Shown here: one piece after another, positions 1 through 64,000 of the stretch
Numbering within the stretch: the first letter of the stretch is position 1
How the letters are laid out: each line of letters starts with the position of its first letter
NCBI GenBank assembly: GCA_000091205.1
Contig: AP006486.2
DNA from: Cyanidioschyzon merolae
Taxonomy: Eukaryota
Strand: one strand, 5' to 3'
Length of the DNA stretch: 64,000 nucleotides
The notes under the pieces: model-generated
Database searches by the model: none
Seen by the model: the letters and a program-made list of their open reading frames with translations, nothing else
What the model was told of the DNA's origin: nothing
Made by a program: the position numbers and the translations under genes

Positions 1-627
1 GGGCTCCCGGAGCCTTCCGTCTCTTCTGTTCGCATGGAATCATACAAATGACCGCAGTTCAGCAGTACGCGCTCCAGGTATCCGCACGCCAGCGATCTTC
101 GCAACTGGGGCGAAGAGTGCTCCCCGCATACACCATGCGTATGCGCTGTGTTCTTGCGGGTCCATATGTGTGTCGTGTCGTTTATAGGATCCGGGGAACT
201 TGCGGTTGTGCGCAATGGTTATCGGCAGCAGGGAGATCGTACGTTCTTCCATGGACCCGAAATGCGGCGACCACGACAACCACCGACACTTCCACGATCT
301 TGCTCAGTTACCTCGATCCTCCTGGTGTCGTACGTCCGCCGGTGACACCCGCTAAGACGTTTACTCGCTTGTCTGGTGACCTGATTCCGCAGACAGGAAA
401 CTGATTCCCCAGATACGGCGTCGTTGATAGTCTGGTACACATTCGACGCATCCGCGGACTAGCTGTACATCACAAGGGGGCGCGTTCAGGAGCCCCTGGT
501 GTATCCAGTGTCACAGGCGATTCACATCACGATCAGAGCGGCATCCAGAGAAGCAGATCATGATCACATCGATTCCAATACTTGTTTACACGTGCAGTCT
601 CGTACTAGTCTCGTCAAGATGAAGCAC

Positions 628-1629
628 TCAGGAAGCTTCCAGGCGACGTTCCTGTGCTACCTGTTCATGCACGTACGCACGAAACCTTTCCAAATCTGCA
701 AGCAGCGTACGTTCGACGAAACCCTGCAACAAGGGCGCACTCTTGAGCCAGAGCGCTACCCATGCTGGCAACTCAAACGCCAGCTCAATTTCCAGCATCG
801 TACTCGGAACAGACGATGATGATAACGATGATGATGATGACGACGACGGCGACGACTTGTTCGTGTGCTCCCGAAACGCTACACGTCCACGATTACGGAG
901 GCCTCGCACGGATTCCCAGGCAATCTCTGTTGGCGGCTCGACACGAACCATACGAGCTTGCCAGGTGAACTCCAGTCCCTTCGCTGCAAGCGTCCAGTGC
1001 GTCAACTGCGGGTCTCGAGCATCGACTCGCACAGAGCGAAGCCAGGGCGACCAACGCGGCATCGCGTCGAGGTCACGATAGTGAGCAAACACGAGCTCCC
1101 GGGGTGCATCCACCTGGATAGCGGCTCGATGCTGTACCCAGGCGCACTCGAGCCGTCGTCGTACAACATGACGATGCCTAGCTGCGCACTTACGGACTTG
1201 TGTGGGTACCGTTTGCCAGAAGCCGGACACGCGCACCGCATCACCTGCGTCAGCTGGCAACGTCACCGACCGCTGAGCGAGCACCCAAGTCCCTGGTTGA
1301 GCGAGGACGTGCGCTGCGCGTACACGCCGACCCAAACGCCCTGCACTGCAGCAGATAGCGAGTCGAGTTCGTGGCAACGGGCGACCAGTAGCACAGAGCG
1401 CCCAGCCTAGAGCAAACGCTCGAGTCACTTGCGCCTGTCTGCTGATCAACGCTGGCTGCAGGCTCAATTCAGCGACAGCTTGCGTGCACGCGAACTGTTT
1501 GCAACGTGCTGGGGTACCGATGACGCCGACCTCAACGCCAGTGTCACCCGCAGCGCCACGCCAGGCTGCCGTACCGCAAGCTGTTCTCCGCGCACCAGAC
1601 ACCATCGCCTGGTACCGGCCGATGCGCAC
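628..1629 (-). CDS. SRPBCC/START-like (polyketide cyclase/COQ10-like) domain protein with Arg-rich N-terminus and a poly-Ser tract
   Basis: ORF translation ...ELVFAHYRDLDAMPRWSPWLRSVRVDARDPQLTHWTL...GLEFTWQARMVRVEPPTEIAWESVRGLRNRGRVAF... matches the SRPBCC/Coq10 fold pattern from memory. The N-terminus MRIGRYQAMVSGARR... looks like a mitochondrial presequence. The Ser-run is encoded by a GAT/GAC microsatellite at 814-856. Confidence 0.4.
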   Translation of the reverse strand: MRIGRYQAMVSGARRTACGTAAWRGAAGDTGVEVGVIGTPARCKQFACTQAVAELSLQPALISRQAQVTRAFALGWALCATGRPLPRTRLAICCSAGRLGRRVRAAHVLAQPGTWVLAQRSVTLPADAGDAVRVSGFWQTVPTQVRKCAARHRHVVRRRLECAWVQHRAAIQVDAPRELVFAHYRDLDAMPRWSPWLRSVRVDARDPQLTHWTLAAKGLEFTWQARMVRVEPPTEIAWESVRGLRNRGRVAFREHTNKSSPSSSSSSSLSSSSVPSTMLEIELAFELPAWVALWLKSAPLLQGFVERTLLADLERFRAYVHEQVAQERRLEAS

Positions 1630-2106
1630 TGCGAGACGAAACGCTTATCGTGCTTCGGATGTCGCTGTCCCGACTGACCGTAACGCTCACTCGAGGCAGA
1701 ACGGACGTCTGCACAGGAGCAGGCACCAAAGTGCCTCGTTGTTGCCCAGAGCCACTTGGCGTTGCCGCCAGAGCGCTCCGGTCTGTGCGCCGCTCGGGTG
1801 TCGGCAACACGCCACAACCCTTGCCAGAGCGTACAGTTAAGGAGGACAGCGTTTTACTCTTGCGCTGCACTAGAGATCGAGCACCAACAGTTCGCACTGC
1901 TCTACGAGCAGGTAACTCGGTGGCGATGCACCGTCCAAGCACAGCGCCGGGTGCTGGTACCCAGTTGTCGTACCTTTTTGGCAGTGTGTACGGGCAGTCA
2001 CACGGCCGCTGCGGTTCACGAACCTGGAGAGTACACACTCGAGCGATCAAGTACTCTAGCACGCAGATTAGAGGGTTGGTAAGCGACAACCGCGACCCGA
2101 GCACAC

Positions 2107-2133
2107 CCAGACACAGACACAGACACAGACAAC
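2107..2133. repeat. (ACAGAC)n microsatellite just 3' of separase stop
   Basis: acacagacacagacacagacaaca read directly. Confidence 0.8.
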
Positions 2134-2152
2134 ACCAGTACTGGCAGTCGTG

Positions 2153-3716
2153 TTACCGGAACGGTGCTCCGTAGACCACAGAGGCGGCGGCGTTCACCCA
2201 GCGCAGGCGACATGCAGCGCGCCCGGCCTGCAGCGCTGACGCAACCAGCAGAGGCGCTGCTGTCGAACGGGCATCTTCGACGACGCATCGACAATCCGAG
2301 TCAGCGTAGAATTGTTCTTGTCGTTGATGGTGTTGATGATGATGACGACGACGACGAGGATATTCGACTGGTTGTTCTCGACCGAGTCGCTGTGCATCCG
2401 CTTGTTCACGTTCGTGCAGTGAAATCGACGACGATAGCACCGCCTGTGTGGTTGCCGAGCGCTGGTGCGGCTCGGAGCGAGTCGCTTCCAGCGGGCAGAG
2501 CTCCTCCGAGCTCGTACTTGTCCAGGGTTTGCCAGGCATTGTGGCTGGCGGCTGTGCATTCGAGTCTGACCCCCGGGGTGCCATAGCATCAACTGGGGAG
2601 CTCTTGGCGCCGACGCACTGCGGACTCGTGGCGGCCGACAAGTGCTCCCACGTCGCCACAGTGAGTCGATCCAGGTCGCCGTCGGTGACATCCCAGAGCT
2701 GCGCGACGACGCCGTGGGCACCTGCGGCGAGCCAGTCGAGCGCTGCTCCGTGCGCATCGAGTGCCTCAGCGTGCTCCAGGAGGCCGCTGCGACAACCCAT
2801 GAGAAACACAGCCTGGGGCAGGGTCGTCGTTTGACGCACTAGGCGGCGTGGTTGTAGGTATGCTTCTCCGGTCCCGTGTCCGCAGTAGAGCAGAACACAG
2901 GGCTGTACTGCGGCCAGCGCTTGGGTGATGCTGGCGCGCTGGCTGTCGTCGGCACCAGCAGCGCTATCAGCATTTGCAGAAGCGGCTGCGGTTGCGGCAA
3001 GGTCGGTCCATCCGTACCGTAAGCGAAACCCGGGGTGATGCTCTAGGAGAGGCCGCAGGAAACGCTCGGTGCGGCGCAAGTCACCAGCTGGATTCAACAA
3101 GAAAGCTCCACGTTGCCAACCGGGTACCGCACTGCGAGTCAGGTGATGGTAGCGCTCCAGGGCTTGCTCGATCGCCGCACTAGCAGGGAAACGCATCGCA
3201 GCCGCGTGGCGCAGCGTCGGTGTCGACTCGAGCGGCAGCAAGTCGTGCTCCGCGTCCAGGAGCAGCAACACAACCGGAGCGACACCGGAATCCGAGCTGG
3301 TCGCATCTGGCACGCTACCGGCACCATCGAGCTGCTGCAGCTGCGATGCAGACGCGGCGTTCGACACCGAAGCCGCCAATGGCAATCCGCACAGGAGCGT
3401 CTCGAGACGCTGGTCGAGCCAGCGGCCCAGCTGCTGATCGAGGCGGGTGCGGGTGTCCCACCAGGCACGTCGCTCCGGAGCGGAAAGCGAGAGCGCCTCC
3501 GACTCCGAGGCAAGATGTGTTTGCGTGCCGGCCTGCAGCAGCTGGGCAAGCTCGCGCGCCAACTGCTGCGCGTCTGGCCGCTGGTCGTCGTGTACCAGCC
3601 GCTGGGCGTGCAGGTGCAGCACGGAACCCCGTGCGGCCTTGGTACAGCTGCATTCCGCGTGCTCATTGCAAGGCGTCCACGAAAGCGACTCGTCTGCCAC
3701 GTCATGTGGGGCATCT

Positions 3717-3752
<36 letters not shown>

Positions 3753-5386
3753 AGGGAAATGCTGCCCAATTGATCGACCAGGTCCGCGGGTGGTTCAGGT
3801 GCCGCGCCACTGCGCCACAGAGCGACGCGGGCGCTCTGGCCGCTCGTTGCATCGTACCGTAGCGCAATGATCATCCACCCGAGGGGAAGCAGTCGCCCGA
3901 GCCGCTCCAAGTACTGCAGGGGCGGCAATGTGTCCCAGACGGACGGCGCTGGCGCCGCATCTGCCTCAGCATTTGCGTCTGCGGCTTTCGCCCGACGCCG
4001 GAGCAGTGCACAGCGTTGCCGCCATCGCGGTGCGAACGACCGCAGCAGCGTTGCGGTACCGCACACACGAAGCGGCCTCGACGCAGGCACGTTCCGGTCG
4101 ATAGCAGCGACGCGAAGCATCGCAAAAGCCACTTCAGCGTAGATTGCGGACGCTACCAGCCAGGGCGATCCGCCCAGGTCGGGCGCTGGAATACCGGAAC
4201 GCGACCTGGACATGCCGTTTTGCAGCGGCAGCAGGTACGCTTTGCACAGCTGCCAACAGTGAGCGACATGGTCGTGGAGTTGTCGTGCATCTGGACGCTT
4301 TGCCATCGTGTATCGGGTGTGGCTGCTGGCAAGCCCCAAATACAAACCCAGCGCCTCCAAATACGCCGGCAAGCACTGCCCAGCAGTAGACGCAGCCAAC
4401 AGGGCCCGCAATCGCTGGGCAGCCTCCTGGAGCATCGCAGCTGCCGACGACGTGCTGTTGTGTTGATCACCTGTAGTCGAAACGAGGAGCGCCCGGTGCT
4501 GCTGGAGTTGCAGCAGCGCGTCCCACGGAAGTGCGCCGACTTGATCTGATTCAGAGTGCACTCGGCTGTGGAGTTGCTGCGCAACAAGCTGCTGCGCGCG
4601 TTCTGCGGCCTGTTGCAGTGCTGCCAGGAATCGCTGATAGAACGTCGTATCGCGCGGCGATGTCGCATTGCGTCGTAGCCAGTATAGTCGAAAAACTTGC
4701 TGCTGAATTTGTTGAACGGCCAAAGGTAGCGTCCAGAGTGAATACGCCGCGTTCATGCATCCATTCCACGCTCGGCAGAGTGCCACAGCTTGGCGTCGAC
4801 ACTGCTCCGCGAGTTCCGCTTGTCCAGCTCGCGTCCGCAGCAGGGAGAGCTGCATGAGGCTCCGAGAGCGCGCTGCGTCTAGAAGAACTGGCGCAGGCGG
4901 GCCCGCGCACAATGCTTGAATACGTTCATGGTAATAGAGGCCGTCTTTCCATGCCCCAAGGCAAATGCTAAGATTAGCGAGGAGATCCAACGAACGACAG
5001 AGCGCTCGCGTCGGGTACTCTACGACTGCGTCCACTGGCCTGAGCTCGGCGGCCTCCACTGGCCGGCTCTGGGTGGCGATGACCAAATCCCCAACGATTG
5101 CCGCCGTGGAACGAGCGAGTACGCTAGTGCCAGCGCCAAGCACGGGTATCGCCGGTGAAGGCGTCGATTTGCACGGGAGCAGTAGTTGCTGCGCCTGCAA
5201 CGCACATCCCAGGGCTCGGTTTGCGTGCTCGATGGCTTCCACAAGCAGGTGACTAGATGCGAGCTGTTTTGCACTGCGCATTTCAGAGTCATGCAGTGCT
5301 AGCATATCTGCAAGGCTTGCGTTGGCATCTGCGAGCGTTGACCTTGCTACCGGGGCCTCGAAACGATCCGCATCCTCCACTGAATC

Positions 5387-5420
<34 letters not shown>

Positions 5421-8400
5421 TAGGCTAGCATCCGCTGACCCCAAGTCGAAAGCGTTGCATGCGCCGCGGCTGGCGCCTCTAGAATGTCCGATTCGACAAG
5501 CTGGCGCAGACGATGTCGCTGCCGCATGACCTGATGCGTCCAGCCTAGTTGCTCGGCGAGGAGCATCGCTCGAGCCGCACACAGCGCTTGACGCCATCGA
5601 TCGCCGCGCGCGCATCGGTGCATTGCGTCCAAACAGTACAGAGCGGGTAGCGTGTGATCCGCCAGCTGGAAGAGGCGTGCCGCCACCTCGAAGGCGTCCC
5701 AGGCGAGCTCGCGCTGCCACCATACGAACCAGCAGTGCGCGATACATGCTGGTGACCGAACCTGTAACCATGAGTGACGCCAGCTCTGCACGAGATGAAA
5801 GAGGTGTCTGGCGGCATGCGATGGGGATTCGTCTACTGCAGAGGATGCCTGGGTAGAGTGTTCGTCGATTGCGTCCGTGGGCTTATCCGCTGGGGCGCTG
5901 GAGTCGTCGCTTGAACCCGGACATCGAAGCAAGTGCTGCAACATCCGTTCCAGAGCATCGTAAAGAGCCGCCAGGTCCCGTGTGAAAGCGTCGTCAGTAT
6001 CAGCTGGATATGATTCGGCTTCTTCGGTACTGCTTGGTGGCGTCGTTGTTTCCAACGGTGCTGCAGCGGATAGATCGGGTGATGTTGTTGCTGGTGTTGG
6101 TGCTCGTACGCAACGCCTGAGCACGGCACCGGGCAGGAGCGCACGCGCAACACATAGCTGTTGATGAAGCGTTTCGACGGCTGCAGATGTGCACCTGGGC
6201 AGCGGCGAAGCGGATAACGCTGGTTCCGGGGCAGCCTCACCGGCGCCTGTTGCACCGAGTCTGCGGGCCATTGTTCGCCGGACGGCTTCATAGATGACAT
6301 AGGTATCGTCTAATTGACTGGAAGCGCCTCGCGCATCCATGCTGTTCATGGTGTTGATGTTGGTGGTTGTAGTGGTGGCGGCGCGAACGCTGCGTCTCCA
6401 TACGCGCTCCATGGCGACTCCCAGCAGGCACAAGGCCTCGGTCGAGAACGAATCCAAAAAGGGCTGCGCGGCGTCCGATTTCGGGCAACCTCGTAAACCC
6501 GCTTGCACGAGACGAAATAAGGCAGCGCAGAGTTCCCATGGCGGTGGCGATGGCAACGGCGATGGCGGCGCTACAGTGCATGATTGTGCGATGGCCGTCG
6601 CGCGCAGCGATGCTTCTGGTGGAGCGTTCGATTCATGGAGTCTCCAAAGAAACTGACTGCACTCATCCCACAACAATCGTGCACTGTCGGGGCGCTGGGC
6701 ACGGACCCACGCCTGTAACGCATACGCGAGGCGCTGCAGGCCGGTGCGGATCCATTGCGCAGGCAAAGTCGAATGGTGGTCAGAGTCGGAGCCGGCACTC
6801 GGGGCGTCGCGAGGCCAGCTGAGCATCAGCGTATGCTGCCAGCAATGCGCTGCGGCCGCGTATGCGCTCTGGACGGAAGCATCCTGGCTGTTGGCGTCAG
6901 CATTTGATGTCGCACTCGCGGAGACGGTGCGAATGTGTTCATACAAGTCTGCAGCCGTGTTGTGAAGGACTGCAGCCGCCCAGGCACGCAGGCGCTCGCG
7001 CTCGCAAGTGTCTGCAGCTTGTCGCATACTTGATTGAGTGAGTTGCTGAAGCTGGTCTGTGGTGCTGGTAATGCTTTCCGCCACAGAGCTCAGCGTGCTA
7101 GTGTGCGTCGCTGGAGCGTGTTCCTCGACAGCGTTCGTACGCAGTCGACACACAGCAGCCCTCAGCTTCTGCTGCAACTGGGTTAGACACCACTGTGCGA
7201 GGCGCGGATCCATTGTGATCTTTTCCTGAGAAGCTGCCTGCACGACTACATGTACCAGGTATTCCTGCACGAGCGGCTGACGATGCGCCCGGCGCACGAG
7301 CACGCGCAGGGTGCTTGGTGGTTTCAATGCTCGCCAGCAGTCGCCAGGCTGCCTCTCTGGAATCGTTCCACCACGCAATGTAGCAGGATCGCGTAGTAAT
7401 AACTCGGAGAGATGGAGTACCTCTGTTGCTTGCAGCACAGTGTGCTGTTGCTGTTGCTGCTCGCAGCTGGCGTCATGCCGCTGGACTAGCGCATCGCGTT
7501 CAATTCGCCTTGCTAGCTGTTGGCATGCATTGGCGGATTCCGAGTTTGCCCAGTCCTCCAGGAGCCAATGAAGCATCCACTCGTCCTCGAGAACGCATGA
7601 CGCCAGCATCGCTCCGTCCAATGGAAGCAGTTGCTCCACGAACCAACCGAAGAGCGCGTTTCGGTCGTTCTCATCGCATGCCTCTGAGCGACCGATCTCG
7701 CATACGAGGCGCCCGAGGCAGCGCACCTGTGTCCGCGTGCGTTCCCCGAAACGAAGCGCATGCAAACGAGCTGAGATCCACAGCATGGCGCGTAGAAGCG
7801 CAGGCTCGCGGTTCCAGTAGTCGTGCATGAGCGTTTGCCAATGATGTAAATTCGACAGGAGTGCATCCCGGATTGTTTCGAAACACGATCGGGTGGTAAC
7901 CAGAGCGTGCGAACTTGGGCTCGTTCCTGCATCGTTCTGCAGTTCCGCGTAGATGCGCGTGAGCTTCGACATGACGGTGTCCGCGAGCCATCGGCCGAAT
8001 CTAATGTACAGCGAAGCAACTGCTGCATCCCTGGCCATGGTGTGGATTTCTTCCACGGAAACCGGGGCCAAGGCGTGCGTTGCCAAAAAAATCCTCAAAC
8101 CAAGGGCGGTTAGCTGCGCATCAGTGTCAGCGTCTACATCGTGGTTCATCCGCAAAGCCGTTGGGGCGTCGTTCTCGTCATGACCTTGGCCAGGCAAATC
8201 CTCGCAACGCTCAAGCGCCCACAGTACAACGGGCACCCACCGCCCGGCCTGAAGCGATGAAGCAGTGGCATTGAGCATCTCCAACTCGAAGCATTCCGGC
8301 AGCTTCCAATTCTGCCCGTTCGAGAGTCCCGACTCGAGAGCAGCAAGCGCATCACTCGCCAGAACAACCCCGACCTGACGCAGCCACGGCACTGCCATGG

Positions 8401-9205
8401 ATCCTGTTGCTCCCGCAGTGACTCGGGAAGTCGCGGCCTCGTCATGGATTGTAGTGTCGCCTCTGGGTGTTCCCATAGCGTCTGATGCTTGCAACGCTGC
8501 ATCATCTCTAGGTTCGGCTATACTACAAAAGCGTTTCTCGATGAACACCAAATGAACTGCCAATATCCACGTATACCAGTGCACAGCATCTAGTGACAGC
8601 TTCGTTGCATGCACGGATGCAGCGCACGCATCTAGACAGCGCAGCGCGAAAATCCCGCCAAACCACAAGAATCGCATGCACGCATCGCAGCACACGTATG
8701 CGTGCGCTTCACGCAGACGTGTGAGCGCTCGAGCAAGCTGCTGCAGGAACTCGAGGAGAAACTCCAGTTCAGCAGGAGTGTCTGCGCAGGTTACCGCCGG
8801 CTGGAGCGGTTGTTGCAGCCGTTGACGGCGAAAGGCGCAACGAATTCCAGCGTTTTCTGTACGGTCTCGAGATGCGACGCAACCAACTTGTTGTGTTGTC
8901 TCGGCTTGTTGGCAATGATGTTCAGCTAAAGTTTCAGACAAGGTCTTCAGGTAGCAGAGTGCCCACGTGGAGTCCTTGCACGGTCGCGTGCGCGAGCTAC
9001 TTCGTCGGCGATCGTCCAACAGGCACTTTGACTCGAAACACTTGAGCACTTGTTTGTTTTGCTCAGTTTGTGTCCCTTTTTCGCTGCATATCATACGATG
9101 CTTCCTCATACGATGCCGTCTTCTGATCAGCGGCTGCTCCCAGAGTCTCCAGGTACTGGAGTAGCGCTCCCAGCAGCGGTTGTGTCGCAGCGGGCAGGCT
9201 GGCAC
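2153..9205 (-). CDS. separase (peptidase C50, Esp1-like), 2350 aa, single uninterrupted ORF
   Basis: C-terminal catalytic dyad motifs typical of separase: ...LLYCGHGTGEAYL... (His) and ...VFLMGCRSGLL... (Cys) about 26 aa apart near the C-terminus. Giant size is typical of separases. Poly-Q (QQQQQQQQQQQ) and poly-A tracts are encoded by CTG/CAG repeats at 3718-3753 and 5389-5418. Stop codon is TAA. Confidence 0.65.
3718..3753. repeat. (CTG)n coding microsatellite (poly-Gln in separase on minus strand)
   Basis: gctgctgctg... x11 read directly; gives QQQQQQQQQQQ in the 2153..9205 ORF. Confidence 0.85.
5389..5418. repeat. (CAG)9 coding microsatellite (poly-Ala in separase frame)
   Basis: cagcagcag... 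read directly; encodes AAAAAAAAA in the separase ORF. Confidence 0.85.
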
Positions 9206-12200
9206 GCACCGCGTCTCGCACTGGCGATTTGAACGGCTGCGGCTGACGTCGCGCAGGCCGTTTGCTCTCGGAGTACTTGTATATAGTTTAGTACTAATAT
9301 GTTAATATGTGTTCAGCCTTGAGAATCATACGAGAATTGTTTCTCTGACAAAACATTCACGCACGCACTGGTCGTTTCGTATGCTCTATGTGTCGCCAAG
9401 TGCCTGGCGTGAGCGCCCGCAATAGCGCCTATAGCACCGGTGTAGTCGTAGCTCGGATAAAGGATGACTATGCCGTGCACCGGAGAGTGTCGGCTTGAGA
9501 GGATAAACTGATACACATTCAGAGACGCTTCCCAGCCGTTTTCGATCGGCCGACTGCCACCGGCTTCAGTTGCTCTTTGCACCATTCGAGCCTGAGAGGC
9601 TGCCCTACAAAGCTGGATTGCTTCAGCACCGCGTGTCTCGTCGTCAGCACCACATGTCGTCTGATCCTGATGGTGGTATTGAAGTCTTTGTTCACGAACT
9701 CCATGCGTTAGTTGCCACTAGTTGAATTCATCAATGCACGGATTCCTTGAAATCTTACCTTCTGTACCTCTGCAGGCTTGTCATCGTCAATTCGGGCAAA
9801 CACGTTTAAGCGACTGTCTCCCTTCTTCTCCGTCTTCTACGTTACCTGCTCTTCTTCTCGAAATGGTCGGAGAGAAGAGGATATTTTGGTTTCTTTGTTG
9901 AACCCGGTGTTGATTGCCCTCCGGGATTCCCGACTTATATGTCCCCAAGTTTTTCTCACATTTCTTATTTCTTCAAATGAAAGCACTTTTTGATGGCCTT
10001 CAGATGTGGACCTTACCCGACGAAGAAGGGCATGGAGAGGAAAGACGACACGTGCCCCCGTTTGTCACCGTGCCCCAGAAGCTTCAGCGATTCTCCCAGT
10101 TGAGCAGTGATTACGTTTCACGACAGAAAACTCTCCTTCGATGGGGTTGAATCACGTAGAGTGCGGAGGAATGCAAAACAGCTCTAGCCTGATGGAATTG
10201 GCAAAAGCTCGAACGCAACCGGAGTAGTGAAATGCCACGATGGCCAGTGAAGGGACCTCGCCAGACGTCAGGGGAAAGTCTTCAATGATTCGACGCAGTG
10301 GTTGATGCCATTATATGAGCCATCTCTACGAGCAAAATCTCGGGCGGCCAAATGAATCCGCTGCCGCCCGAACAAATGATGTCATCGTTCTCTGCGAGTT
10401 CGATCGTGCATACAACAGGCACCCCGCTCCGCGAATACCTGTACAGGTTACCATCGGATCGTCCGAGGGGAAGTTCATTGACTGGAAAAACAAACCGACG
10501 TTTCCGTGCTTCATACCGATCGCAACGTGCCTGCAACGCCATAATTTTGATTTCCGTCGAAGATGGCTGTGCATGCACTCGGACTTTCTTTTGCGACTAT
10601 ATCCCAGCGTTTTACGGGACCATACGAACAGGCTGCTGGGTACCGGTGACGCCCATGTCGACTCCTATTGTCGCATTTGCGTTCCATTAGGTAATCAACC
10701 GATCGCTTTCTATTCTTGAACGCAAACACGTTTTAAGAATATCGGGTTTTGGCGCGGAACGCATCACCTTCTTTCTTTAAATGTTCCTGAGCCATTCGGG
10801 TAATGTGTTATAACTGACCTGGAGGAGGAATGCAGTCCTCCTTGCACAGCTCAGTACAGAATCTATCTTAAATTCAATTCATCTACGATCTATACAGTAC
10901 ATGGCGACGTGATTTCAACCTCCTGCTATACACCCCAGCGGATGCGAAACAACATTGAGTTGAATGACTTTAAAACCCGGATGCATCGGCACCGCCAGCC
11001 TCCAAAGAAGCGATCAGCGCTCTGTTGCAGACGCGTGTACGTTCCGACTGTACTGGACCATTCTTGGCTTCGGGCGCAGCAGCTCGATCGATCCGAAGAC
11101 CTGTTGGGTAGCGAGTCTGCCTTTGGCGCTGGATTCGCCGGGTCTCGCTCGCGCAGGCAGAGCGCATAGACATGCAGGCGATGCGATACATCTACACACG
11201 TCGTTTCACGGTGCATGTGTCCTATGGATAGAAGCATCGCTCACGCGCCTGCTGGATCCGCGCTGCTGGTGAAGTTCGGCAAGGTTCCGCGAATCACGCG
11301 TTCAGAGTAACACTGGACAGGGGTCCGCCTGGAAGGCATTTTCAGCCCAGACGGATTTCTTCGTGCCTCTGGACGTGTGTGCAGTCTCATGTATGTGGTC
11401 GTTCAGTTGCGTCGAGTATACACTGCGGAATGGGGTTTTTTGGCGGCGGTCCATCGCGAGTAAGAGTAAGTCGCGTTGCCGCTAGGTATATCGGTATGCG
11501 TTTCTGGGCGTTTGGAAATGATGCTGGAGGCATTGAACCGATTCCCCAGAACACGCCCTACTGAAATTCAATGAGTTGTTCAGTACCCCGAGATACAAGC
11601 TGGCATGGCGATGACTTCATTGCAAACGCCCCGGCAACCGATGCAAATTGGCGTCCGCGCACAAGCTGTGCATGGAGGCAAGCTCCGGAGTCGATCGACC
11701 GACACAACTTGAAGAAGTAGGCGGGCACCCCAAAGCACACGTTTACGTGTGGCGCACCATCGGAATCAAGAATGATATGCTTTAACGGCGCGTAGGCCCG
11801 GGCTGCTTCTCGAGCCGACGGACGCGCGCGGACAAGCGGTCGATGCCGCAACTGCTTCCACAGGCACAAATAGATTTACGCGCTGATGTACATGCCGCCC
11901 ATTTGCACAGAAGGATCATCCCATGCGACAGACTCAGCTCTTCTTACTGCTTGTTTCTCGAGAAAATCTTTTGCTGTTACAGCACCGACGCTTCCCTGAC
12001 TCGCGATACCGCGTTCATGTGCATCCTCGGGGTATCACACGGGAGCACGGTATCGCGGTCGTCTTGGGTGCAGCGCGCATGAAGTCGTCCGACTCAAGCG
12101 CAGGCAAGAAGCAAGCAACAACTGCCGACGCTGCGCCCGCGTGCAACCCTCTGCGTCCCCGGCTCTGCCAGGGCCAAATCTTGACAACCACACAACTGAA

Positions 12201-12477
12201 CTATATGCAGGCGAAAAAAATCCTGTTCCTTCCTTTGAACAAACACCGCCGTCACTCTGAATTTGGCCGCAAATGAGCTCCAGGCGAGCCCCGAGCGCCC
12301 CTCATGCTGCAGCGAAGCGCACTTTCAGGGTCACCAACCGGCGATCATGTTCCTCGATCAACGGAACGTTTACACTGACCAGTCATCTCCGAGTGCGTGC
12401 TGTGGGTATCGGGAGCCTGACAGGCACCAGGCACGCTGCCGCAGGACCCAACCATAGGGGACAAAGCACATTCGTAC

Positions 12478-13665
12478 TTGTCCTCGGCACTTTCCGACGC
12501 ATCGTCGCATATGCACCGGTACAGCCGTTACAATCATCGATCACAAGTGGACACCGCCACGGCGGGCATTCAAATCAGCATTGCTGCCTCGAAGCGGCGG
12601 GAATGCGCACGCGCGCTCCGCTCTACCTGTCTTCAGCTGTGCCCTGTGTGTGGACGCTACGTTTCCCGCGCACTGCGACCTTTTGCAGGTCTCGTTAAGC
12701 TAAGCGTGCGGTGCTCAATGGACGAAAGAGAGAACTATCCGCCTGCTGGGAGACTGAATCGTCTTCAACTCGACGATATCGATGACGAAAACTCGGATTA
12801 TTACGAACAGCTATGGAACGAGAAGCTCCGAGCGAGAGAGCCAGAAACTAGCGGTAAGTACCTGCGGGAAGAGAGTCTGTCAGCGGCAGCAGCGGCAACC
12901 GGGGAGCCGCTTGGCGCTGGTGCTCAGATCTTTCGAAGACGGCAGTTGCAGCGGCTCCCAGTTGCTGAGCGTGCCGCGCTGGTCGCCGATGATATCTCCA
13001 GGCAACCGGAGGAAACGCCGTCTGGCAGCTCGCAACCTTTTCCGGAGCTGTATGCGATCCCGGGTGCGCTCTGGGCCGCATGGAAATCGTTTATGAATGC
13101 GCAGTGTGGTCGGCCGAGGTTTGCAGCATCGGGCTTGTCGTTGGAGGCACTGTGGCAAACCGCTCAGCGCTACAACTTTGTGTTGGCGCTTGCAGCGCTA
13201 CTTGCGGCATTACAGCTCTTCGGCTTACTGGGCGAGTTTGTTGCATTTGCATACTACATCGGCATGCCGCTGCATCGAACCTGGAGGGTGATTGCTTCAG
13301 ATGGGTCTAGTCCGCGACACTACGAGCGCTTGCGGCAGCATCTGTGTTTCTGGAATCTTGCCTGTATGCTGTGGGCGGTGCGGTTTGCGGCGGTGCGCAG
13401 CATCCTGCCTGCCTGGCAGATGCTGTTTGCAGCTCTTGGTTTGGGCAACGGCGTTGCATCGGTATGTGAGAAGGCTCTTAACCTGGGCTTCCATCTGACT
13501 TTGAATACCTTGATGTGGTGGCAACCTCAAAGCCGTTCTCCGGGCACCGTAGAGGAGTATCGCGGCGCCGAGCAGCTCTGGTACCAAGCAGTGCACCAGT
13601 GGATCATGCCGCGCCTGATACGACTTGTGGAGCGTATTCGCGAGCAGATGCAGCGGGCCGGCTAA
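12478..13665 (+). CDS. hypothetical multi-pass membrane protein
   Basis: 395 aa ORF; hydrophobic segments FVLALAALLAALQLFGLLGEFVAFAYYIG, LCFWNLACMLWAVRFAAV, MLFAALGLGNGVASV. No family confidently recognised. Confidence 0.3.
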   Translation: MSSALSDASSHMHRYSRYNHRSQVDTATAGIQISIAASKRRECARALRSTCLQLCPVCGRYVSRALRPFAGLVKLSVRCSMDERENYPPAGRLNRLQLDDIDDENSDYYEQLWNEKLRAREPETSGKYLREESLSAAAAATGEPLGAGAQIFRRRQLQRLPVAERAALVADDISRQPEETPSGSSQPFPELYAIPGALWAAWKSFMNAQCGRPRFAASGLSLEALWQTAQRYNFVLALAALLAALQLFGLLGEFVAFAYYIGMPLHRTWRVIASDGSSPRHYERLRQHLCFWNLACMLWAVRFAAVRSILPAWQMLFAALGLGNGVASVCEKALNLGFHLTLNTLMWWQPQSRSPGTVEEYRGAEQLWYQAVHQWIMPRLIRLVERIREQMQRAG

Positions 13666-14298
13666 GTAAATGGCCCGATCATTGTCGCCGCTTGCTCACA
13701 TGGAACACGTGTTTGCTGGAGCGAAAAGCAGCGCATACTTGAGCAATGGGCACGTCGCTCGCGCAAAGCCATCTATCTTTGGTCAATTTAAAAACGACGC
13801 CACCTGCCGAGCAGCACCATTTGAACGCTGCGCCCTGTCTCGAGTGGACTTGTCTTAAAATCCCAGTCAACGTCATCCTCTGTGCATGAGCCGAAGTCAA
13901 CGCCAAGCGCACGTGCGCACGCCAGCGTGCACGCTCGTGGACAGGTCCAACTGTTTGCAGTCATCTGGCTGCCATTTGGCCAGCATCCGCGCACTCGATG
14001 ACTGGCCCAGCAGCTCACAGCCGACAACGTCAACGAACGGGATCCAGCGCAAACCCGTCGCATATGCAGCGTTCATCCTCGAAGGAATTTCAGCAAAAAG
14101 TCTCTAGCGCTTCTGTGGCAGCACGGTGCTTCCGCTGTGTGGCGTCTCGTTCGCTGCGCCCGGTTCTTTCCAAAGAAAGCATCCTGCATCGGTTTGCCAT
14201 CGTTCGGTGCAGCAGTACTGCGGCGGTCGACAGATTCACTCCGCAAGCGGAAGATATTCGTGCCCAAATGGAATCGTGGCGTAACGGCGCCGCAGAAG

Positions 14299-14634
14299 CT
14301 ACTTGGCAGCAGCTTCAGCCTCTACGGAGGCATCTGATAAAGATCCCGCGTCGCGCAAGGCACTTGGTGTCACTGGCTCGGACTCGGATGTTGAAGAAAC
14401 AATTCCAGCGTCAAGCAAGAGATCATAGAGCCGTCGCTTCTCCGGATGCGTCAGTACTCGATAGGCGTGCTCGACCCGAGCGAAGGCTCCGGCGTCGCCG
14501 GCCTGGCGGTCCGGGTGCAGTGCCCGCGCCCGCTCTCGGAAGGCAGCACGCAGCTCGGTCAGAGACGCGTCGCGGGGAACACCCAGACACTGGTACAAGT
14601 CTCGGGTGCCTTCGGGCGTGCCACTCGTTTCCAT
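14299..14634 (-). CDS. small J-domain (DnaJ/Hsp40 co-chaperone) protein
   Basis: DLYQCLGVPRDASLTELRAAFRERARALHPDRQAGDAGAFARVEHAYRVLTHPEKRRLYD is a canonical J-domain with the HPD motif. Start assumed at the internal Met (METSGT...); the longer ORF reaches 14703. Stop codon is TAG. Confidence 0.55.
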   Translation of the reverse strand: METSGTPEGTRDLYQCLGVPRDASLTELRAAFRERARALHPDRQAGDAGAFARVEHAYRVLTHPEKRRLYDLLLDAGIVSSTSESEPVTPSALRDAGSLSDASVEAEAAAK

Positions 14635-15299
14635 GTCCCAGACGTTACGCAGTTCGGCGCTTTGTAGCGGCTCGCAGCTCCACCTGGCTCGTGGAGCACG
14701 CACCGAACAACGGAAGCGCCCAGCACACCTGCCTCACCAGAACGCACTCGTCAACGCCCCAGAAGAAAAGTTTTCTATGAACTTTTGGTTGCAGGAATTG
14801 CGGTTGAAGCCGTCTATGCAGTTAGTCTAGAAAACTCGTCTGCTCGGTTCGGAAAACGCAACGCTCAAATGATAATGTGGATTTGTGGTGCATACAAAGG
14901 CCAGATGATGCATAACACATCAGAAGGATGGCCTGCGCTTGTGCCCAATGAAAGCAGCATACAGACCTGCTCGCCTTGCTCTTGCCATAATGTTATTCTC
15001 CAAACGATTTCTAGATGTGCGTCCTCGACATTCCAAGTGCAGGAATAAGGGCTTGCGGATGCGTATGTGGTTCAGGGATTCTCAGTTGGGTTTTTTTCGG
15101 AGTGGCTACTTCGATGATTTGCCACTGGAATTGGCGACCACACCTGTATCAAGATTATTCGAACCGCGTTCAGACAAGGGATCGTGCAATACCCGAAGTC
15201 ATTAACTGATTCATATCCAGAGACCTGTACGCTTCTCCTGTCCATTCGTGTACCATGATCAAATAATATAGTCTTTACGCGTTAGTTGGTTATGTTTCA

Positions 15300-16150
15300 A
15301 GGCGACTTGAGGGCGCCGCCATTCGCGTCATCGGCTTGAAGACGAAAGATATTCTGCGCCATTCCTTGACGATTTCATCACAAGTTCATGCCGAAAGTTC
15401 GATGAACTTTTCAAGTCAAATAATCGATTTTGTTCGCGGGATAAAATCACCTTTTTTCTATCTATGGAACGGCATTCGAGGTCTGCACGATACATCTCAG
15501 GGGATACGCGCCCCCGGAGGCACCCGTCTCTTGCGCTTGCATGGAAAATGCGCCGTGGACAATGACCTGACTCATCGCAGCGATCGCTTCGAGTGGAGCG
15601 AGCGTCACCGCGCAGCATGATGGATGCTGAGACGGATCGAAAGTTCTCAACTTGCTCTCCATTCTGGGTTCTCTTTCCGATACTTATTTGATCACGGACA
15701 ACATCGCGATCCACAAATCCTTTATCGAATGGAACAGAATATGCTTCGCTACGCAGCATTCAGAGCACCCGCCGAGTTGCTCGTACAGAAGAACCTAATG
15801 ATCGTAGGGTATATCACCGGGCACTGAAACGGAGAAGGGTATCGAGGTGAGCATTCCGTGCCGGGCCCGGGTACGAACGAAAGATCAGGCCGGCGTTGAA
15901 GCGCCACCGGGCGGCGCTCAGCGGATGATGATGAGGAGCAGGTTCCTTGGTCACATGGGAACACCTGACGACTCTCGAGTGTTACAGCTGTGAAAGGCGC
16001 ACCGAGGCCGTATGAAAACAAGATGTCATGGTTAACCGAAGCGTAGATGCCAACTTCTGCCTCCGCATGAAAGCCGTCGACAGCAACCGCAAGCAACGAT
16101 GCCTGAACTTTAACCCTGACATCAAGAGCCCTCGACTGCTAACAACGGAA
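15300..16150 (-). repeat. dispersed repeat family B, copy 1 (about 800 bp)
   Basis: DNA and translated-fragment homology with 19230-20090 and 33250-33700. Shared peptide-level strings include GLGAPFTAVT / SLGAPFAAVT and VPFDKGFVDRDVVRDQISIG / VSFEKGFVERGAVHDDISIG / VPFDRRFYEREVVRIES. Boundaries are approximate. Confidence 0.5.
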
Positions 16151-16417
16151 CCTGAGCGAGAGGAGAATCCGGCGTGTAGAAAGCCGGAGATAACACAGAG
16201 GAAAAGGAAGGCGTCACAGAGTAAGCCCGCACAAGCTGGTGTTGCTTACACTCTGAAAGGCCCTGGACTTGAGTGTATGCGGTCGAGTTCATGGACATAT
16301 CTGGTTTGAGGCTGGTGTGAATGTGAGCCCCAGCTCGACGCTGATTCCCGTCGGCTGCGCAGACATCGGTACGACAACTCCGCACAAGAATTCTAGATTC
16401 TAGAGCGCTCGACCGAC

Positions 16418-16693
16418 GTGGTAACGGATATGTTGGTGCGAGTCCTGTTGTTTGCGGCCTGTCGCAGGGCTGTAGAGAACAAAGACTCGATCGTCGTAGA
16501 GGTGCCTGCTGAACTAGACAACGACGGCCGCGAGTACTGTACTGTGGAGACGCTAAGGAAGCGCCTCCCAGAGGTGTTGCAGAAACTCGCTGCTCACTCG
16601 GCGGTCGCAGTGAATCTTGAGTATGCGGAAGCGTGGCAACGAGTTTACAGCCAGGATGAAGTTGCGCTGATTCCTCCTGTTAGCGGTGGCTAG
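16418..16693 (+). CDS. molybdopterin synthase sulfur-carrier subunit (MoaD / MOCS2A-like)
   Basis: VRVLLFAACRRAV...EVPAE...TVETLRKRL...IPPVSGG. Beta-grasp MoaD pattern with C-terminal Gly-Gly, compared with E. coli MoaD (IKVLFFAQVRELVG...FFPPVTGG) from memory. Confidence 0.6.
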   Translation: MVTDMLVRVLLFAACRRAVENKDSIVVEVPAELDNDGREYCTVETLRKRLPEVLQKLAAHSAVAVNLEYAEAWQRVYSQDEVALIPPVSGG

Positions 16694-19229
16694 CCGCAGC
16701 TGCCGAGGCTTGGCCTCCTCCGCAAAACAATCAGCCTGAACCACGTGTTCTATCAACTTGAGATGGGCCAGAACTGGTGCCCAAAGCCTTGGTCGTCGAG
16801 TTCAACGTCCAGAAGCGAAAACAGCTGCAGCCTGCCTCCCTGTCTTTTGCCGAGCTACGCGGGTATCTTTTCATGAGTGCGCTTTCACAGGGCAACTCCG
16901 ATATGGGAAACATCGCGGTACCTTTCACTGTCACTGGGGTTCTGTGCTTCCTGCTTCGATGATTACCAGGACGAGTGCCATAGCTCGCTCTGGTTGTTTC
17001 CAGAAACCGTGCTCATGTCGAGCCGAATGTCTTTTTCCCAGTAACGTGCCATACAGGCTCCGGGTCTCATTCGGTTATCCGCTTGAAACAGAGCACCCAT
17101 GAACCGATTCTAGCGTGTCTCGAGCTCGACGCGCACACACGCTGGAGATAAAGCAACGCACTGGCACACGGAATCGTTGACAGGAGCCGTACCCAGTTAG
17201 AAAAAGCGCAATGCCTACGCTCTCTCTACATCTCGTTCTCTACCGTATTCCATAGGCACGAGCGACGCCTCATGTCCGAGCAATATCACGGTGGTAGGTG
17301 CCCGGGAACCGACTGCAAACGCTCGTATGCGCGGAAGCGTGCGCGCTCAGCATCGCTGGTGACGCTGACAACCCAGCCACTCTTTACAAACGATCCAGAA
17401 TTCCCGTCCTGATGGATTCGCTTTTAGACATCTTTTTCATCATCTGTATTCGCATGAAATTGCCTGAAAGAAAGGACTGCACCATGTAGCGTTCATGATG
17501 CATCGCCCGCCATTGCCGAGCATCGCACATGTCGTGCATCAAGCGAAGGATCCATGATTTGTTCTGTTTCCGCATTGGCCGCCTCATCGCGGCAAGCATG
17601 AGACGATGTCGTTACTCGCCTGGGCCGATCGAGCCATCGAGATCTATCTAATGCTCTTTACGAGAATCTGCGGGCGGTAGCGAAGCTGTCTGCAGCGAGT
17701 TCGACCAAGACTTCTTACGCGCCAAAGATGCCATGCGCCTGGCGCACGCTCGTGCACTGGCGCTTCGCAACGACTGCGCATTCCGAATAACCCAGTATCG
17801 CTTTGGATCGGGTAAGACGCTTTCGTTGTCATCTCCGGATGCCAGAAACGTTTTCCCCTGGAGAATCGGGACTCGAGGCATACCCCAAGGTCTGTTTGGC
17901 CAGCGTTTATGGAAATACACGCCAAGTCGGCTGGTGGCACATCTTCGACTGCCGATTTCTCATCTGTGAACGTACTTGCTTCGCGCGCGGTATTCGGGCG
18001 GGGATCCCCTGAAACGATGAACTTTTCAGGACCGCAGACTTCACCTTGCATCCTGCAGAGCGTCGAATCGATTGTGGTGTCGGCACGTCCCTGCTGCCTC
18101 CATTCCTAATAAACGCCAGATCGATCGCTTGCGAGCCGTCGCTCCGCTGGAGGTGTCGCGTCGACGCTGACTTGGGCTTATCGCAGCGAAAGCGTTTCGA
18201 GTCATTCGCACTCGCGCCATCAAAGCCGCACTTGCATATCTTGTTGAGGAGTTTCAAACGGCTCTACAACAGCCGCAGGAACAAAGCGACGTTCACGCGA
18301 GAATCTGTTCCGTTGCCTGTAACCGGGTACATCTACGCAGTGCTCGGTTCCTGTTGCTAGATTCCTCTTTTCTCGCGGCCTATGATTGATGGAACGAATC
18401 AGACTGCCCTGTATGCAGGAACGCTGTCGCTTATCAGGTCTACCGTTTTGCTTCTTTCGAAGAAGCGTCCATGCTCTGCGCTCACCGAAGCAGCATGTCC
18501 GTATGCAACAACTGCTCGTTCGATCGAGCGATGCCGCGGCTACGAGCCTGCCTCTGACGCTTGCCGCAATACCGGACGCGCTGTACAGATACAGGACAGC
18601 GGCGTTATCCCTTCGAGGGTGTAGGCACCAGGGTCCACAATGCGGTGCTTCAGGCACCGTCTGTCGTGAGCCTGTCCGGGGCCCAGTGCCCGAACAGTGA
18701 CGCATACCTCATGATGTGTTGGCGATATGTGTACCCAGAAGCTGATGGGTACGTGCTCGCCATCGACAAATCAGTGACGCGTACGCGCGGATGCATAGAT
18801 TCGGAGGTGGAGGATCGTAGAATTGAACCAGAGATCCCCGATTGTTTGATGAAGATCGGCATCTGGAAAAGCGTCCATCAACCAGTGGCGTTCTTCGAAA
18901 CTCCGCCAGCCACCCGCCACTGACGCTTTCCTTTGGAGACCTATATCAGTTCGGGCGATGCCCCAGGCACCGTGCCTGCCCTGAGCGTCCGCTACGACGC
19001 CTACGGCGCCGGTGCAGAAGCCGCACGATTCACGACGATCGGTGTTCGGATGCGGATAAACCCATGGCAGACTAGAATGGAACGGGTGCACGTACCCAAC
19101 TGGGGCTAAGACTCTAAAATTTGGGTCTCTTCCCATTGTCGTCTGCAACAGCCTTTTCAGGCTTGTTCTGCTACTAATTCCCCTTCGCCTCTCTTAGCTC
19201 CGGCTTTCATGACGCTGGAATTTCCTTTC

Positions 19230-20090
19230 CCGAAGCTCCGTTTCCAATAGTCGATGCATGCTGATGAAAGGGCTACAGTCCCAGTTTGCAGCTTCCGGCC
19301 GCTGTTGATCTATTTCGCTTACATGCGAAAATTGGGATCTACGACTTGCTTGTCATTTTCATCTTCTTTGTATACAGCCTCGGTGCGCCATTTGCAGCGG
19401 TGACCAGTGGCAATTTTCCGGCTTGTTTAATTGTGTCCACCAGATCTCCTCCTCCGAGGGATGCTCTGTGGTGCGTGAACGCTCTCTTCATCGCTCGATG
19501 CATGACCTTCGCGGTGAAAGAAGGTTCGCGCTGATACCCTCCTTTACTTCAGCGCCGCCGGCTGTCGTGACACGACCATCGCGGGCCATTTCTGTGCGAT
19601 TCTGTCGGCGAGCACGCTGTCCGCTACCCGCGCAAGCAAACGCTGTTTCCTTTGAGAAAGGATTTGTGGAACGCGGTGCTGTCCACGATGACATAAGCAT
19701 CGGATGCGGACACCCAGGCTGGTACCCAAGGTAAGATATTTCGATCCGTTTACGCTCCCTTTGCGCAAACAGGTGACGTACGGCACATTAGATGCTTTCG
19801 CTGCGAGGACTGACGACCGAGTTAACGATCCTTATTCATGCAATGAGAAAAGACGGGCGCTTCTTGGAGCATATCTCTCAAGCGGCACCATGAAACTGTC
19901 GACTATTGTCTCGTCGACAGCCATCAAGATAAGACGACTTGACCTTCGAGCGAAGTCGATTATTTGACGTGACATGTTCCATGAAATCTCGATCTGAGCT
20001 TGTGAACAAGTCGTCAAGGCAGCATGTCGCATTTTCTTTCACGTCCATAGAACAGCGGCGCGAATGGCTGCGCCCACGACTTGTCGTGAA
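19230..20090 (+). repeat. dispersed repeat family B, copy 2
   Basis: Aligned by eye to the reverse complement of 15300-16150, including the tail ...atcgattatttgac.tga...cttgtga.caa.tcgtcaagg...gaatggc.gcgcccacgacttgtcg. Confidence 0.5.
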
Positions 20091-21039
20091 ACAAGAAATC
20101 GGGAGACCTTCAAGAATGCGTTATTTGAGCGCACTACCCCCGGAGAAAGGAGAAAAACAGTGGGAGCGTGTATGAATTCGTTGGGTAATGATTACCTTGG
20201 ATTCTGAAACCGTTTTGAAGGTTTTACAAATCATCTTGATTCCGGTGACGTGATGGGTGCCACCACGGGCGAGGCGTCGAGAGCGCCTCACCGAATGAGC
20301 GACCTATAATCCTATATCTACGTATGTATCCTCTATCTCTTATGACTACACGTCGGTTGACGATGCCGAACATCTGAACCAGAGTCCGGAAAGTAAGCCC
20401 AAGGCAAGGGTAAAGCGCACATTTCGTGCTCTTTTTCTTGCATTGGATAGGCAAGTAGCGTGGCGATGCGGAAACGTGTGCATCGGACGGGCACCAAATT
20501 TGCCTCCATGCACGGATTGCCCGTGAGGCAGCGTTGTGCGTGCGTGCCTGCGTGCGGTGGTGACGTGTCCGTCCCGCGAACACGCATCGGCGGAGCGTCG
20601 ACGCTGCTCCAACAGCGTTTGCGGGCGAACGCTCTAGTTCTTCACAGCGTCAGTCAGTGTGTTTGCTTGTGTTTGTGTGCGCGCGTAGCCAGCAGCAAGG
20701 AACCCGAGTTTGCTCGATAGGCTATTCTGCTGGGCGACGTGGCTGAAGCCAGTATTTCTCTGCGTCAGCGTGTCCCTTGCACACGAGCCGGCTGCAGGTC
20801 GCAACACGGAACGCTCGCAACACCGTAATAGCCTTTCGCACCGAGTCTGGGAAAGCGAACCTCGAAGCTTTTGCATCAAGAGGAATCGCTGGGCAGGCGC
20901 TGGACTACGCGTGGGCGGGTTTGTTCTGGCTGGTACCTGTGGAAGCACGCCTGAACACTTCGAGCAGTTTCTCCTTCTATAGGTAGTTGTATTTGCTCTT
21001 CGCGCTCTGTTGGCCGTTCCCTCGCTCTCCAGCGTCTAA

Positions 21040-24000
21040 ATGGGTAACGTATGCTCTTGGTCAGCGGGTGACCCAGCGGAACGCCATTTGAAGCACGTTG
21101 TTAAGCAGCTGGAAGACGAGTATCCATGGGCACGGAAGCAGTGGCTACGGAAACAAGTCCGCGCTGTGGACGGCGATCTCGAGCAGGCGCGTATCGCCAT
21201 CGAGCAGAAAATTGGCGGGGCACGCCCTTTCGTTGAAGCGCACGTGTCGGATGTCTATGGCAAAGGTGGAGATATCTCGCACGGACCCGTCATCGAACGA
21301 GGGAAGGCGTACCGGAGGTCAGAGGGCGCCGCGAAGCGGAGCTCGCGCGCAAGTCACGCACAGCAGGCAGACGCAGGGCCCGACATGCAGCTGGTTCCAC
21401 CCTCGATGCCTTTACCCGGCACGTGGCCAGCCGCCGGGACACCGGATCCTTCCGAACGCGTGATAACGACCCTTTTCAATTGGAATGGTTCTGGGGAAGC
21501 TTCGCACCCTATTGCAGGCCTCATGCTGCGGCAACTGACTCGCATGCGTTTCATCGATGGCATTCGAAAAGCCCGAATGGCCTTGTCAGTCTCGAATATA
21601 CATGTCGAGACTTGTGCGGAGCCTCTTGAGGATGCACCAAGAGCCGCAGATGCGATCGCGTTGGAGGAGGACGCGCGCTCCCGCACCAGCGCTAGAGTCA
21701 CGCGTGCTGTCTCGAGCCAGCGACGTCGTCGAAGCACCAGTGTTCGTCGACGCACGACCGTGGGTCTCGATCAGCGCTATCGAGGGTCCGGGGGCGCGAT
21801 ACCCGCTGCTGTAAGCCCTGAACAGGCGTCAGCGGCTGCGTCCTCAGATTCTACTGGAATGGTACTTGTGCTAGACATGGTAACCTTATCTATCGTGACA
21901 AGTCTGTGCCGGTTGCAGCAGCTTCGACAGCTGGGCATTGATACCGTTCAGGTACTGAACGATCGGAAATCGCCAGTCGGACGAAACGGCTCGACACCAG
22001 CAACAACTGCAGCATCTGTGATGACGTTCACTTGTACCGATGCGAGCCGGAACGCGCACCGAGGTGATGCCATCAAGCCGCACATCTATTTCGTGACCTC
22101 AGTGCCAGCATCCGTGGAAGCGATGGCCTTGCATCTGGAAACCACTGCAAAGGCCAGACTGTCCGAAGGAGCGGACTCCATTCAAGATGCCGTCCTCATC
22201 AGCGGACATCTCCCCAATGAGGCACTCGGCCTTGTGCGTCAACAGCTGGCACACACGTCACTGCTTCAGCGACTGGGGTGCTTCATGGAAATTCGTTTGG
22301 ATTATGTAGCAATAGAGGAGGGACTTTTTCACTTTTGCCACCCGAGTGCACTGATCGATCTCTTTCCCGCTTCACGCAGCAAAACGGAGCGTCTCCGCCA
22401 GGAGCGTTGCCTTGCCATCGAAGCGCAACAACTTGCCTCGGTTTGCGAGGTAATGGCTGGTGTCGAGGACGGATCGCCCTGGCTCGGAAATGTGTATTTT
22501 GTCCGTGGCGCCGGGACCGAAGACCCCGCCTCGAGACTCGCGAGCGAAAGCCTTGTCGGCGGCGCGGCGCCAGCCGAACAACTCGCCCAGTTGCTTGCGC
22601 ACGAGCTGCGGCGTCGATGGGCATCAAACATGCCGCACGCCACCCAGGCTGCCGAGGCCTCCGTCTCGAAAACCGAAACAGGCCCTGCACTGACAAGCCG
22701 TTTGGCGGAGCTGGCTCCGGGGAAACGCCCCGGACCTGTAGACGTTCTGATTTGCGATCGAACGGTGGATCTGGCGACGCTGTTCATGCACGACTTTCAC
22801 TACGCTGCAATGGCGATGGACCTCTGCGAGGGATCGCAAAATGCCTGCGCTCGCGTCCGCATTCCCTTGACTGAAATCGGGCTGGAATGGGATCTCCACG
22901 AACCGATCAGCGCTGCGGAAGTCGATCTCGACGAGGAGCTGGATACGATCTGGCGTGAAGTGCGACATCGGCATATTGCGGATGCGGTCGATGCGCTTTC
23001 CGCGACCTTTGACGCTTATCTGGACGCGGAGCCTGGCGTTGCGGCAGTCATACGTCAACCCCAGAGGCGAAACCTGGACGCCGAATCGGCACAGCGTCCC
23101 GAATGGTACCGGATCCCGCAGGCAAGGGCGGCGTGCGCGACCGCCCAAGAGGCACTCGATACGTTCCTAGCACATTTCGCGCTTATAGAGGTTCTGTTGA
23201 CACGCTTCTCCGACTGGTCTCTGGACCGTGTCGCTGCCATGGAGCAGGATCTGGCCTGTTGTCGAACGAGTCGAGGCCGACGCTTCCGTCATGCACTGAG
23301 ACGAGCACTTGCTGTTGCCGAGCATCCGAACGTTCGCGTTATGGACAAGCTACGCGTCGCGCTGCTCTATCTGGTGACTCAGGACGTTGGAGCCGGTGAT
23401 CTCGAGCGTCTCCTGGAAGTTCTGCGCGGCTACACGATTCCGAGCTCCTTTACCAACGATTTCATTGATGGTGGTGTGGGCGACGCAAGGCGTGCGCCCG
23501 CAAGCATTCGGGCTGATATCGCCTTGCGGACTGTCTGGGACTATCTCAGTGTCGCACTTGGTACAGAGATGCGCAAGAGCCGAGCGGAACGGCGTGAACG
23601 ACGAGAGCGCTCTCGTTCGCGTTCGCGTTCTCGAACACGCCGCGACAGTTGGAGCAACCTATCCACTCGTGGGCCCGGCGATGAGGGCAGCGCTGACGAG
23701 GCTAGCGATGACTTTGAGCTCTGCCGCTACAACAACCGTCTGGCAGTGATCCTACGTCAGTTCGCGGAGAACGTCTTCCGGCCCGAGTGTGCGTATCCGC
23801 TCGCAACGGATCTTGGTGCGGCTCCGAGTCCCAAGTATACCTCACCGGTAACACCACGTTCTGGGGCGCCCTCTGGACTGAAGCCGTCTCCAGTGGTGTC
23901 GCAGACTCCGTTGCACGCCGCAGGTCAGAGCGGAAACGGCGCACTTGCTGGCGCGACTTGCGAACCGACGCTGATCGTGTACGTAGCCGGGGGTATCATG

Positions 24001-24132
24001 CCCAGCGAGGCCCGAGATGTATACCGTTTCGCGCAACGCACCGGTCGTGTCGCAGTTGCTGGTGGTTCTTGCATGCTCACACCACGGGAAGTACTGGCCC
24101 TGCTTTGCCGTAGAGAAGCCGTTGCGCCGTAA
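21040..24132 (+). CDS. Sec1/Munc18-family (SM) vesicle-trafficking protein, 1030 aa with long N-terminal extension and low-complexity inserts
   Basis: Sec1-family signatures: ...LVLDMVTLSIVTSLCRLQQLRQLGIDTVQVLN..., ...IYFVTSVPASVEAMALHL... and ...VLICDRTVDLATLFMHDFHYAAMAMDLCEG..., resembling the LILDR..D..TPLLH.WTYQAM motif. Paralog (Vps33/Vps45/Sly1/Sec1) not resolvable by eye. Stop codon is TAA. Confidence 0.6.
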   Translation: MGNVCSWSAGDPAERHLKHVVKQLEDEYPWARKQWLRKQVRAVDGDLEQARIAIEQKIGGARPFVEAHVSDVYGKGGDISHGPVIERGKAYRRSEGAAKRSSRASHAQQADAGPDMQLVPPSMPLPGTWPAAGTPDPSERVITTLFNWNGSGEASHPIAGLMLRQLTRMRFIDGIRKARMALSVSNIHVETCAEPLEDAPRAADAIALEEDARSRTSARVTRAVSSQRRRRSTSVRRRTTVGLDQRYRGSGGAIPAAVSPEQASAAASSDSTGMVLVLDMVTLSIVTSLCRLQQLRQLGIDTVQVLNDRKSPVGRNGSTPATTAASVMTFTCTDASRNAHRGDAIKPHIYFVTSVPASVEAMALHLETTAKARLSEGADSIQDAVLISGHLPNEALGLVRQQLAHTSLLQRLGCFMEIRLDYVAIEEGLFHFCHPSALIDLFPASRSKTERLRQERCLAIEAQQLASVCEVMAGVEDGSPWLGNVYFVRGAGTEDPASRLASESLVGGAAPAEQLAQLLAHELRRRWASNMPHATQAAEASVSKTETGPALTSRLAELAPGKRPGPVDVLICDRTVDLATLFMHDFHYAAMAMDLCEGSQNACARVRIPLTEIGLEWDLHEPISAAEVDLDEELDTIWREVRHRHIADAVDALSATFDAYLDAEPGVAAVIRQPQRRNLDAESAQRPEWYRIPQARAACATAQEALDTFLAHFALIEVLLTRFSDWSLDRVAAMEQDLACCRTSRGRRFRHALRRALAVAEHPNVRVMDKLRVALLYLVTQDVGAGDLERLLEVLRGYTIPSSFTNDFIDGGVGDARRAPASIRADIALRTVWDYLSVALGTEMRKSRAERRERRERSRSRSRSRTRRDSWSNLSTRGPGDEGSADEASDDFELCRYNNRLAVILRQFAENVFRPECAYPLATDLGAAPSPKYTSPVTPRSGAPSGLKPSPVVSQTPLHAAGQSGNGALAGATCEPTLIVYVAGGIMPSEARDVYRFAQRTGRVAVAGGSCMLTPREVLALLCRREAVAP

Positions 24133-24244
24133 TCGCTAAAGCTGGATATGCTGCATATGACAGCTACGTGATGAGCCCGAGCAGCACACCACCAGACGGC
24201 ATAGCATCGGCTGACAGCATACTTTGTGAATGCAATATTCACGG

Positions 24245-24245
<1 letters not shown>

Positions 24246-24284
<39 letters not shown>
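24246..24284. repeat. (CAG)13 microsatellite, intergenic 3' of the Sec1-like gene
   Basis: Read directly. Confidence 0.85.
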
Positions 24285-24285
<1 letters not shown>

Positions 24286-25514
24286 TCACAGAAGAGATTC
24301 GGATGCCGCGGGACGGCACAAGACGTCCGAGCAGCTGGTGGCGTTCGGGTATCAAGGCATTGTACACGTTACGCGTTCTTCGGGGGCATGCACAGTCGAA
24401 GCATCAGCAGCGAGCATCTCGCAAAATGCGAGTACCGTCGACAATCGTGCGAATCATGGTAGCTACCGTACCTCTCGAGTAAGCCATGTTACCAGTTCTG
24501 ACCGTTCGTTGGCGCACAACCTGCAACAGTGAGCGCTGCACTGAACTCTGGTCCAGAATCGTTCCTATCGCGAGGCAAACTAGCGCGTAGACGCTCAAAT
24601 ATAGGAGTGGCGTGCTCGTTCCGGACCTACTGTATCGTGCCGCTCGTTTACACGTCGTCCATGAATGTGCGTGCGCGAAACGCGCTTCACTGCATGTGGT
24701 TCCACTGCCATTTGCAACACCGCGACACATCCACACCGCACTTAGACCGCGTGCGGCTACACTGCCAAACCGGATCCAGCGCCCAGCTATTCGCTCTGCC
24801 GCCTTCACAACCCGTGGCTGCGCAGCGGTGTCCCGCGTCAAGTGTCAAGCCTGTCGCGCCCGACTACTGCTCGTCTAGCCCGCTCGCACCAGCGCCATCA
24901 TTCGCCTGTTTCTGTTGCTGTCTGTCTCGTTTCCCTGGACGACTGTGTTGCTTTGCGTTCATCATCGTAAAGTAGAGACTGTAGACAGACTCTCGTTCCG
25001 CCGCACTAGCTGCTGCGTTTCCGCTCAGGTTAACACGTCTGCCGGGTGGACCACGAGGAACACGTTTCCGGTGCAAACGCGCATATTCCAAGTTGCGCAG
25101 CCGCTTCTCTTCCCGCAAGTCACGCCGTTGACGCATGAAGACTGACAGTGCTGCAGTGCCCGCCGAAGGGTACGGAGCACTGGAACGCTGCCTCGTTTCC
25201 ACTGCAGTTAATTTCTTCGAAGACGAAAGGAAAGCATATGAAGAATCTTTCGAAAAAGAAAGAGGTTTGAGTGATGAGATAAACATGACGTTCGATGGGT
25301 ACTTGGGAACGCCGCAACGCCACGAAACGACACCAAACGCCTTGCAGAAGAAAAACACTGCCGTGAGTGGTATTGTAGTGACGACGAACGCGTCTTGGAC
25401 AAACCATCTCCTGCTGACGGGCAGACGCCTCGCCGCCGTTCTCGACCGGCCACCCACGACTGGTTTCAACTTTTTCTCATATAGTTCTACTTTGAGAGGT
25501 TGTCCAACAAAATT

Positions 25515-27164
25515 CTATCTCGTCCACTCTGGAAGTCTATTCTCCAGCACCGCACATCTCCTTGTATTGATAGCGGCATTAATGTCTCGGTTCACAAACT
25601 CCATCCGTTTCTTGCCATCGTCGGTTGTACTTAATAATGCGAGTAGTCCACGAACTTTCGCTCTCCTTTCCATTTGCTCCTCCGTCAACGGTCCGTGCTT
25701 TGCTATTTCCTCAGGGCTCCGCTAATACGTTTCCATCTGGACCCTCTGGAGTGTACACCCCAGTTCATGGTGTGTATACGATGTTCGGAAGTCATCTACG
25801 GGCATCGTAACGAAACGCCGTGCGCACTCCTTGCACGTTTTTGTCGTTGGAGCTGGTGTAATGCCTTTTTTCGACGCCCAGCGCCCTGCTCCGTACGCTA
25901 CTACGAGCCTCTGACTTTCATTCTCCCTCCGGGCGCTCAACTGATTGAAAAAGTTCGAGAACGCCCGCTGCTTCCCACAACAGAAATTCATACGCAAACG
26001 AGCCCACCGGGGCTTGGTGGATTCTTTCCACAGGGCATCCCAATGAGCAGCGCGAACTTCCATGAACTCCCGAAATGCTTCAAAGTCGGTTCCTCGGCTC
26101 GTCACCTCGCTCAAAGCTTCCAGGTGATCCCTCACTCCTGAATTCCATCCAACGATTTTCATCCTCGCATTCATTATACCGGATTCCCGGTAATATCTAG
26201 CTCTTGACAACCTCAGCAGACGCTTGTCTTTATGACGTCAATTGTCGTCGACACTATCTTCCGCACGCTTGGGTACAGCGATGGTTATGATATTTGTGTT
26301 TCCGGGGTCCGCGCCAACGACAAAGCCGTTATCGTGCGCTTTCTGTGTTGCACGATCCACCTCCTTCTTTTCTCGATGCTTCGCCGCGCCAACGACAAAG
26401 CCGTTATCGTGCACTTCGTGTGTCGCAGGATCCTCCTTCTTCGTACCTTCATCCTTCGCCACGGGCGGAGCTGGACGATCTGTCTTCAAGCGCCGATAGT
26501 GTACAGACATGGCTACTCCATCGCTTTCGATCATCCCAGTGAATACCTTTCGCTTGCTCACTTTCAGACGTTTGAAATCGGCGAAATTCTTCTTCCAGTG
26601 CGTCTCCCGGCTTTCGCCGGAGAACTCCTCCCTGCTGACATGGAACTCGGGACTGATCTCCCTCATGATGCCGTAAAGGACGCCTGAATCGATAGTCACG
26701 AAATGTGACCTGATGTTGCACATTGGAACCACGTTGAAGCGCTTCCCCATTAGGAAAGCCTTCCGCCTCTCCCACTCCTCATTTGTCTCCTCATTCAGCT
26801 TCATTTCCGCCTTGCGTTCCAGCTCTCCGTCCAGAAACACGAAATAGCGCAGGGCGAGGCGATAGTATCTTTCCTTATCTTTTTTCGACTCTGATATCTT
26901 GTCTGTTGGACTCAGCAGCCCCAGTGCCGCACGGTGCTCTTCTACAACCGCACGGATGACAGAAGCTTCATTCGTGCTCTCGTTTGACGCCTTGTCTCCG
27001 ACGAATTCGATCTCCTGTTCATGCTGGCGATCGTTCGTGACGCCATTGGTAATCGCCCATTTTCCTTTGCGAGCGATGCCAGGGTACAGCGCAAACACGG
27101 CGCGTATCATGAAGCGTTCGAGGTTCATAGTCAAATGGTTCTTCAGGTTCGTGATGTACTTCAT
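25515..27164 (-). pseudogene. TnpB/Fanzor-like RuvC nuclease ORF (copy 1), interrupted
   Basis: RuvC-I-like [14 protein letters not shown]; RLVVAYGAGRW block; zinc-finger TCKECARRF...HHELGC; RuvC-III NRDINAAINIRRR after an in-frame TAG. There is an extra stop after ...DSVDDN. Confidence 0.55.
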
Positions 27165-28068
27165 CGCTCCGTATGTGTAAATGCACCAGTCAATTTTGTA
27201 TCGAGTACCGTCGAAGCTCTAAAAGGGATGTTTTTCGTGGAGGGCATGCACTAGCACACTTTCCCTCGGCGCTTCCGCTGCACCAAGCATCAGCTGTCGA
27301 ATAAAGGTCTTATCGAGAAACCCGTCCGGAATCCCGACCGTTTCCACCTGCGCCACGTCGCGATACATCTCCCTCGCCATATGCATCAGTCCTGACGACG
27401 CCTTGACAATACTCTTGGAGTATGACGCAACACTGTTTTCGATAGCGTCTCGCAGCTTTTCCCTGTACGGATCCTTGATATGTTTAAGAAGACAGACTTT
27501 GACGACCTACTTGTCGCACAGTCGTCTTTCGTGCCGCCTTCGACGCAGAGCGTCCCCCTTTCAGTCCTTCTTCTCTTCCTTTTCTTCTGGACTTGGCACT
27601 GTTTTTCTGTTTTTTCTGGCAGCCAGCGACACTGGGCCTCCAGGATCGTCGACTTGCTTTTCATAACTTCCTTTTTTTGTTTTTTTGGAAAACAACGCTC
27701 CCTCCAACGCCTCTGATATAAACAGCGAGGAAAACTTGAATAAACCAAACTGAGGGTTGAAATATAACTGAACTGAAAAGTACACTCTGCTATGACTTTA
27801 ACGCAAATGCAACTTGTACTTGAGAGCAACACGCTCAAGATCGCGATCCCGTTTCCCTTCAACGGCGAGACGCGTCGCGTTAGTTGACTGCCCGATCTCC
27901 CAGATGCGCCCACCGAGCGCGATTCTTTTTTTTCATGGACAAAACGTGTGCATAGGCCAGTGCTCTCGGATTATGCGCATTTTTCTTTTCTTTCTCTTTT
28001 ATTTTGTGTTTAACTTCAGTGCGCGGTAATGTATCTATAAAGCCCCCTCCCTCCAAGTTACATTACCT

Positions 28069-28500
28069 ATGCTGATTCTCGGATATTCTGGTCGTTTCAT
28101 ACGTCCTATCGTGTGTGCCTAGTACCTGCCTTTCCATATCCGCCTTTGGACCTTAAATGCTGGAGCAGATAGTTCATCGAGCTAGAGCAGCTTTTCTATA
28201 CCCCAGAGGGCGTCGGCTCGAGGCGTGCTTCACCCGACGTAGAATCGGGTCTCGTCGTCAGTTTGTGCTCGGACAGTCTGCGGATGCAGGCCTGTATTCG
28301 CTGCACGACATGCTGGAGAAACTTGACTATTAGGATGAATCCTGGGAGACGCCTCTCTCCCTCGTGATCATGCATGGAATGCGTTGTTGTCGGTTGGCAA
28401 TGCGGGTTTGTGCTTGACGCTCACCACAGTGGGTAGGCGCAGAAAGCATACTAAACCCGTGTGCGCGTCCGATTCGCTAGACCTTCCGCTTGGAAGGTAG
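28069..28500. repeat. about 430 bp core inside the element 5' region, related to the 55.2/61.3 kb repeats; contains a conserved hairpin gaccttccgcttggaaggta
   Basis: Shares ctcggatat.ctggtcgtttc.ta, ggcgtcggctcgaggcgtg.tt.c.ccgacgt and gaccttccgc.t.gaaggta blocks with 55309-55740 and 61429-61870. Confidence 0.45.
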
Positions 28501-29708
28501 CACGTGAGTCTGTTGGCCACGAATGAGCGCTGAGGCTCCGTTAGCGGACCATCAGTTGCCAGTGCTGCACTCAAAGTGAGTGTCCGGCCTTCGACTATCA
28601 CGGTGATACCCAGCTGCTGGTGTCCTTCAAGGAGCTCGCTGCGCTCCTGCTTCCAGCGCGGGCACTGTAACAGTAAATATGTCAGCGTCTCGGGGATCTC
28701 GTTTCCACAGCAGGGACATTTTGATTCTCAGTGCAATCCCAGTGTTCCCATACGGCTTAGAGTCGGTGCTGCTAGCCAGAAGCCACCAACGCGGATTTTG
28801 GCGCGCCACTGGCTACCGCGCGCAAGTCCCGGGAGCTCCAGCGCCTCCCACCAGTACTTGCATGTTTATGCCGGGTTCTAGTTCCGGTGTAGAGTCAAGA
28901 CGGGCGTTACTGGCACGACTGGTTCCGTGTCTACGTTCCCATATTGCTTTCTGGACGGTTCGCTTGAGGCGGCGGGAGCCTTCTACATTTCGGGGAAACG
29001 ATTGGAGAGCGTGTCTTCGCCTACGGAGAGATCAGATTGCGCGCACGCTCATCGCCGCTGATTGAAATTGGCCCGTTCGCGCGTCATGACCCGTGTCGTT
29101 GACACGCGGGTCATTCTGAAGCGCGCATCGCGCCTGCGCCAGCGCCGCAGCGGCCGCAGTGCTACGTGTCCACGTATCGAGCGATCCGCATGCGTGCGGT
29201 AAACGGATCAGCACGTGCGTTCGTTCGTGCGTGACAGGGCATCGAGCGAAAACGGATCCCCGCTGAGGCCAGTAACGTCGATGCCTGAAGCAACATGTCA
29301 ATGAGCCTGGTCCGTCGATGACGTTTCGTCGGAGGTGTTGGCCTCCCCAGAGCGTCGTTGTATGCTCATGTACGGGTTGATATTGGGTTAGGTTTAGGTT
29401 CGAGGTCAAGTCAACTGTGCCTGTTATCTGGTTCGCCATTGACGGGTGGCTCGATATCGCTGAGCGGTACCCAGCGCTGTGGGCCACTGTGTGCATATAG
29501 TTGAGGTGCACTTTGGGGTCCTCGAGGTTCGGTGGAAGTTGCCTGTTTGCAACTTGTTACTTGCACACAACGATTACGCACCGTTTCGAAGGCGAAACGC
29601 CCTCGTAGCGCCACAGCGAGTACGCGCTTGTAGAACAAGTTCACGGAAAGCGTCTGCAGCCGAGTCGTCTGGTGCCTGTGCGCAGTCGGCTCCGAGTCAC
29701 AGCCACCG

Positions 29709-31586
29709 GTGTGCTGCGTTGACGCGTGCGACAACGCCGATCGCCGTCCTTCTCCGCGGCAACGACTCGCCACGCTATCGCAAGTTGTGTCGGATTTTCG
29801 TTGGAGCTTGCCCACTGGTACCGCCACCATGCAGCTACGCGAAAACGCTGCAGGCAGCGGACTACTCACAGATAATGCATGTATGGAGATCCATCGACCG
29901 GTCCCGGGTACCGCAGGGCGAGCATCGCCAACGTTTCACATCCTCGTGCCGCTAACCGATCCACGGTACGCTGACGCAGATCCGGGCGGCTCGAAGCAAA
30001 TGCGGCTGCCTCTGGTGGTCGACGAGGCGACCGCGTTGCCGACACCACCGCCAAAGTCCGCGATAACCTCGCCAGCGACCCCACATTCGCTGCAACAAGA
30101 GACCTCTGATGTCGTCGACGCCCGTTACCAAAGCGGCCCGCTGCGTCGTTCCCTGAGATTGTCACCGTCGGGCAGCCTCCACGGCGATGAGCTCCTCGAC
30201 AAGATCCTGCGGCACGCGGAATGGCTGCAGGCCTTGGGCGCCGGCGCAGTTGGCCTGGTGCTCCTGTCTCGGTGGTTTCCACAAGTTGCGATCAAAGTAT
30301 CTCTCTACGAAACCGGATTTCGAACCGCACTCTTCATGCATCCCACGCGAAGCGAGCCGGCTATGATGCGTCTACTAATGAGGACGCTCCTGGTAGGACG
30401 GGCAACGCCGCATCTTCCGGTTCTTTTCGGGGAGCGCCACGATGTGCCGTTGTCCACGCTGCGCATCCCCGAGGCCTTCTGGCGAAGCAGTACCGCCGCA
30501 ACCGAGCTTCGTCAGTGGATAGAGCGGCGTCAGAACTGCGATCCTGAGCGCTGCAGTATTCTCTGCATGGAGCGTTTCACCGGTGGAACGCTCTTTCACG
30601 CCCTCTGTCGGGGTACTGCACCGGGAATCGACATTTCGGCCGTGCGTGAGCTCACTTTTCAGATTGTGTTCACGCTTGCCGTGCTTCTGCGCTTCCATCC
30701 GAACTGGAAGCATAACGACCTCTCGCTTGCCAACGTTATGCTTCGACGGCGTGGTTCGCTCACGACTGCGTGCCTTGGCACGTGTCAGGTCTTGGTTGGT
30801 CTCGCTGGCGCCGGTGCACGGACACCAGCATCGACGCTGCAGCTGGTGCGTCCATCGAGCGCCCCAGAGGCTGGCCCTGTGCGTTACCGCCGATACGCGT
30901 TTGAAGGTCACACTTGGTATCTTGGGTTGCGCCCCGAACAACCATACGAGGCCGTGATCGCCGATTTTGATTTTGCCTGCATCGAGCCGCTCATCAGCAA
31001 CGCCAAAGTAGACTTTTTCGAGCGTCAATCCCGTTACCACTGTTATCGGATCAACAGTGAACGAGACTGGTATGGCGACATCCAAATGCTGTTAAGCAAT
31101 CTCCGTGAAGTCGTCCAGCACTTGATTCGGCGCCGCTGGGAGACGCAGCGGCCATCAGGGACCTCGGCGCTGTCGACCTCGGTGGAGCGAGGCGCTCAGG
31201 ACATGCTCTTGCCCGAGGAGCGTGATGCCATGGAGTTTTTCGAGCGTTGCGTTCATCCCAGCTGCCGCGATACAGCAGATCGCTCACTCCGCGGTCGCCT
31301 ACCGCCGAATACTGTAGATCTCGACGAGCGCTACAACCCGATCCATATGCTGCTTTTCGATCCGTATTTTGATCCATTCTTACGAACGCCAGAATGGGGT
31401 TCGGGAGCGATGCTCGAAGCATCTTACGCTTGGCCAATCGAGTGTGCAGCGAGTATCGATGCCAATGGGGCAAGCCACGTCGAGGGTGCCGGTCTGAGGA
31501 CTCATGCCTCACTTTGGAGCGCATCCTCACCGATTCGTTGTGACTGGGAGCACATCCATGGCTCCTGGGCAGCCGACGGTGCCTAG
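29709..31586 (+). CDS. protein kinase-like protein with non-canonical catalytic motifs
   Basis: Gly-loop LGAGAVGLV, VAIKV (beta3 Lys), catalytic loop HNDLSLANVML (HRD replaced by HND, Asn retained) and IADFDFACI (DFG replaced by DFD). A likely start is the internal Met at about 29829 in a gccaccATGc context. Confidence 0.45.
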   Translation: MCCVDACDNADRRPSPRQRLATLSQVVSDFRWSLPTGTATMQLRENAAGSGLLTDNACMEIHRPVPGTAGRASPTFHILVPLTDPRYADADPGGSKQMRLPLVVDEATALPTPPPKSAITSPATPHSLQQETSDVVDARYQSGPLRRSLRLSPSGSLHGDELLDKILRHAEWLQALGAGAVGLVLLSRWFPQVAIKVSLYETGFRTALFMHPTRSEPAMMRLLMRTLLVGRATPHLPVLFGERHDVPLSTLRIPEAFWRSSTAATELRQWIERRQNCDPERCSILCMERFTGGTLFHALCRGTAPGIDISAVRELTFQIVFTLAVLLRFHPNWKHNDLSLANVMLRRRGSLTTACLGTCQVLVGLAGAGARTPASTLQLVRPSSAPEAGPVRYRRYAFEGHTWYLGLRPEQPYEAVIADFDFACIEPLISNAKVDFFERQSRYHCYRINSERDWYGDIQMLLSNLREVVQHLIRRRWETQRPSGTSALSTSVERGAQDMLLPEERDAMEFFERCVHPSCRDTADRSLRGRLPPNTVDLDERYNPIHMLLFDPYFDPFLRTPEWGSGAMLEASYAWPIECAASIDANGASHVEGAGLRTHASLWSASSPIRCDWEHIHGSWAADGA

Positions 31587-32338
31587 CGCGCGAGCCCCCG
31601 TCTCGCACGTCAATGCAACAAATCAGCTGCAAGGCGAGTTTGCTTGGCGCCGGACTGGGCGATATGCGCTGACGCAAGAGTTCTGTGCTACGGGCAGGGG
31701 TTTTGTGTCATCGATTGCATATCGCAAGTGTATGCTCCTGGGGGAACGCACAGAGCATCCTCGTCGCCGTCCTCGCGGGTGCTTCTCCAGGAGACATCGC
31801 CTCCATTAACCGCCTTGATCCTCAGCGACAGGAGTCGTCGTCGTCGTGGCGTTCATATCAGTGCAACCTGATTGTATCGCGTTTGAGCGAGCGCTCTCTG
31901 GAATACGCGCGTTCTTGACGCGTCCATGACCAGGGACAGCCCCAGACACGCGTTGCCTCAAAAGATGGTATGGGCGAGCATAAGCCTCTGGCGGCTTTTC
32001 CGTGCTATTTGATCAACAAGTCCAGTATTTGAGCTCTATTTGCGCAAACGGTGTCAGTTACCAGACGATAAACGCAACCTCTGCAGTGCAGGCTTCCATT
32101 TCTCACGACTAGTGCAACCACCTCCATCACCAGCACCACCAGCATCACCACCAGCAGCAGTAGCAGCAGCGGTAGCCGCAGCACGACCACGTCCAGAACA
32201 ACGTGTGGTCTGCGAGCGTACGCCAAGTGGGTGGCTTTTCCCTCTTGTGCAGTTTTTGGAGCTCCAGCTCCACGAACATTTCTACGCGAACAGGTTCCGT
32301 TCGTCGAAGCTACGGAGCAGTAGCGACACAGCTCACCT

Positions 32339-32641
32339 TCAAAGGTTTAGATAGTTTGCGACGCTGAGCAACTGCAGTGACTTCTCCTCCGGTACCGGGA
32401 AGCGCGGCAACTCTGTCCCATACCAGTTGCACTCACACTGTCGGTAATAGTAGACGTAGTCTAGACACCATTCGAGCAGCTCCTCCTCGATATCGTTGAA
32501 AGTTATGCAGCGCTCACGCTCTTCGCGAAACCCTGACTCCAGCATAGAGCGTAGCGTCTCGGAGACGGTTGCACAGTGGTAGTGCACGTAGAAGCAGCGC
32601 CCACTTGCACCGACGATTTTCACATAGTCCGTAGGTTGCAT
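32339..32641 (-). CDS. Elongin C (Skp1-like BTB/POZ fold, about 100 aa)
   Basis: YVKIVGASGRCFYVHYHCATVSETLRSMLESG...ITFNDIEEELLEWCLDYVYYYRQ...ELPRFPVPEEKSLQLLSVANYLNL aligns with human Elongin C ([33 protein letters not shown]...[23 protein letters not shown]) recalled from memory. Confidence 0.7.
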   Translation of the reverse strand: MQPTDYVKIVGASGRCFYVHYHCATVSETLRSMLESGFREERERCITFNDIEEELLEWCLDYVYYYRQCECNWYGTELPRFPVPEEKSLQLLSVANYLNL

Positions 32642-33249
32642 CCCATAAACCCGGCCGAGACCCTGCTATACGACTTTTTCGACTCGGTCCGTATTCGTCG
32701 AGCAAACCACAGCAACCACTTGGATCTGCTCGGCAACTGCGGCGACTCGGCAGCAACGCCAACCCGTTGAGAAAAGTGTGTCTAGCAAAGTTACCAGCAG
32801 CAGCTGCGTTCTTACTGCATTCGCTTCGGCATATGGATCATCCAAGTGACACCTCTGTCAGCATAAGATCGAGGAAGTCCACTTGCGTGGCCCGGTCGTA
32901 GACCACAGAGTTTTGTTGTCCTCACATGATTACCAGCACCAGCCTCAGTATTCTTCTCCAACCGATTCCTTTCCCTTCGTCTCGTCTCCGGTTTCCAATA
33001 CACCGGTCTGTAGTCTCCCCAGCTCTATTGCCGGCTGTCGGAAGATGTTGCGGGTAAGGTTCAAGTCCCGATTCCGTCGTTCCCGGCTATTGTGGACGCG
33101 CTCCATGGAGAGACGGAAGTTGCGATCTATGTTTCGGTTCCTGTTTTCATCTTGTTTGTACACAATATCAGTGGACGTTCCTCAGGGGTGACATTTGAAT
33201 GTGGTCAGATGTTCGCCTATGTCTACAGCATCTCCTGATCGTCCTCCTC

Positions 33250-33700
33250 TTGGAGGCACCTCCGTGTATCGCGTGAACGCTTGCTTCATCATCGCTCTGC
33301 ACATGCCGTTGGCTTGTTCGGTAGGCTCCGCTGGATGCGCTCCTTGGGTTCCAGGTCAGGTGCCATGCGGAAGGATGACGGGCTTCTTCTGGGCGTTCCC
33401 GTCAACGAGTATGGTGTCCGTTGCACACGCAAGCGCACGCTGTCCCATTCGATAGAAGATTTTATGAGCGCGAGGTTGTTCGTATTGAATCCAGTGCCAG
33501 ACGGCGAATGCAGGCTGAAGATCAAGTCGAGAAATCTCGACTCGTCTGGACACCCCCTTTGTACAAAGCGATGATGCGCTCTCCACGAACGGCAATTGTT
33601 GCCGCTTCGACAAGCGATACTTGTTCTCGGTAGATGGTTTTGAATCCATTATCCCTCTGTGCGCTAAGAAGCACCGGACCGACCTGCGTGTATTCCTTCT
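33250..33700 (+). repeat. dispersed repeat family B, partial copy 3
   Basis: gtcccattcgatagaagattttatgagcgcgaggttgttcg matches gttccattcgataaaggatttgtggatcgcgatgttgtccg of copy 1 (reverse complement). Confidence 0.4.
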
Positions 33701-34061
33701 ATTCCATGTTTTGTGCAGCACGGAAACCGGTCTCTCACGAAAATGGTCAGTTTTCCAGAATGAAAAGCAATACCAACGTTTCACTTGAAATCCTTCTATT
33801 CAGTGTTCAGCGGAGCAGGTAGACGAGTGCATCAGGTATTCATACGATAGCGTTTGGAGACTCGCACGCGCGCCCCATTTCCATACACCACTTCAGCTCC
33901 TTTTTGTCTCGCTTTGTGCGGACTTGCGCGAGCCAGGTACGATACCGTACCGAAAGCCGCTGTGGAAGCGTCGTATAGGACGCTCCCGGCACTGCCTTGC
34001 TAACGTCCCGAGCTCGAAGGCTGCTCGGAAGCAGGTACCTGGTACCTCCAGGCCAACGGCA

Positions 34062-34889
34062 ATGTTGGGCGTGATTGGTGGCACGTCGCTGTTCCACTCA
34101 CAGCGCTTTGCGGGCTTTGACAGACGACACGTCCATACACCATACGGGGAGGTCGTCTGCTATTGCGACAGTACAGAACCGTCTCTGGTATTCTTGCAGC
34201 GGCACCATGCGGACGCTCATCGTGGTGTTGACGCGTATACGCCTCCACACCGTATAAACCATCGTGCAAACCTGTACGCCTTAAAGCAAGTCGGCGTGGA
34301 CCGCTGTGTAGGTGTCTACAGTGTCGGATCTCTGAACCCCGCAATTCGAGTAGGGACCTGTGTGCTTACCCACGACTTTTGCTCCCTCGCGCAACTCTGT
34401 CGGGCGGAAACGTTTTATGACGAGGACATGCGAGGCCACGCAGTCATCCGCTTTGATCAGATGCTTCGCGACCGAGTTCTGACGTCGCTCAAGGATCTGT
34501 CTGCTGCTTCCCAGATTGGCGATTCGAAGACAGCAGAAACGTCGTCTAAGCAGTCGTTTGTCATGGCTTCAACGGCTTCTGCAGCAATGAGTTTCCACGA
34601 CGGTGGCGTTTACGTGCAAACCGCTGGACCCCGCTTCGAGACACCTGCCGAGGTTCGCATGCTGCGAACGTTCGGAGACGTGGTAGGTATGACTGGTGCC
34701 TCCGAGGCCGTCTGCTGTGGCGAGCTGGGAATCCCCTACATGCAAGTCTGCTTTGTCGATAACCTGGCGAATGGTCTGATCAGTGGAGCAGAACAAACGG
34801 AGATTGCTGAATTTCACGACAATGTGAAGGCTAATCTCAAACGCGTAGAGGTAATTATTGACCGAGTGATTGAGACGTTGCGACATTGA
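34062..34889 (+). CDS. S-methyl-5'-thioadenosine phosphorylase (MTAP; PNP/MTAP family)
   Basis: MLGVIGGTSL... N-terminus and ...VQTAGPRFETPAEVRMLRTFGDVVGMTGASEAVCCGELGIPYMQVCFVDNLANG... are MTAP hallmarks. Start placed at the internal Met; the track ORF begins at 33924. Stop codon is TGA. Confidence 0.8.
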   Translation: MLGVIGGTSLFHSQRFAGFDRRHVHTPYGEVVCYCDSTEPSLVFLQRHHADAHRGVDAYTPPHRINHRANLYALKQVGVDRCVGVYSVGSLNPAIRVGTCVLTHDFCSLAQLCRAETFYDEDMRGHAVIRFDQMLRDRVLTSLKDLSAASQIGDSKTAETSSKQSFVMASTASAAMSFHDGGVYVQTAGPRFETPAEVRMLRTFGDVVGMTGASEAVCCGELGIPYMQVCFVDNLANGLISGAEQTEIAEFHDNVKANLKRVEVIIDRVIETLRH

Positions 34890-36453
34890 GCGCTGTAACC
34901 TGGGCAGGGTATTGCAAGGTCTCGCGCTATCTCGCTTGAACGCCTCGTATGAGTCGTTCACCCGTAGAACGCTTTGAAATGGTGTCGAAACTGGAGCTTG
35001 TCGGATTATACGAGCGCTCCTTTTATAATGGAATGCTTGGTGCGAAAAAAGTATCAAGTGACTGCGCATTGCTGGATATTCGAGCACGATGACAAATAGA
35101 TCATGGCCGTGACAAGCGGCATTCGGACCGGCAACGCGGCAGCTGAGATTGTCTATGGCGCCGAATGCATACAGACTTGCTCTACCAGTTCTTTTAGATC
35201 GAAAGAACATGCGTTCAAGGATATTCGTTCGTTCCATTGAATTTGGGGCTCATCGACAAGTGCCCGCTCAGGCGGAAGCATTCGCAGAGGAGCCATACCT
35301 CCATGCAAACGCTTGCGAGCATGCGTACGGTTTCGTGCACGAATACATGCATACGCTCACAGAAAAACTCAGACAAATGCATATGAATACTAGCCCCGAT
35401 GCGTTGATACATGAGCATCTACCCGTGCACGTGCATACACGAACGTTCACCGCCGTGTACCTCGCTGCAGAAAAGACAAGTGCCTAACGTGCTTGATGGC
35501 GTTTGGCATCGAGGGTTCACCTCTCGGAAAGCATCGCATGCAGCCGGTGATCCGAAACGGATTCCAAAAGTCTCTGGATTCAGAGATACCAATATCAGGA
35601 AACTCTCTGTCGATCAACCGCAAGCAAGCAAGATTGTGCTTTGCAGCGTCGCTGTGCTCCATCAAGATCCATAAACATTTGCTCAACTCCATTATACCGT
35701 TGTTGTTGCATGATGCGAGACATTCACGTAGCGTATCCGCAAGCAAACGCGAGGTTTTTACAGTCTAGAACCCAGCCGGGGCATCGTTCGCGGCAATATT
35801 GGGCACTCAGGCTCCTGTGCTGACGCAGACCAGACTCTCGGTGTCGAGCTGCTACGCACACCCCGCGTATAACATAACATATGAGACAGGTACACATCTG
35901 TTTGCTCCATGCACGCCGGATGTAACCAAGGTCCCCACTGATGCGTGCTGGTCATTGGTCGTCGGGAAATCGATCACCATTACCACCATCATGATCATCA
36001 TTTTCAGCACTTGTCCGCTGGAGAATTGCTCGGCTCTTCTGTCCACGCATGCGGCAGCGTGCACTGCGCAGGGCCTGTAGAGACCATCACCCTACACGCA
36101 AATACTGAAAGCCTCGATCCCATCTTGGTCCACGCGAACGTTCTTACGTACGACCCGTGCACATGCAGGCGCCATTGTATTCACTGAATGAAACGAGTAC
36201 GAGCGGCGCGCGTGAACGCTCATCATTCCTTTCACGAAACTGGGGAAGCTGTGGACCAGGAGCCACGTCCAAGGCCAAGCGCCACCCGATTCAGTGTTTC
36301 GCATCTTGCCTCTTTCGATATCAAGCCTTGGGAAATGCGATCAGAGCGGACGCTCATCCGAACTCCACCCTTTGCAGTTCATGTCATGGGTGTGTACGTC
36401 CCGCGTCCAGAGAGATACCTCACAAACTGAAGGTGATCAGCGTGCGTCTCGCT

Positions 36454-37944
36454 CTAGTTCCGTGAAGCGTGTCGTGTGGTAGCAGCATAGCTGCCGTCCT
36501 CACCTCGCTGAGACCCCAGCGTGCGTATGCGCTGGTGCCAGTGTCGGATACGCTCAACGAGTTTCGCTTGCGAAATCGTCTGCAGTACTCCATCGTGGAC
36601 CACCCGGCGAGCACCTATCCAAACATCCGTCACTTGGTCCGGTCCCGCTCCATAAACCAAAGCCGAACACACATCGTGCACAGGCATTGTTGAGAGGCCA
36701 TCTGCAACTCGTACGGCAATGAAATCGGCTGCCTTGCCAGGTTCCAAGGAACCCAGCAAGTGGTCCAGTCCCAGTGCTCGGGCGCCTTGAATCGTCGCCA
36801 TACGCAGCACCTGATAGGCCGTAAGGCAATCGCTGCGACCTGTACTTCCTTTGGCCAAGAGCGCTGCAAGGCGCATCTCAGCCCACATGTCGAGTCGGTT
36901 GTTACTGGCAGCGCTGTCCGTTCCGAGGGCGACGTTGATGCCGGCGTCCAGCATCTTGGTAAGCGGAAAAACACCACTGCCCAGTTTCAAATTCGACGCT
37001 GGACAGTGCACGACCGAGGCACCTCTCCTGCGCACCAGCTCGATATGCGCATCCGTCACATGCACCATGTGCACAAGAGTCCAGTTTGCAGCCAACAGGC
37101 CGAGTCGCTCTAAGTTGTCCAGTGGCGCACCTGCAAACTCGCTGCGGTGGCAGACAAGTACCCCACGATCCAGCGTTTGACTCGCCTTCACCTCCGCAGC
37201 TGTCTCGTGCATGTGGATGTGCACCCGTCGGCCTTCATCCATCGCTCGTTTCCCGACCTCACGGAGGATTTCCTCTGATACCGAGTAAGTTGCATGGGGC
37301 GCGTAGCTGCTTTCCATTAAGGGAATCTCCCGGTGGGGATTTTCTGGCGAGTCCTTTAGGGTGCCTTCTGCGATGATCTGCGTCAAGCGGCTCGCTTTTT
37401 GAAAGTATTCTTCTGGGCCAGAGCCGTAGCGGCTCGGAAAGTCCACCACGACCATGCCGAGCACTGCACGCATGCCGGCTTCCCGGCACACTTGCGCGGT
37501 GACCTCTGGATACCAGTACATATCGTTTAGGGTGGTGCAACCGCTTCGCAGCAGTTCCGCAACCGCCAGCATGCTACCGTCACGAACAAAGTGCTCGTCG
37601 ACCAGTTCGCGTTCCAGTGGCCAGATCACGCTACGCAGCCAGGTGTCTAGCGCTTGATCGTCTCCAAGTCCTCGAAACAGGCTCATGGCAGCGTGTGTGT
37701 GCGCGTTGATCAGACCAGGAAGCAGAGCGTGCTCAGAGAGGCACACTCGCTCGGCGCTGGGGTACCGCTTCCACGCCTCTTCTCGCGGAAGAACGGCCGC
37801 TATCCGGTCACCCTCTAGAACAAGCGCGTGATCTTCCAGCCATAGCGGCTCGTTGGCATGGGTTTCATCCCATACTGGAAGCAGCCACCGCGCAGCTACC
37901 ACTTGTTGAGCGACGGAACGAGCGCTCCCACGAACCAGGGCCAT
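36454..37944 (-). CDS. metal-dependent amidohydrolase of the MtaD type (5'-methylthioadenosine/S-adenosylhomocysteine deaminase-like; TRZ/ATZ family)
   Basis: PGLINAHTHAAMSLFRGLGDD (HxH metal site), ...VHIHMHET..., ...HCPASNLKLGSGVFPLTKMLDAGINVALGTDSAASNNRLDMWAEMRLAAL... Stop codon is TAG. Confidence 0.7.
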   Translation of the reverse strand: MALVRGSARSVAQQVVAARWLLPVWDETHANEPLWLEDHALVLEGDRIAAVLPREEAWKRYPSAERVCLSEHALLPGLINAHTHAAMSLFRGLGDDQALDTWLRSVIWPLERELVDEHFVRDGSMLAVAELLRSGCTTLNDMYWYPEVTAQVCREAGMRAVLGMVVVDFPSRYGSGPEEYFQKASRLTQIIAEGTLKDSPENPHREIPLMESSYAPHATYSVSEEILREVGKRAMDEGRRVHIHMHETAAEVKASQTLDRGVLVCHRSEFAGAPLDNLERLGLLAANWTLVHMVHVTDAHIELVRRRGASVVHCPASNLKLGSGVFPLTKMLDAGINVALGTDSAASNNRLDMWAEMRLAALLAKGSTGRSDCLTAYQVLRMATIQGARALGLDHLLGSLEPGKAADFIAVRVADGLSTMPVHDVCSALVYGAGPDQVTDVWIGARRVVHDGVLQTISQAKLVERIRHWHQRIRTLGSQRGEDGSYAATTRHASRN

Positions 37945-40900
37945 TCGAGAGCGAGTGCCCTACAAACTATTGCAACCGCAACGCACCGCCTGTCGAGGAA
38001 TGAGCGCTTTCGTTCAACGCTTCCCGTAACAGCACAGGGGTATGGATCTAGCTGGTGAAGTCGCACGAAAGCCTGGTTAATGGCGGCTTGTCTAATGGAG
38101 CTGAGAGGTATCGGTCGGTGTAGCGAAGAAGTCGCCGTTTGGCTAGCGCTCCTGCGGACAATCGCAAATTCGCTGTTTCGTGAAAACGATCGTGTGGCAT
38201 CCCGAGGGATGAAAAGTGGTTGCCTCTGTATGCGGCAACTCGAGTGCCTTGCAGCTTTTTGCAACCATAGGGACATCAGCAAGCATATGCCGTGCATACC
38301 ACGCCAGGATAGAATCCCAAGATAAAGAATGTTGTATGGTAGAATCCAAGGGTTCTGCAGCGAGAACAGCTCTCTATGCATACCAGTGAACTTTCGAAAT
38401 CTGGTACCCACATGCATTTTTTGTTTCTGTTTGTTGTTCTCGCAAGTATTCAATGGAAGGAATGTATCCTGCAGCTCGTAGAAAGGCCATGGAGAGCCTT
38501 GATGCTGTCGCTGCTCCCCAGAAGAGAACGGTCTTGGTTGTTCAGGTCAATCATTCTACCGAAAAAACGTGGCTTGACGAGACCACAAGTCTCGAAGTCT
38601 CCACTCTGGACGTCGTGAACTCATAACAGAGCTTGCCCAGTCCGATGTACTCGACTGCCTCCTTGTCAATCCATTCTTGGCTTCCGTTCTCTACCATATC
38701 CTATGAAAGGAGCCGCAGGATTTAGAGATTCCGTACGGTTCGTATGAAGGGTGATGAAGAGATTCAGTTGAATAGTGAAAGCGCACGCTTCCACCCGAGA
38801 GTATCGCGTACGGATCAACAAGCTATTGATTTCTTACTGAAGCACCAGCACTTTTCACAGGAGGAACTGGTGTTTGTCCAACTCGACCAGACTCCATCCG
38901 AGAGAAACTGGAGTCATGTATACGGATTGTCAGAGAGGGATAAACCAGTTTACGAACGGCGAGCAACGGCGAGCACATTGGAAACATGCGCCCTAGCGGC
39001 AATCGCGTCTTGTGGTAGACTAGAGATCGCGAAACTGACATGATCGTTGGACATCTCATTCTTTTCCAGAAGCTTTCTGTGGCTTCTCGTCGGCGCATAC
39101 ATCTGTGGTGCTCGTAGACACCGTCGTTTTCTATCGCTCTTTAGCGGTCATGGAGTACTCGACTGAGACTGGCCTTCAGCTGATAATTTTCGATCTGGCC
39201 TCCTCTGCCCTGCTGAATCGAGTCGAGGGCGTCTTCGCTGGTATCCACCTCCATTTTGACGCTCACGGATCAATGAACGAGTCTTTCGCATCCGCCATAC
39301 CGTCCTCCAACCAATCATTTTCAATGTTCACCAGCCCAGACCTGTGTTGCTGCGCATTTGCTCATGCACGGGAGGAAGCGCAGGGCCGCGCTTCGGTCTG
39401 CAGGCGTGCTTACAACGCGGAAGGTGAGGAAAACTTGCCCGAGGAATAACAGACACTTTCATAGAACAGCTTGTTTCGGTCCTACCGTCTAACCAGTGCA
39501 TATTCATCCCGGGGTAAAGGAGGGATACAGCGTATAGCATCCACATACACACCGTGCCGGCCCGTAGAGGAGAAGGAGAAGAAACCAATAGACAGAGAAG
39601 AGAAGCATCTTCACGAAAGGAAGATACAATGGAGCACAAACGATGAACTCATGACGCGGAAAGACCAATCTGCAATCGGTGTCAAGGCCTGCTATCAAAA
39701 CACAACTTCGGCATGTATCTTCCGAAACGTACGCTGCAGGACGCCAGTAGGATTCGCGTATCTTCGCTTACCCTGACACGTCTCATCAAGCATCTATTCG
39801 TAGCAGCACTGGACGCATGGCTGCCAGCTTTCACAACCCTACCGAGGTTCTCGATGAAACCTTCAAGCGACGACTGAAATCCGAGACAGAAAACGCACTA
39901 CGGCCTGATCAGCGGTTGAGCGCTGTGGAGAGGCGTTTTCCAGAATAGCTTGACGCGTCACCGCGTCGAGAAGAACCTCGCCTGCACCGGTACCAAGGGG
40001 TACCGACGCATTCTCAAGAGCCAAATCCATATGCGGGTCAATATCGAGCGCTTTATGCGACATTGGCACACGTGTATTTTGGGCGTTCGGCTCGCTGTAG
40101 CCTGGTCTTGCAAACCCCGAAAAGTGCAAACATATGGGAGGGATTCTTGGAGTGTCGATGGAAACGGGTGACGAGCTTGTGTTCGCGGAAGACATCGAGG
40201 CTGTTGCGAGTTCGGAAACGATGTCACAACGAGAACGAGAGTCGCTCCGCATCACTCAACTTGATGGTGCTGCTTTCGGCCTCGCTGCGGCGATATGCAT
40301 ATCCAAAGCATTTCTGGAACTCGATAGCCGCTTTGCTAGCGCCCTGTTATGCTATCTTTTCCTGAACAGAGTTATACAAAACGAAAGTGACGCTCATCCC
40401 GAATCTGAGGCGCCAGCTAGCCGCCTCACGCGTCCTGGCGAAGCGATCCCTATATACTACATCAAGGCTCACTGTATCACTGCAGGCACGTTCGTAACGT
40501 GCTGTATGGCCTCTTCGACGAGCTGCGACTGGCCCCTGCAGCCCAGCATCAAGAATTCGACGAGCTTCACGAAGGGCATTACGTTCGCTCGCTCGAGGTT
40601 TCACGTTTACTCGGAAGAGATGGGAAAAATTTTACAGGGACGATATAGACCAACGACATATCAGTCTATGCCTACTTTGTGACACCTATACATGAGTCTA
40701 GCAACCAGAATCCTTCGCAACCTTTCAAGGTAGATGCAGAGAATCACTTTCTGGTGAGCGTGGATCCCACGTCTAGCAAAATCATCGCCGTCGCCGTCCC
40801 TCTACATCAAGAGAACGGAGCCAAAGACCTGAAACCGAAACAGATCATATTCCTCAACTTTTTTAGAGCTCGGTACCATTCAGTGTCAGACGTGATGGAC

Positions 40901-41060
40901 CCCAAGAAGCAAACGAACATATGGAATGACGGTGACGGGACATGTTTCGATTCTCTGACCACCGTATCCAGCTGATCGGTGTATGCTTTGTAGGCTTCAG
41001 TCCGAGCGCGTATGAACGTCCAAACGGATCGTGCTAACGATATCCTCCAGAAGTATACGA

Positions 41061-41245
41061 GGCCGCTAGAAGTGTACAACGGATACGGTTGCACACAGGC
41101 AAGAGGCATCCATTTTGCAGCGTGTTCATTGAATCGGAAAAAAAGAAGTTACCGAGGCCGCTAGAAGTGTACAACGGATACGGTTGCACACAGGCAAGAG
41201 GCATGCATTGTGCAGCGTGTTTATTGAATCGGATCAAGATAGTAC
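41061..41245. repeat. tandem duplication, 2 x about 85 bp units (period about 98 bp)
   Basis: cgaggccgctagaagtgtacaacggatacggttgcacacaggcaagaggcat.catt.tgcagcgtgtt.attgaatcgga occurs twice, separated by aaaaaagaagttac. Confidence 0.8.
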
Positions 41246-42185
41246 TGAAAAGCCTCTTCGTTAGGTGGTAGCCTACGGCACTGGACGTTCTGTGACGCGC
41301 AAGAACTACACTCCCGCTGGTTCAGCGGCAGCGCACAACGAGTACGCGGACCGATACAGCACGTTCGCAGTCAAAGCGTTTTGAATGACATCAGCGCATC
41401 GCGAGCACAGGTGCAAGCTGAAACAGTTCACGAAGACGATCGTGAACCAGACCCGCGTTTCTGAAATGGTGAACAGTCCGATGACCGATCCTCAAGTACC
41501 GGAGCAGTCGAAGCTAACAAGCTTGCTTCGGTGCGATTCCACCCGCAAGTGCAGGCGAAAGCGCACGCTGCACTGACACTTGAACTCTTCGATGAACGGA
41601 CGGGAAAGTATCGAGCATCGGGAGCATCCGGTGGGTTTGTACACGTCGCACTCGCGAGTGAACCGCCTAGCGCTCAGAGTTGGCATCGTTTTGCAAAGTC
41701 GAGCACGTACGATGAGAGAAACATAAGCAATGGCCAGGAGAAAGGCGAACGGGTACCCGTTTGGGGCAACGTTCCGATATGGTTTGTTCCAGGAATCCAA
41801 TAAGGCTAGAGCGCCGTACATAAACATAAGGCACGGTTTTCCTAGGCAATTTCTGAATGACAATGTTGTCCCATCCTTCCAAGACGCCAAACCGACTGCA
41901 CCAGTTGACCCAAAGACAAGTCGCTTGGTTTCGAAAGCCTCCAGAGATTCTGCGGCTGCTCCTGTGCTTATTACGGTTGTCTAAACAGTATGCCGATGAA
42001 TCTTTGAATGAAGCGACGACATGACAATGACTAGAATACAGTGCACCGTCGATGGTGCACTCCAAGCAGTGCCGCTGTGAGCGCAGCGCCATGCCGCGTC
42101 CCCATTGGAACAACGATGCATTTTCTGATCAGGTTACACGCTTCGGCTGCATAGATGCAGGACATAGACCAAAGATTTTTACAGC

Positions 42186-44450
42186 TCAGCGAAGCTGTTC
42201 GCTACCAATGAGACCGGTGGCTTGGCGCGCGCGGCGCTGCAGCTGCACACGCCTACTGTGCTCGGCCTGCAACCGCTGAGCAGCAAAGACCTCCTGTCGG
42301 CGTCGGAGCACTCTCCCGGTTGCTCGCAGCTCACGTCGGAACTGCTGACGCAGTTTCTTATCCTCATCGGTTTGCTGGCTGGAACTGCGCCCCGCTCGGT
42401 CCATGTCCAGCCGCGGATTCAGCAACTTGGGCTCGTTCGCGCGATAGCGATGCCGCGGAGCTGTCGGCAGTGAACGCTCTGCTTTTTGTAGCGCTGCGGT
42501 GTATCGCTTGCACCAGGGCGGCAGGTCCGTGTCCATCACCAGAAACAATTCCCGCAAAGACGACTGTAATGCGACACCGAGCGGCAGCTGGAGGTACCGC
42601 TGCATCTGTGCGTTCTGTTCCAGTTGCTCGCAGAGTGTCCCTGTGGCGAGCGACAACAACGCCGGGTCGACCACGGCAGTGCTCGCTGGTACCGCGCACT
42701 GGTACAAGTGATCCAGAGCCTCCGAGGCGGATGTATCACGGGTGACACTGTTCTCGATGAGTCCATGGCGATCTGCGAACGACTTTGTGGACTGGCGAAA
42801 GAGCCGCAAGAGATCCAGCAACGCGCGCAGGAAAGCGTACGCATCGGGGTGGAGTCGTCCCGAGGCCAGCACCAAGCCATCGATCCATAAGTGTGCCAGG
42901 ACGATCAGCAAAGCCAGTGAGCGCCAAGTCGAGGGCGGCATTTCTGCGGTCACCGGATGCGAACCTGTCTGGGCGTCTAATGCCAGTGTCATACTGCCAA
43001 AGAACTCGCTGAGAAGCAGGGCGAGCGGTGCGGTTACCGGATGCCGAGATTGCTGCTTCGGAAACAGCCGACACAGTGCCTGCATGACTAGTGCCGCTGA
43101 CCAGAGTCGTCGCCAGCCAGCCTCTTCACAAGTCCAATGCATCCACTGATCTGGTGCAATACGCAGCAATTCCTCCAATCGTCTGAGCTGGTGCAGTGCC
43201 CACTGTCCGAGCGTGGCAGCAACATGACTACCGTGGTCACTGATCTCCATATCGGAAGCGGCGTTGCCAGCACCGACAGACACCAGACCTGGGGGTGATG
43301 CTTTCGCTGGCGAGGCAGATCGTGGACGCCATCTCCCGCCCAGAAAACGAGCGGCTTCCTCGTCAATCTTTGCGAGGCAGGTATCGAGTGCGGGGTTCTC
43401 ACGAATCGGCGGCATTTGTTGCCAGAGCTGCTCCAACGCGTGAAGCTGATGAGCCAGGGCCGAGTGCGCGTCTGCACCAGCAGCGTGCTGTGCGAGCGAG
43501 TCGCTGTGTGATTCATCGGGATCGGCATCGGAACTGAGCGAGTCAGGGTCCATTGGAAGCAACGGAGTTCCGTTCGCGTCTTCTGAAAGAAGCTTCTGGC
43601 TCATCGGTGTAGATTCAACAGAGAAAGTATCGTTGGTTAGCTCTTTTGCTGCAAGCAGGCCCAATGCGCGCTCTTGCCGCCGAGTTTCTTTGATGGACTC
43701 TGGTTCGGCGGGCTTCGAGCGGGGCTCCTCAGCTAGCTGCTGAAGCATCAGATCGTATTCATCCAGCGTTGCAACGGGTACGGTCGGGTGAGCATCTGCG
43801 TTCGCTGCGTCATTTTTGTTGGTGGATTTCCTTCGTACGAGCTGGTCGCTAAGCTCGCGGAACACTGCATCCAGACGTTCTGTTTGCTGCTCGTGAAGCA
43901 GGCGCTCCAACTGCCGCTCTTTTTTGACCCGTTCGCGCTGCAGTGCCCAGTTCTCCATGAGGTCTCTAAACCGAGGTTTTGAACGGGACGTTTCCGAGTC
44001 GCCGCCGGAATCATTCGTCTCGGTTGCAGCGAGCAGGTCAACTGCCCCGCCTACGTCCCCAGAACTATCGCTGCGATCGTCAGGGAGCGCATCAAACGAA
44101 TCCAAGGTCAAGTCAGTCTTATGTCGCTTGCGATCGAGCGTTCGGCCCGACTTGGCTGCATCGAGCAAAGGTTTCCCGTGATGCGTCAACGTCGTTGGGA
44201 CGCCACGATCCTCCTCGAGTTCCACCGGTGAGTCATCGCTGCCTTCGACACTATCCAGCTGGAAACGCTTCCGATCCCGTGAGTACTGTGACACCCGCCC
44301 CAACCGGGAGGGTTTATTCGAATCCCGGGTTCCCCGGAAAGCGGCATTTTCTCTGCTGGGCAGCGAGTTTCCCAGGGCGTTTCGTTTGGCGTCGAGCGTC
44401 CGCTCTCGTTTCCGGACGCCACGATTTATAAATCGATCAAAGAGGTTCAT
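42186..44450 (-). CDS. hypothetical protein, 754 aa, charged/low-complexity N-terminal half
   Basis: Long ORF with a coding-like C-terminal half; no recognisable domain. Stop codon is TGA. Confidence 0.35.
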   Translation of the reverse strand: MNLFDRFINRGVRKRERTLDAKRNALGNSLPSRENAAFRGTRDSNKPSRLGRVSQYSRDRKRFQLDSVEGSDDSPVELEEDRGVPTTLTHHGKPLLDAAKSGRTLDRKRHKTDLTLDSFDALPDDRSDSSGDVGGAVDLLAATETNDSGGDSETSRSKPRFRDLMENWALQRERVKKERQLERLLHEQQTERLDAVFRELSDQLVRRKSTNKNDAANADAHPTVPVATLDEYDLMLQQLAEEPRSKPAEPESIKETRRQERALGLLAAKELTNDTFSVESTPMSQKLLSEDANGTPLLPMDPDSLSSDADPDESHSDSLAQHAAGADAHSALAHQLHALEQLWQQMPPIRENPALDTCLAKIDEEAARFLGGRWRPRSASPAKASPPGLVSVGAGNAASDMEISDHGSHVAATLGQWALHQLRRLEELLRIAPDQWMHWTCEEAGWRRLWSAALVMQALCRLFPKQQSRHPVTAPLALLLSEFFGSMTLALDAQTGSHPVTAEMPPSTWRSLALLIVLAHLWIDGLVLASGRLHPDAYAFLRALLDLLRLFRQSTKSFADRHGLIENSVTRDTSASEALDHLYQCAVPASTAVVDPALLSLATGTLCEQLEQNAQMQRYLQLPLGVALQSSLRELFLVMDTDLPPWCKRYTAALQKAERSLPTAPRHRYRANEPKLLNPRLDMDRAGRSSSQQTDEDKKLRQQFRRELRATGRVLRRRQEVFAAQRLQAEHSRRVQLQRRARQATGLIGSEQLR

Positions 44451-44639
44451 ACCTTAAGCTATGCGCTGAAGGTTGTAACCTACAGTAAAGTTGCTTGGGG
44501 CCTAACAAAGACTTCAGCGCTGCACGGGTGCGTCGCAAACGCTGCACGAAAAAAGATGCATTAAGGACTGGACAACAATGTGTGTGCGCATCAACTTAGC
44601 GCCTGCACGACGGGCACCGTCTGAAGGCGTGTTTTATGG

Positions 44640-44868
44640 GCTGTATCATTTCGGTACAGACGCTTCCTGCTGAAGCGTACACTGCTATGTATAGGTGCAA
44701 CGGCAATAGCGACGGACGCCAGTCGTTCCTATACTGTGGTCATGATATGACGGGCTGGTATCGTTGCGTTGGAAACGCTTCCTCTTGCTGAGTACGCCAG
44801 TGACCAAAGGTGCACCGCCCGTGCCGACGGAAGCCGGTCAATGCTATACTGAGGTCATGATCGGGCTT
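44640..44868. repeat. diverged tandem duplication, 2 x about 115 bp
   Basis: Units ending ...ctatactgtggtcatgatatgacgggct and ...ctatactgaggtcatgatcgggct, with shared acgcttcct..tgctga...cac blocks. Confidence 0.5.
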
Positions 44869-46150
44869 TACTCTGTGCGACTAATTACAGAAGCATCCAC
44901 TTGCTCGCTCTATCAACAGAGCGAGATCCCTCTTCTGCATTCTCTAGTCTCCGGGAAGTAGCACCCCGCATTCATTATTGGAGAAATGCTTTTTCTGTCG
45001 TTACGTCCTCGTTTGGGAAATCTGCCTCATTCGATTCCACCACCAAAAACCAATGATGCCAGCCTGCTCGTAATGGCAACTCAGCGTTGCTCACTGGTCC
45101 CGAGAATGCGATTTACAGCGGGTGTTTCCTAAACTGCAAAGATCATTTGGCGACTGTGGAGCCCGTGCGCTCAGCCAGACTCTTTCAAACCCCTATTCGT
45201 GGTGGATGAGTGTTGTACGTATGGAATTGAAGCACTAGTTCCAGCTCCGAAACATGTATACGTGCCCTTCACAGACGCTGGACTGCTTCCCTGCTGAGAA
45301 ACAGTAGAGCAGAGTAACCTCGAATGCACTAGAAAGCTCCATAGTATCGATGCCGCATGCGTGGATGTTGCGAGTCCAGGACTCGTCAAGAGTACACGTG
45401 GTGAGGCTTGTGCACACGCCAGCCGCTTCGCCTGGCGTGTCTCAGCAAGGAATCGTTTTCTGACTAACAACGAATTTGACGGTTTCGCTGGTTTCGAGCA
45501 ACCAACAAACTGGTCCAGCTTTCGAAACAGTCCTAGCGCAGAACATCAGCAGGTCCGCACCTACATTACAGCGCTGCATCGGAGAGCGCGTCACGCACCG
45601 TGTCGCTCCCAGGTACGACGTCCTGCTTGGAGCCACAGAAACGAAATACGCGCTCTCAGCGCGGTATCGGAGTGTGTGGCAATGAGCCCGCACTCTGGGA
45701 GCGCATGCTTTCCGCGGTACAGCATCGCCAAGCGCTTCCAGCCGGAGCCGCCCACCTGATAGATGTACCAGCTGATAGACAGCGTCCATGTTGCTCGCAG
45801 AGCTGCAAATCATGAAGCACATGCTACACGGCTGCAATCGCTTGGACGCTCGTGTTCCAGCAGGGCAGGAAATAGTTTCGTGTTCGCATGTACCCGTCGA
45901 TACTCTGCGAAGAGTCTTTGAACCGAAAGAAAAATGATTGGACGGGGTATATCATTTATGTTTCAAGCAAGCGAGCTCTAGAAAACAGCGAAACTGCAGC
46001 TGGCCTGCCCGTCGACACGGAGCGCGACCCCGCACGCTTTAGTGCCCGTAACGAAAACCGGCCCGCACGGACTCGGAGGACGTGGCGCCTGCAGTTAGCC
46101 GCAGAGTCCCTACAACGATGTGGACATTCCTGGTTCGATATGGACATTGC

Positions 46151-46366
46151 CTAGAAACCCTCCTTCTTGCCTGTTCCCGTCACTAGGCTGTACATGCCGT
46201 TTCCGAGCGCAACGACCCCTACCAGTGCCACGCCGACCATTAACAGGTTTACATAACGGTCTCCAGGACGTACTTGATGTGTAAACCGCCCCTCTCTCTT
46301 CGCTTTCTGAATCTCCGCCATTAGTTCCGGAACACGATTCTTGTTTTTCGTGAGCTCCATTCCCAA
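46151..46366 (-). CDS. small single-pass membrane protein (hypothetical, 71 aa)
   Basis: Charged N-terminus then LLMVGVALVGVVALGNGMYSLV transmembrane segment; family not recognised. Confidence 0.2.
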   Translation of the reverse strand: MGMELTKNKNRVPELMAEIQKAKREGRFTHQVRPGDRYVNLLMVGVALVGVVALGNGMYSLVTGTGKKEGF

Positions 46367-46741
46367 TAGAGAGCGCTACCGGTCAACGCTTGGCCCACAG
46401 CGAACGAACGCTGTCACTTGACGCCTTGCTGGGCGCCTGCCGCCCGTAGCAGATCGCCGCCCAGCGAGGCCGCGGATCGCGTGCCATCTGCTCCGTCCAG
46501 ATCCCCGGGGGCGGCAGGCGGACATCCATCAACGGACGGCCGCGTCCATTGTGTAACTTTAGGTATATATCTGGATATAATATATCCTTTAGGAATCCTG
46601 AGGACATATCCATGTCGCTGGTCTGAGGTACGGGATCGCCATTCAACTGCGTTACATGAGGGAGGCTTCGTGCGTTTCGCTGGCCCGGATAGTGACTTCG
46701 AGTGACCTGCGCGTTTTCTCGGGCAACGAGCCGCAGCAGGT

Positions 46742-47848
46742 TTGCTTCCACTCATGGACGCGAAATGGAGTCCTGTGGACCTAAATCGCGGGCCTCAGAT
46801 GATGCGGCCTGTTCAAAGTGCATTTCTTTCAACCGCAACACCCACAGTGCCTGTGCGTTTGCTGCCGAACCTGACACTCGTGCAGCGCTCTCGCAGTCGC
46901 GCACTAGACGCACTCCATTTGATCACACTCAGAACCCGCTGCATCTGGCCTTGGAATATGTCTGCAGCGCCTGGTGCGAACGAAGGCGACCCAGCGACGA
47001 AGAGCAACTCCGCGAACCGTTTTAATTCTAAGCGAACAGAACCCAGTTTGTTAAACTTGTTCAGTTGGGGAGAGTTGGATGATTCACGTGCGGGAACCGA
47101 GAACGACGATGAAGATGATGGCTACGACGATATTTCATCCGACAGTGATGTGGATCCAGTTCTCGACCGTGGACGCGTGTTCGGTGCTTGGTTAGACAAC
47201 CAGGTTCTGAGACTGGATCGGATCCAGAGCGCTGCGATGCAAGCACCGGGCCAGACGCTACAAGAGCGAGCCGAGCGGGCTTTCGCGCGAGGCGTACAAG
47301 CTCTAACTGACGGTCACTATGCCACAGCGAGCGATGCCATCTTCCAGGCATCCGCATTGCCTGGACAGCAGACTCGACTTGGCGGCGAATATCTGCTCTG
47401 GCTTGCCCAGGCACTCGATGCTCAGGGCAAGAATGCGCGCGCTCAAGAGGTTCTCCGACGCCTGCAGTATCACAAAGACAGAGACGTGCGCCAGGTAGCT
47501 GAGAGTCTATTGTTTATCCTGCAGGCACCGCGGCTGCGTCTCGGCCCAGAGTCTTTCGTGAAAATCGACCTCGACGCCCTCTTGAATCAGAATCGGGCAC
47601 GCGATATTCCCGGGTGGAAGAAGAGGCAACGGAGATACCGGTTCGGAAGCGGCTCCTCTGCAGCGCTCGCTGGCACTGGCAAGCGCCGCAGAGAGCCGAC
47701 GAAATATTCCCTAGAATGGTTCACGTCGCAGGAGAGCGTCTCTGCGGAGGAACTTGAACGCGCGAACCAAGCATCACGCGCGGCTATGCTTGCATCGTCC
47801 GGTGTTATGCTGCTCATTCTGTTTATGCTACGTTTTCTCGGAAGGTAG
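46742..47848 (+). CDS. hypothetical protein with acidic D/E/S-rich stretch and C-terminal transmembrane anchor
   Basis: 368 aa ORF: ...ENDDEDDGYDDISSDSDVDPV... and C-terminal ...AMLASSGVMLLILFMLRFLGR. Confidence 0.3.
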   Translation: MLPLMDAKWSPVDLNRGPQMMRPVQSAFLSTATPTVPVRLLPNLTLVQRSRSRALDALHLITLRTRCIWPWNMSAAPGANEGDPATKSNSANRFNSKRTEPSLLNLFSWGELDDSRAGTENDDEDDGYDDISSDSDVDPVLDRGRVFGAWLDNQVLRLDRIQSAAMQAPGQTLQERAERAFARGVQALTDGHYATASDAIFQASALPGQQTRLGGEYLLWLAQALDAQGKNARAQEVLRRLQYHKDRDVRQVAESLLFILQAPRLRLGPESFVKIDLDALLNQNRARDIPGWKKRQRRYRFGSGSSAALAGTGKRRREPTKYSLEWFTSQESVSAEELERANQASRAAMLASSGVMLLILFMLRFLGR

Positions 47849-48509
47849 CGCAAAGCCCGCCTATTTGCTCCAAGACTGAGCGTTTCGTTGTGCGGTGGAG
47901 CCACGGAATCCAACATTTCTATTTGTTCGCTTGTACACGGACATGATAAGTACGATTTACACACACCAGCGCTATGCAACAAGCGAGGCATTCGCATACG
48001 AACGATGTCCAGTATATCGGTCTAAACATCGAAAGATACTCGGTTCGGAGGATATTTAGCGGATGCAGTATGCAACGGTGCACCGCACGAGCGCAGCACA
48101 AGGTCCAGCCATTTCATATGTTTGCGCCGATGTTCCGCTTGAGTCACCAAGGAAAGGAACACCTGGTTTATTCGTGAGCCACTCGGTTGACCACTTACCA
48201 CAGCACGCTTCCTCGGCCGCAGACAGGCAAGCGATCTCGGGTATCGATGCGACTTGCTGAAGACAAAGTCGACCACTTGAATAGGTCCAAACCAGCCAGC
48301 TGCGGAGAGACTGGTCGGTCCCGTTCAGCCAGGCTTTCTTTGCGTGAGTTTCTGAGGTACACCCCACGCCCACCCTACACTGTTGAAGCTATTTGGCATA
48401 ACTTGAGCGTCCCAGTTGGACAGCAGAACACCAATAGACACGCGAAATTGAACCACGGCCGGCCGGGTCTCTGTCACGGAAGCTTGACGCGGTGACTGCG
48501 CTGGGTCTC

Positions 48510-48785
48510 CTATGAGGAACCGGTCGGACGACCACGAGCGATCCGTTCCACGATAGCACCGTCTGCCAGGACGTCAACAGCTAAGCGAAGCGTGCGCACG
48601 AGCGCATCCAGTCTCTCGTCGAAGCGCTCTAGCTGGGCTTCGAGCACCCGCAGCGCTACCACTGTGCGCTGGTACGCCGCTGCCGCCTGCCGTAGACACT
48701 CCGTTTCTCGTTGTAGCTGCTTCTCCCAACTGGCAGGCGATCCCTCCGTCGTCGACGTCTCCGCTGCCATGGAGAACACGCACAC
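48510..48785 (-). CDS. hypothetical small coiled-coil protein
   Basis: 91 aa ORF abutting repeat-element copy 2; heptad-like LQRETECLRQAAAAYQRTVVALRVLEAQLERFDERLDAL. Confidence 0.2.
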   Translation of the reverse strand: MCVFSMAAETSTTEGSPASWEKQLQRETECLRQAAAAYQRTVVALRVLEAQLERFDERLDALVRTLRLAVDVLADGAIVERIARGRPTGSS

Positions 48786-48794
48786 ACCGACAAC

Positions 48795-51340
48795 GAATGC
48801 CTTTTACAAGAAAAAACGTTGCTGCCGCAAGTGGTATAGTAGTGGCGACAAACGCACCGTAGACAAGGAGTCTTCAGCCGACGTGCAGACGCATCTCAGT
48901 CTTTCTCGACCGGCCACCCACTACTTCTTCCAACATTTTTTCATATAGTTCGAGTTTGAGAGGTTGTCCAACAAAATTCTATCTCGTCCACTCTGGAAGT
49001 CTATTCTCCAGCACCGCACGTCTCCTTATATTGATAGCGGCATTAATGTCTCGGTTCACAAACTCCATCCGTTTCTTGCCATCACTGGATGTACTTAATA
49101 ATGCGAGTAGTCCACGAACTTTCGCTCTCCTTTCCATTTGCTCCTCCGTCAACGGTCCGTGCTTTGCTATTTCCTCAGGGCTCCGCTAATACTTTTCCAT
49201 CTCGACCCTCTGAAGTGTACACCCCAGTTCATGGTGTGTATACGATGTTCGGAAGTCATCTACGGGTATCGTAACGAAACGCCGTGCGCACTCCTTGCAC
49301 GTTTTTGTCGTTGGAGCTGGTGTAATGCCTTTTTTCGACGCCCAGCGCCCTGCTCCATACGCTACTACGAGCCTCTGACTTTCATTCTCCCTCAGGGCGC
49401 TCAACTGATTGAAAAAGTTCGAGAACGCCCGCTGCTTCCCACAATACAAATTCATACGCAAACGAGCCCACCGGGGCTTGGTGGATTCTTTCCACAGGGC
49501 ATCCCAATGAGCAGCGCGAACTTCCATGAACTCCCGAAATGCTTCAAAGTCGGTTCCTCGGCTCGTCACCTCGCTCAAAGCTTCCAGGTGATCCCTCACT
49601 CCTGACTTCTAGGTCTCATTTTGTTTCCTCGCATTCATTATACCGGAATCCCGGTAGGATCTCGCTCTCGGGAACTTGAAAACTCGCATGTCTTTATGAC
49701 GTAAATTGTCGTCGACACTATCTTCCGCACGCTTGGGTACAGCGACGGTTATGATATTTGTGTTTCCGGGGTCCGCGCCAACGACAAAGCCGTTATCGTG
49801 CACTTTCTGTGTTGCACGATCCACCTCCTTCTTTTCTCGATGCTTCGCCGCGTCAACGACAAAGCCGTTATCGTGCACTTCGTGTGTCGCAGGATCCTCC
49901 TTCTTCGTACCTTCATCCTTCGCCACGGGCGGAGCTGGACGATCTGTCTTTAAGCGCCGATAGTGTACAGACATGGCTACTCCATCGTTTTCGATCATCC
50001 CAGTGAATACCTTTCGCTTGCTCACTTTCAGACGTTTGAAATCGACGAAATTCTTCTTCCAGTGCGTCTCCCGGCTTTCGCCGGAGAACTCCTCCCTGCT
50101 GACATTGAACTCCGGACTGATCTCCCTCATGATGCCGTAAAGGACGCCTGAATCGATAGTCACGAAATGTGACCTGATGTTGCACATTGGAACCACGTTG
50201 AAGCGCTTCCCCATTAGGAAAGCCTTCCGCCTCTCCCACTCTTCATTTGTCTCCTCATTCAGCTTCATTTCCGCCTTGCGTTCCAGCTCTCCGTCCAGCA
50301 ACACGAAATAGCGCAGGGCGAGGCGATAGTATCTTTCCTTATCTTTTTTCGACTCTGATAGCTTGTCTGTTGGACTCAGCAGCCCCAGTACCGCACGATG
50401 CTCTTCTACAACCGCACGGATGACAGAAGCTTCATTCGTGCTCTCGTTTGACGCCTTCTCTCCGACGAATTCGATCTCCTGTTCATGCTTGCGATCGTTC
50501 GTGACGCCATTGGTAATCGCCCATTTTCCTTTGCGAGCGATGCCAGGGTACAGCGCAAACACGGCGCGTATCATGAAGCGTTCGAGGTTCATAGTAAAAT
50601 GGTTCTTCAGGTTCCTGATGTACTTCATCGCTCCGTATGTGTAAATGCACCAGTCAATTTTGTATCGAGTACCGTCGAAGCTCTAAAAGGGATGTTTTTC
50701 GTGGAGGGCATGCACTAGCACATTTTCCCTCGGCGCTTCCGCTGTACCAAGCATCAGGTGTCGAATAAAGGTCTTATCGAGAAACCCGTCCGGAATCCCG
50801 ACCGTTTCCATCTGCGCCACGTCGCGATACATCTCCCTCGCCATATGCATCAGTCCTGAAGACGCCTTGACAATACTCTTGGAGTATGACGCAACACTGT
50901 TTTCGATAGCGTCTCGCAGCTTTTCCCTGTACGGATCCTTGATATTTTTAAGAAGACAGACTTTCACCACCTTCTTGTCGCACAGTCGTCTTTCGTGCCG
51001 CCTTCGACGCAGAGCGTCCCACTTTCAGTCCTTCTTCTCTTCCTTTTCTTCTGGACTTGGCACTGTTTTTCTGTTTTTTCTGGCAGCCCGCGACACTGGG
51101 CCTCCAGGATCATCGACTTGCTTTTCATAACTTCCTTTTTTTTGTTTTTTTTTGGAAAACAACGCTCCCTCCAACGCCTCTGATATAAACAGCGAGGAAA
51201 ACTTGAATAAACCAAACTGAGGGTTGAAATATAACTGAACTGAAAAGTACACTCTGCTATGACTTTAACGCAAATGCAACTTGTACTTGAGAGCAACACG
51301 CTCAAGATCGCGATCCCGTTTCCCTTCAACGACGACATGC
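48795..51340 (-). mobile_element. Fanzor/TnpB-bearing repeat element, copy 2 (5'-truncated), left arm of a head-to-head inverted pair
   Basis: Homologous to copies 1 and 3 from the 3' region through the nuclease ORF. Ends at the junction string gttgaagggaaacgggatcgcgatc..., lacking its own 5' region. Confidence 0.6.
48979..50628 (-). pseudogene. TnpB/Fanzor-like RuvC nuclease ORF (copy 2), interrupted
   Basis: Same motifs as the other copies; private frameshift/stop after ...ARKQNET plus the shared in-frame TAG before RuvC-III. Confidence 0.55.
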
Positions 51341-54300
51341 GCGTCGTATCTCATGCCTGCCAGATATGGAGGTGCGCGTATCGACCGCGATGCCCCCTGG
51401 CACTGTATGGGCCGAGGGGCCCACCATGCGCACCCGGTTCAGTCGGATATCCATGCAGACCCCAACGCACCGCAAGAACACTTGGATGAAATCGATGCAG
51501 ATTTGGCTGAAGCGACGGTTATGCGAAAACACGCTCGAATCGTTCCCCAGAAATGTAGAAGGCTCCTACCGCCTCAAGCGAACTGTTCGAACAACCATAT
51601 GGGAACGTAGACACGGAACCAGTCGCGCCAGTAACGCCCGCCTTGACTCTATACCGGAACTACAACCTAGCATACACATGCGAGTACTGGTGGGAGGCGC
51701 TGGAGTTCCCGGGACTTGCTCGCGGTATCCAGTGGCTCGCCAAAATCCGCGTTGGTGGTTGCTGACTACCAGCACCTGCGCTAAACCATATAGGAACACT
51801 GGAATCGCAGTGGGAATCACACTGTCCCTGCTGTGGAAACGATAAACCCGAGACGCTGACATATTTAGGCTTACAGTGCGCGCGCTGGAAGCAGGAGCGC
51901 AGCGAGCTCCTTGAAGGACGGCATCAGCCGGGTATCACCGTGATAGTCGAAGGCCGGACACTCACTTTGAGTGCAGCACTGGCAACTGATGGTCCGCTAA
52001 CGGAGCCTCAGCGCTCATTCGTGGCCAACAGACTCACGTGCTACCTTCCAAGCGGAAGGTCTAGCGAATCGGACGCGCACACGGGTTTAGTATGCTTTCT
52101 GCGCCTATCCACTGTGGTGAGCGTCAAGCACAAACCCGCATTGCCAACCGACAACAACGCGTTCCATGCATGATCACGAAGGAGAGAGACGACTCCCAGA
52201 ATATATCTTAACGGCCAAGTGTCTCCAGCGTGTCGTGCCGCGAAGGCAAGCTTGCATCCGCAGACCGTCCGAGCACAAACTGACGACGAGACCCGATTCT
52301 ACGTCGGGTGAAGCACCCCTCGAGCCGACGCCCTCTGTGGTATGGAAAAGCCGTTCTAGCTCGATAAACTCTCTGCCCCAGCGGTTCAAGCGCAAAGGCG
52401 GATATGGAACGGCAGGTATTAGGTACCCACGACAGGACGTATGAGACGATCAGTATCTCCAAGAAGAAGTATAGGTAATGTAACTTGGAGGGAGGGGGCT
52501 TTATGGATATATTACCGCGCGCTGAAGTAAAACGCAAAACAAAAGAGAACGAAAAGAAAAAGCGCACAATAGGAGAATGCTGGCCCAAGTAAACGTCTTA
52601 TCAATAGAAAAATTGCCGTCGTTGAAGGGAAACGGGATCGCGATCTTGAGCGTGTTGCTCTCAAGTACAAGTTGCATTTGCGTTAAAGTCATAGCAGAGT
52701 GTACTTTTCAGTTCAGTTATATTTCAACCCTCAGTTTGGTTTATTCAAGTTTTCCTCGCTGTTTATATCAGAGGCGTTGGAGGGAGCGTTGTTTTCCAAA
52801 AAAAACAAAAAAAAGGAAGTTATGAAAAGCAAGTCGATGATCCTGGAGGCCCAGTGTCGCGGGCTGCCAGAAAAAACAGAAAAACAGTGCCAAGTCCAGA
52901 AGAAAAGGAAGAGAAGAAGGACTGAAAGTGGGACGCTCTGCGTCGAAGGCGGCACGAAAGACGACTGTGCGACAAGAAGGTCGTCAAAGTCTGTCTTCTT
53001 AAACATATCAAGGATCCGTACAGGGAAAAGCTGCGAGACGCTATCGAAAACAGTGTTGCGTCATACTCCAAGAGTATTGTCAAGGCGTCTTCAGGACTGA
53101 TGCATATGGCGAGGGAGATGTATCGCGACGTGGCGCAGATGGAAACGGTCGGGATTCCGGACGGGTTTCTCGATAAGACCTTTATTCGACACCTGATGCT
53201 TGGTACAGCGGAAGCGCCGAGGGAAAATGTGCTAGTGCATGCCCTCCACGAAAAACATCCCTTTTAGAGCTTCGACGGTACTCGATACAAAATTGACTGG
53301 TGCATTTACACATACGGAGCGATGAAGTACATCAGGAACCTGAAGAACCATTTTACTATGAACCTCGAACGCTTCATGATACGCGCCGTGTTTGCGCTGT
53401 ACCCTGGCATCGCTCGCAAAGGAAAATGGGCGATTACCAATGGCGTCACGAACGATCGCAAGCATGAACAGGAGATCGAATTCGTCGGAGAGAAGGCGTC
53501 AAACGAGAGCACGAATGAAGCTTCTGTCATCCGTGCGGTTGTAGAAGAGCACCGTGCGGCACTGGGGCTGCTGAGTCCAACAGACAAGATATCAGAGTCG
53601 AAAAAAGATAAGGAAAGATACTATCGCCTCGCCCTGCGCTATTTCGTGTTTCTGGACGGAGAGCTGGAACGCAAGGCGGAAATGAAGCTGAATGAGGAGA
53701 CAAATGAGGAGTGGGAGAGGCGGAAGGCTTTCCTAATGGGGAAGCGCTTCAACGTGGTTCCAATGTGCAACATCAGGTCACATTTCGTGACTATCGATTC
53801 AGGCGTCCTTTACGGCATCATGAGGGAGATCAGTCCCGAGTTCCATGTCAGCAGGGAGGAGTTCTCCGGCGAAAACCGGGAGACGTACTGGAAGAAGAAT
53901 TTCGTCGATTTCAAACGTCTGAAAGTGAGCAAGCGAAAGGTATTCACTGGGATGATCGAAAGCGATGGAGTAGCCATGTCTGTATAGTATCGGCGCTTGA
54001 AGACAGATCGTCCAGCTCCGCCCGTGGCGAAGGATGAAGGTACGAAGAAGGAGGATCCTGCGACACACGAAGTGCACGATAACGGCTTTGTCGTTGACGC
54101 GGCGAAGCATCGAGAAAAGAAGGAGGTGGATCGTGCAACACAGAAAGTGCACGATAACGGCTTTGTCGTTGGCGCGGACCCCGGAAACACAAATATCATA
54201 ACCGTCGCTGTACCCAAGCGTGCGGAAGATAGTGTCGACGACAATTTACGTCATAAAGACAAGCGTCTGCTGATGTTGTCAAGAGCTAGATATTACCGGG

Positions 54301-55165
54301 AATCCGGTATAATGAATGCGAGGAAGAAAATCGTTTCATGGAATTCAGGAATGAAAGATCACCTGGAAGCTTCGAGCGAGGTTACGAGCCGAGGAGCCGA
54401 CTTTGAAGCATTTCGGGAGTTCATGGAGGCTCGCGCTGCTCATTGGGATGCCCTGTGGAAAGAATCCACCAAGCCCCGGTGGGCTCGTTTGCGTATGAAT
54501 TTCTGTTGTGGGAAGCAGCGGGCGTTTTCGAACTTTTTCAATCAGTTGAGCGCCCGGAGGGAGAATGAAAGTCAGAGGCTCGTAGTAGCATACGGAGCAG
54601 GGCGCTGGAAGACCCAAAAGGGACTATGCCAGCTCCAACGACAAAAACGTGCAAGGAGTGCGCACGGCGTTTCGTTACGATGCCCGTAGATGACTTCCGA
54701 ACATCGTATACACACCATGGACTGGGGTGTACACTCCAGAGGGTCCAGATGGAAAAGTATTAGCGGAGCCCTGAGGAAATAGCAAAGCACGGACCTTTGA
54801 CGGAAGAGCAAATGGAAAGGAGAGCGAAAGTTCGTGGACTACTCGCATTATTAAGTACATCCAGTGATGGCAAGAAACGGATGGAGTTTGTGAACCGAGA
54901 CATTAATGCCGCTATCAATATAAGGAGACGTGCGGTGCTGGAGAATAGACTTCCAGAGTGGACGAGATAGAATTTTGTTGGACAACCTCTCAAACTCGAA
55001 CTATATGAAAAAATGTTGGAAGAAGTAGTGGGTGGCCGGTCGAGAAAGACTGAGATGCGTCTGCACGTCGGCTGAAGACTCCTTGTCTACGGTGCGTTTG
55101 TCGCCACTACTATACCACTTGCGGCAGCAACGTTTTTCTTTCGAAAGGCGTTCGCTAGCAGCCTT
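51341..55165 (+). mobile_element. Fanzor/TnpB-bearing repeat element, copy 3 (with 5' region), right arm of the inverted pair
   Basis: The 5' region 51535-52625 matches copy 1 27870-29025 in inverted orientation. The body 52625-55165 is the inverted duplicate of 48795-51340. Confidence 0.6.
53322..54969 (+). pseudogene. TnpB/Fanzor-like RuvC nuclease ORF (copy 3; most contiguous), interrupted by in-frame stops
   Basis: ...[16 protein letters not shown] (RuvC-I) ... [18 protein letters not shown] ... RLVVAYGAGRW ... C-x2-C zinc finger ... EKY-TAG-RSPEEIAKHGPLTEEQMERRAKVRGLLALLSTSSDGKKRMEFVNRDINAAINIRRRAVLENRLPEWTR (RuvC-III). A private TAG sits at 53988. An in-frame 95 aa N-terminal extension (about 52980-53270) is separated from the main ORF by a single TAG. 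Confidence 0.6.
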
Positions 55166-55189
55166 CGATGATGCGTTCTTCGGGAACAG

Positions 55190-55870
55190 CTGCGTTTTTT
55201 TTTCTGATGAAAAAATGGTTAGATTCACTATGGATCCCAGAATTCGGAATGGATAATGGCTTTCGGGAAAGCGTCCACGATGAAGCGCCTACCTTCAAGT
55301 TCTATCACGCATACTTCCTCTCGGATATACTGGTCGTTTCGTATATTCTATCGTGCGCCGAGCCTGCCGTGAACACCCGCCGTAGCGCTTATACCACTGA
55401 AGCAGATGCCACACGGAGACAGAACGGCTTTGCCATACCACTGAAGGCATCGACTCGAGGCGTGGTTCCTCCGACGTGGGGTCGGAGTACATAATATATC
55501 TGGGAGCCTGTAAGCTGCGCAGACAGACGCACTGCCTGTGGCAGCGCGGAGCGATCTACAAGGAGTCCACTGTGACCACGGAGACGCCCAGACGCAGCAT
55601 CCTGCTCCAAGTCCCCGAATGAAATGCGTTGCGGACGAGTTGTGCAGGTATCGCCACAAAACCTGCCATTGGAGGAAGCATGAAGCACTAGCTAGCCCCG
55701 AAGACTCGTCCGGCTCGCGGGACCTTCCGCCTAGAAGGTAAAGTTTCGAAGATGCGGAAACTTTCCCCCTTTTCCATGAGTCATATCAAGGTCGAAAGAA
55801 ACTGTTATCGAGTTGCTAGTCAGTTGTTAGTTTCTGTTCTTTCGTCTCTAGGAGAAAGCTCGCTGCTCAC
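55190..55870 (+). repeat. about 680 bp dispersed repeat (family R), copy adjacent to element copy 3
   Basis: About 80% identical, in direct orientation, to 61320-61990. Core 55309-55740 is related to the element 5' region and ends with the hairpin gaccttccgcctagaaggta. Confidence 0.6.
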
Positions 55871-56251
55871 GGTCGGGCACAACTCGAGGGCCCACCAGTT
55901 CGAAAACTGGCTATTGCTGCTGCTGCCCCTATGCAACGCGCTGGAGTGCGCTCGCTCTACAACCTCCTGTCCGCGCCCTTGGCCAAAACTGACCACCTGT
56001 GATCAACGCGCGATCGCAGCGTTGTGTGGTTGCGTCGCTTCGCGAGGAAGCGCGCAGGCCCACGACCCGTGTGCGGATGACGCCGACATTGAGATCGCGC
56101 TCGCGATGGCGATCGCAAACAGACTTCAGGGCTCGCCGTTGTGCTCGCGACTCTGTTTCGTGAACAAAGCCTGCGCACTTAGCACGCTCATTTTATATCG
56201 ATTCATTTAGGAGCGCCAGCAGTGATCTAGAAGGAGAATAGAAGCGCTACA

Positions 56252-57328
56252 ATGTTGAGGTGCGACTTTTGTGAGACGACGGAGACGCCATTATGGCGCG
56301 CGGGCCCTCGCGGACCCAAGACTCTGTGTAACGCCTGTGGCGTGAAGTGGAAAAAGGGGAAGCTTGATGGCTTCGGTCCCGGTGCCTGTAATGTGCCCAG
56401 AACGCACACGGGAAAGAGGCATCCGCGAGCGGTATATGGAAGACCTCGTCGAGCAGGTGCCGTCGCGGATGCGCTGGAACTGCCTTCCCCGGAACGCAGC
56501 CTCAGCAAGTTCCGGGGAAGCGTCCGTCCGGGTTGGTATGTGCCGTCCGAACTCGAGTACTCTGGCAGAATTCAACACCCGAGGCGGAGTAGCTCGCCGC
56601 CTGAAACACGCTGTGCGTACGTTGACGTTGATCGTGAGGACTCAGCACCGGTCGTGCGAGAGCAGTTTGCGCCCTCTGTTTTCGCACCCAGTATTCCTTG
56701 TCGCGGAGAGAGCGCGCCTCTTAATATTGTGCGAAAGGATGCAGGTCGTGGTCCCGGAACACAACATACAACGTTACCGGCGGACCACTTGATTCGTGAG
56801 TCGCTGTTCGTTCGCGTCGATAGTGAACGGGCGTTGGCGTCGGACCCCATTGGGTATCCAGCGGCGATACCGTCCTGGGATGACGTCTCCATTGAATCGC
56901 TCTCCGAGGATGGTGACGGTGCCGACAACTACCATGACTTGGAGCTGAACCTGCCCGAACAAATGCCTCTGCCCGACGCTGCGCATACAAGTACGCACGT
57001 CCTCGGAGGTGAGCATGACTGGCGTCACGCCCAAGGCGCTGCATCTGGGGAAACTGCCTTGCCACTGCCACTGCCGCTGGCACCCGCGAAAGGCTCACTA
57101 ACGAAAACCATGGAACGTGAGCCTGTGGATGCTGCTACCAAAGGTGTCCGTCTGCTCCTAGATGCAGCGCGGTACGTGGAGTACGCGAGCAGCCCGCTCT
57201 CGTCGCAGTGGTCACCCCTGAGATCGGCATCGTCCAGCGCTCCGCCGTATCACCAGGCTGGTACCTCGTCCCCGAACCGTCTCACACCATCCTATCTAAC
57301 ACCAATGGTGCTGGAGAAGGACTGGTAA
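56252..57328 (+). CDS. GATA-type zinc-finger protein
   Basis: N-terminal CDFCETTETPLWRAGPRGPKTLCNACGVKWKKG is a C-x2-C-x17-C-x2-C GATA finger with the TPLWR and LCNACG hallmarks; the rest is low-complexity. Confidence 0.55.
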   Translation: MLRCDFCETTETPLWRAGPRGPKTLCNACGVKWKKGKLDGFGPGACNVPRTHTGKRHPRAVYGRPRRAGAVADALELPSPERSLSKFRGSVRPGWYVPSELEYSGRIQHPRRSSSPPETRCAYVDVDREDSAPVVREQFAPSVFAPSIPCRGESAPLNIVRKDAGRGPGTQHTTLPADHLIRESLFVRVDSERALASDPIGYPAAIPSWDDVSIESLSEDGDGADNYHDLELNLPEQMPLPDAAHTSTHVLGGEHDWRHAQGAASGETALPLPLPLAPAKGSLTKTMEREPVDAATKGVRLLLDAARYVEYASSPLSSQWSPLRSASSSAPPYHQAGTSSPNRLTPSYLTPMVLEKDW

Positions 57329-59641
57329 CGCATGTGAGTGGGTATTCGCCTGCCCCGCCGAGCGGATCATTGTCCATGGACGAGGCGTTCGGCGTACGTC
57401 ATCAGATGTGCAGCGTTTAACGCGAACGACGAGAGCACCTCCCGCGCTTCCGCGAAGGGAAGCATTGTCCACGGACAAGGCGTGTGCGGATGCGTCATCA
57501 GTTATGCAGCGCTTTACGGCAACGGTGCGAGCACGTCGCACCCGAGTCCCGTAGGTGCGCCTGTGTCGTGTGCGTTTACGAATGCGCATCCGTGACATTC
57601 GTGTCCCGCGTTACCGTCAGACACGCACACACGAAGCGTGTTGCCACTGAGCTGCCGTGCAATAGCGGCACGCTCTTCTAATCTCTAATCCTTAACCTTT
57701 TGAAACAACTGAAACTTTCAACCTCATTTCTATTTTACCCACACACGGTCTCCTGACATGAACTACAAATGTGATGTGGTCAAAAGAAGACGCATTCAGT
57801 CAGAAATATCGCTGATATGCGAGCGCCGACTTGGTACTAGTGCCGACGCTGTGCGTACCTCGACAGTGGACAGGCAGGGAGGCACACGGAGGTCATGTTG
57901 AACACAAATGCCGTGGCGGTATGGTGTTCGACTCCTGCCACCCGCTGGTCTCTTATCGAGGCCGCACTGATGCTGCTTGCCTGTTCGCGTCGTCGGTGCG
58001 TGCGCCGAGCGGCGGCAAAGCCTGTGCTTCGTATGTAACTTAGATTGAACGCATACCCGCAGATATCAAGTATGCTAACTCGTTTAACAGTAAAACTCAC
58101 CGAGTGTCTCTTGAACGAGTGCTGTTCTGTTCATCGCGCTGCGCATGGACTTGTTCTGGGAACGCTGCGTACCGCTCTTGACCACAGACATGCGGCTGTA
58201 TGGTGCGATACGCAGCGGACATCATCGCAGAGACAGTGTCCTAGATATTGGTAAAAGACAGTGATCACATCGGAGGCAGCTTCTAGTATCGCAGCGCAAG
58301 GGCGATGATCGCAGCGGGGGCGCATCCCGCAGGGCAGCACGAAGTTTGACCGAGAAACTGCTGGTGTGTGACTAGCCTCTCTCCGCATACACTCCAGGCC
58401 ATTAAGCAACGGGTCACGAACACCTGCAAAAACGATCGATTTTAGAGCTGTGCTTGAAGGCCATCGCCCCAGGCCCTGGACACGACTACTCGCAGAACTG
58501 CATAACCGGGACCGAAGAGAACCTGCTCCAGCATAATGTTCGGGTCATCGGTGTTTGTTGACAAGTCGGCGGTGGCTCGAGCTGCTCCATCAGTCCGTTC
58601 AGGAAGCTTCGCTCGCGACGTGTGTCCCGGGAAGCGATCGAACAGCCCTTCATTACAGAACGTTCACTTCCAGGCTTCCAAACTCGATATCGCGGTGGCA
58701 AGAGTGATCAGTGATGTACGTTCCACTGGCGCCGTTCTTGCCCCGTTGGCGCTACCAGCGACACACGAAAAACCACCTGTGGCGTTCTGCAGCAACGCCT
58801 GCTGTATCGGAAGTGCATGGCTTTAAACGAACGCGAAGCGTTACCAGGTGAGGTTTCATTGCAGCTCACGGGCTCGATGTTCTCGAGCAGCCTCGAGCCG
58901 TACGAGCGATCGCGACGAGCAGTCAAAACGAGACTGTGTTGCCTGGCTGCGAGGGGCGGCGTTCGTTCGGATTCCCTCGTTCAAAACACTACTGAACGCG
59001 ACTCTGCGTTTACCATCGGACGAAATCGCAGGCATTCGTTGAAGTTTATAAGAATGCTCGATGGGAGCGCATACTCCTGCTCTATTGCCAAGGTGTTCAT
59101 TGCCCAAGGCGATGGATGCTTTCTTCGCGAGCGCCAACGTCCACAACGAATGCACGTGCGTTTGTTGCGCATCGCCCGAAGCGTAGGTTGTCCCACACGC
59201 GGCTGCAGTTCGCAACAAAAATCGCCACAGACCCCTGTCGAACGTCTGTCAGAGAGATGGACTGGAAGCGCCGGCAAAGGCCAGCAGCAATCCCGCATCC
59301 GAACGAGACCTGCTAGCTTCATGAGTCTTAGATCAGGAGTCACCACGACGACTTCGGGCAGCGTGACCGCGCTATCCAAGCTTGCCGATGCGTCATCGCG
59401 TCAAAAGTGAGCGTCTTTGCTGCACACGATGCTCATGGCTTATGTCTGCAACACATTCGATTAGGACAGCTTCGCAAGCACCAGCTACGCACATCACCAC
59501 CGCATAACTGCAGTACAATAGGCAGCGAATCGCATGCCAGGCCGCTTATCGACCCAGCTATGCTTCTGTCTACTGCAGAGGCCATGGATCAGAACTCGCT
59601 GGAGTCTGGGCAGCGCCTTTGCTGGTGACTGCACCATGCCA

Positions 59642-61183
59642 CTACGGGATCTCCTCGGGGAGCACCGGGGACGCTGCCCCGAACACCCTTTGGATGTAGT
59701 CATTATCGAATCCTTGAAAAATTTGCTCACGTTCTGCAGTTGCCTTTGAACTGCCAATGCCAGCCTCTGGCACTGCATGTTCTGAATTGTCCGAAAGCGT
59801 GGTGTCTGTAGCGCATGTATGCCGACCAAGCGACAAGTGATGGCGACGAGCGCCGTGCTCACGTAGTGCCGCTTCAATGAGGGCTGGATTGGAACGCTCT
59901 TCTTTCTTGAATTTGTTCTTGATTTGTTTTCGGTTTCGATTGGGAAAGAGCTGCTCAATCATAGAATAGTTTTGACCGAAAGCTCGTAGCGCACGATAGA
60001 AAAGCGCAGTCTCCTCAGGCGGCCAGCGCTCACAAGAGGCGCGATTCGTGAAGGACGCAATGGTCGCAGCACCGCGGCGAGGCGCTCCAGTATGCGTTTC
60101 AACAGAGATGTTCTCGTTCTCTGCTGGACGCTGCTCGCTCGTTATGGCAGTGCGCAGAAGTCTCTGCTGCTCAGCGCGTATCGCTCGACGGTGGCGCTGG
60201 ACACGGCGCTGCAGATCGCACTCGACCGACGCTGGACCCGAAGCCGCTGACGCCATCGAAGCGTTACCTCCCACCGCACCAGCATGATCTGAATGCTGTT
60301 CAGGGTGCACGCTTTCTTGTCCAGCATCAGCGTGCGCATCCGCCACATGCGAAGCGGTGACGACTAACGAGCGCTCATCCAGGACAAGGTTGCCGCGATT
60401 ATCTAAGCGGACCTGTGGTGCAAGAACGACGGTATCTGCACCAGGGATCCGTCGGTCGAGCCTGTCGGATTGTGTGTCCTCCACGATAGCAGGCGATTCA
60501 TAGAGTCGTTCAGGAACCAACACATCACGTGTGGCTGGTGCCCCTGATACACCGCCTTGCCTAGGCGATGGGCCCTCGGTCTCTGCGGGTATCTGCAACC
60601 CGATGTCTTTCGCAGACGCTTCCGCAACTGTTTCTTCAGAGCCAGGTGAGCAGTGTGCGGTACCCGTACGGTTGTCAGCCTGTCGTCGACGGCGGTCCAC
60701 AGTTGGAGTGCGGTTGACGGGGCGCTGGCGGCTTCGTACGAGTTCTCGGATCCCTAGAGAGAGAGGATCAACGCTCATGGCTCCCGTATAACTTTTCTCA
60801 GCGTCTACTGCGCTTGCATCACTTGGTCGCGAGTGGCCCAGGCTGCTTCCGCCCGTCATTCGCGTGCGTTCAACATCCTGCACGAACCGAGACAACGGCG
60901 GAGAGACTAGCAGCCGTGTCATACCGCCCTGTTCAGAGACAGCTTCAGCGTCCAAATAGTCGTCCGAGCCGACATCAACTTCGGGGACGCTGCGTTGACC
61001 CGGAACTACGTGACTTGCGACCTCCGAGTGAGGAGCTTCGTTGACTCCCACAGTGCCGCTGGACGGGTGCGTGTTCGGCGACCTTGGGGTCTGCCGCGGC
61101 ACACGCCGTTGGCGCTTTCGCGAAGCACCCTCTGGCGGTAGTGAGGCTACCAACTCGATATTTTCAGTTGGTGAAGTCGACAT
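59642..61183 (-). CDS. Bdp1-like protein (TFIIIB B'' subunit; SANT/Myb-like domain)
   Basis: RWPPEETALFYRALRAFGQNYSMIEQLFPNRNRKQIKNKFKKEERSNP matches the Bdp1 SANT signature (W..EET.LFY.AL..FG.....I..LFP.R.R.QIK.KFK.EER.NP) from memory. Stop codon is TAG. Confidence 0.6.
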   Translation of the reverse strand: MSTSPTENIELVASLPPEGASRKRQRRVPRQTPRSPNTHPSSGTVGVNEAPHSEVASHVVPGQRSVPEVDVGSDDYLDAEAVSEQGGMTRLLVSPPLSRFVQDVERTRMTGGSSLGHSRPSDASAVDAEKSYTGAMSVDPLSLGIRELVRSRQRPVNRTPTVDRRRRQADNRTGTAHCSPGSEETVAEASAKDIGLQIPAETEGPSPRQGGVSGAPATRDVLVPERLYESPAIVEDTQSDRLDRRIPGADTVVLAPQVRLDNRGNLVLDERSLVVTASHVADAHADAGQESVHPEQHSDHAGAVGGNASMASAASGPASVECDLQRRVQRHRRAIRAEQQRLLRTAITSEQRPAENENISVETHTGAPRRGAATIASFTNRASCERWPPEETALFYRALRAFGQNYSMIEQLFPNRNRKQIKNKFKKEERSNPALIEAALREHGARRHHLSLGRHTCATDTTLSDNSEHAVPEAGIGSSKATAEREQIFQGFDNDYIQRVFGAASPVLPEEIP

Positions 61184-61319
61184 GTCACCCTGCAGCTGAA
61201 AGCACAGGCGAAACGGCGCTTTCCTGAACCGCTACCAGCCACGTAGATACAGCACTTTGAGCATTGAAAAAGTAAGGCTGCGGGCGCCTGCCGCAGTGCC
61301 GGTGCGCTGGCTCTGTTAT

Positions 61320-61990
61320 CCCTTTTTTTCGATGACGAAACGTTTATATGGACCGTGGATCCCAGATTGCTGAATCCATACAGGCTTTCGGGAATGTTTC
61401 CATTATGCAGGGCAATACTCCCAAGTTCCGTCACGTATACTTCCTTTCGGATATACTGGTCGTGTTGTACATGCTATCGTTCACAGAGTACCCGCTGTGA
61501 GCGCTCGCCGTAGCGCCTTTACCGCTGGTGCGGATGAAGCGCGGAGACGGAACGGCGTTGGTATGCCCATAGACATGTAGGCTCGAGGCATGGTGCACCT
61601 GATACGGTGTCGGAGTACGTAGTAATTCTGGGAGCCTGCAAACTGCGTAGACAGACCTACTGCCTGCGGTACCGGGAGGCGATAAACTAGGAGTCCACCG
61701 CGACCGGGGTGATATCCAGATGCAGCTTAACTGCCCCTAGTCCTGGAATAAACTGCACTGCGGACGAGTTGCTCAGATCTCACTGAGGCACGAGGCACAG
61801 TGGGGAGCAAGAAGCGCAAGCGCGGCAAACTCGTCCGGCTCACGGGACCTTCCGCCTGGAAGGTAAACTAGCGATAATACGGAAACCTTTTCCCCTTTTA
61901 CCGTCTACGTTAGAGAGGGAAAGAAATCGCTATCTCGTTCCTAGTTCGTGGTTCGTCTCTGTTCTCTTTTCTATCCCACATCAATCTATG
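61320..61990 (+). repeat. about 680 bp dispersed repeat (family R), second copy
   Basis: Aligned by eye to 55190-55870, including tggatcccaga..., ggagtac.ta.ta.t.tctgggagcctg.aa.ctgcg.agacagac and ...ctcgtccggctcacgggaccttccgcctggaaggtaaa. Confidence 0.6.
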
Positions 61991-64000
61991 ATACCGAATC
62001 GCAGCTCGAGACGCTTCAGCGGTAGACATGTTCAATACACTTGGTGCGGTGTGCCTGCATGCTAGGGTGCGTTATTCGGATATGAACGTGTGTCTCTTGC
62101 ACCTCTGGCGGGTATTTTCACGAACGCTACCTGGGGAGGTTTCGAGCACCTGCACGCCACGATGCAGTGTTCCGATACCTGGGTTTACCTTTTGGCACCT
62201 CGTGGACGCATTTCCATGCACCCTTCACGGGCAGGTTTCGTGCAATTGCATGCTATGGCGTGGTGCTGGAATGCAAAAACGTGTCATTTGTGTCGTATGT
62301 CGGGGCTGTATACACGAGATCTGTTCATGACTGCAGATAAAGCGCGGTTTATGGCTCGCTATGCGATTACGTTCCCGTATCCGGAAGCGTTTGGCGAAAG
62401 CCCCGTTCGAACTTCGCTAACAGCGCAGGATGCCCATGACTTGTGTTTGCGGAGAACTCGTTCGTTCTGTCTGTCTCCGCAAGTCTCCCGGCAGATGCAT
62501 ACGAACATGGATTCTTGGCCGCTGCACCATATGGAATTTCCCGACGAATGCACCATCTGATGTAGAGCTCTTCTCGGATCGAGTTTCGCGAACGAGTCGC
62601 TCCACGACGTCCCAGACAGCTTTGTACGACTAGAAGAGTGTTGGAGCATCTTGCAGTCCAGAGAGATGTTCCCGTATCATGACCAAGCAACACGGCGCCC
62701 TCATGGAGCAAGTCGAAGTGCTCACCTCTAGCGCACGCTCTCCTGTGCGCCCCCTGGTACTTGCAACGCTCGTTCGCTCGAGTCCAGCGATGGATGCTGC
62801 TGTCTCACATGTACCTCACAAGCGAATCTCCGCTGCCTTGTCTGGGCGTCTCGAATGCGATGCTCGACGCTTTAGCGCCGAATCGTAGGTGCCAGTCGGG
62901 CACCGCCCGGTAATCCGCTCGGACTATGCGTTATGCGTCTCGTCAATCTAAACGAGGACCATTGCAATACGCTTGGAACTGCTGCACGGGTCAAGTGATG
63001 TGCCACGGTCAGCGCCGACCTGGGACTCGCTCCAAGCCACTTGTCCGTGTTGCATCGATCAGCGCTCATGCCGTGCACACGATGCTACCCCGAATTCCTA
63101 TTACACGCTTCATTTGGACGACCAGTGAGCATCCAAACAGCCGCTCACTTCAGGCTCTGGTGAATCCTCCGTACAAGGGGCGCTTGCACGACGATTTCTT
63201 TTCGCACTGGAAGAGCGGTCGGCCTCGTGACCCTGTTCGCTCGTTAGTCGACCAGTTGCTCAGGACCAGCACCCATCAGATGTCAACAAGACGTCACCTT
63301 CAGGGAATACCAAGCCCGTAGACCAACACATTCTGCAGGGAGTACCGAGCGCAGAGTATTTCTGATTAAAGCTTGCCTTACAAATGCCCAATGCATAGCT
63401 TCGTTGTATGAGGACACCAGCTTCTGCAAGGCGTGCTCCAGTCAGAAAGATTCTGCTTTGGGTACGCCATACACAAAAGCCCACTGCATAGCTTCATCCT
63501 ACAAGAAGGGCTGTCACGACGGCCTTGCGTCTGTTCTGGCAGCAGCGTCGGGTGCGCAACGTTGCGTCGTGGTGCGGTAGGGCCGCAAAGAACAGCAACG
63601 AAGGCTGTGCTTGGGGGGTTTTTTATCCCGGCAAAGAGCTCTTTTCGAGATTGGAATATGGCCTCTCCTCCAGTGACTGACTGGGCTGAGGATGAGGTGG
63701 AAGGGTTCGGAAGAAGCTATGAGGAAAGGCGAGGTCTATGGATGGGCGTTGGTGCGAAGTCACGTGGCGAGACCGTTGCTGGGCGTTCGGGCGTCGCTAC
63801 AGACGTTCATCTGGCACCGGAGCGCTCGTCCCAGTCTCATGGGGAGCACGCTTCTGTCCATGCCGCTGAAAGCACTGAGATCAAGCATAGCACTGTTCGT
63901 TCCACGCTTCCAGGATCTGCAAAAGTGGCAAGCGCACGTAAGGATCCCGGCAGCGCGCACCAGAGGGAGGGAAGAGCTGCGTCTTCCTGCCCACAGGAGG

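Follow-up and report, generated by a model that had tools for sequence, protein, structure and literature searches.

5′-Methylthioadenosine (MTA) is a by-product of polyamine synthesis. In Pseudomonas aeruginosa a deaminase converts MTA to 5′-methylthioinosine (MTI), which a phosphorylase then splits into hypoxanthine and 5-methylthioribose-1-phosphate (PMC6302742). The same deaminase-first route is used by Methanocaldococcus jannaschii, where DadD (MJ1541), named as a 5′-deoxyadenosine deaminase, is followed by MtiP (MJ0060), a hypoxanthine-nucleoside phosphorylase active on six nucleosides, and the two enzymes process MTA and 5′-deoxyadenosine derivatives (PMC6302742).

The gene pair of the red alga Cyanidioschyzon merolae described here is proposed to resemble DadD and MtiP, in that a deaminase step would precede the action of a hypoxanthine-nucleoside phosphorylase. 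The adenosine deaminase and purine nucleoside phosphorylase (PNP) of Plasmodium falciparum reportedly act in this order as well, MTA being deaminated before phosphorolysis and hypoxanthine recovered. However, the Plasmodium enzymes, which belong to the ADA family and the hexameric PNP family, are not homologous to the C. merolae pair, and Plasmodium is a parasite with reduced purine metabolism. In Pseudomonas the genes for the deaminase (PA3170) and the phosphorylase (PA3004) are presumably not adjacent, whereas those of C. merolae are neighbours in a eukaryotic nucleus. We consider it probable that the C. merolae pair encodes two successive enzymes of a route in which S-adenosylmethionine by-products are salvaged by deamination first.

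Gene pair and genomic setting

The window, that is, the whole stretch of DNA analysed, comprises 64,000 nucleotides of contig AP006486.2. A preliminary description had reported two open reading frames (ORFs), at 34062-34889 on the plus strand and at 36454-37944 on the minus strand; these coordinates proved exact and the orientation is convergent (tail to tail). The first ORF encodes a phosphorylase of 275 amino acids (ATG to TGA; BAM79228.1) and the second an amidohydrolase of 496 amino acids (ATG to TAG; BAM79229.1). Both are identical to C. merolae 10D proteins from a 513,455-bp chromosome, which GenBank names ‘similar to methylthioadenosine phosphorylase mtaP’ and ‘probable N-ethylammeline chlorohydrolase’, respectively. 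Their stop codons are separated by a spacer of 1,564 bp (34890-36453), inside which both 3′ ends must fall. No Rfam family, tRNA, or conserved or repeated element was found in this spacer, and there is no further copy within the window.

The neighbours of the pair are eukaryotic, namely Sec1/Unc-18, a weak Skp1-like ORF and Nop14. The two genes have a GC3 of 0.57 and 0.61 against 0.535-0.662 for the surrounding genes, so that by the GC3 comparison proposed in the preliminary description the pair is indistinguishable from its surroundings. Bacterial promoter and terminator motifs are not in excess at the locus. With such neighbours and such GC3 values, the flanks carry none of the contamination signals that had been named as a possible objection.

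A phosphorylase with predicted 6-oxopurine specificity

The plus-strand protein matches Pfam PNP_UDP_1 (1.3e-28). Its best NCBIfam model is TIGR01694, for MTA phosphorylase (MTAP), but the score of 172.4 bits lies under the curated cut-off of 274.85. The PNPH model gives 60 bits, and all tested relatives from the ‘DN-type’ subfamily, to which we assign the protein below, score 149-192 bits against TIGR01694. An AF2 model of the phosphorylase (pLDDT 84.8) compares with MTIP and MTAP structures at TMq 0.66-0.75, and the top match in both sequence and fold is 3ozb, the P. aeruginosa MTI phosphorylase (MTIP; PA3004) with hypoxanthine. PA3004 is nevertheless not an orthologue, as the two proteins are only ~28% identical and the C. 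merolae sequence scores 147.4 bits against the MTIP model (NF006599/PRK09136), under its curated cut-off of 223.

Canonical MTAPs (EC 2.4.2.28; human 1cb0, Sulfolobus 1v4n and 2a8y) have the fold and family in common with the C. merolae protein, as well as an R-H pair and an M-T motif. The codons of Arg47-His48 (34200-34205) correspond in the alignment to Arg60-His61 of human MTAP, the RH of its ARHGRQH sequence; we take this pair to function in phosphate binding. Met210-Thr211 (34689-34694) form the conserved M-[TS] motif that serves as a register mark for the specificity residue. In our alignment Arg47, His48 and Met210 are invariant and Thr211 is nearly so.

In the M-[TS] register, 6-aminopurine enzymes (human MTAP, S. 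tokodaii MTAP) carry Ser and Asp (GPRFS, TDYD), whereas 6-oxopurine enzymes (human PNP, P. aeruginosa MTIP) carry Glu and Asn. Glu193 of C. merolae, within GPRFET (codon 34638-34640), corresponds to the Glu201 with which human PNP contacts the N1-H of 6-oxopurines, and stands where MTAPs have Ser (human Ser178). Asn234, encoded together with Asp233 at 34758-34763, lies 23 residues past the M-T motif in the position of human PNP Asn243, of an Asn in P. aeruginosa MTIP and of Asp220 in human MTAP; a further MTAP residue, Asp222, is replaced by Ala236. Human MTAP Asp220 (and Asp222) are said to bind N6/N7 of adenine, and Ser178 reportedly also lies in the base site. Glu193 is invariant in an alignment of 14 sequences, and Asp233-Asn234 are invariant in 119 of the 119 homologues examined. 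PA3004 has the Glu/Asn base signature in common with the C. merolae protein (GPRLET, VVN), but reads Val-Asn where the DN-type subfamily has its invariant Asp-Asn. Likewise, the 6-oxopurine pocket of S-methyl-5′-thioinosine phosphorylase (EC 2.4.2.44) is matched by that of C. merolae, although the PRK09136 subfamily is a different one. A low-complexity loop of ~30 residues (aa 147-176; 34500-34589) sets C. merolae and its closest relative apart from the other aligned sequences, and residues 164-172 within it have pLDDT values below 50.

This signature suggests that the phosphorylase is probably an MTAP-family, DN-type enzyme with predicted specificity for 6-oxopurine nucleosides (MTI, 5′-deoxyinosine and inosine), and that the MTAP label of BAM79228.1 is probably wrong as to substrate. 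The headline of the preliminary description, that both enzymes act on MTA, is not supported in this respect: the phosphorylase has Glu193 and Asn234 rather than Ser and Asp, and reaches 172 bits against an MTAP cut-off of 275. In Pyrococcus furiosus an MTAP-like PNP is specific for 6-oxopurines, using inosine and guanosine, and by the same token the C. merolae phosphorylase could function in purine salvage generally.

An amidohydrolase of the MTA deaminase clade

The minus-strand protein matches Amidohydro_1 (5.1e-70) and scores 517.2 bits against PRK09045 (curated cut-off 540), with the next-best model at 304 bits; its Cyanidium and Cyanidiococcus orthologues score 533 bits. The top PDB matches are 4f0r, 3lnp, 4dzh and 4dyk/4gbd at 335-347 bits, of which 4f0r bears the title ‘5-methylthioadenosine/S-adenosylhomocysteine deaminase’ and 4dyk and 4gbd represent the MTA deaminase PA3170, a member of the same PRK09045 clade. 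Against 8-oxoguanine, guanine and atrazine enzymes in the PDB the scores are at most 176 bits (84-99 for guanine deaminases and 128 for atrazine chlorohydrolase), and the guanine deaminase model TIGR02967 gives 170 bits with a cut-off of 375. Identity as a guanine or cytosine deaminase or an atrazine hydrolase was rejected on the difference between these PDB scores of 84-128 bits and those of 335-347 for MTA deaminases.

In a neighbour-joining tree the cyanidiophyte deaminases form a clade with 100% bootstrap support, nested inside a clade with PA3170 and Cv1032 of C. violaceum. This larger clade, which includes 58 bacterial homologues, splits in 100 of 100 bootstraps from the subfamily found as operon partners of DN-type phosphorylases (see below). 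The phylogeny called for in the preliminary description thus groups the protein with MTA deaminases, apart from other subfamilies, and the MtaD-type identity claimed there is supported by the PRK09045 score, the PDB matches and the tree. Members of the clade reportedly differ in their use of MTA, S-adenosylhomocysteine (SAH), adenosine and 5′-deoxyadenosine. In Endothiovibrio an IF-2B/MtnA-family gene lies next to that of a close bacterial homologue, in divergent orientation.

The catalytic set of subtype-III amidohydrolases is complete. His82-Thr83-His84 (37693-37701, minus strand, as are all positions in this paragraph) provide the HxH metal ligands, and His244-Met-His-Glu247 (37204-37215) form the HxxE motif with a further metal ligand and the catalytic Glu. 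His292 (37069-37071), in a conserved VHM motif, is taken as the catalytic His of strand 6, and Asp343 (36916-36918), in GTDSAASNN, is the metal ligand of strand 8. Also present are Trp102 and Glu111, at the two ends of a run of codons at 37612-37641; the Trp is retained by 90 of the 92 aligned deaminases and the Glu by all 92. By alignment with the Tm0936 sequence we take them to correspond to its Trp75 and Glu84, which reportedly contact ribose. Given these features, the amidohydrolase is predicted to be a PRK09045-type deaminase of MTA, and of 5′-deoxyadenosine or adenosine.

Outside eukaryotes, the deaminase is closest to proteins of Gammaproteobacteria (44-49% identity). An insertion of 11 residues (aa 253-263, about SQTLDRGVLVC; ~37156-37188, with alignment-dependent boundaries) just before HRS was found in every eukaryotic or eukaryote-like copy and in no bacterial homologue in the alignment and motif survey. 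Compsopogon and further eukaryote-like sequences likewise have deaminases of proteobacterial type with this insertion, in many cases as fusions with the phosphorylase. The C. merolae deaminase is of proteobacterial type and any transfer is ancient, because its GC3 resembles that of the neighbours and the insertion is common to the eukaryotic copies. Of the horizontal acquisition suggested in the preliminary description, the proteobacterial affinity stands, while a recent or cyanidiophyte-specific transfer is not supported in view of the Compsopogon copies, the common insertion and the GC3 values.

Operons, fusions and conserved neighbours

The same two families are frequently linked elsewhere. 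Of 76 evaluable prokaryotic loci of DN-type phosphorylases, 42 have a homologous deaminase as the next gene downstream on the same strand; most of these pairs show a 4-bp overlap between the phosphorylase stop and the deaminase start, indicating translational coupling. As in C. merolae, a DN-type phosphorylase thus lies immediately beside an MtaD/DadD-like amidohydrolase; however, the prokaryotic genes share a strand and overlap, with the phosphorylase first, whereas those of C. merolae converge across 1,564 bp. The partner also differs in type. In the many archaea and bacteria with such operons it is PRK06038-like, representing a different subfamily that is 31-39% identical to the PRK09045-type C. 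merolae deaminase. These operon partners also match the 5′-deoxyadenosine deaminase model, at scores below those of PRK06038 and other top models (232-398 bits).

Both enzymes are encoded in a single ORF in transcripts of another red alga, Compsopogon caeruleus (A0A7S1TIE0), the only fusion in our set with an assigned taxon. A further 14 or more proteins were found in which the two are joined end to end and which are less than 50% identical to each other; one of these occupies one ORF on a contig of 2.3 kb. Like the C. merolae proteins, the fusions comprise two domains with the motifs GPRFET, VDNxANG, HxH and HxxE and with the eukaryote-type insertion after HxxE, but both domains are joined in one chain, with the phosphorylase at the N-terminus, instead of being encoded by two genes on opposite strands.

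Orthologues are known from three cyanidiophyte genera. The same tail-to-tail pair occurs on a Cyanidioschyzon/Cyanidiococcus-like contig with a gap of 771 bp and on a Cyanidium caldarium-like contig with a gap of 37 bp. Since the Sec1-to-Nop14 block of C. merolae is collinear with the former contig, and the pair is thus embedded in generally conserved synteny, its conservation among cyanidiophytes counts as a single event. In Porphyridium, Balamuthia and Saprolegnia the phosphorylase is present with no deaminase within 10 kb of it. Together, the conserved cyanidiophyte pair, the prokaryotic operons and the fusion proteins support the functional gene neighbourhood that the preliminary description had suggested.

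Alternative interpretations

The two genes might be functionally coupled and yet serve mainly a substrate other than MTA, either disposing of 5′-deoxyadenosine, a radical-SAM by-product, or salvaging adenosine in general by way of inosine to hypoxanthine, with MTA handled elsewhere. The promiscuity of M. jannaschii DadD and MtiP (PMC6302742) and the match of the prokaryotic operon partners to the 5′-deoxyadenosine deaminase model are consistent with such a role, which we nonetheless regard as unlikely: the nearest characterised relatives of the deaminase are labelled as MTA or MTA/SAH deaminases, a close bacterial homologue adjoins a methionine salvage gene of the MtnA family, and the phosphorylase falls in the MTAP and not the PNP family (TIGR01694 172 versus PNPH 60 bits). 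Were the phosphorylase instead a genuine MTA phosphorylase, the deaminase would be a parallel and competing consumer of MTA. Although TIGR01694 is indeed its best NCBIfam model and GenBank calls it similar to MTAP, this proposal is barely credible with a score ~100 bits short of the curated cut-off and with Ser178, Asp220 and Asp222 of MTAP replaced as in 6-oxopurine enzymes; moreover, a fusion or an operon would hardly be sensible for rival enzymes.

It is also very unlikely that the adjacency is meaningless, a phosphorylase and an unrelated amidohydrolase having become neighbours by chance and been kept so by cyanidiophyte synteny. Given the collinearity of the Sec1-to-Nop14 block, the conserved pair by itself indeed adds no independent evidence, and the phosphorylase of other eukaryotes can lack an adjoining deaminase. 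However, the same families are operon partners in more than half of the prokaryotic loci and are fused in Compsopogon and the other divergent proteins, and immediate adjacency of two named genes has a chance of ~4e-4 if the C. merolae genome holds about 4,800 genes, which strongly disfavours coincidence. To bacterial contamination, or to a bacterial operon having been transferred very recently, we assign a negligible probability. The gammaproteobacterial affinity of the deaminase would agree with it, but the genomic context refutes it: the genes converge between Sec1, Skp1-like and Nop14 flanks on a 513-kb chromosome, their GC3 is within the neighbours' range, bacterial promoter and terminator motifs are not enriched, and there are orthologues in three cyanidiophyte genera with an insertion common to the eukaryotic copies.

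Proposed pathway and implications

Of the two readings offered in the preliminary description, we favour the alternative route from MTA to MTI, in view of the 6-oxopurine signature of the phosphorylase and the MTA-deaminase clade of its neighbour. Family membership and intact catalytic residues suggest that the zinc-dependent deaminase of the PA3170/Cv1032 clade would irreversibly turn MTA into MTI, and probably 5′-deoxyadenosine into 5′-deoxyinosine. The phosphorylase, on the basis of its residue signature and genomic context, would then use its Glu193/Asn234 pocket to split the inosine analogue into hypoxanthine and either 5-methylthioribose-1-phosphate or 5-deoxyribose-1-phosphate, and the products would be passed on to hypoxanthine salvage and the methionine cycle. 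A unit that prokaryotes carry as an operon of two genes, and other eukaryotes as one bifunctional polypeptide, may thus have its split form in the convergent C. merolae genes. A pathway of this kind is already known; C. merolae adds a eukaryotic case, predicted from sequence and gene context.

More tentatively, and with considerable doubt on our part, a bacterial operon could have been taken up early in eukaryotes, or at least in red algae, giving rise to a fusion enzyme widespread in protists and algae and then to the split, inverted pair of Cyanidiophyceae. If so, the carrier would be the large DN-type phosphorylase subfamily, for which we identified no curated model, solved structure or characterised member. 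Deaminase-first salvage of MTA and 5′-deoxyadenosine would then be no mere oddity of Pseudomonas, methanogens and Plasmodium, but a main route in many free-living eukaryotes, where it would take the place of MTAP or MTA nucleosidase.

The gene pair and its surroundings

In the nuclear genome of Cyanidioschyzon merolae 10D, a red alga, two genes lie tail to tail with their stop codons 1,564 bp apart. One (34062-34889, plus strand) encodes a 275-aa phosphorylase (BAM79228.1, 'similar to methylthioadenosine phosphorylase mtaP' in GenBank) that matches Pfam PNP_UDP_1, and the other (36454-37944, minus strand) encodes a 496-aa deaminase (BAM79229.1, 'probable N-ethylammeline chlorohydrolase') that matches Amidohydro_1. 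This convergent arrangement, noticed in the preliminary description of the DNA, is real: four ORFs of the window, both members of the pair included, are identical to GenBank proteins of a single 513,455-bp chromosome.

Bacterial contamination, which had been raised as a concern, is excluded because the flanking genes are eukaryotic (Sec1/Unc-18, Nop14 and a weak Skp1-like ORF), the GC3 values of the pair (0.572 and 0.614) are within the 0.535-0.662 spanned by 14 nearby ORFs, and a motif scan found no excess over chance of bacterial promoter or terminator motifs at the locus. Codon usage is likewise unremarkable, and neither measure carries a signal of foreign origin relative to those 14 ORFs. 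Scans of the locus for Rfam families and tRNAs gave none, and the spacer between the two genes lacks similarity to the spacers of relatives.

Opposite the 3′ end of the phosphorylase coding sequence and reaching into the spacer, the minus strand holds a 222-aa ORF (34569-35237), which we presume to have arisen by chance in DNA of high GC content. Elsewhere in the window, a repeat of ∼2.5 kb occurs in three copies (25336-27877, 48794-51346 and, inverted, 52614-55154) that are 95.8-97% identical, and 27929-29023 additionally matches 51520-52612. Each copy holds an ORF of 308-339 aa, none with a Pfam match, and their positions match excursions in GC/AT skew (26-28 kb and 50-54 kb). A mobile element or a gene family with several copies may account for them.

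The deaminase groups with MTA deaminases

Among NCBIfam models, the deaminase scores best against PRK09045 (517 bits, cut-off 540), followed by a model at 304 bits and by guanine deaminase at 170 bits. Its top five matches among PDB sequences (4f0r, 3lnp, 4dzh and 4dyk/4gbd) score 335-347 bits, and 4f0r is titled '5-methylthioadenosine/S-adenosylhomocysteine deaminase'. We take 4f0r to be Cv1032 of Chromobacterium violaceum and 4dyk/4gbd to be PA3170 of Pseudomonas aeruginosa. Weaker matches include 8-oxoguanine deaminase (176 bits), Tm0936 (159 bits), atrazine chlorohydrolase (128 bits) and guanine deaminases (at most 99 bits). In a neighbor-joining tree of 92 sequences, the deaminases of cyanidiophytes form a single clade (100% bootstrap) nested among bacterial PRK09045 proteins that include PA3170 and Cv1032, and every bootstrap replicate (100%) keeps this PRK09045-type clade apart from a second deaminase subfamily. 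Thus, the expected MtaD-type identity of the amidohydrolase is upheld by scores, PDB matches and tree, and the protein does not cluster with guanine deaminases, cytosine deaminases or atrazine hydrolases.

The catalytic residues and metal ligands (H82, H84, H244, E247, H292 and D343) are all intact, as are W102 and E111, which in our alignment presumably correspond to the ribose-contacting Trp75 and Glu84 of Tm0936. Every sequence test assigns the deaminase to the characterised clade, save that its score lies 23 bits under the PRK09045 cut-off. Among gammaproteobacterial loci (L091/L092), a close homologue in Endothiovibrio has an IF-2B/MtnA-family gene as its divergent neighbour, and a PRK09045-type deaminase in Methylomagnum adjoins a UbiG-like methyltransferase gene. 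Such neighbours link the PRK09045-type family to methionine salvage.

The phosphorylase carries a 6-oxopurine signature

The phosphorylase falls below both relevant curated cut-offs, scoring 172 bits against 275 for the MTAP model and 147 against 223 for the P. aeruginosa-type methylthioinosine phosphorylase (MTIP) model, and all relatives tested do likewise. Its best PDB sequence match is 3ozb ('5'-methylthioinosine phosphorylase from Pseudomonas aeruginosa in complex with hypoxanthine'), which is also the best fold match of its AlphaFold model (pLDDT 84.8); human MTAP is next.

Two positions in the base pocket were compared, using the conserved M-[TS] motif as register and placing the second position at M-[TS] +23. 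The human sequences were checked against the PDB, where MTAP proved 100% identical to 1cb0 and the PNP numbering was confirmed. The 6-aminopurine enzymes carry serine and aspartate (Ser178 in GPRFSS and Asp220 in TDYD of human MTAP; GPRFST and TDYD in Sulfolobus tokodaii MTAP), and the 6-oxopurine enzymes carry glutamate and asparagine (Glu201 in GPSFET and Asn243 in TN of human PNP; GPRLET and VN in P. aeruginosa MTIP). Glu201 and Asn243 are established determinants of the 6-oxopurine preference of PNP, and Asp220 is the established adenine-binding residue of MTAP. The C. merolae enzyme has Glu193 (GPRFET) and Asn234 (DN). Glu193 is invariant in an alignment of 14 diverse homologues, and the Asp233-Asn234 pair is kept in all 119 homologues retrieved.

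On this signature the enzyme is predicted to be a hypoxanthine-nucleoside phosphorylase, and its membership of the MTAP family, not the PNP family, makes 5′-methylthio- or 5′-deoxy-inosine its probable substrate. The MTA-specific role implied by the label 'MTAP' probably does not hold, as the signature and the score of the protein are not those of a typical MTAP. Judged by its sequence, it belongs neither to MTAP nor to the PA3004-type MTIP group, and is assigned instead to a large subfamily of MTAP-like phosphorylases with Asp-Asn at the specificity site (DN-type), which none of the curated equivalog models scanned covers and for which the PDB matches include no solved structure. Automatically assigned labels of relatives already read 'MTA/SAH deaminase', '6-oxopurine nucleoside phosphorylase' and 'putative MTI phosphorylase'.

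The aspartate directly before the specificity asparagine (Asp233, codon 34758-34760, plus strand) is invariant in DN-type phosphorylases; its position is occupied by threonine in human PNP and MTAP and by valine in P. aeruginosa MTIP. The C. merolae protein also contains an inserted Ser/Ala/Thr-rich loop of ∼30 residues (34500-34589, plus strand), disordered in the model, that its closest relative shares and the other aligned homologues, Cyanidium included, lack.

Neighbourhood, operons and fusions support a link between the two genes

The convergent pair is conserved beside Nop14 on two contigs: one, metagenomic and Cyanidioschyzon/Cyanidiococcus-like, has a gap of 771 bp and proteins 71% and 66% identical; the other, Cyanidium caldarium-like, has a gap of 37 bp and proteins 52% and 51% identical. 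On its own this is weak evidence of linkage because it falls within general synteny. In the C. caldarium-like contig (L004, 11524-11562), the 37 bp between the stop codons leave the two transcripts room only for overlapping or very short 3′ ends.

When run against a single genome from each prokaryotic species, a phosphorylase profile yielded 80 loci, 76 of them evaluable, from bacteria (Syntrophorhabdia, Magnetococcales, Solirubrobacterales, Acidimicrobiia, Holophagae and others) and archaea (Methanosarcinales/ANME-2, Altiarchaeota, Thermoplasmata, DPANN lineages and others). A deaminase homologue directly follows the DN-type phosphorylase gene on the same strand in 42 of the evaluable loci, which span many phyla, and in most of these the deaminase start and the phosphorylase stop share 4 bp (for example L007, 10001-11961). 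Loci from Verrucomicrobia and Bathyarchaeia lack the downstream deaminase. Both operon partners lie below curated equivalog cut-offs in the loci sampled.

Fusion proteins came to light in a profile search with four cyanidiophyte deaminases. The red alga Compsopogon caeruleus has a 730-aa protein (UniRef A0A7S1TIE0) with PNP_UDP_1 at residues 3-249, carrying GPRFET and VDNYANG, and Amidohydro_1 at 324-685. Its transcript isoforms differ only in the linker, giving proteins of 763 aa and 730 aa and one of 504 aa that begins within the linker and holds only the deaminase; such a pattern would fit a genuine fusion gene with an intron. When this protein was used in an exhaustive search, full-length fusions of 697-795 aa numbered at least 14 more, with less than 50% identity between any two, and several partial ones were also recovered. 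The divergent representatives, at least 15 with Compsopogon, are among proteins P0337, P0356, P0358-P0363 and P0368-P0379 and all carry both motif sets; their very wide range of amino-acid composition suggests many different organisms. A single ORF of 2,121 nt encodes one of them, on a contig of 2.3 kb (L095, 47-2167). Porphyridium, Balamuthia and Saprolegnia have the phosphorylase, but no deaminase gene lies closer to it than 10 kb.

Neighbourhood, operons and fusion are three independent kinds of context, and their agreement indicates that the two genes are functionally linked, supporting the functional neighbourhood suggested at the outset.

A proposed deaminase-first route

We propose that the deaminase would convert MTA to 5′-methylthioinosine (MTI) and probably also 5′-deoxyadenosine to 5′-deoxyinosine, because relatives are reported to be promiscuous. 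The phosphorylase would then convert the inosine analogue and phosphate to hypoxanthine and 5-methylthio- or 5-deoxy-ribose-1-phosphate. Family assignment, base pocket and gene linkage make this two-step salvage of MTA the likely function of the pair. The promiscuity of relatives also gives some room to a coupled pair that mainly serves 5′-deoxyadenosine or adenosine rather than MTA, which we consider improbable.

Plasmodium processes MTA via ADA and then PNP, an analogous route whose enzymes are non-homologous to the C. merolae pair. The deaminase-first MTA route of P. aeruginosa and Methanocaldococcus jannaschii, as reviewed in PMC6302742, follows the same two-step scheme as proposed here. 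The pathway type is already known, and the pair would be a eukaryotic addition to it. Our literature search returned no paper on a deaminase-first route in red algae or on a phosphorylase-deaminase fusion, and for C. merolae chlorohydrolase, MTA or methionine salvage it returned nothing relevant save PMC5592239.

Origin of the pair

Outside eukaryote-like sequences, the nearest relatives of the deaminase are from Gammaproteobacteria (44-49% identity). An 11-residue insertion directly after HxxE (residues 253-263, ∼37156-37188, minus strand), with LD[RK]xxxxC just before the conserved HxS and a conserved Cys-His pair, is common to cyanidiophytes, Compsopogon, two further proteins (P0330 and P0339) and most fusions, and is absent from every bacterial homologue examined. 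P0339 is encoded on a eukaryotic contig (L093, 8001-10217). The eukaryotic deaminases are monophyletic with 69% bootstrap. The phosphorylase groups with the red algae Porphyridium, Rhodella, Palmaria and Eucheuma, oomycetes and Balamuthia (78% bootstrap), next to a prokaryotic branch with Magnetococcales. All trees are neighbor-joining with Kimura correction and do not settle the deep branches or show which group is sister to the eukaryotic deaminases. An oomycete homologue has been listed among 'algal genes' of Phytophthora (PMC5592239), and 'adenine deaminase OG0005683', possibly this deaminase, is among the Cyanidium-lineage HGT candidates of Rossoni 2019.

The shared insertion and the occurrence in further eukaryote-like sequences indicate an acquisition that is old and not specific to cyanidiophytes. 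Of the horizontal origin proposed in the preliminary description, an ancient acquisition of the deaminase is thus retained, and a recent or cyanidiophyte-specific one is not, given the insertion in other eukaryote-type copies and the ordinary GC3. We also dropped a scenario in which the deaminase landed by cyanidiophyte-specific transfer beside a vertically inherited phosphorylase, as the same type with the same insertion occurs in Compsopogon and others, in many cases fused.

The fusions keep the gene order of the prokaryotic operon, which suggests co-transfer of an operon. The operon deaminases sampled, however, belong to another, PRK06038-like subfamily (31-39% identical), so that a secondary pairing of deaminase and phosphorylase is also conceivable.

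Three eukaryote-type deaminases (P0330, P0339 and P0365) have an N-terminal domain of ∼185-270 aa that could be a degenerate phosphorylase or something unrelated. For the ∼270-aa domain of P0330 and P0339, the former found no support, given the lack of a Pfam match and, for P0330, an hhalign probability of 0.8%.

Implications

As a model alga, C. merolae lends itself to genetics, and the GenBank names of the two proteins probably misdirect metabolic reconstructions. If the sequential route is true, red algae recover both sulphur and purine from MTA via MTI and hypoxanthine rather than adenine, and would need HGPRT rather than APRT. MTA is a product inhibitor of polyamine synthases, and the route would provide a thermodynamically irreversible drain for it, which may matter for thermoacidophiles. 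The more interesting by-product is the widespread operon and fusion, which reach beyond the C. merolae pair: the series from operon to neighbours to fusion is a clean 'Rosetta stone' case that assigns a putative function to a large uncurated MTAP-like subfamily in three domains of life.

Follow-up and report, generated by a model that had tools for sequence, protein, structure and literature searches.

The 64,000-nt stretch of DNA analysed here (the window) is part of a Cyanidioschyzon merolae 10D chromosome carrying three decayed copies of the CMe-1A core, relics of a gene for the RuvC nuclease Fanzor1; we put the probability of this reading at about 90%. TnpB is the ancestral lineage of Fanzor, and the biochemistry and structures of Fanzor1 proteins date from 2023-2024. 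The window ORF is a genuine Fanzor1 homologue (a RuvC nuclease of the TnpB/Cas12 lineage) in a eukaryote, and it belongs to the already known CMe-1A family, published in 2013 for this same genome, rather than to a new one. The single gene of the CMe-1A core encodes Fanzor1, a eukaryotic relative of TnpB and Cas12. By analogy with characterised Fanzor1 proteins, intact members of the family would be RNA-guided DNA endonucleases; their expected partner would be an omega-RNA transcribed from the element's 3' end, with the DNA just beyond the right end probably serving as its guide.

Profile and structure evidence for Fanzor1

The three-copy consensus retrieves 94 homologues (E down to 2e-276), so the motif match lies far beyond chance. 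Searched against the PDB by itself, this consensus gives no match, so the link to Fanzor1 runs through its homologues. A 12-sequence profile likewise found nothing in the PDB, and a 110-sequence profile of relatives, run against 177,635 PDB sequences, matches only PpFz1 (2.5e-23), SpuFz1 (4.9e-18) and GtFz1 (2.3e-12). Profile HMMs had been suggested as a check by an earlier interpretation of the bare sequence (the sequence-only reading); applied to the consensus, the Pfam and NCBIfam models remain below threshold, and it is the profile of relatives that finds Fanzor1. PF07282 (Cas12f1-like_TNB) scores 13.1 bits (cut-off 26.3, E 0.11) and NF040570 (guided_TnpB) 10.9 bits (cut-off 100, E 0.19), both touching only the RDxNAA tail, that is, the last ~11-15 profile residues. 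The precomputed Pfam label of the homologues, PF26935 (DUF8286, weak), is functionally uninformative.

Structure prediction, also suggested earlier for a consensus ORF of the three copies, was run instead on an intact relative (P0073, 676 aa, 40% identical to the window consensus). The AF2 model of this relative (pLDDT 92.3, pTM 0.89) has a Fanzor1 fold (WED/REC/RuvC/TNB): its top seven Foldseek matches are all Fanzor1, with E values of 2e-17 to 5e-15, TM scores of 0.53-0.72 and full-length alignments, whereas Cas12 and Fanzor2 reach an E of only about 1e-4 (TM about 0.2 for Cas12f and Fanzor2). The model of a closer intact relative (P0002, 752 aa) was discarded (pLDDT 52.5, shallow alignment). 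At the family level, then, the proposed TnpB/Fanzor-lineage RuvC nuclease holds up, specifically as Fanzor1.

Among characterised proteins, PpFz1 (Parasitella parasitica Fanzor1; PDB 9CF0-9CF3) gives the best profile match, which spans the REC/WED region and the DEFRTS and RDxxAxLN motifs, with a Foldseek E of 4e-16 to the P0073 model; however, PpFz1 has a large RuvC insertion (the FRI domain) that binds cyclophilin, and a CxxC...C finger, and the CMe-1 clade has neither. SpuFz1 (Spizellomyces punctatus Fanzor1; PDB 8GKH, 9CEU-9CEZ) matches the P0073 model in fold over the whole protein (Foldseek E 2e-17, TM 0.63-0.72) and shares the rearranged RuvC-II with the CMe-1 family, although sequence identity is only about 15%. 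SpuFz1 has a CCCC zinc finger in its NUC/TNB domain, 30-nt inverted repeats and, beyond the stop codon, a 75-nt omega-RNA scaffold (PMC10432273); the CMe-1 clade differs in having neither the CCCC finger nor TIRs. Prokaryotic TnpB (IS200/IS605) carries the same C-terminal RuvC-III signature as the window ORF, RDxNAAxNI, but the HMM scores fall far below the family thresholds, and the window family differs further in its eukaryotic host, its much larger REC domain and the lack of a TnpA partner.

A rearranged RuvC site, altered in the window copies

[quoted passage not shown] The family Asp/Glu/Asp fall on PDB chain residues 777, 935 and 1000, which with an offset of 394 correspond to SpuFz1 D383, E541 and D606, the metal ligands of that enzyme (PMC10432273). 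Conservation among the relatives is nearly complete for the first Asp (109/110) and complete for the Gly at the canonical RuvC-II position (110/110), the Glu (110/110) and the last Asp (107/107). Fanzors have Pro or Gly at the canonical RuvC-II Glu position, according to PMC10530073, and the earlier suggestion that RLVVAYGAGRW would fit a rearranged Fanzor site was correct. What it overlooked was the relocated Glu, in VDEFRT, 33-35 residues downstream of the VVAYGAG Gly. Intact members would thus have one rearranged RuvC site, made up of the Asp in DPG, the Gly at canonical RuvC-II, the relocated Glu in VDEFRT and the Asp in RDxNAA.

The window copies depart from this arrangement. Their context reads TCKECARRF...VDDFRTSYTHH(E/G)LGC, with VDDFRT in all three copies in place of the VDEFRT of the CMe-1 consensus and of 110/110 relatives. 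Alignment to the catalytic residues in order, another check put forward with the original claim, therefore succeeds for the family (D/E/D on SpuFz1), while the window copies read D/D/D at these positions. An Asp replacing the catalytic Glu might still coordinate metal.

The C-x2-C zinc finger of the sequence-only reading proved spurious. Its TCKEC owes the first Cys to a private Tyr-to-Cys change and lies upstream of the catalytic Glu position, at a site where YKEC or FNEC stands in the consensus and in relatives. A CxxC of any kind in the interval from the catalytic Glu to the RuvC-III Asp occurs in only 6/110 relatives, and most relatives have 0-2 Cys in it; judged from these alignments, the CMe-1 clade lacks the CCCC zinc finger.

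Host, family and arrangement of the copies

Five ORFs of the window are identical to C. merolae 10D proteins (BAM79224, BAM79229, BAM79230, BAM79233 and BAM79234) encoded on a 513,455-bp contig, which gives a name to the eukaryotic host that had been proposed and displaces the fungal, oomycete or trypanosomatid host to which composition and gene content had seemed to point; host ORFs in the window run uninterrupted for up to 2350 aa in the standard code. In C. merolae, CMe-1A has ~150 copies, each ~80% identical to the consensus and without TIRs, and some copies in the genome are still intact; the Repbase consensus is 3169 bp long with a 734-aa ORF in 1 exon, and its 5' 635 bp are identical to TE-N2_CMe, copies of which lie nearby (Bao & Jurka 2013, Mobile DNA 4:12). 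All three window copies match this consensus at 83-87% nucleotide identity over positions 648/703-3169 (83.5-86.5% for copy A by BLAST), and over 755 aligned positions the protein of the three-copy consensus shares 73.9% identity with the CMe-1 Fanzor1 consensus protein.

The copies share with CMe-1A the host genome, the family, the 3' terminus, the absence of TIRs and the presence of TE-N2_CMe copies nearby. They differ from it in being inactivated, in having an additional in-frame repeat unit of 63 nt (about 21 codons), and in lacking the 635-bp TE-N2 module, in place of which stands a LINE-like fragment, in two orientations. With their first position at consensus 648 or 703, preceded by this LINE-like fragment, the window copies are core-only or alternative-5'-module members of CMe-1A. 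BLAST also detects an internal 75-bp duplication, on which TRF gave no report.

Self-BLAST of the window delimits a repeat of ~2.54 kb present in 3 copies (Table 1), with pairwise nucleotide identities of 97.0% (A/B), 96.2% (A/C) and 94.7% (B/C). The three-copy repeat described earlier is thus confirmed at 95-97% identity; the ranges first assigned to it (53322-54969 in copy A, and its counterparts) do lie inside the repeat, but reach only from an internal Met to a premature stop (TAG), the unit itself being larger. Alignment of the 5' junctions shows that copy A is missing ~55 bp at the start of the core as well as the 5' TE-N2 module. Copies A and B stand head-to-head, forming a 6.4 kb inverted pair that flanks a LINE-like fragment (spacer U). 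Copy B is collinear with an intact relative locus (L002), and spacer U is 85.7% identical to positions 4403-5600 of that locus. Spacer U has no direct Pfam match; its ORF family comprises 39 relatives, two of them with RVT_1, and has tblastn support. The solo TE-N2_CMe-like element downstream of copy A is 82% identical to the CMe-1A consensus over positions 2-644 (BLAST).

Table 1. Features of the CMe-1A copies and their surroundings, in window coordinates.
Feature	Position	Strand	Remarks
Copy A, CMe-1A core	52614..55154	+	Self-BLAST; consensus positions 703-3169
Copy B, CMe-1A core	48794..51404	-	Consensus 648-3168; end 51337, 51404 against a relative
Copy C, CMe-1A core	25336..27923	-	Consensus 648-3169; end 27867 or 27923
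Degenerate Fanzor1 ORF, copy A	52822..55090	+	Ancestral ATG to consensus stop position; four-way alignment with consensus ORF
RuvC-I GADPGN, within a 14-residue segment	54171..54188	+	Asp = SpuFz1 D383; Asp in 109/110 relatives
VVAYGAG, within RLVVAYGAGRW	54582..54602	+	Canonical RuvC-II position, Gly; aligns to SpuFz1 VVMGD
VDDFRT, relocated catalytic Glu position	54686..54703	+	= SpuFz1 E541; Asp in all three copies
RuvC-III NRDINAA, within NRDINAAINIRRR	54893..54913	+	Asp = SpuFz1 D606
3' terminal ~130 nt, candidate omega-RNA scaffold and transposon right end	55024..55154	+	RNA status putative
Spacer U between B and A	51406..52612	+	5'-truncated 3' part of LINE-like retroelement, A-run end; 5' module of copy A
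Second LINE-like fragment U	27927..29023	-	5' module of copy C; 88.7% identical to U beside A
Solo TE-N2_CMe-like element	55206..55850	+	55 bp downstream of copy A; = 5' 1-644 of CMe-1A consensus

The inverted A/B pair with its one common spacer, the lesions common to the copies, the LINE-like junction that is the same in A and C, and the failure to find TSDs would all suit an ordinary duplication, segmental or inverted, of a block of chromosome, with no transposition involved. We nevertheless consider such an origin unlikely. The 3' terminus of the family, a boundary common to 60+ copies, is exactly where all three copies stop, with unrelated sequence beyond; the core-plus-module layout recurs at several other loci in related genomes; and the LINE-like parts of A and C (88.7%) are far more diverged than the cores (96%). 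Neither TIRs nor TSDs were found, and a TSD search around copy C together with its LINE-like module returned only 6-mers, at chance level. LINE 3' transduction, suggested by the A-run at the LINE/core junction and the variable upstream extent, was judged unlikely because no A-tail or TSD follows the core, other 5' modules have no LINE ORF, and the LINE-like parts are the more diverged.

A candidate omega-RNA at the 3' end

The 3' terminal ~130 nt are predicted to fold into a long closing helix (AGUAGUGG/CCACUACU) with internal hairpins, while a terminal hairpin directly abuts the end of the element. RNAalifold on 43 sequences gave no structure under default scoring, and Ribosum scoring was used; on the sense strand the family alignment then beats column shuffles more clearly (z = -2.5) than on the antisense strand (z = -1.15). 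As single sequences, the consensus gives z = -2.28 and copy A gives z = -1.69, with 9/200 shuffles folding as well as copy A. Rfam (gathering and E<=1) and tRNA scans gave no match. At these values, support for an omega-RNA-like structure in the element's 3' end is modest. In the CMe-1 clade only ~60 nt lie beyond the stop codon of the consensus, which means that an omega-RNA, if there is one, must overlap the ORF.

Such a structure raises the question of whether protein-dead copies could act as "ghosts" whose 3' ends are used in trans by intact CMe-1 Fanzors, as an omega-RNA source or as transposon ends. In A and B, the conserved helices of the family persist in the 3' terminal ~130 nt, which stop exactly at the family's 3' boundary, on top of the strand bias in the family alignment; in S. 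punctatus, 134 ghost loci have no ORF yet retain the omega-RNA region (PMC10432273); intact CMe-1A copies remain in the genome (Bao & Jurka 2013); and dead copies with shared lesions were still multiplied. Against this, the structure z-scores are modest, above all that of copy A alone, no comparable Rfam family exists, and the tail of copy C, more decayed than those of A and B, is so heavily mutated that its closing helix is broken. On balance we regard a role in trans as quite improbable for these copies, and return to their reading as CMe-1A relics.

Shared lesions mark the copies as pseudogenes

None of the copies has an intact ORF: each carries 6 in-frame stops in addition to a frameshift at codon 2, the latter caused by a 1-nt deletion right after the ATG (consensus position 908) that is common to all three. 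Nonsense codons 35, 149, 626 and 695 are also present in all three copies, and codon 730 is a nonsense codon in A and B, its TGA being absent from C. In copy A, the stops lie at 52923, 53265, 53985 (private), 54761, 54968 and 55073. Every copy also has private lesions (stops, a frameshift), including a 1-nt deletion near 54622 in A, a stop at 49611 in B, and stops at 27509 and 26240 in C. At the nonsense codon sites, the CMe-1 consensus and intact relatives have sense codons.

A consensus of the three copies had been suggested earlier as a way to remove private lesions; the majority consensus restores no ORF because most lesions are shared. With the lesions mostly shared and not private, the locus is a set of pseudogenes, and the candidate active Fanzor locus of the sequence-only reading falls away. 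Private substitutions are spread nearly uniformly over codon positions 1/2/3 (33/35/48). The private changes of copy B show a third-position excess (24/41), which hints at gene conversion from a selected copy and not pure drift.

An active Fanzor whose stops and frameshifts are bypassed by introns, readthrough or recoding, or are mere sequencing errors, is extremely improbable. Introns do occur in Fanzor genes elsewhere (PMC10530073) and the frame is otherwise kept over about 2.2 kb. Each stop, however, aligns codon-for-codon with a sense codon of the intronless 734-aa consensus ORF with conserved coding on both sides, and sequencing error is ruled out by the three-fold sharing of the lesions and by the presence of the codon 695 TAG in a metagenomic orthologue of 98.7% identity. 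The standard code applies in host ORFs, none of the three copies retains the catalytic Glu, and for the longest ORF of copy B (49609-50628) no gene with its product is on record. An alternative genetic code or introns as the source of the shared stops were likewise rejected, the host ORFs being uninterrupted and the consensus intronless.

The CMe-1A relics of the window, then, are unable to make Fanzor1 protein, though they may still be transcribed to a residual degree or yield omega-RNA. The three copies descend from one template that had already been inactivated (by the codon 2 frameshift, the four nonsense codons and the Glu-to-Asp change) and have since undergone roughly neutral drift, a history that makes them relics. 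Their spread may have been passive, through trans-mobilisation by other machinery, or may have come about by duplication or gene conversion.

Discussion

The discovery value of the locus is small: the C. merolae Fanzor1 (CMe-1/CMe-1A) was catalogued in 2013, and the three window copies are dead. The locus does provide a clean positive control, indicating that motif-level reading can find Fanzor relics.

For the family as a whole, we offer a broader picture only as a doubtful proposal, in which the CMe-1 clade is a large, finger-less Fanzor1 lineage (at least 3,580 clusters at 50% identity) built on a constant 2.5 kb core with a hairpin-bearing, omega-RNA-like 3' end and exchangeable 5' modules (TE-N2 and a LINE tail pointing either way, among others), moving by an undescribed mechanism that leaves neither TIRs nor TSDs, and in which protein-dead copies are still propagated and might supply omega-RNA or ends in trans. 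The combination of a constant 3' core and interchangeable 5' modules without TIRs or TSDs restates the question of how these elements move. With its invariant D/E/D, its lack of a canonical CCCC finger and its intact members in natural Cyanidioschyzon populations, the CMe-1 clade could interest those mining thermoacidophiles for compact editors.

Three decayed copies of a published Fanzor1 element

The window contains three copies (A, B and C) of a repeat of approximately 2.54 kb, with pairwise identities of 94.7–97.0%. The feature is already published for the C. merolae genome: Bao and Jurka (2013, PMC3627910) described one Fanzor1 family, CMe-1, whose 734-aa, single-exon ORF is carried by the element CMe-1A (3169-bp consensus; approximately 150 copies, each matching that sequence at about 80%; no TIRs, TSDs given as undetermined), the 5′ 635 bp of which are 95% identical to a separate element, TE-N2_CMe. 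Against the CMe-1A consensus sequence in the supplement of that paper, A, B and C align at 83–87% identity over positions 648/703–3169, and the protein from their three-copy consensus shares 73.9% identity with CMe-1 over 755 aligned positions. Five host ORFs in the window (by Pfam domains, Sec1/Unc-18-like, amidohydrolase, Nop14-like, GATA factor and TFIIIB B''-like) are identical to strain 10D proteins (BAM79224, BAM79229, BAM79230, BAM79233 and BAM79234).

Positions of repeat copies, neighboring elements and private lesions in the window
Feature	Position	Strand	Remark
Copy A	52614–55154	+	repeat comparison within window
Copy B	48794–51337	−	repeat comparison; to 51404 against relatives
Copy C	25336–27867	−	repeat comparison; to 27923 against relatives
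A/B head-to-head inverted repeat	48794–55154		arms 2.54 kb, 97% identity; spacer 1.28 kb
LINE-like fragment, 3′ part	51406–52612	+	repeated family
LINE-like fragment, 3′ part	27927–29023	−	repeated family
TE-N2_CMe-like, full-length, solo	55206–55850	+	80–82% to CMe-1A consensus 1–644
TE-N2_CMe-like, full-length, solo	61330–61974	+	80–82% to CMe-1A consensus 1–644
TE-N2_CMe-like fragment	28046–28249
TE-N2_CMe-like fragment	52292–52495	−
TE-N2_CMe-like fragment	9367–9431
CMe-1A 3′ coding fragment	9585–9751	−	69% to consensus 2851–3020
Tandem duplicate of ~75-bp unit	54023–54177		~25 aa per unit, 82% identical; same positions in B, C
Private lesions, A	stop 53985; 1-nt deletion near 54622
Private lesion, B	stop 49611
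Private lesions, C	stops 27509 and 26240

The peptide motifs quoted in the sequence-only reading are all found in one reading frame of the repeat; the coordinates it gave lie inside the repeat, but start only at an internal Met and stop at a premature TAG. The short coding fragment at the left of the window, which adjoins a TE-N2 fragment, is a fourth relic, much older than A, B and C.

Fanzor1 identity and active site

The three-copy consensus matches just the final residues of two profiles, below threshold in each case: Pfam Cas12f1-like_TNB scores 13.1 bits where 26.3 is required, and NCBIfam guided_TnpB scores 10.9 bits where 100 is required. A single-sequence PDB search gave no match. The consensus has 94 homologues in a 5.8-billion protein set, among them intact proteins of 650–750 aa. 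When 1.84 billion cluster representatives were searched with a profile, 3,580 clusters passed E ≤ 1e-3, and 466 of these also passed E ≤ 1e-30. A profile built from 110 diverse full-length family members (A3) matched exactly three PDB sequences, each a Fanzor1: those of Parasitella parasitica (E 2.5e-23), Spizellomyces punctatus (E 4.9e-18) and Guillardia theta (E 2.3e-12). The AlphaFold2 model of P0073, an intact relative 40% identical to the window consensus (mean pLDDT 92.3, pTM 0.89), likewise has Fanzor1 structures as its best seven Foldseek matches in the PDB (E 2e-17 to 5e-15, TM 0.53–0.72, full-length), with Cas12 and Fanzor2 weaker (E ~1e-4, TM ~0.2). Profile and fold together bear out the proposed Fanzor-like nuclease. 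Many homologues carry a weak precomputed Pfam label, PF26935 (DUF8286), so that Pfam treats part of this Fanzor1 clade as functionally uncharacterised.

In SpuFz1, metal is coordinated by D383, E541, D606 and N385 (Saito et al., PMC10432273). In the A3 profile alignment (the SpuFz1 PDB chain is an MBP fusion, with a numbering offset of 394), the family's DPG Asp, VDEFRT Glu and RDxNAA Asp fall in order on D383, E541 and D606, and are conserved in 109/110, 110/110 and 107/107 relatives. The canonical RuvC-II position, which reads RLVVAYGAGRW in the window, has the AYG Gly in all 110. This Gly and the relocated Glu are the rearranged Fanzor site that Jiang et al. (PMC10530073) described and Xu et al. 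(PMC11423790) presented again in structural terms, as the sequence-only reading had suggested; it overlooked the relocated Glu itself, in place of which A, B and C have Asp (VDDFRT). Its C-x2-C zinc finger does not hold up: TCKEC is a Tyr-to-Cys change from consensus TYKEC, upstream of the catalytic Glu. Whereas SpuFz1 and PpFz1 have a CxxC...C finger, CMe-1 relatives largely lack one, just 6/110 having any CxxC in the matching stretch.

Homology, fold and catalytic motif mapping hold at the family level. Intact members would be RNA-guided endonucleases, with guidance inferred by analogy with SpuFz1, GtFz1 and PpFz1.

Inactivation and multiplication

We mapped lesions by codon-wise alignment of each copy to the published intronless CMe-1A consensus ORF. 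Most are common to all copies, and a majority consensus, proposed as a way to remove private lesions, keeps in-frame stops. A, B and C have a 1-nt deletion immediately 3′ of the ATG, nonsense codons 35 (CAA to TGA), 149 (TAC to TAG), 626 (CAG to TAG) and 695 (GAG to TAG), and an in-frame +3 insertion; nonsense codon 730 (TGG to TGA) is in A and B only. The private deletion in A is the single indel difference across the coding part in the three-way alignment. A, B and C cannot make a Fanzor1 protein and are non-functional here. Changes from consensus common to the three number 74/66/107 at codon positions 1/2/3, and private substitutions a near-uniform 33/35/48, suggesting some purifying selection before inactivation, then drift.

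The copies also have one additional 63-nt unit of an internal ~75-bp repeat relative to the consensus. This unit sits in a predicted disordered linker immediately upstream of RuvC-I and varies in number among relatives, the consensus having one fewer and the intact 752-aa relative P0002 several more.

A scan of JGI metagenomes found 71 related loci, several with intact ORFs, including L002 (752 aa; DNA ~82–85% identical to copy A). Another, L033, is an orthologue of window 53348–59981 at 98.7% identity and shares the premature TAG, so inactivation is older than the divergence of that strain and not a sequencing error. The dozens of CMe-1 loci (L003–L073), some intact, come from a handful of metagenomes (Ga0080006, Ga0078972, Ga0207433, Ga0209012, JGI24721J*, JGI20133J14441 and Ga0123519); together with the orthologue, the intact loci indicate that close 10D relatives with a possibly active Fanzor family have been sampled in nature.

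A, B and C are relics, copied from a template that had already lost function, whether by trans-mobilisation, duplication or gene conversion. Gene conversion among copies is suggested by the contrast between the Fanzor cores (96% identical) and the two LINE-like parts that adjoin them in the window (88.7%), and by a third-position excess within a cluster of private changes in copy B. A further metagenomic locus, L020, compared with window 25336–28976 and 52617–55556, is nearest copy C in its 5′ part (97.0%) and the A locus in its core and 3′ flank (98.1%), and lacks copy A's 55-bp 5′ deletion; this mosaic is either a gene-conversion difference between strains or an assembly chimera between repeats.

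Modular 5′ ends and a candidate omega-RNA

The constant core starts at approximately consensus position 648 and is joined across loci to five or more distinct upstream modules; in alignments with relatives, B and C can be followed ~55–65 bp further at their 5′ ends. The module in the window is a 5′-truncated LINE-like fragment ending in an A-run, in sense orientation beside A and C and inverted beside B; its ORF ends in ...KHKPALPTDNNAFHA and belongs to a family in which some members carry RVT_1. Together, B, this fragment and A make up an inverted structure of 6.4 kb that could potentially undergo inversion or become unstable through hairpin formation. Neither TIRs nor TSDs were detected. One full TE-N2_CMe-like copy lies 55 bp downstream of the 3′ end of copy A. 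The 3′ UTR of the LINE-like fragment contains a ~200-bp TE-N2-like piece in inverted orientation, so the retroelement has sequence in common with TE-N2.

A, B, C, the consensus and ~60 metagenomic related copies have the common 3′ boundary ...GAAAGGCGTT, past which the flanks are unrelated. The last ~130 nt comprise a long closing helix (AGUAGUGG/CCACUACU), internal hairpins and a terminal hairpin, of which there are two sequence variants that differ in register. Against column-shuffled controls, the tail alignment gives z = −2.5 in sense and −1.15 in antisense; single-sequence folding gives −2.28 for the consensus and −1.69 for copy A. An Rfam search found no match, and covariation has little power here because most copies decay neutrally. 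In other Fanzor/TnpB systems the omega-RNA scaffold overlaps the end of the ORF, and the tail is modestly consistent with such a scaffold.

The proposed candidate Fanzor locus is a real Fanzor-like feature, but one of non-functional copies already published for this genome; its remaining interest lies in a clade that lacks the finger, in modular 5′ ends that are unexplained and in the candidate omega-RNA.

Follow-up and report, generated by a model that had tools for sequence, protein, structure and literature searches.

Why do three copies of a nuclease-like gene share two in-frame TAG codons, with the reading frame continuing undisturbed beyond each of them? The question arises in a 64,000-nt stretch of nuclear DNA from strain 10D of the red alga Cyanidioschyzon merolae, contig AP006486.2 (hereafter the window), in which three 2.5-kb repeat copies, A and B on the minus strand and C on the plus strand, are 95.7-97.1% identical to one another. 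The first-pass annotation of this DNA had placed three explanations side by side, namely amplification of an already dead master, programmed readthrough and an unusual processing event. Our analysis argues for the first of these, and we put the probability at about 0.93 that A, B and C are dead pseudogene copies of the published transposon CMe-1A, whose TAGs would be ordinary nonsense mutations in an already non-functional progenitor. The coordinates of all features are collected in Table 1.

Table 1 Repeat copies, motifs and lesions in the window. Letters A, B and C denote the three copies; the strand is given in brackets.
Feature	Position (strand)	Remarks
Copy A	25338-27921 (-)	CMe-1A core, consensus 648-3169
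Copy B	48799-51389 (-)	CMe-1A core, consensus 648-3168; collinear with upstream repeat X, as in relative L014
Copy C	52617-55150 (+)	CMe-1A core, consensus 703-3169; probable Fanzor1 pseudogene; BLASTN against the published consensus, 83.5-86.5% identity; three-copy alignment
Repeat X, ~1.2 kb	51406-52610 (-)	Between B and C; collinear with B as in L014, head-to-head with C
Second copy of X	28036-29023 (+)	Head-to-head with A, joined at the same X end point as C; 90% identical
Solo 5' 645-bp CMe-1A module (TE-N2_CMe-like)	55206-55850 (+)	55 nt downstream of copy C
Second solo TE-N2-like unit	61330-61974
ATG + A4 run, 1-nt deletion	C 52822-52828 (+); A 27658-27664 (-); B 51122-51128 (-)	Relatives A5, consensus GAAAA
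In-frame TGA, family codon 35	C 52923-52925 (+); A 27561-27563 (-); B 51025-51027 (-)	Close relatives CGA Arg, consensus CAA Gln
TAG1 (HEKHPF-stop-SFDG), family codon 149	C 53265-53267 (+); A 27219-27221 (-); B 50683-50685 (-)	Consensus and relatives TAC/TAT Tyr
RuvC-I Asp, GAC of GADPGNTN	C 54177-54179 (+)	Retained in all three copies; in 45/70 environmental copies
GAC Asp in place of the conserved Glu in VDEFRTS, family codon 603	C 54692-54694 (+)	Asp in all three 10D copies
TAG2 (QMEKY-stop-RSPEE), family codon 626	C 54761-54763 (+); A 25722-25724 (-); B 49186-49188 (-)	Consensus and relatives CAG Gln
RuvC-III Asp, GAC of NRDINAA (NRDINAAINI)	C 54899-54901 (+)	Retained; D in 75/87 environmental copies
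'Terminal' TAG, family codon 695	C 54968-54970 (+); A 25515-25517 (-); B 48979-48981 (-)	Relatives mostly GAG Glu, also AAG, AGG and others
Private TAG of C	53985-53987 (+)	CAC His in A, B and wild orthologue L004
Private 1-nt deletion of C	54622/54623, within 54618-54628 (+)	Also in wild orthologues L004, L011
Private TAG of A	27507-27509 (-)	AAG in B and C
Private TGA of A	26238-26240 (-)	TTA in B, C; also in L004, wild orthologue of C
Private TAG of B	49609-49611 (-)	TGG Trp in A, C; edge of the ~80-nt divergent patch

The three copies and their family

Fanzor1 proteins are eukaryotic relatives of TnpB, an RNA-guided RuvC nuclease. When aligned by BLASTN with the published 3169-bp CMe-1A consensus (from position 648 or 703 to 3169), A, B and C are 82.8-86.9% identical to it. 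All three thus share at least about 80% nucleotide identity with the family over most of the consensus, their host is Cyanidioschyzon merolae, and on this nucleotide evidence we assign them to CMe-1A, a Fanzor1 transposon family of C. merolae that has already been published. CMe-1A is the single Fanzor1 family described in this alga, with about 150 old copies (Bao & Jurka 2013, Mobile DNA 4:12; PMC3627910). According to its describers, who assigned CMe-1 to Fanzor1 and deposited the consensus sequence together with its 734-aa protein in supplementary files, each copy is about 80% identical to the 3169-bp consensus and lacks terminal inverted repeats, and some copies in the C. merolae genome are still intact (PMC3627910). 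The window copies resemble the published element and its protein in their host, in 83-87% DNA identity over the 2.5-kb core, in a conceptual protein collinear over 734 codons, in the lack of terminal inverted repeats and in their association with the TE-N2_CMe module. They differ from it in forming a young sub-group (96-97% mutual identity, about 16% from other copies), in lacking the 5' 645-bp module, in adjoining the 1.2-kb repeat X in either orientation, and in being dead, whereas some published copies are intact (PMC3627910).

A protein search returned 94 relatives, of which nearly all come from metagenomes of the hot-spring type in which C. merolae-like contigs also occur; several of the 94 are uninterrupted at both TAG positions. 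An exact look-up found none of the ORF fragments of the copies among the annotated proteins of strain 10D. For relatives, a match to PF26935 (DUF8286) is precomputed.

The conceptual protein retains the RuvC-I and RuvC-III aspartates, and about 175 residues separate the RuvC-I D from the TS of FRTSYTHH (motif window 125-275); the Glu that comes before this dipeptide in Fanzor1 (DE[FY]xTS) is Asp in the window copies. The C4 zinc finger (OrfB_Zn_ribbon, CxxC...CxxC) is absent between TS and RD in the CMe-1 lineage: the CMe-1A consensus keeps only HH..C..(9)..C, of which the second Cys is Tyr in the window copies, and no part of it occurs in the distant homologues P0091 and P0092. Among Pfam families, the conceptual protein and its relatives gave only a sub-threshold PF07282 TNB match (E 0.11) confined to the final 10 residues of the TNB domain, and a sequence-profile search of the PDB gave no match. 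We therefore turn to P0002, the closest relative that is nearly intact, whose AF2 model is of low to moderate confidence (pLDDT 57.5). The model's best seven Foldseek matches in the PDB are all Fanzors (SpuFz, PpFz and GtFz; E 9.8e-12 to 1e-7, probability 1.00), followed by Cas12j at E ~0.1, and the predicted fold is that of a Fanzor relative. The likeness to the solved Fanzors SpuFz1 (8GKH, 9CEU), PpFz and GtFz thus lies in this predicted fold and in the RuvC-I D and RuvC-III RD motifs; the differences are a sequence identity of only ~13-14% with TM-scores of 0.22-0.32, the degenerate zinc ribbon of the CMe-1 lineage, and the inability of the window copies to make protein. Bacterial TnpB (IS200/IS605, IS607; PF07282 Cas12f1-like TNB / OrfB_Zn_ribbon) has the same motif order, D...[TS][TS]...RD, but the N-terminal half of CMe-1 is much longer, and both the C4 zinc ribbon and a TnpA partner are missing. 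For an omega-RNA, no Rfam match was found in the window, and shuffled sequences fold as well as the 3' tails (z -1.4 to 0.1) in what is a weak test.

The surroundings of the copies are composite. The canonical 5' module (635/645 bp, shared with TE-N2_CMe) is absent, and because consensus positions 1-647 are unattached in A, B and C, all three are 5'-variant or truncated members of CMe-1A. Part of the repeat X (52292-52495) resembles positions 84-282 of the 5' module of CMe-1A and TE-N2 at 76% identity. We considered X as a truncated LINE on account of a 255-aa ORF in L014 with a C..C...H...C-like stretch and rejected it, since this ORF has no Pfam match; X is also dissimilar to the neighbour in L015 that bears a reverse transcriptase, and it is partly related to the TE-N2/CMe-1A 5' module. 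The head-to-head arrangement B-X-C and the recurrence of the same junction between X and the core at A suggest local duplication or rearrangement of composite pieces, not three clean transpositions.

Ancestral codons and shared lesions

Both in-frame TAGs reported for the three copies are present where the first-pass annotation had placed them, with the downstream frame unchanged, and copy A differs just before the second by reading METY. The RuvC-III segment (NRDINAAINIRR) follows TAG2 in the same frame in all three copies, again as reported. The majority consensus of A, B and C forms one long frame, broken at both TAG positions.

The family supplies the sense codons that stood at these positions. 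The published CMe-1 Fanzor1 protein reads AEYRFNG at the TAG1 site and EMEKCQRSPED at the TAG2 site. The uninterrupted ORFs P0001-P0005, P0007 and P0012 carry Y and Q at the two sites, and in the protein alignment, which is gap-free on both sides, the uninterrupted relatives read HEKHPF-Y-SFNG and EMEKC-Q-RSPED. At the DNA level, L014, L015 and the consensus have TAC at the first site and CAG at the second. A degenerate 20-mer around codon 626, scanned over the metagenome contigs, hit 121 environmental sites, where this codon is CAG in 108 and TAG in 13. Because the alignment has no gaps at either site, each TAG is best read as a one-base nonsense change, TAC (Tyr) to TAG and CAG (Gln) to TAG, and not as an intron or a recoding site. 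The first-pass annotation had itself stated that it would be undone by further copies in which both sites hold sense codons, and with TAC and CAG the consensus and the uninterrupted relatives are such copies.

In view of the same alignment, it is extremely unlikely that either TAG belongs to a short intron or to a segment that RNA or protein processing takes out. A 26-nt GT...AG interval does span TAG2, but its removal would break the frame, and the intact relatives and the consensus align with the copies residue by residue across both positions (EKC-Q-RSPE and HPF-Y-SFNG). Since this alignment is collinear and the flanking codons are coding, an intron or removed segment is excluded. The C. 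merolae genome, which uses the standard code, also has very few introns, only about 27. The earlier dismissal of a short GT-AG intron therefore agrees with the intact relatives, and the unusual processing event does not, given that no intron-sized gap appears at either TAG.

The two TAGs are accompanied by further changes common to all three copies. A 1-nt deletion after the family ATG places this ATG out of frame with the ORF, and no in-frame ATG is found upstream of the shared A-run deletion in the three copies either. An in-frame TGA follows at family codon 35. At codon 603, the Glu of VDEFRTS, which we take to be the RuvC-II acidic residue with a catalytic role as judged from Fanzor and TnpB in general, is replaced by Asp; it is kept in 79/89 environmental copies. 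The codon directly before TAG2 is TAT (Tyr) in the window copies versus TGC or TGT (Cys) in the family. Finally, the relatives run past the position of the 'terminal' TAG (NFVGQPLK), which is premature with respect to the consensus. As stops are scattered through the C-terminal tail of many copies, a nearly intact one included, this tail may be dispensable and the 'terminal' TAG may be harmless. Neither these additional shared lesions nor the CMe-1A identity had been noticed in the first-pass annotation.

Mosaic copies and the spread of lesions

Each copy also bears nonsense or frameshift lesions of its own, located in A, B and C (Table 1), and the earlier statement that none is intact holds. 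The history of such variants is less simple than three separate lines of descent. The copy that is the odd one out switches in blocks along the element, and many 'private' variants turn out to represent the outgroup state. The ~80-nt divergent patch of B is also found in the wild orthologue of C, which combines A-, B- and C-type patches: it is without the private TAG of C and has the TGA of A together with the patch of B. Because the mosaicism is block-wise, it indicates that the copies have probably exchanged sequence by gene conversion.

The shared lesions are seen again in independent metagenome contigs that cover the orthologous loci and whose flanks match the window at 98.6-99.4% identity. 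TAG2 is present in L002, L004 and L011, TAG2 together with the terminal TAG in L066, and all shared lesions in L067 and L123. The lesions are thus not assembly errors, and they are older than the divergence of the strains.

When polarised by the outgroup and tallied by eye, the private substitutions fall on codon positions 1, 2 and 3 in the ratio 11:16:16, a spread that would be expected of neutral drift since the copies diverged. The pairwise dN/dS is 0.40 for C-B and 0.67-0.87 for the other pairs, and values below 1 could hint at constraint. Given the mosaic structure of the copies and the outgroup state of many 'private' variants, we set dN/dS aside as an uninformative neutrality test among the three; the values below 1 may be explained by imported, previously selected sequence.

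These observations fit a progenitor that would already have been non-functional, having acquired TAC to TAG at codon 149 and CAG to TAG at codon 626. The same progenitor would also have carried the frameshift behind the ATG, TGA in place of CGA, the Glu to Asp change at the conserved acidic residue and the Cys to Tyr change beside TAG2. Its lesions could have spread by descent from the one defective copy, through trans-mobilisation or local duplication, or by later homogenisation through gene conversion, and both routes may have contributed. Amplification of an already dead master, one of the options offered at the outset, is supported by the sense codons in the consensus and relatives, by the additional shared inactivating changes and by the even codon-position spread. 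The likeness to ordinary transposon pseudogene families, such as non-autonomous copies and gene-converted repeats that multiply or stay alike once inactivated, extends to shared and private lesions, an even spread over codon positions and mosaics, with no notable difference.

The order of these events, and the respective parts of duplication and conversion in spreading the lesions, can be read from the same data only with some reserve. Three independent and originally different insertions might instead have received the same TAGs by gene conversion from one defective copy, which we hold to be possible but distinctly less likely. The block-wise mosaic structure of the copies, the A-type and B-type patches in the wild orthologue of C, and the identity of only 90% between the X repeats beside A and C, as against 96-97% for the cores, would all be accommodated by this course. 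However, the five shared lesions span 2.1 kb and occur in every copy and in the wild orthologues as well, which would demand near-complete homogenisation, and the outcome would be the same as under descent, namely dead copies with ordinary nonsense mutations.

TAG codons in the host and in the family

The host genes of the window bear on whether TAG could be read as sense, in the organism at large or in the element through a dedicated suppressor. The 12 long host ORFs are uninterrupted, and TAG, TAA and TGA each end four of them. Five long host ORFs are exact C. merolae 10D proteins, including an Unc-18-like protein (BAM79224), a chlorohydrolase (BAM79229), a GATA factor (BAM79233) and a Bdp1-like protein (BAM79234), and the TAG-ended host ORFs correspond exactly to the annotated BAM79229.1 and BAM79234.1. 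TAG is accordingly a working stop of annotated host genes, and genome-wide reassignment is as improbable as the first-pass annotation had judged it. There is no tRNA gene in the window, and thus no suppressor tRNA there. Nothing beyond the two shared TAGs themselves speaks for a sense reading, but TGA and TAA stops are scattered equally through the family copies, and the two TAGs replace different residues, Tyr and Gln. Because two different amino acids are replaced, reassignment is excluded, and we give a sense reading of TAG a practically negligible chance.

Readthrough, whether programmed or leaky, would yield a full-length Fanzor1, with near-cognate tRNAs inserting Tyr and Gln and with the TAGs acting as an expression throttle. 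In yeast, near-cognate tRNAs insert Tyr and Gln at UAG, and the ancestral residues at the two sites are just these; they are, however, merely residues whose codons lie one base from TAG. The base after TAG2 is C, a weak termination context, but that after TAG1 is A, a strong one. The C-B dN/dS of 0.40 could be taken as a trace of selection, but is accounted for by mosaic, imported sequence, and the private changes are spread evenly over the codon positions. TAG626 recurs in several lineages, but the stop is not conserved, with CAG in 108/121 relatives, and the share of TAG among stops matches the mutational expectation. Most of all, the out-of-frame ATG, the shared TGA, the Glu to Asp change and the private stops and frameshifts would call for 3-5 readthrough events together with non-ATG initiation. 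Since there is no usable start, and a TGA and two TAGs are shared and private stops added to them, readthrough cannot rescue a full-length protein. An intact flanking ORF, purifying selection and a conserved stop and context, by which a recoding site would be recognised, are not displayed by the window copies. Programmed readthrough, the second option of the first-pass annotation, hence fails on an ORF without in-frame ATG, on the shared TGA and on the use of TAG as a working host stop, and we rate it as very improbable. A candidate recoding or readthrough signal is thereby removed; the lesson is that when copies of a repeat have in-frame stops in common, comparison with the family consensus should come first.

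The frequency of TAG in the family leads to the same picture of decay. In a codon-level alignment of 91 environmental copies, each sharing at least 80% identity with the consensus, we counted 303 in-frame stops, 47% TAG, 35% TGA and 18% TAA. Of all one-nucleotide changes that turn a codon of this ORF into a stop, 50-51% give TAG, and there is no excess over mutational expectation in both shared stops being TAG. All 41 of the 41 full-length environmental copies have at least one stop and at least one frameshift. CMe-1A is a typical decaying transposon population, in which TAG nonsense is the commonest lesion. The ORF is rich in Lys, Glu and Gln, with G-ending codons.

TAG626 recurs in about four lineages, and in one of them (L060/L096), which differs from the window copies by 17%, TAG149 is present as well. 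Its haplotype around codon 149 resembles another sub-group (L088-like), and it is without TGA35 and TAG695. Of 378 lineage pairs that differ by more than 6%, 28 have a single nonsense codon in common and just one has two; a rough Poisson estimate made by hand gives about 1.1 pairs sharing two stops. Common ancestry of L060/L096 and the 10D trio through TAG149 and TAG626 was considered and rejected, as the local haplotypes differ and one pair in 378 is close to chance; we treat the double TAG of L060/L096 as coincidence or a short conversion tract. The recurrence of TAG626, and of TAG149 with TAG626 in two lineages 17% apart, could alternatively reflect selection for TAG-interrupted Fanzor1 genes, a reading to which we attach very little weight. 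If it were true, the selected form might be truncated proteins without RuvC-III that restrain active elements, or low-level readthrough that keeps the nuclease dosage tolerable in a 16.5-Mb genome.

With ordinary nonsense mutations in dead CMe-1A copies as the preferred reading, the feature is an ordinary, known transposon family, described before and here decayed, and as such matters little. Of use to a search for active Fanzors in C. merolae are the local map of CMe-1A, the evidence of conversion and the degenerate zinc ribbon of the CMe-1 lineage. The P0002-type locus, which still has the N-terminal 1-nt deletion and lies between the BAM82337 and BAM82338 orthologues in wild relatives, shows the least damage of the copies compared.

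Mosaic copies and recurring stop codons

The three decayed core copies of the Fanzor1 transposon CMe-1A (named A, B, and C) were found to be block-wise mosaics of one another when the copy C region was compared with A, B, and positions 1-1800 of metagenome contig L004. A-type, B-type, and C-type patches are likewise mixed in L004 and L011, the metagenome contigs that carry the wild orthologue of copy C. Judged from these sequence patterns, the block-wise mosaicism together with the mixed patches in the wild orthologue indicates ongoing gene conversion among the dispersed copies. The C. merolae genome is usually described as repeat-poor.

The TAG at family codon 626 was seen repeatedly among metagenome contigs, in about four CMe-1A lineages (recurring TAGs are listed for L060, L096, L024, L065, L032, L097, L116, L117, and L136). 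L060 and L096 also carry TAG at codon 149 and hold the same pair as the window, with a different local haplotype. Codon 692 is TAG in 16 copies. The least damaged family member among the copies seen is P0002 on contig L014, an ORF of 752 codons whose full length is maintained in several strains (five cluster members, 752 aa). Just two lesions mark it: 1 nt is missing from an A-run close to the N-terminus, and the C-terminal tail contains a TAA. The locus is flanked by orthologues of BAM82338 and BAM82337, which are consecutive accessions in the 10D annotation.

Duplicated units and the zinc ribbon of the Fanzor ORF

A 75-nt tandem duplication lies within the ORF, and its two units are 81% identical. 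The upstream unit encodes a decayed duplicate of a 12-residue stretch in the strand bearing the RuvC-I Asp, and this Asp directly follows the second unit. The number of units varies among relatives and is higher in P0002 and in the related protein P0012. The zinc ribbon (family codons about 605-660) is degenerate across the whole CMe-1 lineage, where HH..C..(9)..C replaces the CxxC...CxxC that defines TnpB/Fanzor; two distant homologues (P0091 and P0092) have zero Cys/His in this region.

Repeat X, solo modules, and fragments

Cores B and C share a single 1.2-kb repeat X and stand head-to-head around it, forming an inverted-duplication structure. Locus A shows the same junction between the X end and the core 5' end; its X is 90% identical, versus 96% for the cores. 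In the relative on L014, X is collinear with its own core, as in B. The X of L014 contains a 255-aa ORF on the strand opposite to the adjoining Fanzor core. This ORF has no match in Pfam and is broken into fragments in the window.

Coordinates of features (window positions unless a contig is named)
Feature	Position	Strand	Identity to CMe-1A consensus
P0002 ORF	L014:6001-8259		
Copy C region compared	52614-55146		
B-X-C	48799-55150		
Locus A with X	25338-29023		
X ORF, entire	L014:4832-5599	-	
X ORF, fragments	51366-52444	+	
75-nt tandem duplication	54023-54172		
Zinc ribbon, copy C	54698-54860		
Solo 5' 645-bp module, TE-N2_CMe-like	55206-55850		80-82% (range for both)
Solo 5' 645-bp module, TE-N2_CMe-like	61330-61974		80-82% (range for both)
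Short weak match	9367-9431		85% over 66 nt
Short weak match	9585-9751		69% over 170 nt

The short weak matches to consensus segments, just downstream of a 2350-aa host ORF, are probably old fragments. The first solo module follows copy C after only 55 nt, and the GATA factor gene lies about 400 nt downstream of this module.

Follow-up and report, generated by a model that had tools for sequence, protein, structure and literature searches.

The 64,000-nt stretch of Cyanidioschyzon merolae contig AP006486.2 (assembly GCA_000091205.1) that was analyzed here, referred to as the window, contains two direct copies of a dispersed repeat, R1 and R2 (Table 1), as well as three Fanzor1 units. The question raised by this locus is what kind of sequence the repeat is, and whether it belongs to the Fanzor element. 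The initial annotation considered a structured RNA, possibly related to the guide RNAs of TnpB-family nucleases, or a non-autonomous, MITE/SINE-like derivative. Very probably, the repeats in question are non-LTR retroposon copies of one family that had been read on their antisense strand: the retroposon sense strand is the minus strand, and the T-runs of the plus strand are poly(A) tails. R1 and R2 are copies of a non-autonomous retroposon of approximately 640 nt that is derived from a LINE rather than from Fanzor. This reading is based on homology to a published consensus, on the continuity of a reverse transcriptase (RT) ORF with the repeat, on a common poly(A) end combined with a variable 5' end, and on duplications of 12 to 14 bp. 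Of the earlier suggestions, the SINE-like kind of element was right, whereas its parent is a LINE instead of Fanzor, its sense strand is the opposite one, and it does not have the features of a MITE. It is thus a non-autonomous retroposon of an ordinary kind, which had been recorded as a repeat before.

Two copies of a catalogued repeat

The repeat is real and far above chance. In a self-BLAST of the window, R1 and R2 were aligned on the same strand (55197-55840 and 61323-61965, 652 columns, E=8e-91) with 72.1% identity, at a spacing of 6.1 kb. The two direct copies of about 680 bp, some 6 kb apart, that had been described initially are thereby confirmed, but the identity of about 80% ascribed to them holds only with respect to the family consensus (80-82%), the pairwise value being 72%. 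Pfam also supported the statement that the copies flank a GATA and a Bdp1-like gene, namely, a GATA-finger ORF at 56252-57328 and a Myb/SANT Bdp1-like ORF at 59642-61183 on the minus strand. A part of R1 of about 200 nt (55288-55485) additionally matches 28046-28248 on the same strand (69%) and 52293-52495 on the opposite strand (71%). A profile built from these four copies detected two further, decayed partial copies in the window, which are listed with R1 and R2 in Table 1.

Table 1. Positions of the repeat copies, LINE copies, Fanzor1 units, and flagged palindrome in the window
Feature	Position	Strand	Basis
Decayed partial copy, same 3'UTR region	9351-9519	(-)	nhmmer, E=1.7e-15; 84.8% to CMe-1A positions 125-189
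Decayed partial copy of the R1/R2 family	18806-19047	(-)	nhmmer, E=2.4e-9
Fanzor1 unit, copy 1	25328-27923	minus	self-BLAST
LINE copy, 5'-truncated, adjoining Fanzor copy 1 at its 5' end	27926-29023	(-)	tblastn, self-BLAST
Poly(A) of this LINE copy	27926-27933		
3'UTR of this LINE copy	27934-28367		
ORF2 stop of this LINE copy	28368-28370		
Fanzor1 unit, copy 2	48788-51391	minus	self-BLAST
Second 5'-truncated LINE copy, between Fanzor copies 2 and 3	51406-52612	(+)	tblastn, junction alignment
Stop ending the ORF2 remnant of the second LINE copy, followed by the 3'UTR	52171-52173		
A5 tail of the second LINE copy	52608-52612		
Fanzor1 unit, copy 3	52614-55154	plus	self-BLAST; CMe-1A position 648 onward; Fanzor homologues
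R1, TE-N2_CMe retroposon copy	55195-55850	(-), retroposon sense	blastn to CMe-1A; profile match, E=1.6e-202
Flagged palindrome GACCTTCCGCCTAGAAGGTA	55721-55740	not assigned (.)	pattern search
R2, second TE-N2_CMe copy	61323-61974	(-)	blastn to CMe-1A

As read directly from the sequence, the poly(A) of R1 is present as T9 on the plus strand (55195-55203), and its retroposon 5' end lies at approximately 55842-55850; the poly(A) of R2 is T7 on the plus strand (61323-61329). Inspection of the flanks revealed only imperfect candidates for a target-site duplication at both copies, that of R2 being the possible duplication TCT(GT)TATCCC / TCTATCCC. R1 and R2 are neither MITEs nor solo LTRs: a search for inverted repeats within the copies or between their ends found none, and their termini read T-run...GTTCTTT, not TG...CA. 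With identities of 72-82%, the window copies are old, and they look inert. The approximately 40 nt that separate the end of Fanzor copy 3 from the R1 tail (55155-55194) resemble a fragment of a LINE 3' end (ATGCG...TCGG.GAAC.GCTG). The apparent orthologue of the R1 locus in contig L074 has a longer LINE fragment, and a 10-bp duplication, GGAGAA(C/T)GCT, surrounds the TE-N2 copy there. R1 may be nested within an older LINE fragment.

Clear correspondences exist between these copies and published elements of this alga. In blastn searches against the CMe-1A consensus (supplementary file 2 of PMC3627910), R1 corresponded to positions 2-644 (82.2%) and R2 to positions 1-643 (79.7%), while the Fanzor units of the window matched from position 648 onward (79-81%). 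CMe-1A is a Fanzor1 element of C. merolae of about 3.2 kb that is present in about 150 copies, each about 80% identical to the consensus (PMC3627910). Its 5' 635 bp are 95% identical to a separate element with about 70 copies, TE-N2_CMe (Bao & Jurka 2013, Mob DNA 4:12, PMC3627910). Both elements are without terminal inverted repeats (TIRs), no target-site duplications were reported for them, and their class was left unknown (PMC3627910). R1 and R2 are of the same family as the TE-N2_CMe of Repbase, with the same typical divergence from the consensus (about 80%) and the same relation to the Fanzor1 ORF, and, judged by these matches, the repeat is already catalogued under this name. However, TE-N2_CMe had been oriented by the Fanzor ORF (PMC3627910), whereas it is read here on the opposite strand, where it turns out to have an A-tail, to be flanked by target-site duplications, and to be homologous to the 3' end of a LINE.

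The genome of C. merolae was reported to contain 26 non-LTR retrotransposons, which are the only retroelements reported, and no LTR elements (Nozaki et al. 2007, PMC1955436). The same study described a 3.2-kb interspersed element with 253 copies, accounting for about 5% of the genome, with a truncated ORF that resembles a white spot syndrome virus protein (PMC1955436). This element matches CMe-1A, that is, TE-N2 plus the Fanzor unit. In that report the 3.2-kb element and the non-LTR class were left unlinked, whereas here the upstream 640 nt are found to be derived from a LINE tail. TE-N2_CMe, and hence the upstream 640 nt of CMe-1A, which were unclassified in 2013, can therefore be classified as an opposite-strand LINE-tail retroposon. 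The classification of TE-N2 as LINE dependent may be new. Contigs L055, L090, L098, and L100 are approximately 96-99% identical to parts of the window.

A LINE tail read on the opposite strand

The link to a LINE emerges from related loci. In five of them (L015, L081, L115, L118, and L004), an RT ORF on the opposite strand runs straight into the repeat, and tblastn with the conceptual LINE ORF2 gave the order RT, C-terminal CCHC-like domain, stop, UTR of about 430 nt, and A-tail. The ORF contains the RT motifs FIDFQKAFD and FADD, and that of L118 matches RVT_1 with E=2.6e-23. Database homologues of ORF2 are proteins of 1200-1450 aa with Exo_endo_phos (PF03372) and RVT_1 (PF00078) domains, some of which are named jockey or LINE-1 ORF2. 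It was the RT-motif ORF of L004, opposite to the repeat and running into it, that caused the constant T-run at the apparent start of the repeat to be reread as a poly(A) tail.

For a census of copies, metagenome contigs were scanned with a 22-nt internal pattern, which yielded 120 DNA stretches with 134 unique copies. A common poly(A) end, read as 3-9 T and then CATGGACAAAACG, was found in 103 of the 113 copies with both ends readable, and the other end was scattered over profile positions 104-772, as is the case for 5' truncation. Four LINE-type copies (L051, L097, L123, and L022) are immediately bounded by perfect target-site duplications of 12-14 bp, against a frequency of 0.002 in a control of mismatched pairs, and in L032 the perfect 12-bp duplication GCAGCTCGTGAT occurs on both sides of a full-length TE-N2. 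Five independent insertions thus have perfect duplications of 12-14 bp. Taken with the RT continuity and the common A-tail end, these related loci identify the R1/R2 repeat as the 3' end of a non-LTR (LINE) element.

Two subfamilies were distinguished. The short one comprises R1, R2, and their relatives of about 640 nt, and the other is the RT-bearing LINE proper, which includes the copies that adjoin Fanzor copies 1 and 3. The two are homologous up to a point just past the hairpin that had been flagged initially. TE-N2 has a defined 5' end, (G)AAAGAACAGA, which is common to five copies with unrelated flanks. Its 3' part of about 540 nt is homologous to the LINE end, namely, the last part of ORF2, the 3'UTR of about 430 nt, and the short poly(A). 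Over the last 284 nt, TE-N2 shares 80.6% identity with the tail of the RT-bearing L081 LINE. TE-N2 thus has a 3' tail in common with a partner LINE, as SINEs do. No pol III-type head (tRNA, 7SL, or 5S) was found by ARAGORN or in Rfam searches at the gathering score and at E<=1, and TE-N2 therefore falls outside the strict definition of a SINE. The possibility that its head of about 100 nt is the LINE's own 5' end, which would make TE-N2 an internal-deletion derivative, was rejected, as no similarity was detected.

Pairs of a LINE with a SINE, or with a deletion derivative, that have a common 3' tail are well established and include the stringent-type LINEs with their partner SINEs and the HAL1-type derivatives of L1. 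TE-N2 resembles them in being short and non-autonomous, in starting at a fixed 5' end and closing with the 3' end of a resident RT-encoding LINE, and in having a poly(A), 5'-truncated copies, and duplications of about 12-14 bp. It differs from these pairs in being neither a strict SINE, as no tRNA, 7SL, or 5S head was found, nor a simple internally deleted LINE.

By analogy with established LINE and SINE biology, a LINE with an APE endonuclease and an RT would be transcribed, and the transcript would be copied, starting at its 3' end, at a nick in the target DNA (target-primed reverse transcription). Tails, truncations, and duplications are the pattern that this copying step leaves behind. TE-N2 would be copied in trans by the LINE RT because it carries the LINE 3' tail. 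The islands that are conserved between the subfamilies would then be candidate recognition sites of the RT, or may simply be the slowest-decaying parts.

Within the window, ORF2 is present only as a C-terminal remnant. Self-BLAST and tblastn indicate that the stretch taken for a 5' region at Fanzor copies 1 and 3 consists in each case of a separate, 5'-truncated LINE copy of 1.1-1.2 kb and does not belong to Fanzor. A multiple alignment of the window copies contained all three sequence blocks that the initial annotation had listed as common to the repeat and this region; the blocks are hence real, but the region is not Fanzor's own. In the copy next to Fanzor copy 1, an ORF2 C-terminus remnant with a CCHC-like motif lies upstream of the stop (78.7% over 174 aa at 28892-28371 in tblastn with the LINE ORF2 C-terminus). 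At the second copy, tblastn matched 51321-51644 and 51649-52170, the latter with the same 174 aa conserved at 78.7%; this copy is collinear with L001 8403-9600 (85.7%). The two LINE units are 88.7% identical to each other, as compared with 95-97% among the three 2.6-kb Fanzor1 (TnpB-like) units, and the junction between LINE unit and Fanzor unit was found to be sharp by self-BLAST and junction alignment.

Retroposon ends at the Fanzor units

All three Fanzor copies of the window contain in-frame stops and a frameshift, and these near-identical units look like duplicated pseudogenes. A stop after ...HEKHPF is common to at least copies 2 and 3. A search with a composite Fanzor protein retrieved 61 relatives, nearly all from JGI metagenomes, on whose contigs the repeat and the Fanzor unit are neighbors. 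One of these contigs, L001, encodes an intact Fanzor relative of 752 aa. A tandem duplication of 75 bp in the Fanzor ORF (26309-26463, 49773-49927, and 54023-54177) encodes a repeated segment, the copy number of which varies in related loci, with extra units in L003.

The 5' terminus of the Fanzor unit is sharp, (GCA)TCGCG(G/C)TCG..., and abuts a retroposon end in nearly every copy examined; L060 is the only examined copy without a retroposon at this end. Four types of junction were distinguished. In type I, the canonical CMe-1A arrangement seen in eight diverged composites, the defined 5' end of TE-N2 is followed by a linker of about 10 nt. In type II, Fanzor adjoins the poly(A) terminus of either a LINE or TE-N2 (window copies 1 and 3, L024, L029, L081, and L068), in type III a LINE truncated at about 1.3 kb (window copy 2 and L001), and in type IV a long LINE 5' region (L004, L006, and L081). 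A palindromic arrangement of a Fanzor unit on the minus strand, a retroposon, and a Fanzor unit on the plus strand was seen three times independently, with a different retroposon each, namely, at 48788-55154 of the window, in L081, and in L068/L084. The flanks of the Fanzor 3' ends are mostly unique. Most of the junction loci were fetched via the repeat itself and form a biased sample; the same junctions were present in four distinct loci fetched with the Fanzor protein (L001, L002/L003, L004/L005, and L006) and in all three window copies.

Alternatively, R1 and R2 could be leftovers of complete CMe-1A elements from which the 2.6-kb Fanzor unit was later deleted or excised. TE-N2 is indeed a constant upstream module of CMe-1A, with the same junction kept in the eight diverged composites, so some of the solo copies could be CMe-1A remnants and not independent insertions. 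Furthermore, R1 and R2 extend to consensus position 643-644, into the linker of about 10 nt, while the TE-N2 copy of L032 with its clean duplication ends at 636, and the distance between R1 and the 3' end of Fanzor copy 3 is 41 nt. However, local alignment found no remnant of the Fanzor 5' terminus above chance after R1 or R2: the scores were 12 and 16, as compared with a random-window mean of 14.4, and 1928 of 2000 and 441 of 2000 shuffles, respectively, scored as high. R2 in addition has its plausible, imperfect target-site duplication at its own ends. An origin of R1 and R2 from complete CMe-1A elements is thus considered unlikely, and independent retroposon insertion is the preferred reading.

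A further reading concerns CMe-1A, which accounts for roughly 5% of the C. merolae genome and lacks a transposase, TIRs, and target-site duplications: the element could depend on its LINE-derived TE-N2 module. Two versions of such a dependence can be envisaged. In the first, an antisense transcript ending in the LINE tail would be copied by the LINE RT, so that CMe-1A would be a retroposon carrying Fanzor. In the second, the precise junctions would reflect a mechanistic coupling, for example, the capture of LINE cDNA at breaks at the left end of Fanzor. No target-site duplications were seen by eye around whole TE-N2 plus Fanzor composites (L002, L044, and L116), and no 5'-truncated composites, such as retro-mobilization should generate, were found, the full Fanzor unit being present in all five of the composites that could be evaluated. 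Together with the mean size of 3.2 kb of the interspersed element (PMC1955436), this argues against retro-mobilization of whole CMe-1A. A dependence in either version appears improbable. The Fanzor/retroposon junctions offer a concrete starting point for finding out how Fanzor, lacking a transposase, came to be present in 150-250 copies.

The flagged hairpin and the structured RNA proposal

The initial annotation placed emphasis on a hairpin with a 6-bp stem and a 4-nt loop. The underlying palindrome, GACCTTCCGCYTRGAAGGTA, does exist and was found four times by pattern search, in R1 (Table 1), at 61846-61865, at 28480-28499, and reverse-complemented at 52042-52061, but the geometry differs from that described: R1 has 6 bp with a 6-nt loop, and the other three have 7 bp with a 4-nt loop. 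In the LINE copies the palindrome lies inside the ORF2 reading frame, about 37 codons before the stop, and encodes ...C-Y-L-(L/P)-(G/S)-G-R-S-S... The diversity at the three codon positions over the last 64 ORF2 codons, including the hairpin, was 0.099/0.093/0.125, which is not distinguishable from that of the UTR (0.111/0.110/0.157) and gives no evidence of coding constraint. A reading of the hairpin AAG|GTAA as a splice donor, at the end of a 5'UTR exon or of a spliced leader, was dropped, as the repeat is antisense to the LINE ORF.

According to the structured RNA proposal, the repeat would give rise to a non-coding RNA that might serve Fanzor as a guide or as an omega-RNA-like partner, the islands and the hairpin being the functional core. 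It was assessed with 37 copies, filtered to below 93% pairwise identity and with a mean identity of 64%. The flagged hairpin had 0 compensatory changes and 31 unpaired cells in these copies and was no better than column shuffles; the consensus fold of the whole alignment was nearly empty (-2.2 kcal/mol, 8 pairs), and Rfam gave no match to the repeat even at E<=1. What speaks for conserved structure are the discrete islands that are retained between subfamilies otherwise only about 55-65% alike, and the structure that RNAalifold derived from 150-column windows on the LINE-sense strand, in which both-sides changes were found in 122 cells as compared with 60 in shuffles, for example, in the stem at alignment columns 466-506. 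However, this excess consists mostly of single splits between subfamilies A and B, the structure was derived from the same alignment, and energies were similar on both strands, so that a functional strand is not indicated. Any structure would moreover belong to the LINE 3'UTR and not to Fanzor, and at most a few local stems of this UTR, such as that at columns 466-506, may be conserved.

The comparison with known guide RNAs points in the same direction. The omega-RNA of Fanzor and TnpB is transcribed from the same strand as the nuclease gene, at the 3' end of that gene, and extends 14-15 nt into the flank (review PMC13565253). The repeat has in common with it that it is non-coding and lies at one end of a TnpB-family element. 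In contrast to the omega-RNA, the repeat occupies the 5' side, upstream of the Fanzor ORF in CMe-1A, has an antisense orientation as an element, lacks covariation, and also occurs without Fanzor. R1, although downstream of Fanzor copy 3, inserted separately and has a tail of its own. The link to a TnpB-type guide RNA that had been raised is hence not sustained, and a structured RNA is very improbable. The findings correspond instead to the outcome that the initial annotation had named as refuting its proposal, with no covariation of the hairpin and with decaying ends and target-site duplications, although these are of a non-LTR retroposon rather than of TIRs or LTRs. The R1/R2 repeat is a decaying transposon fragment that should be masked rather than pursued as an RNA gene.

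A conserved GCCACTAC(T/G)GTACAC motif followed by a hairpin was noted at the 3' end of the Fanzor units themselves (~55100-55150, ~25330-25380, and ~48790-48840), the stem of which differs between copies (CGTTCGA-CTT-TCGAACG versus AACGTTTTTC...GAAAGGCGTT). This is the position at which a guide-RNA scaffold, a right-end hairpin, or a terminator would be expected.

The view that the repeat is a host regulatory module, such as a promoter or 5'UTR, that was duplicated before several genes can practically be dismissed: intergenic copies do lie near gene starts, upstream of the GATA gene and divergently from the Bdp1-like gene and from a 2350-aa ORF ending at 9205, but in a genome this dense in genes nearly any intergenic insertion has a gene start close by, the copies are free to decay (72% identity), and the poly(A) end, 5' truncation, duplications, and RT continuity are hallmarks of a transposon.

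Several other repeats were observed in the window. A diverged dispersed repeat forms an inverted pair about 4 kb apart (15293-16241 and 19146-20093, 65-74%), and its family is also represented in metagenome contigs (L001 1573-1743 and L003 2326-2994). An intergenic 95-bp unit is present twice in tandem at 41049-41233 with 93% identity. Trinucleotide runs of the CAG/CTG type, which code for poly-Q or poly-A depending on the frame, occur at 24246-24285, 3721-3755, and 5386-5419; such runs are found in a number of ORFs, and self-BLAST aligned them with each other.
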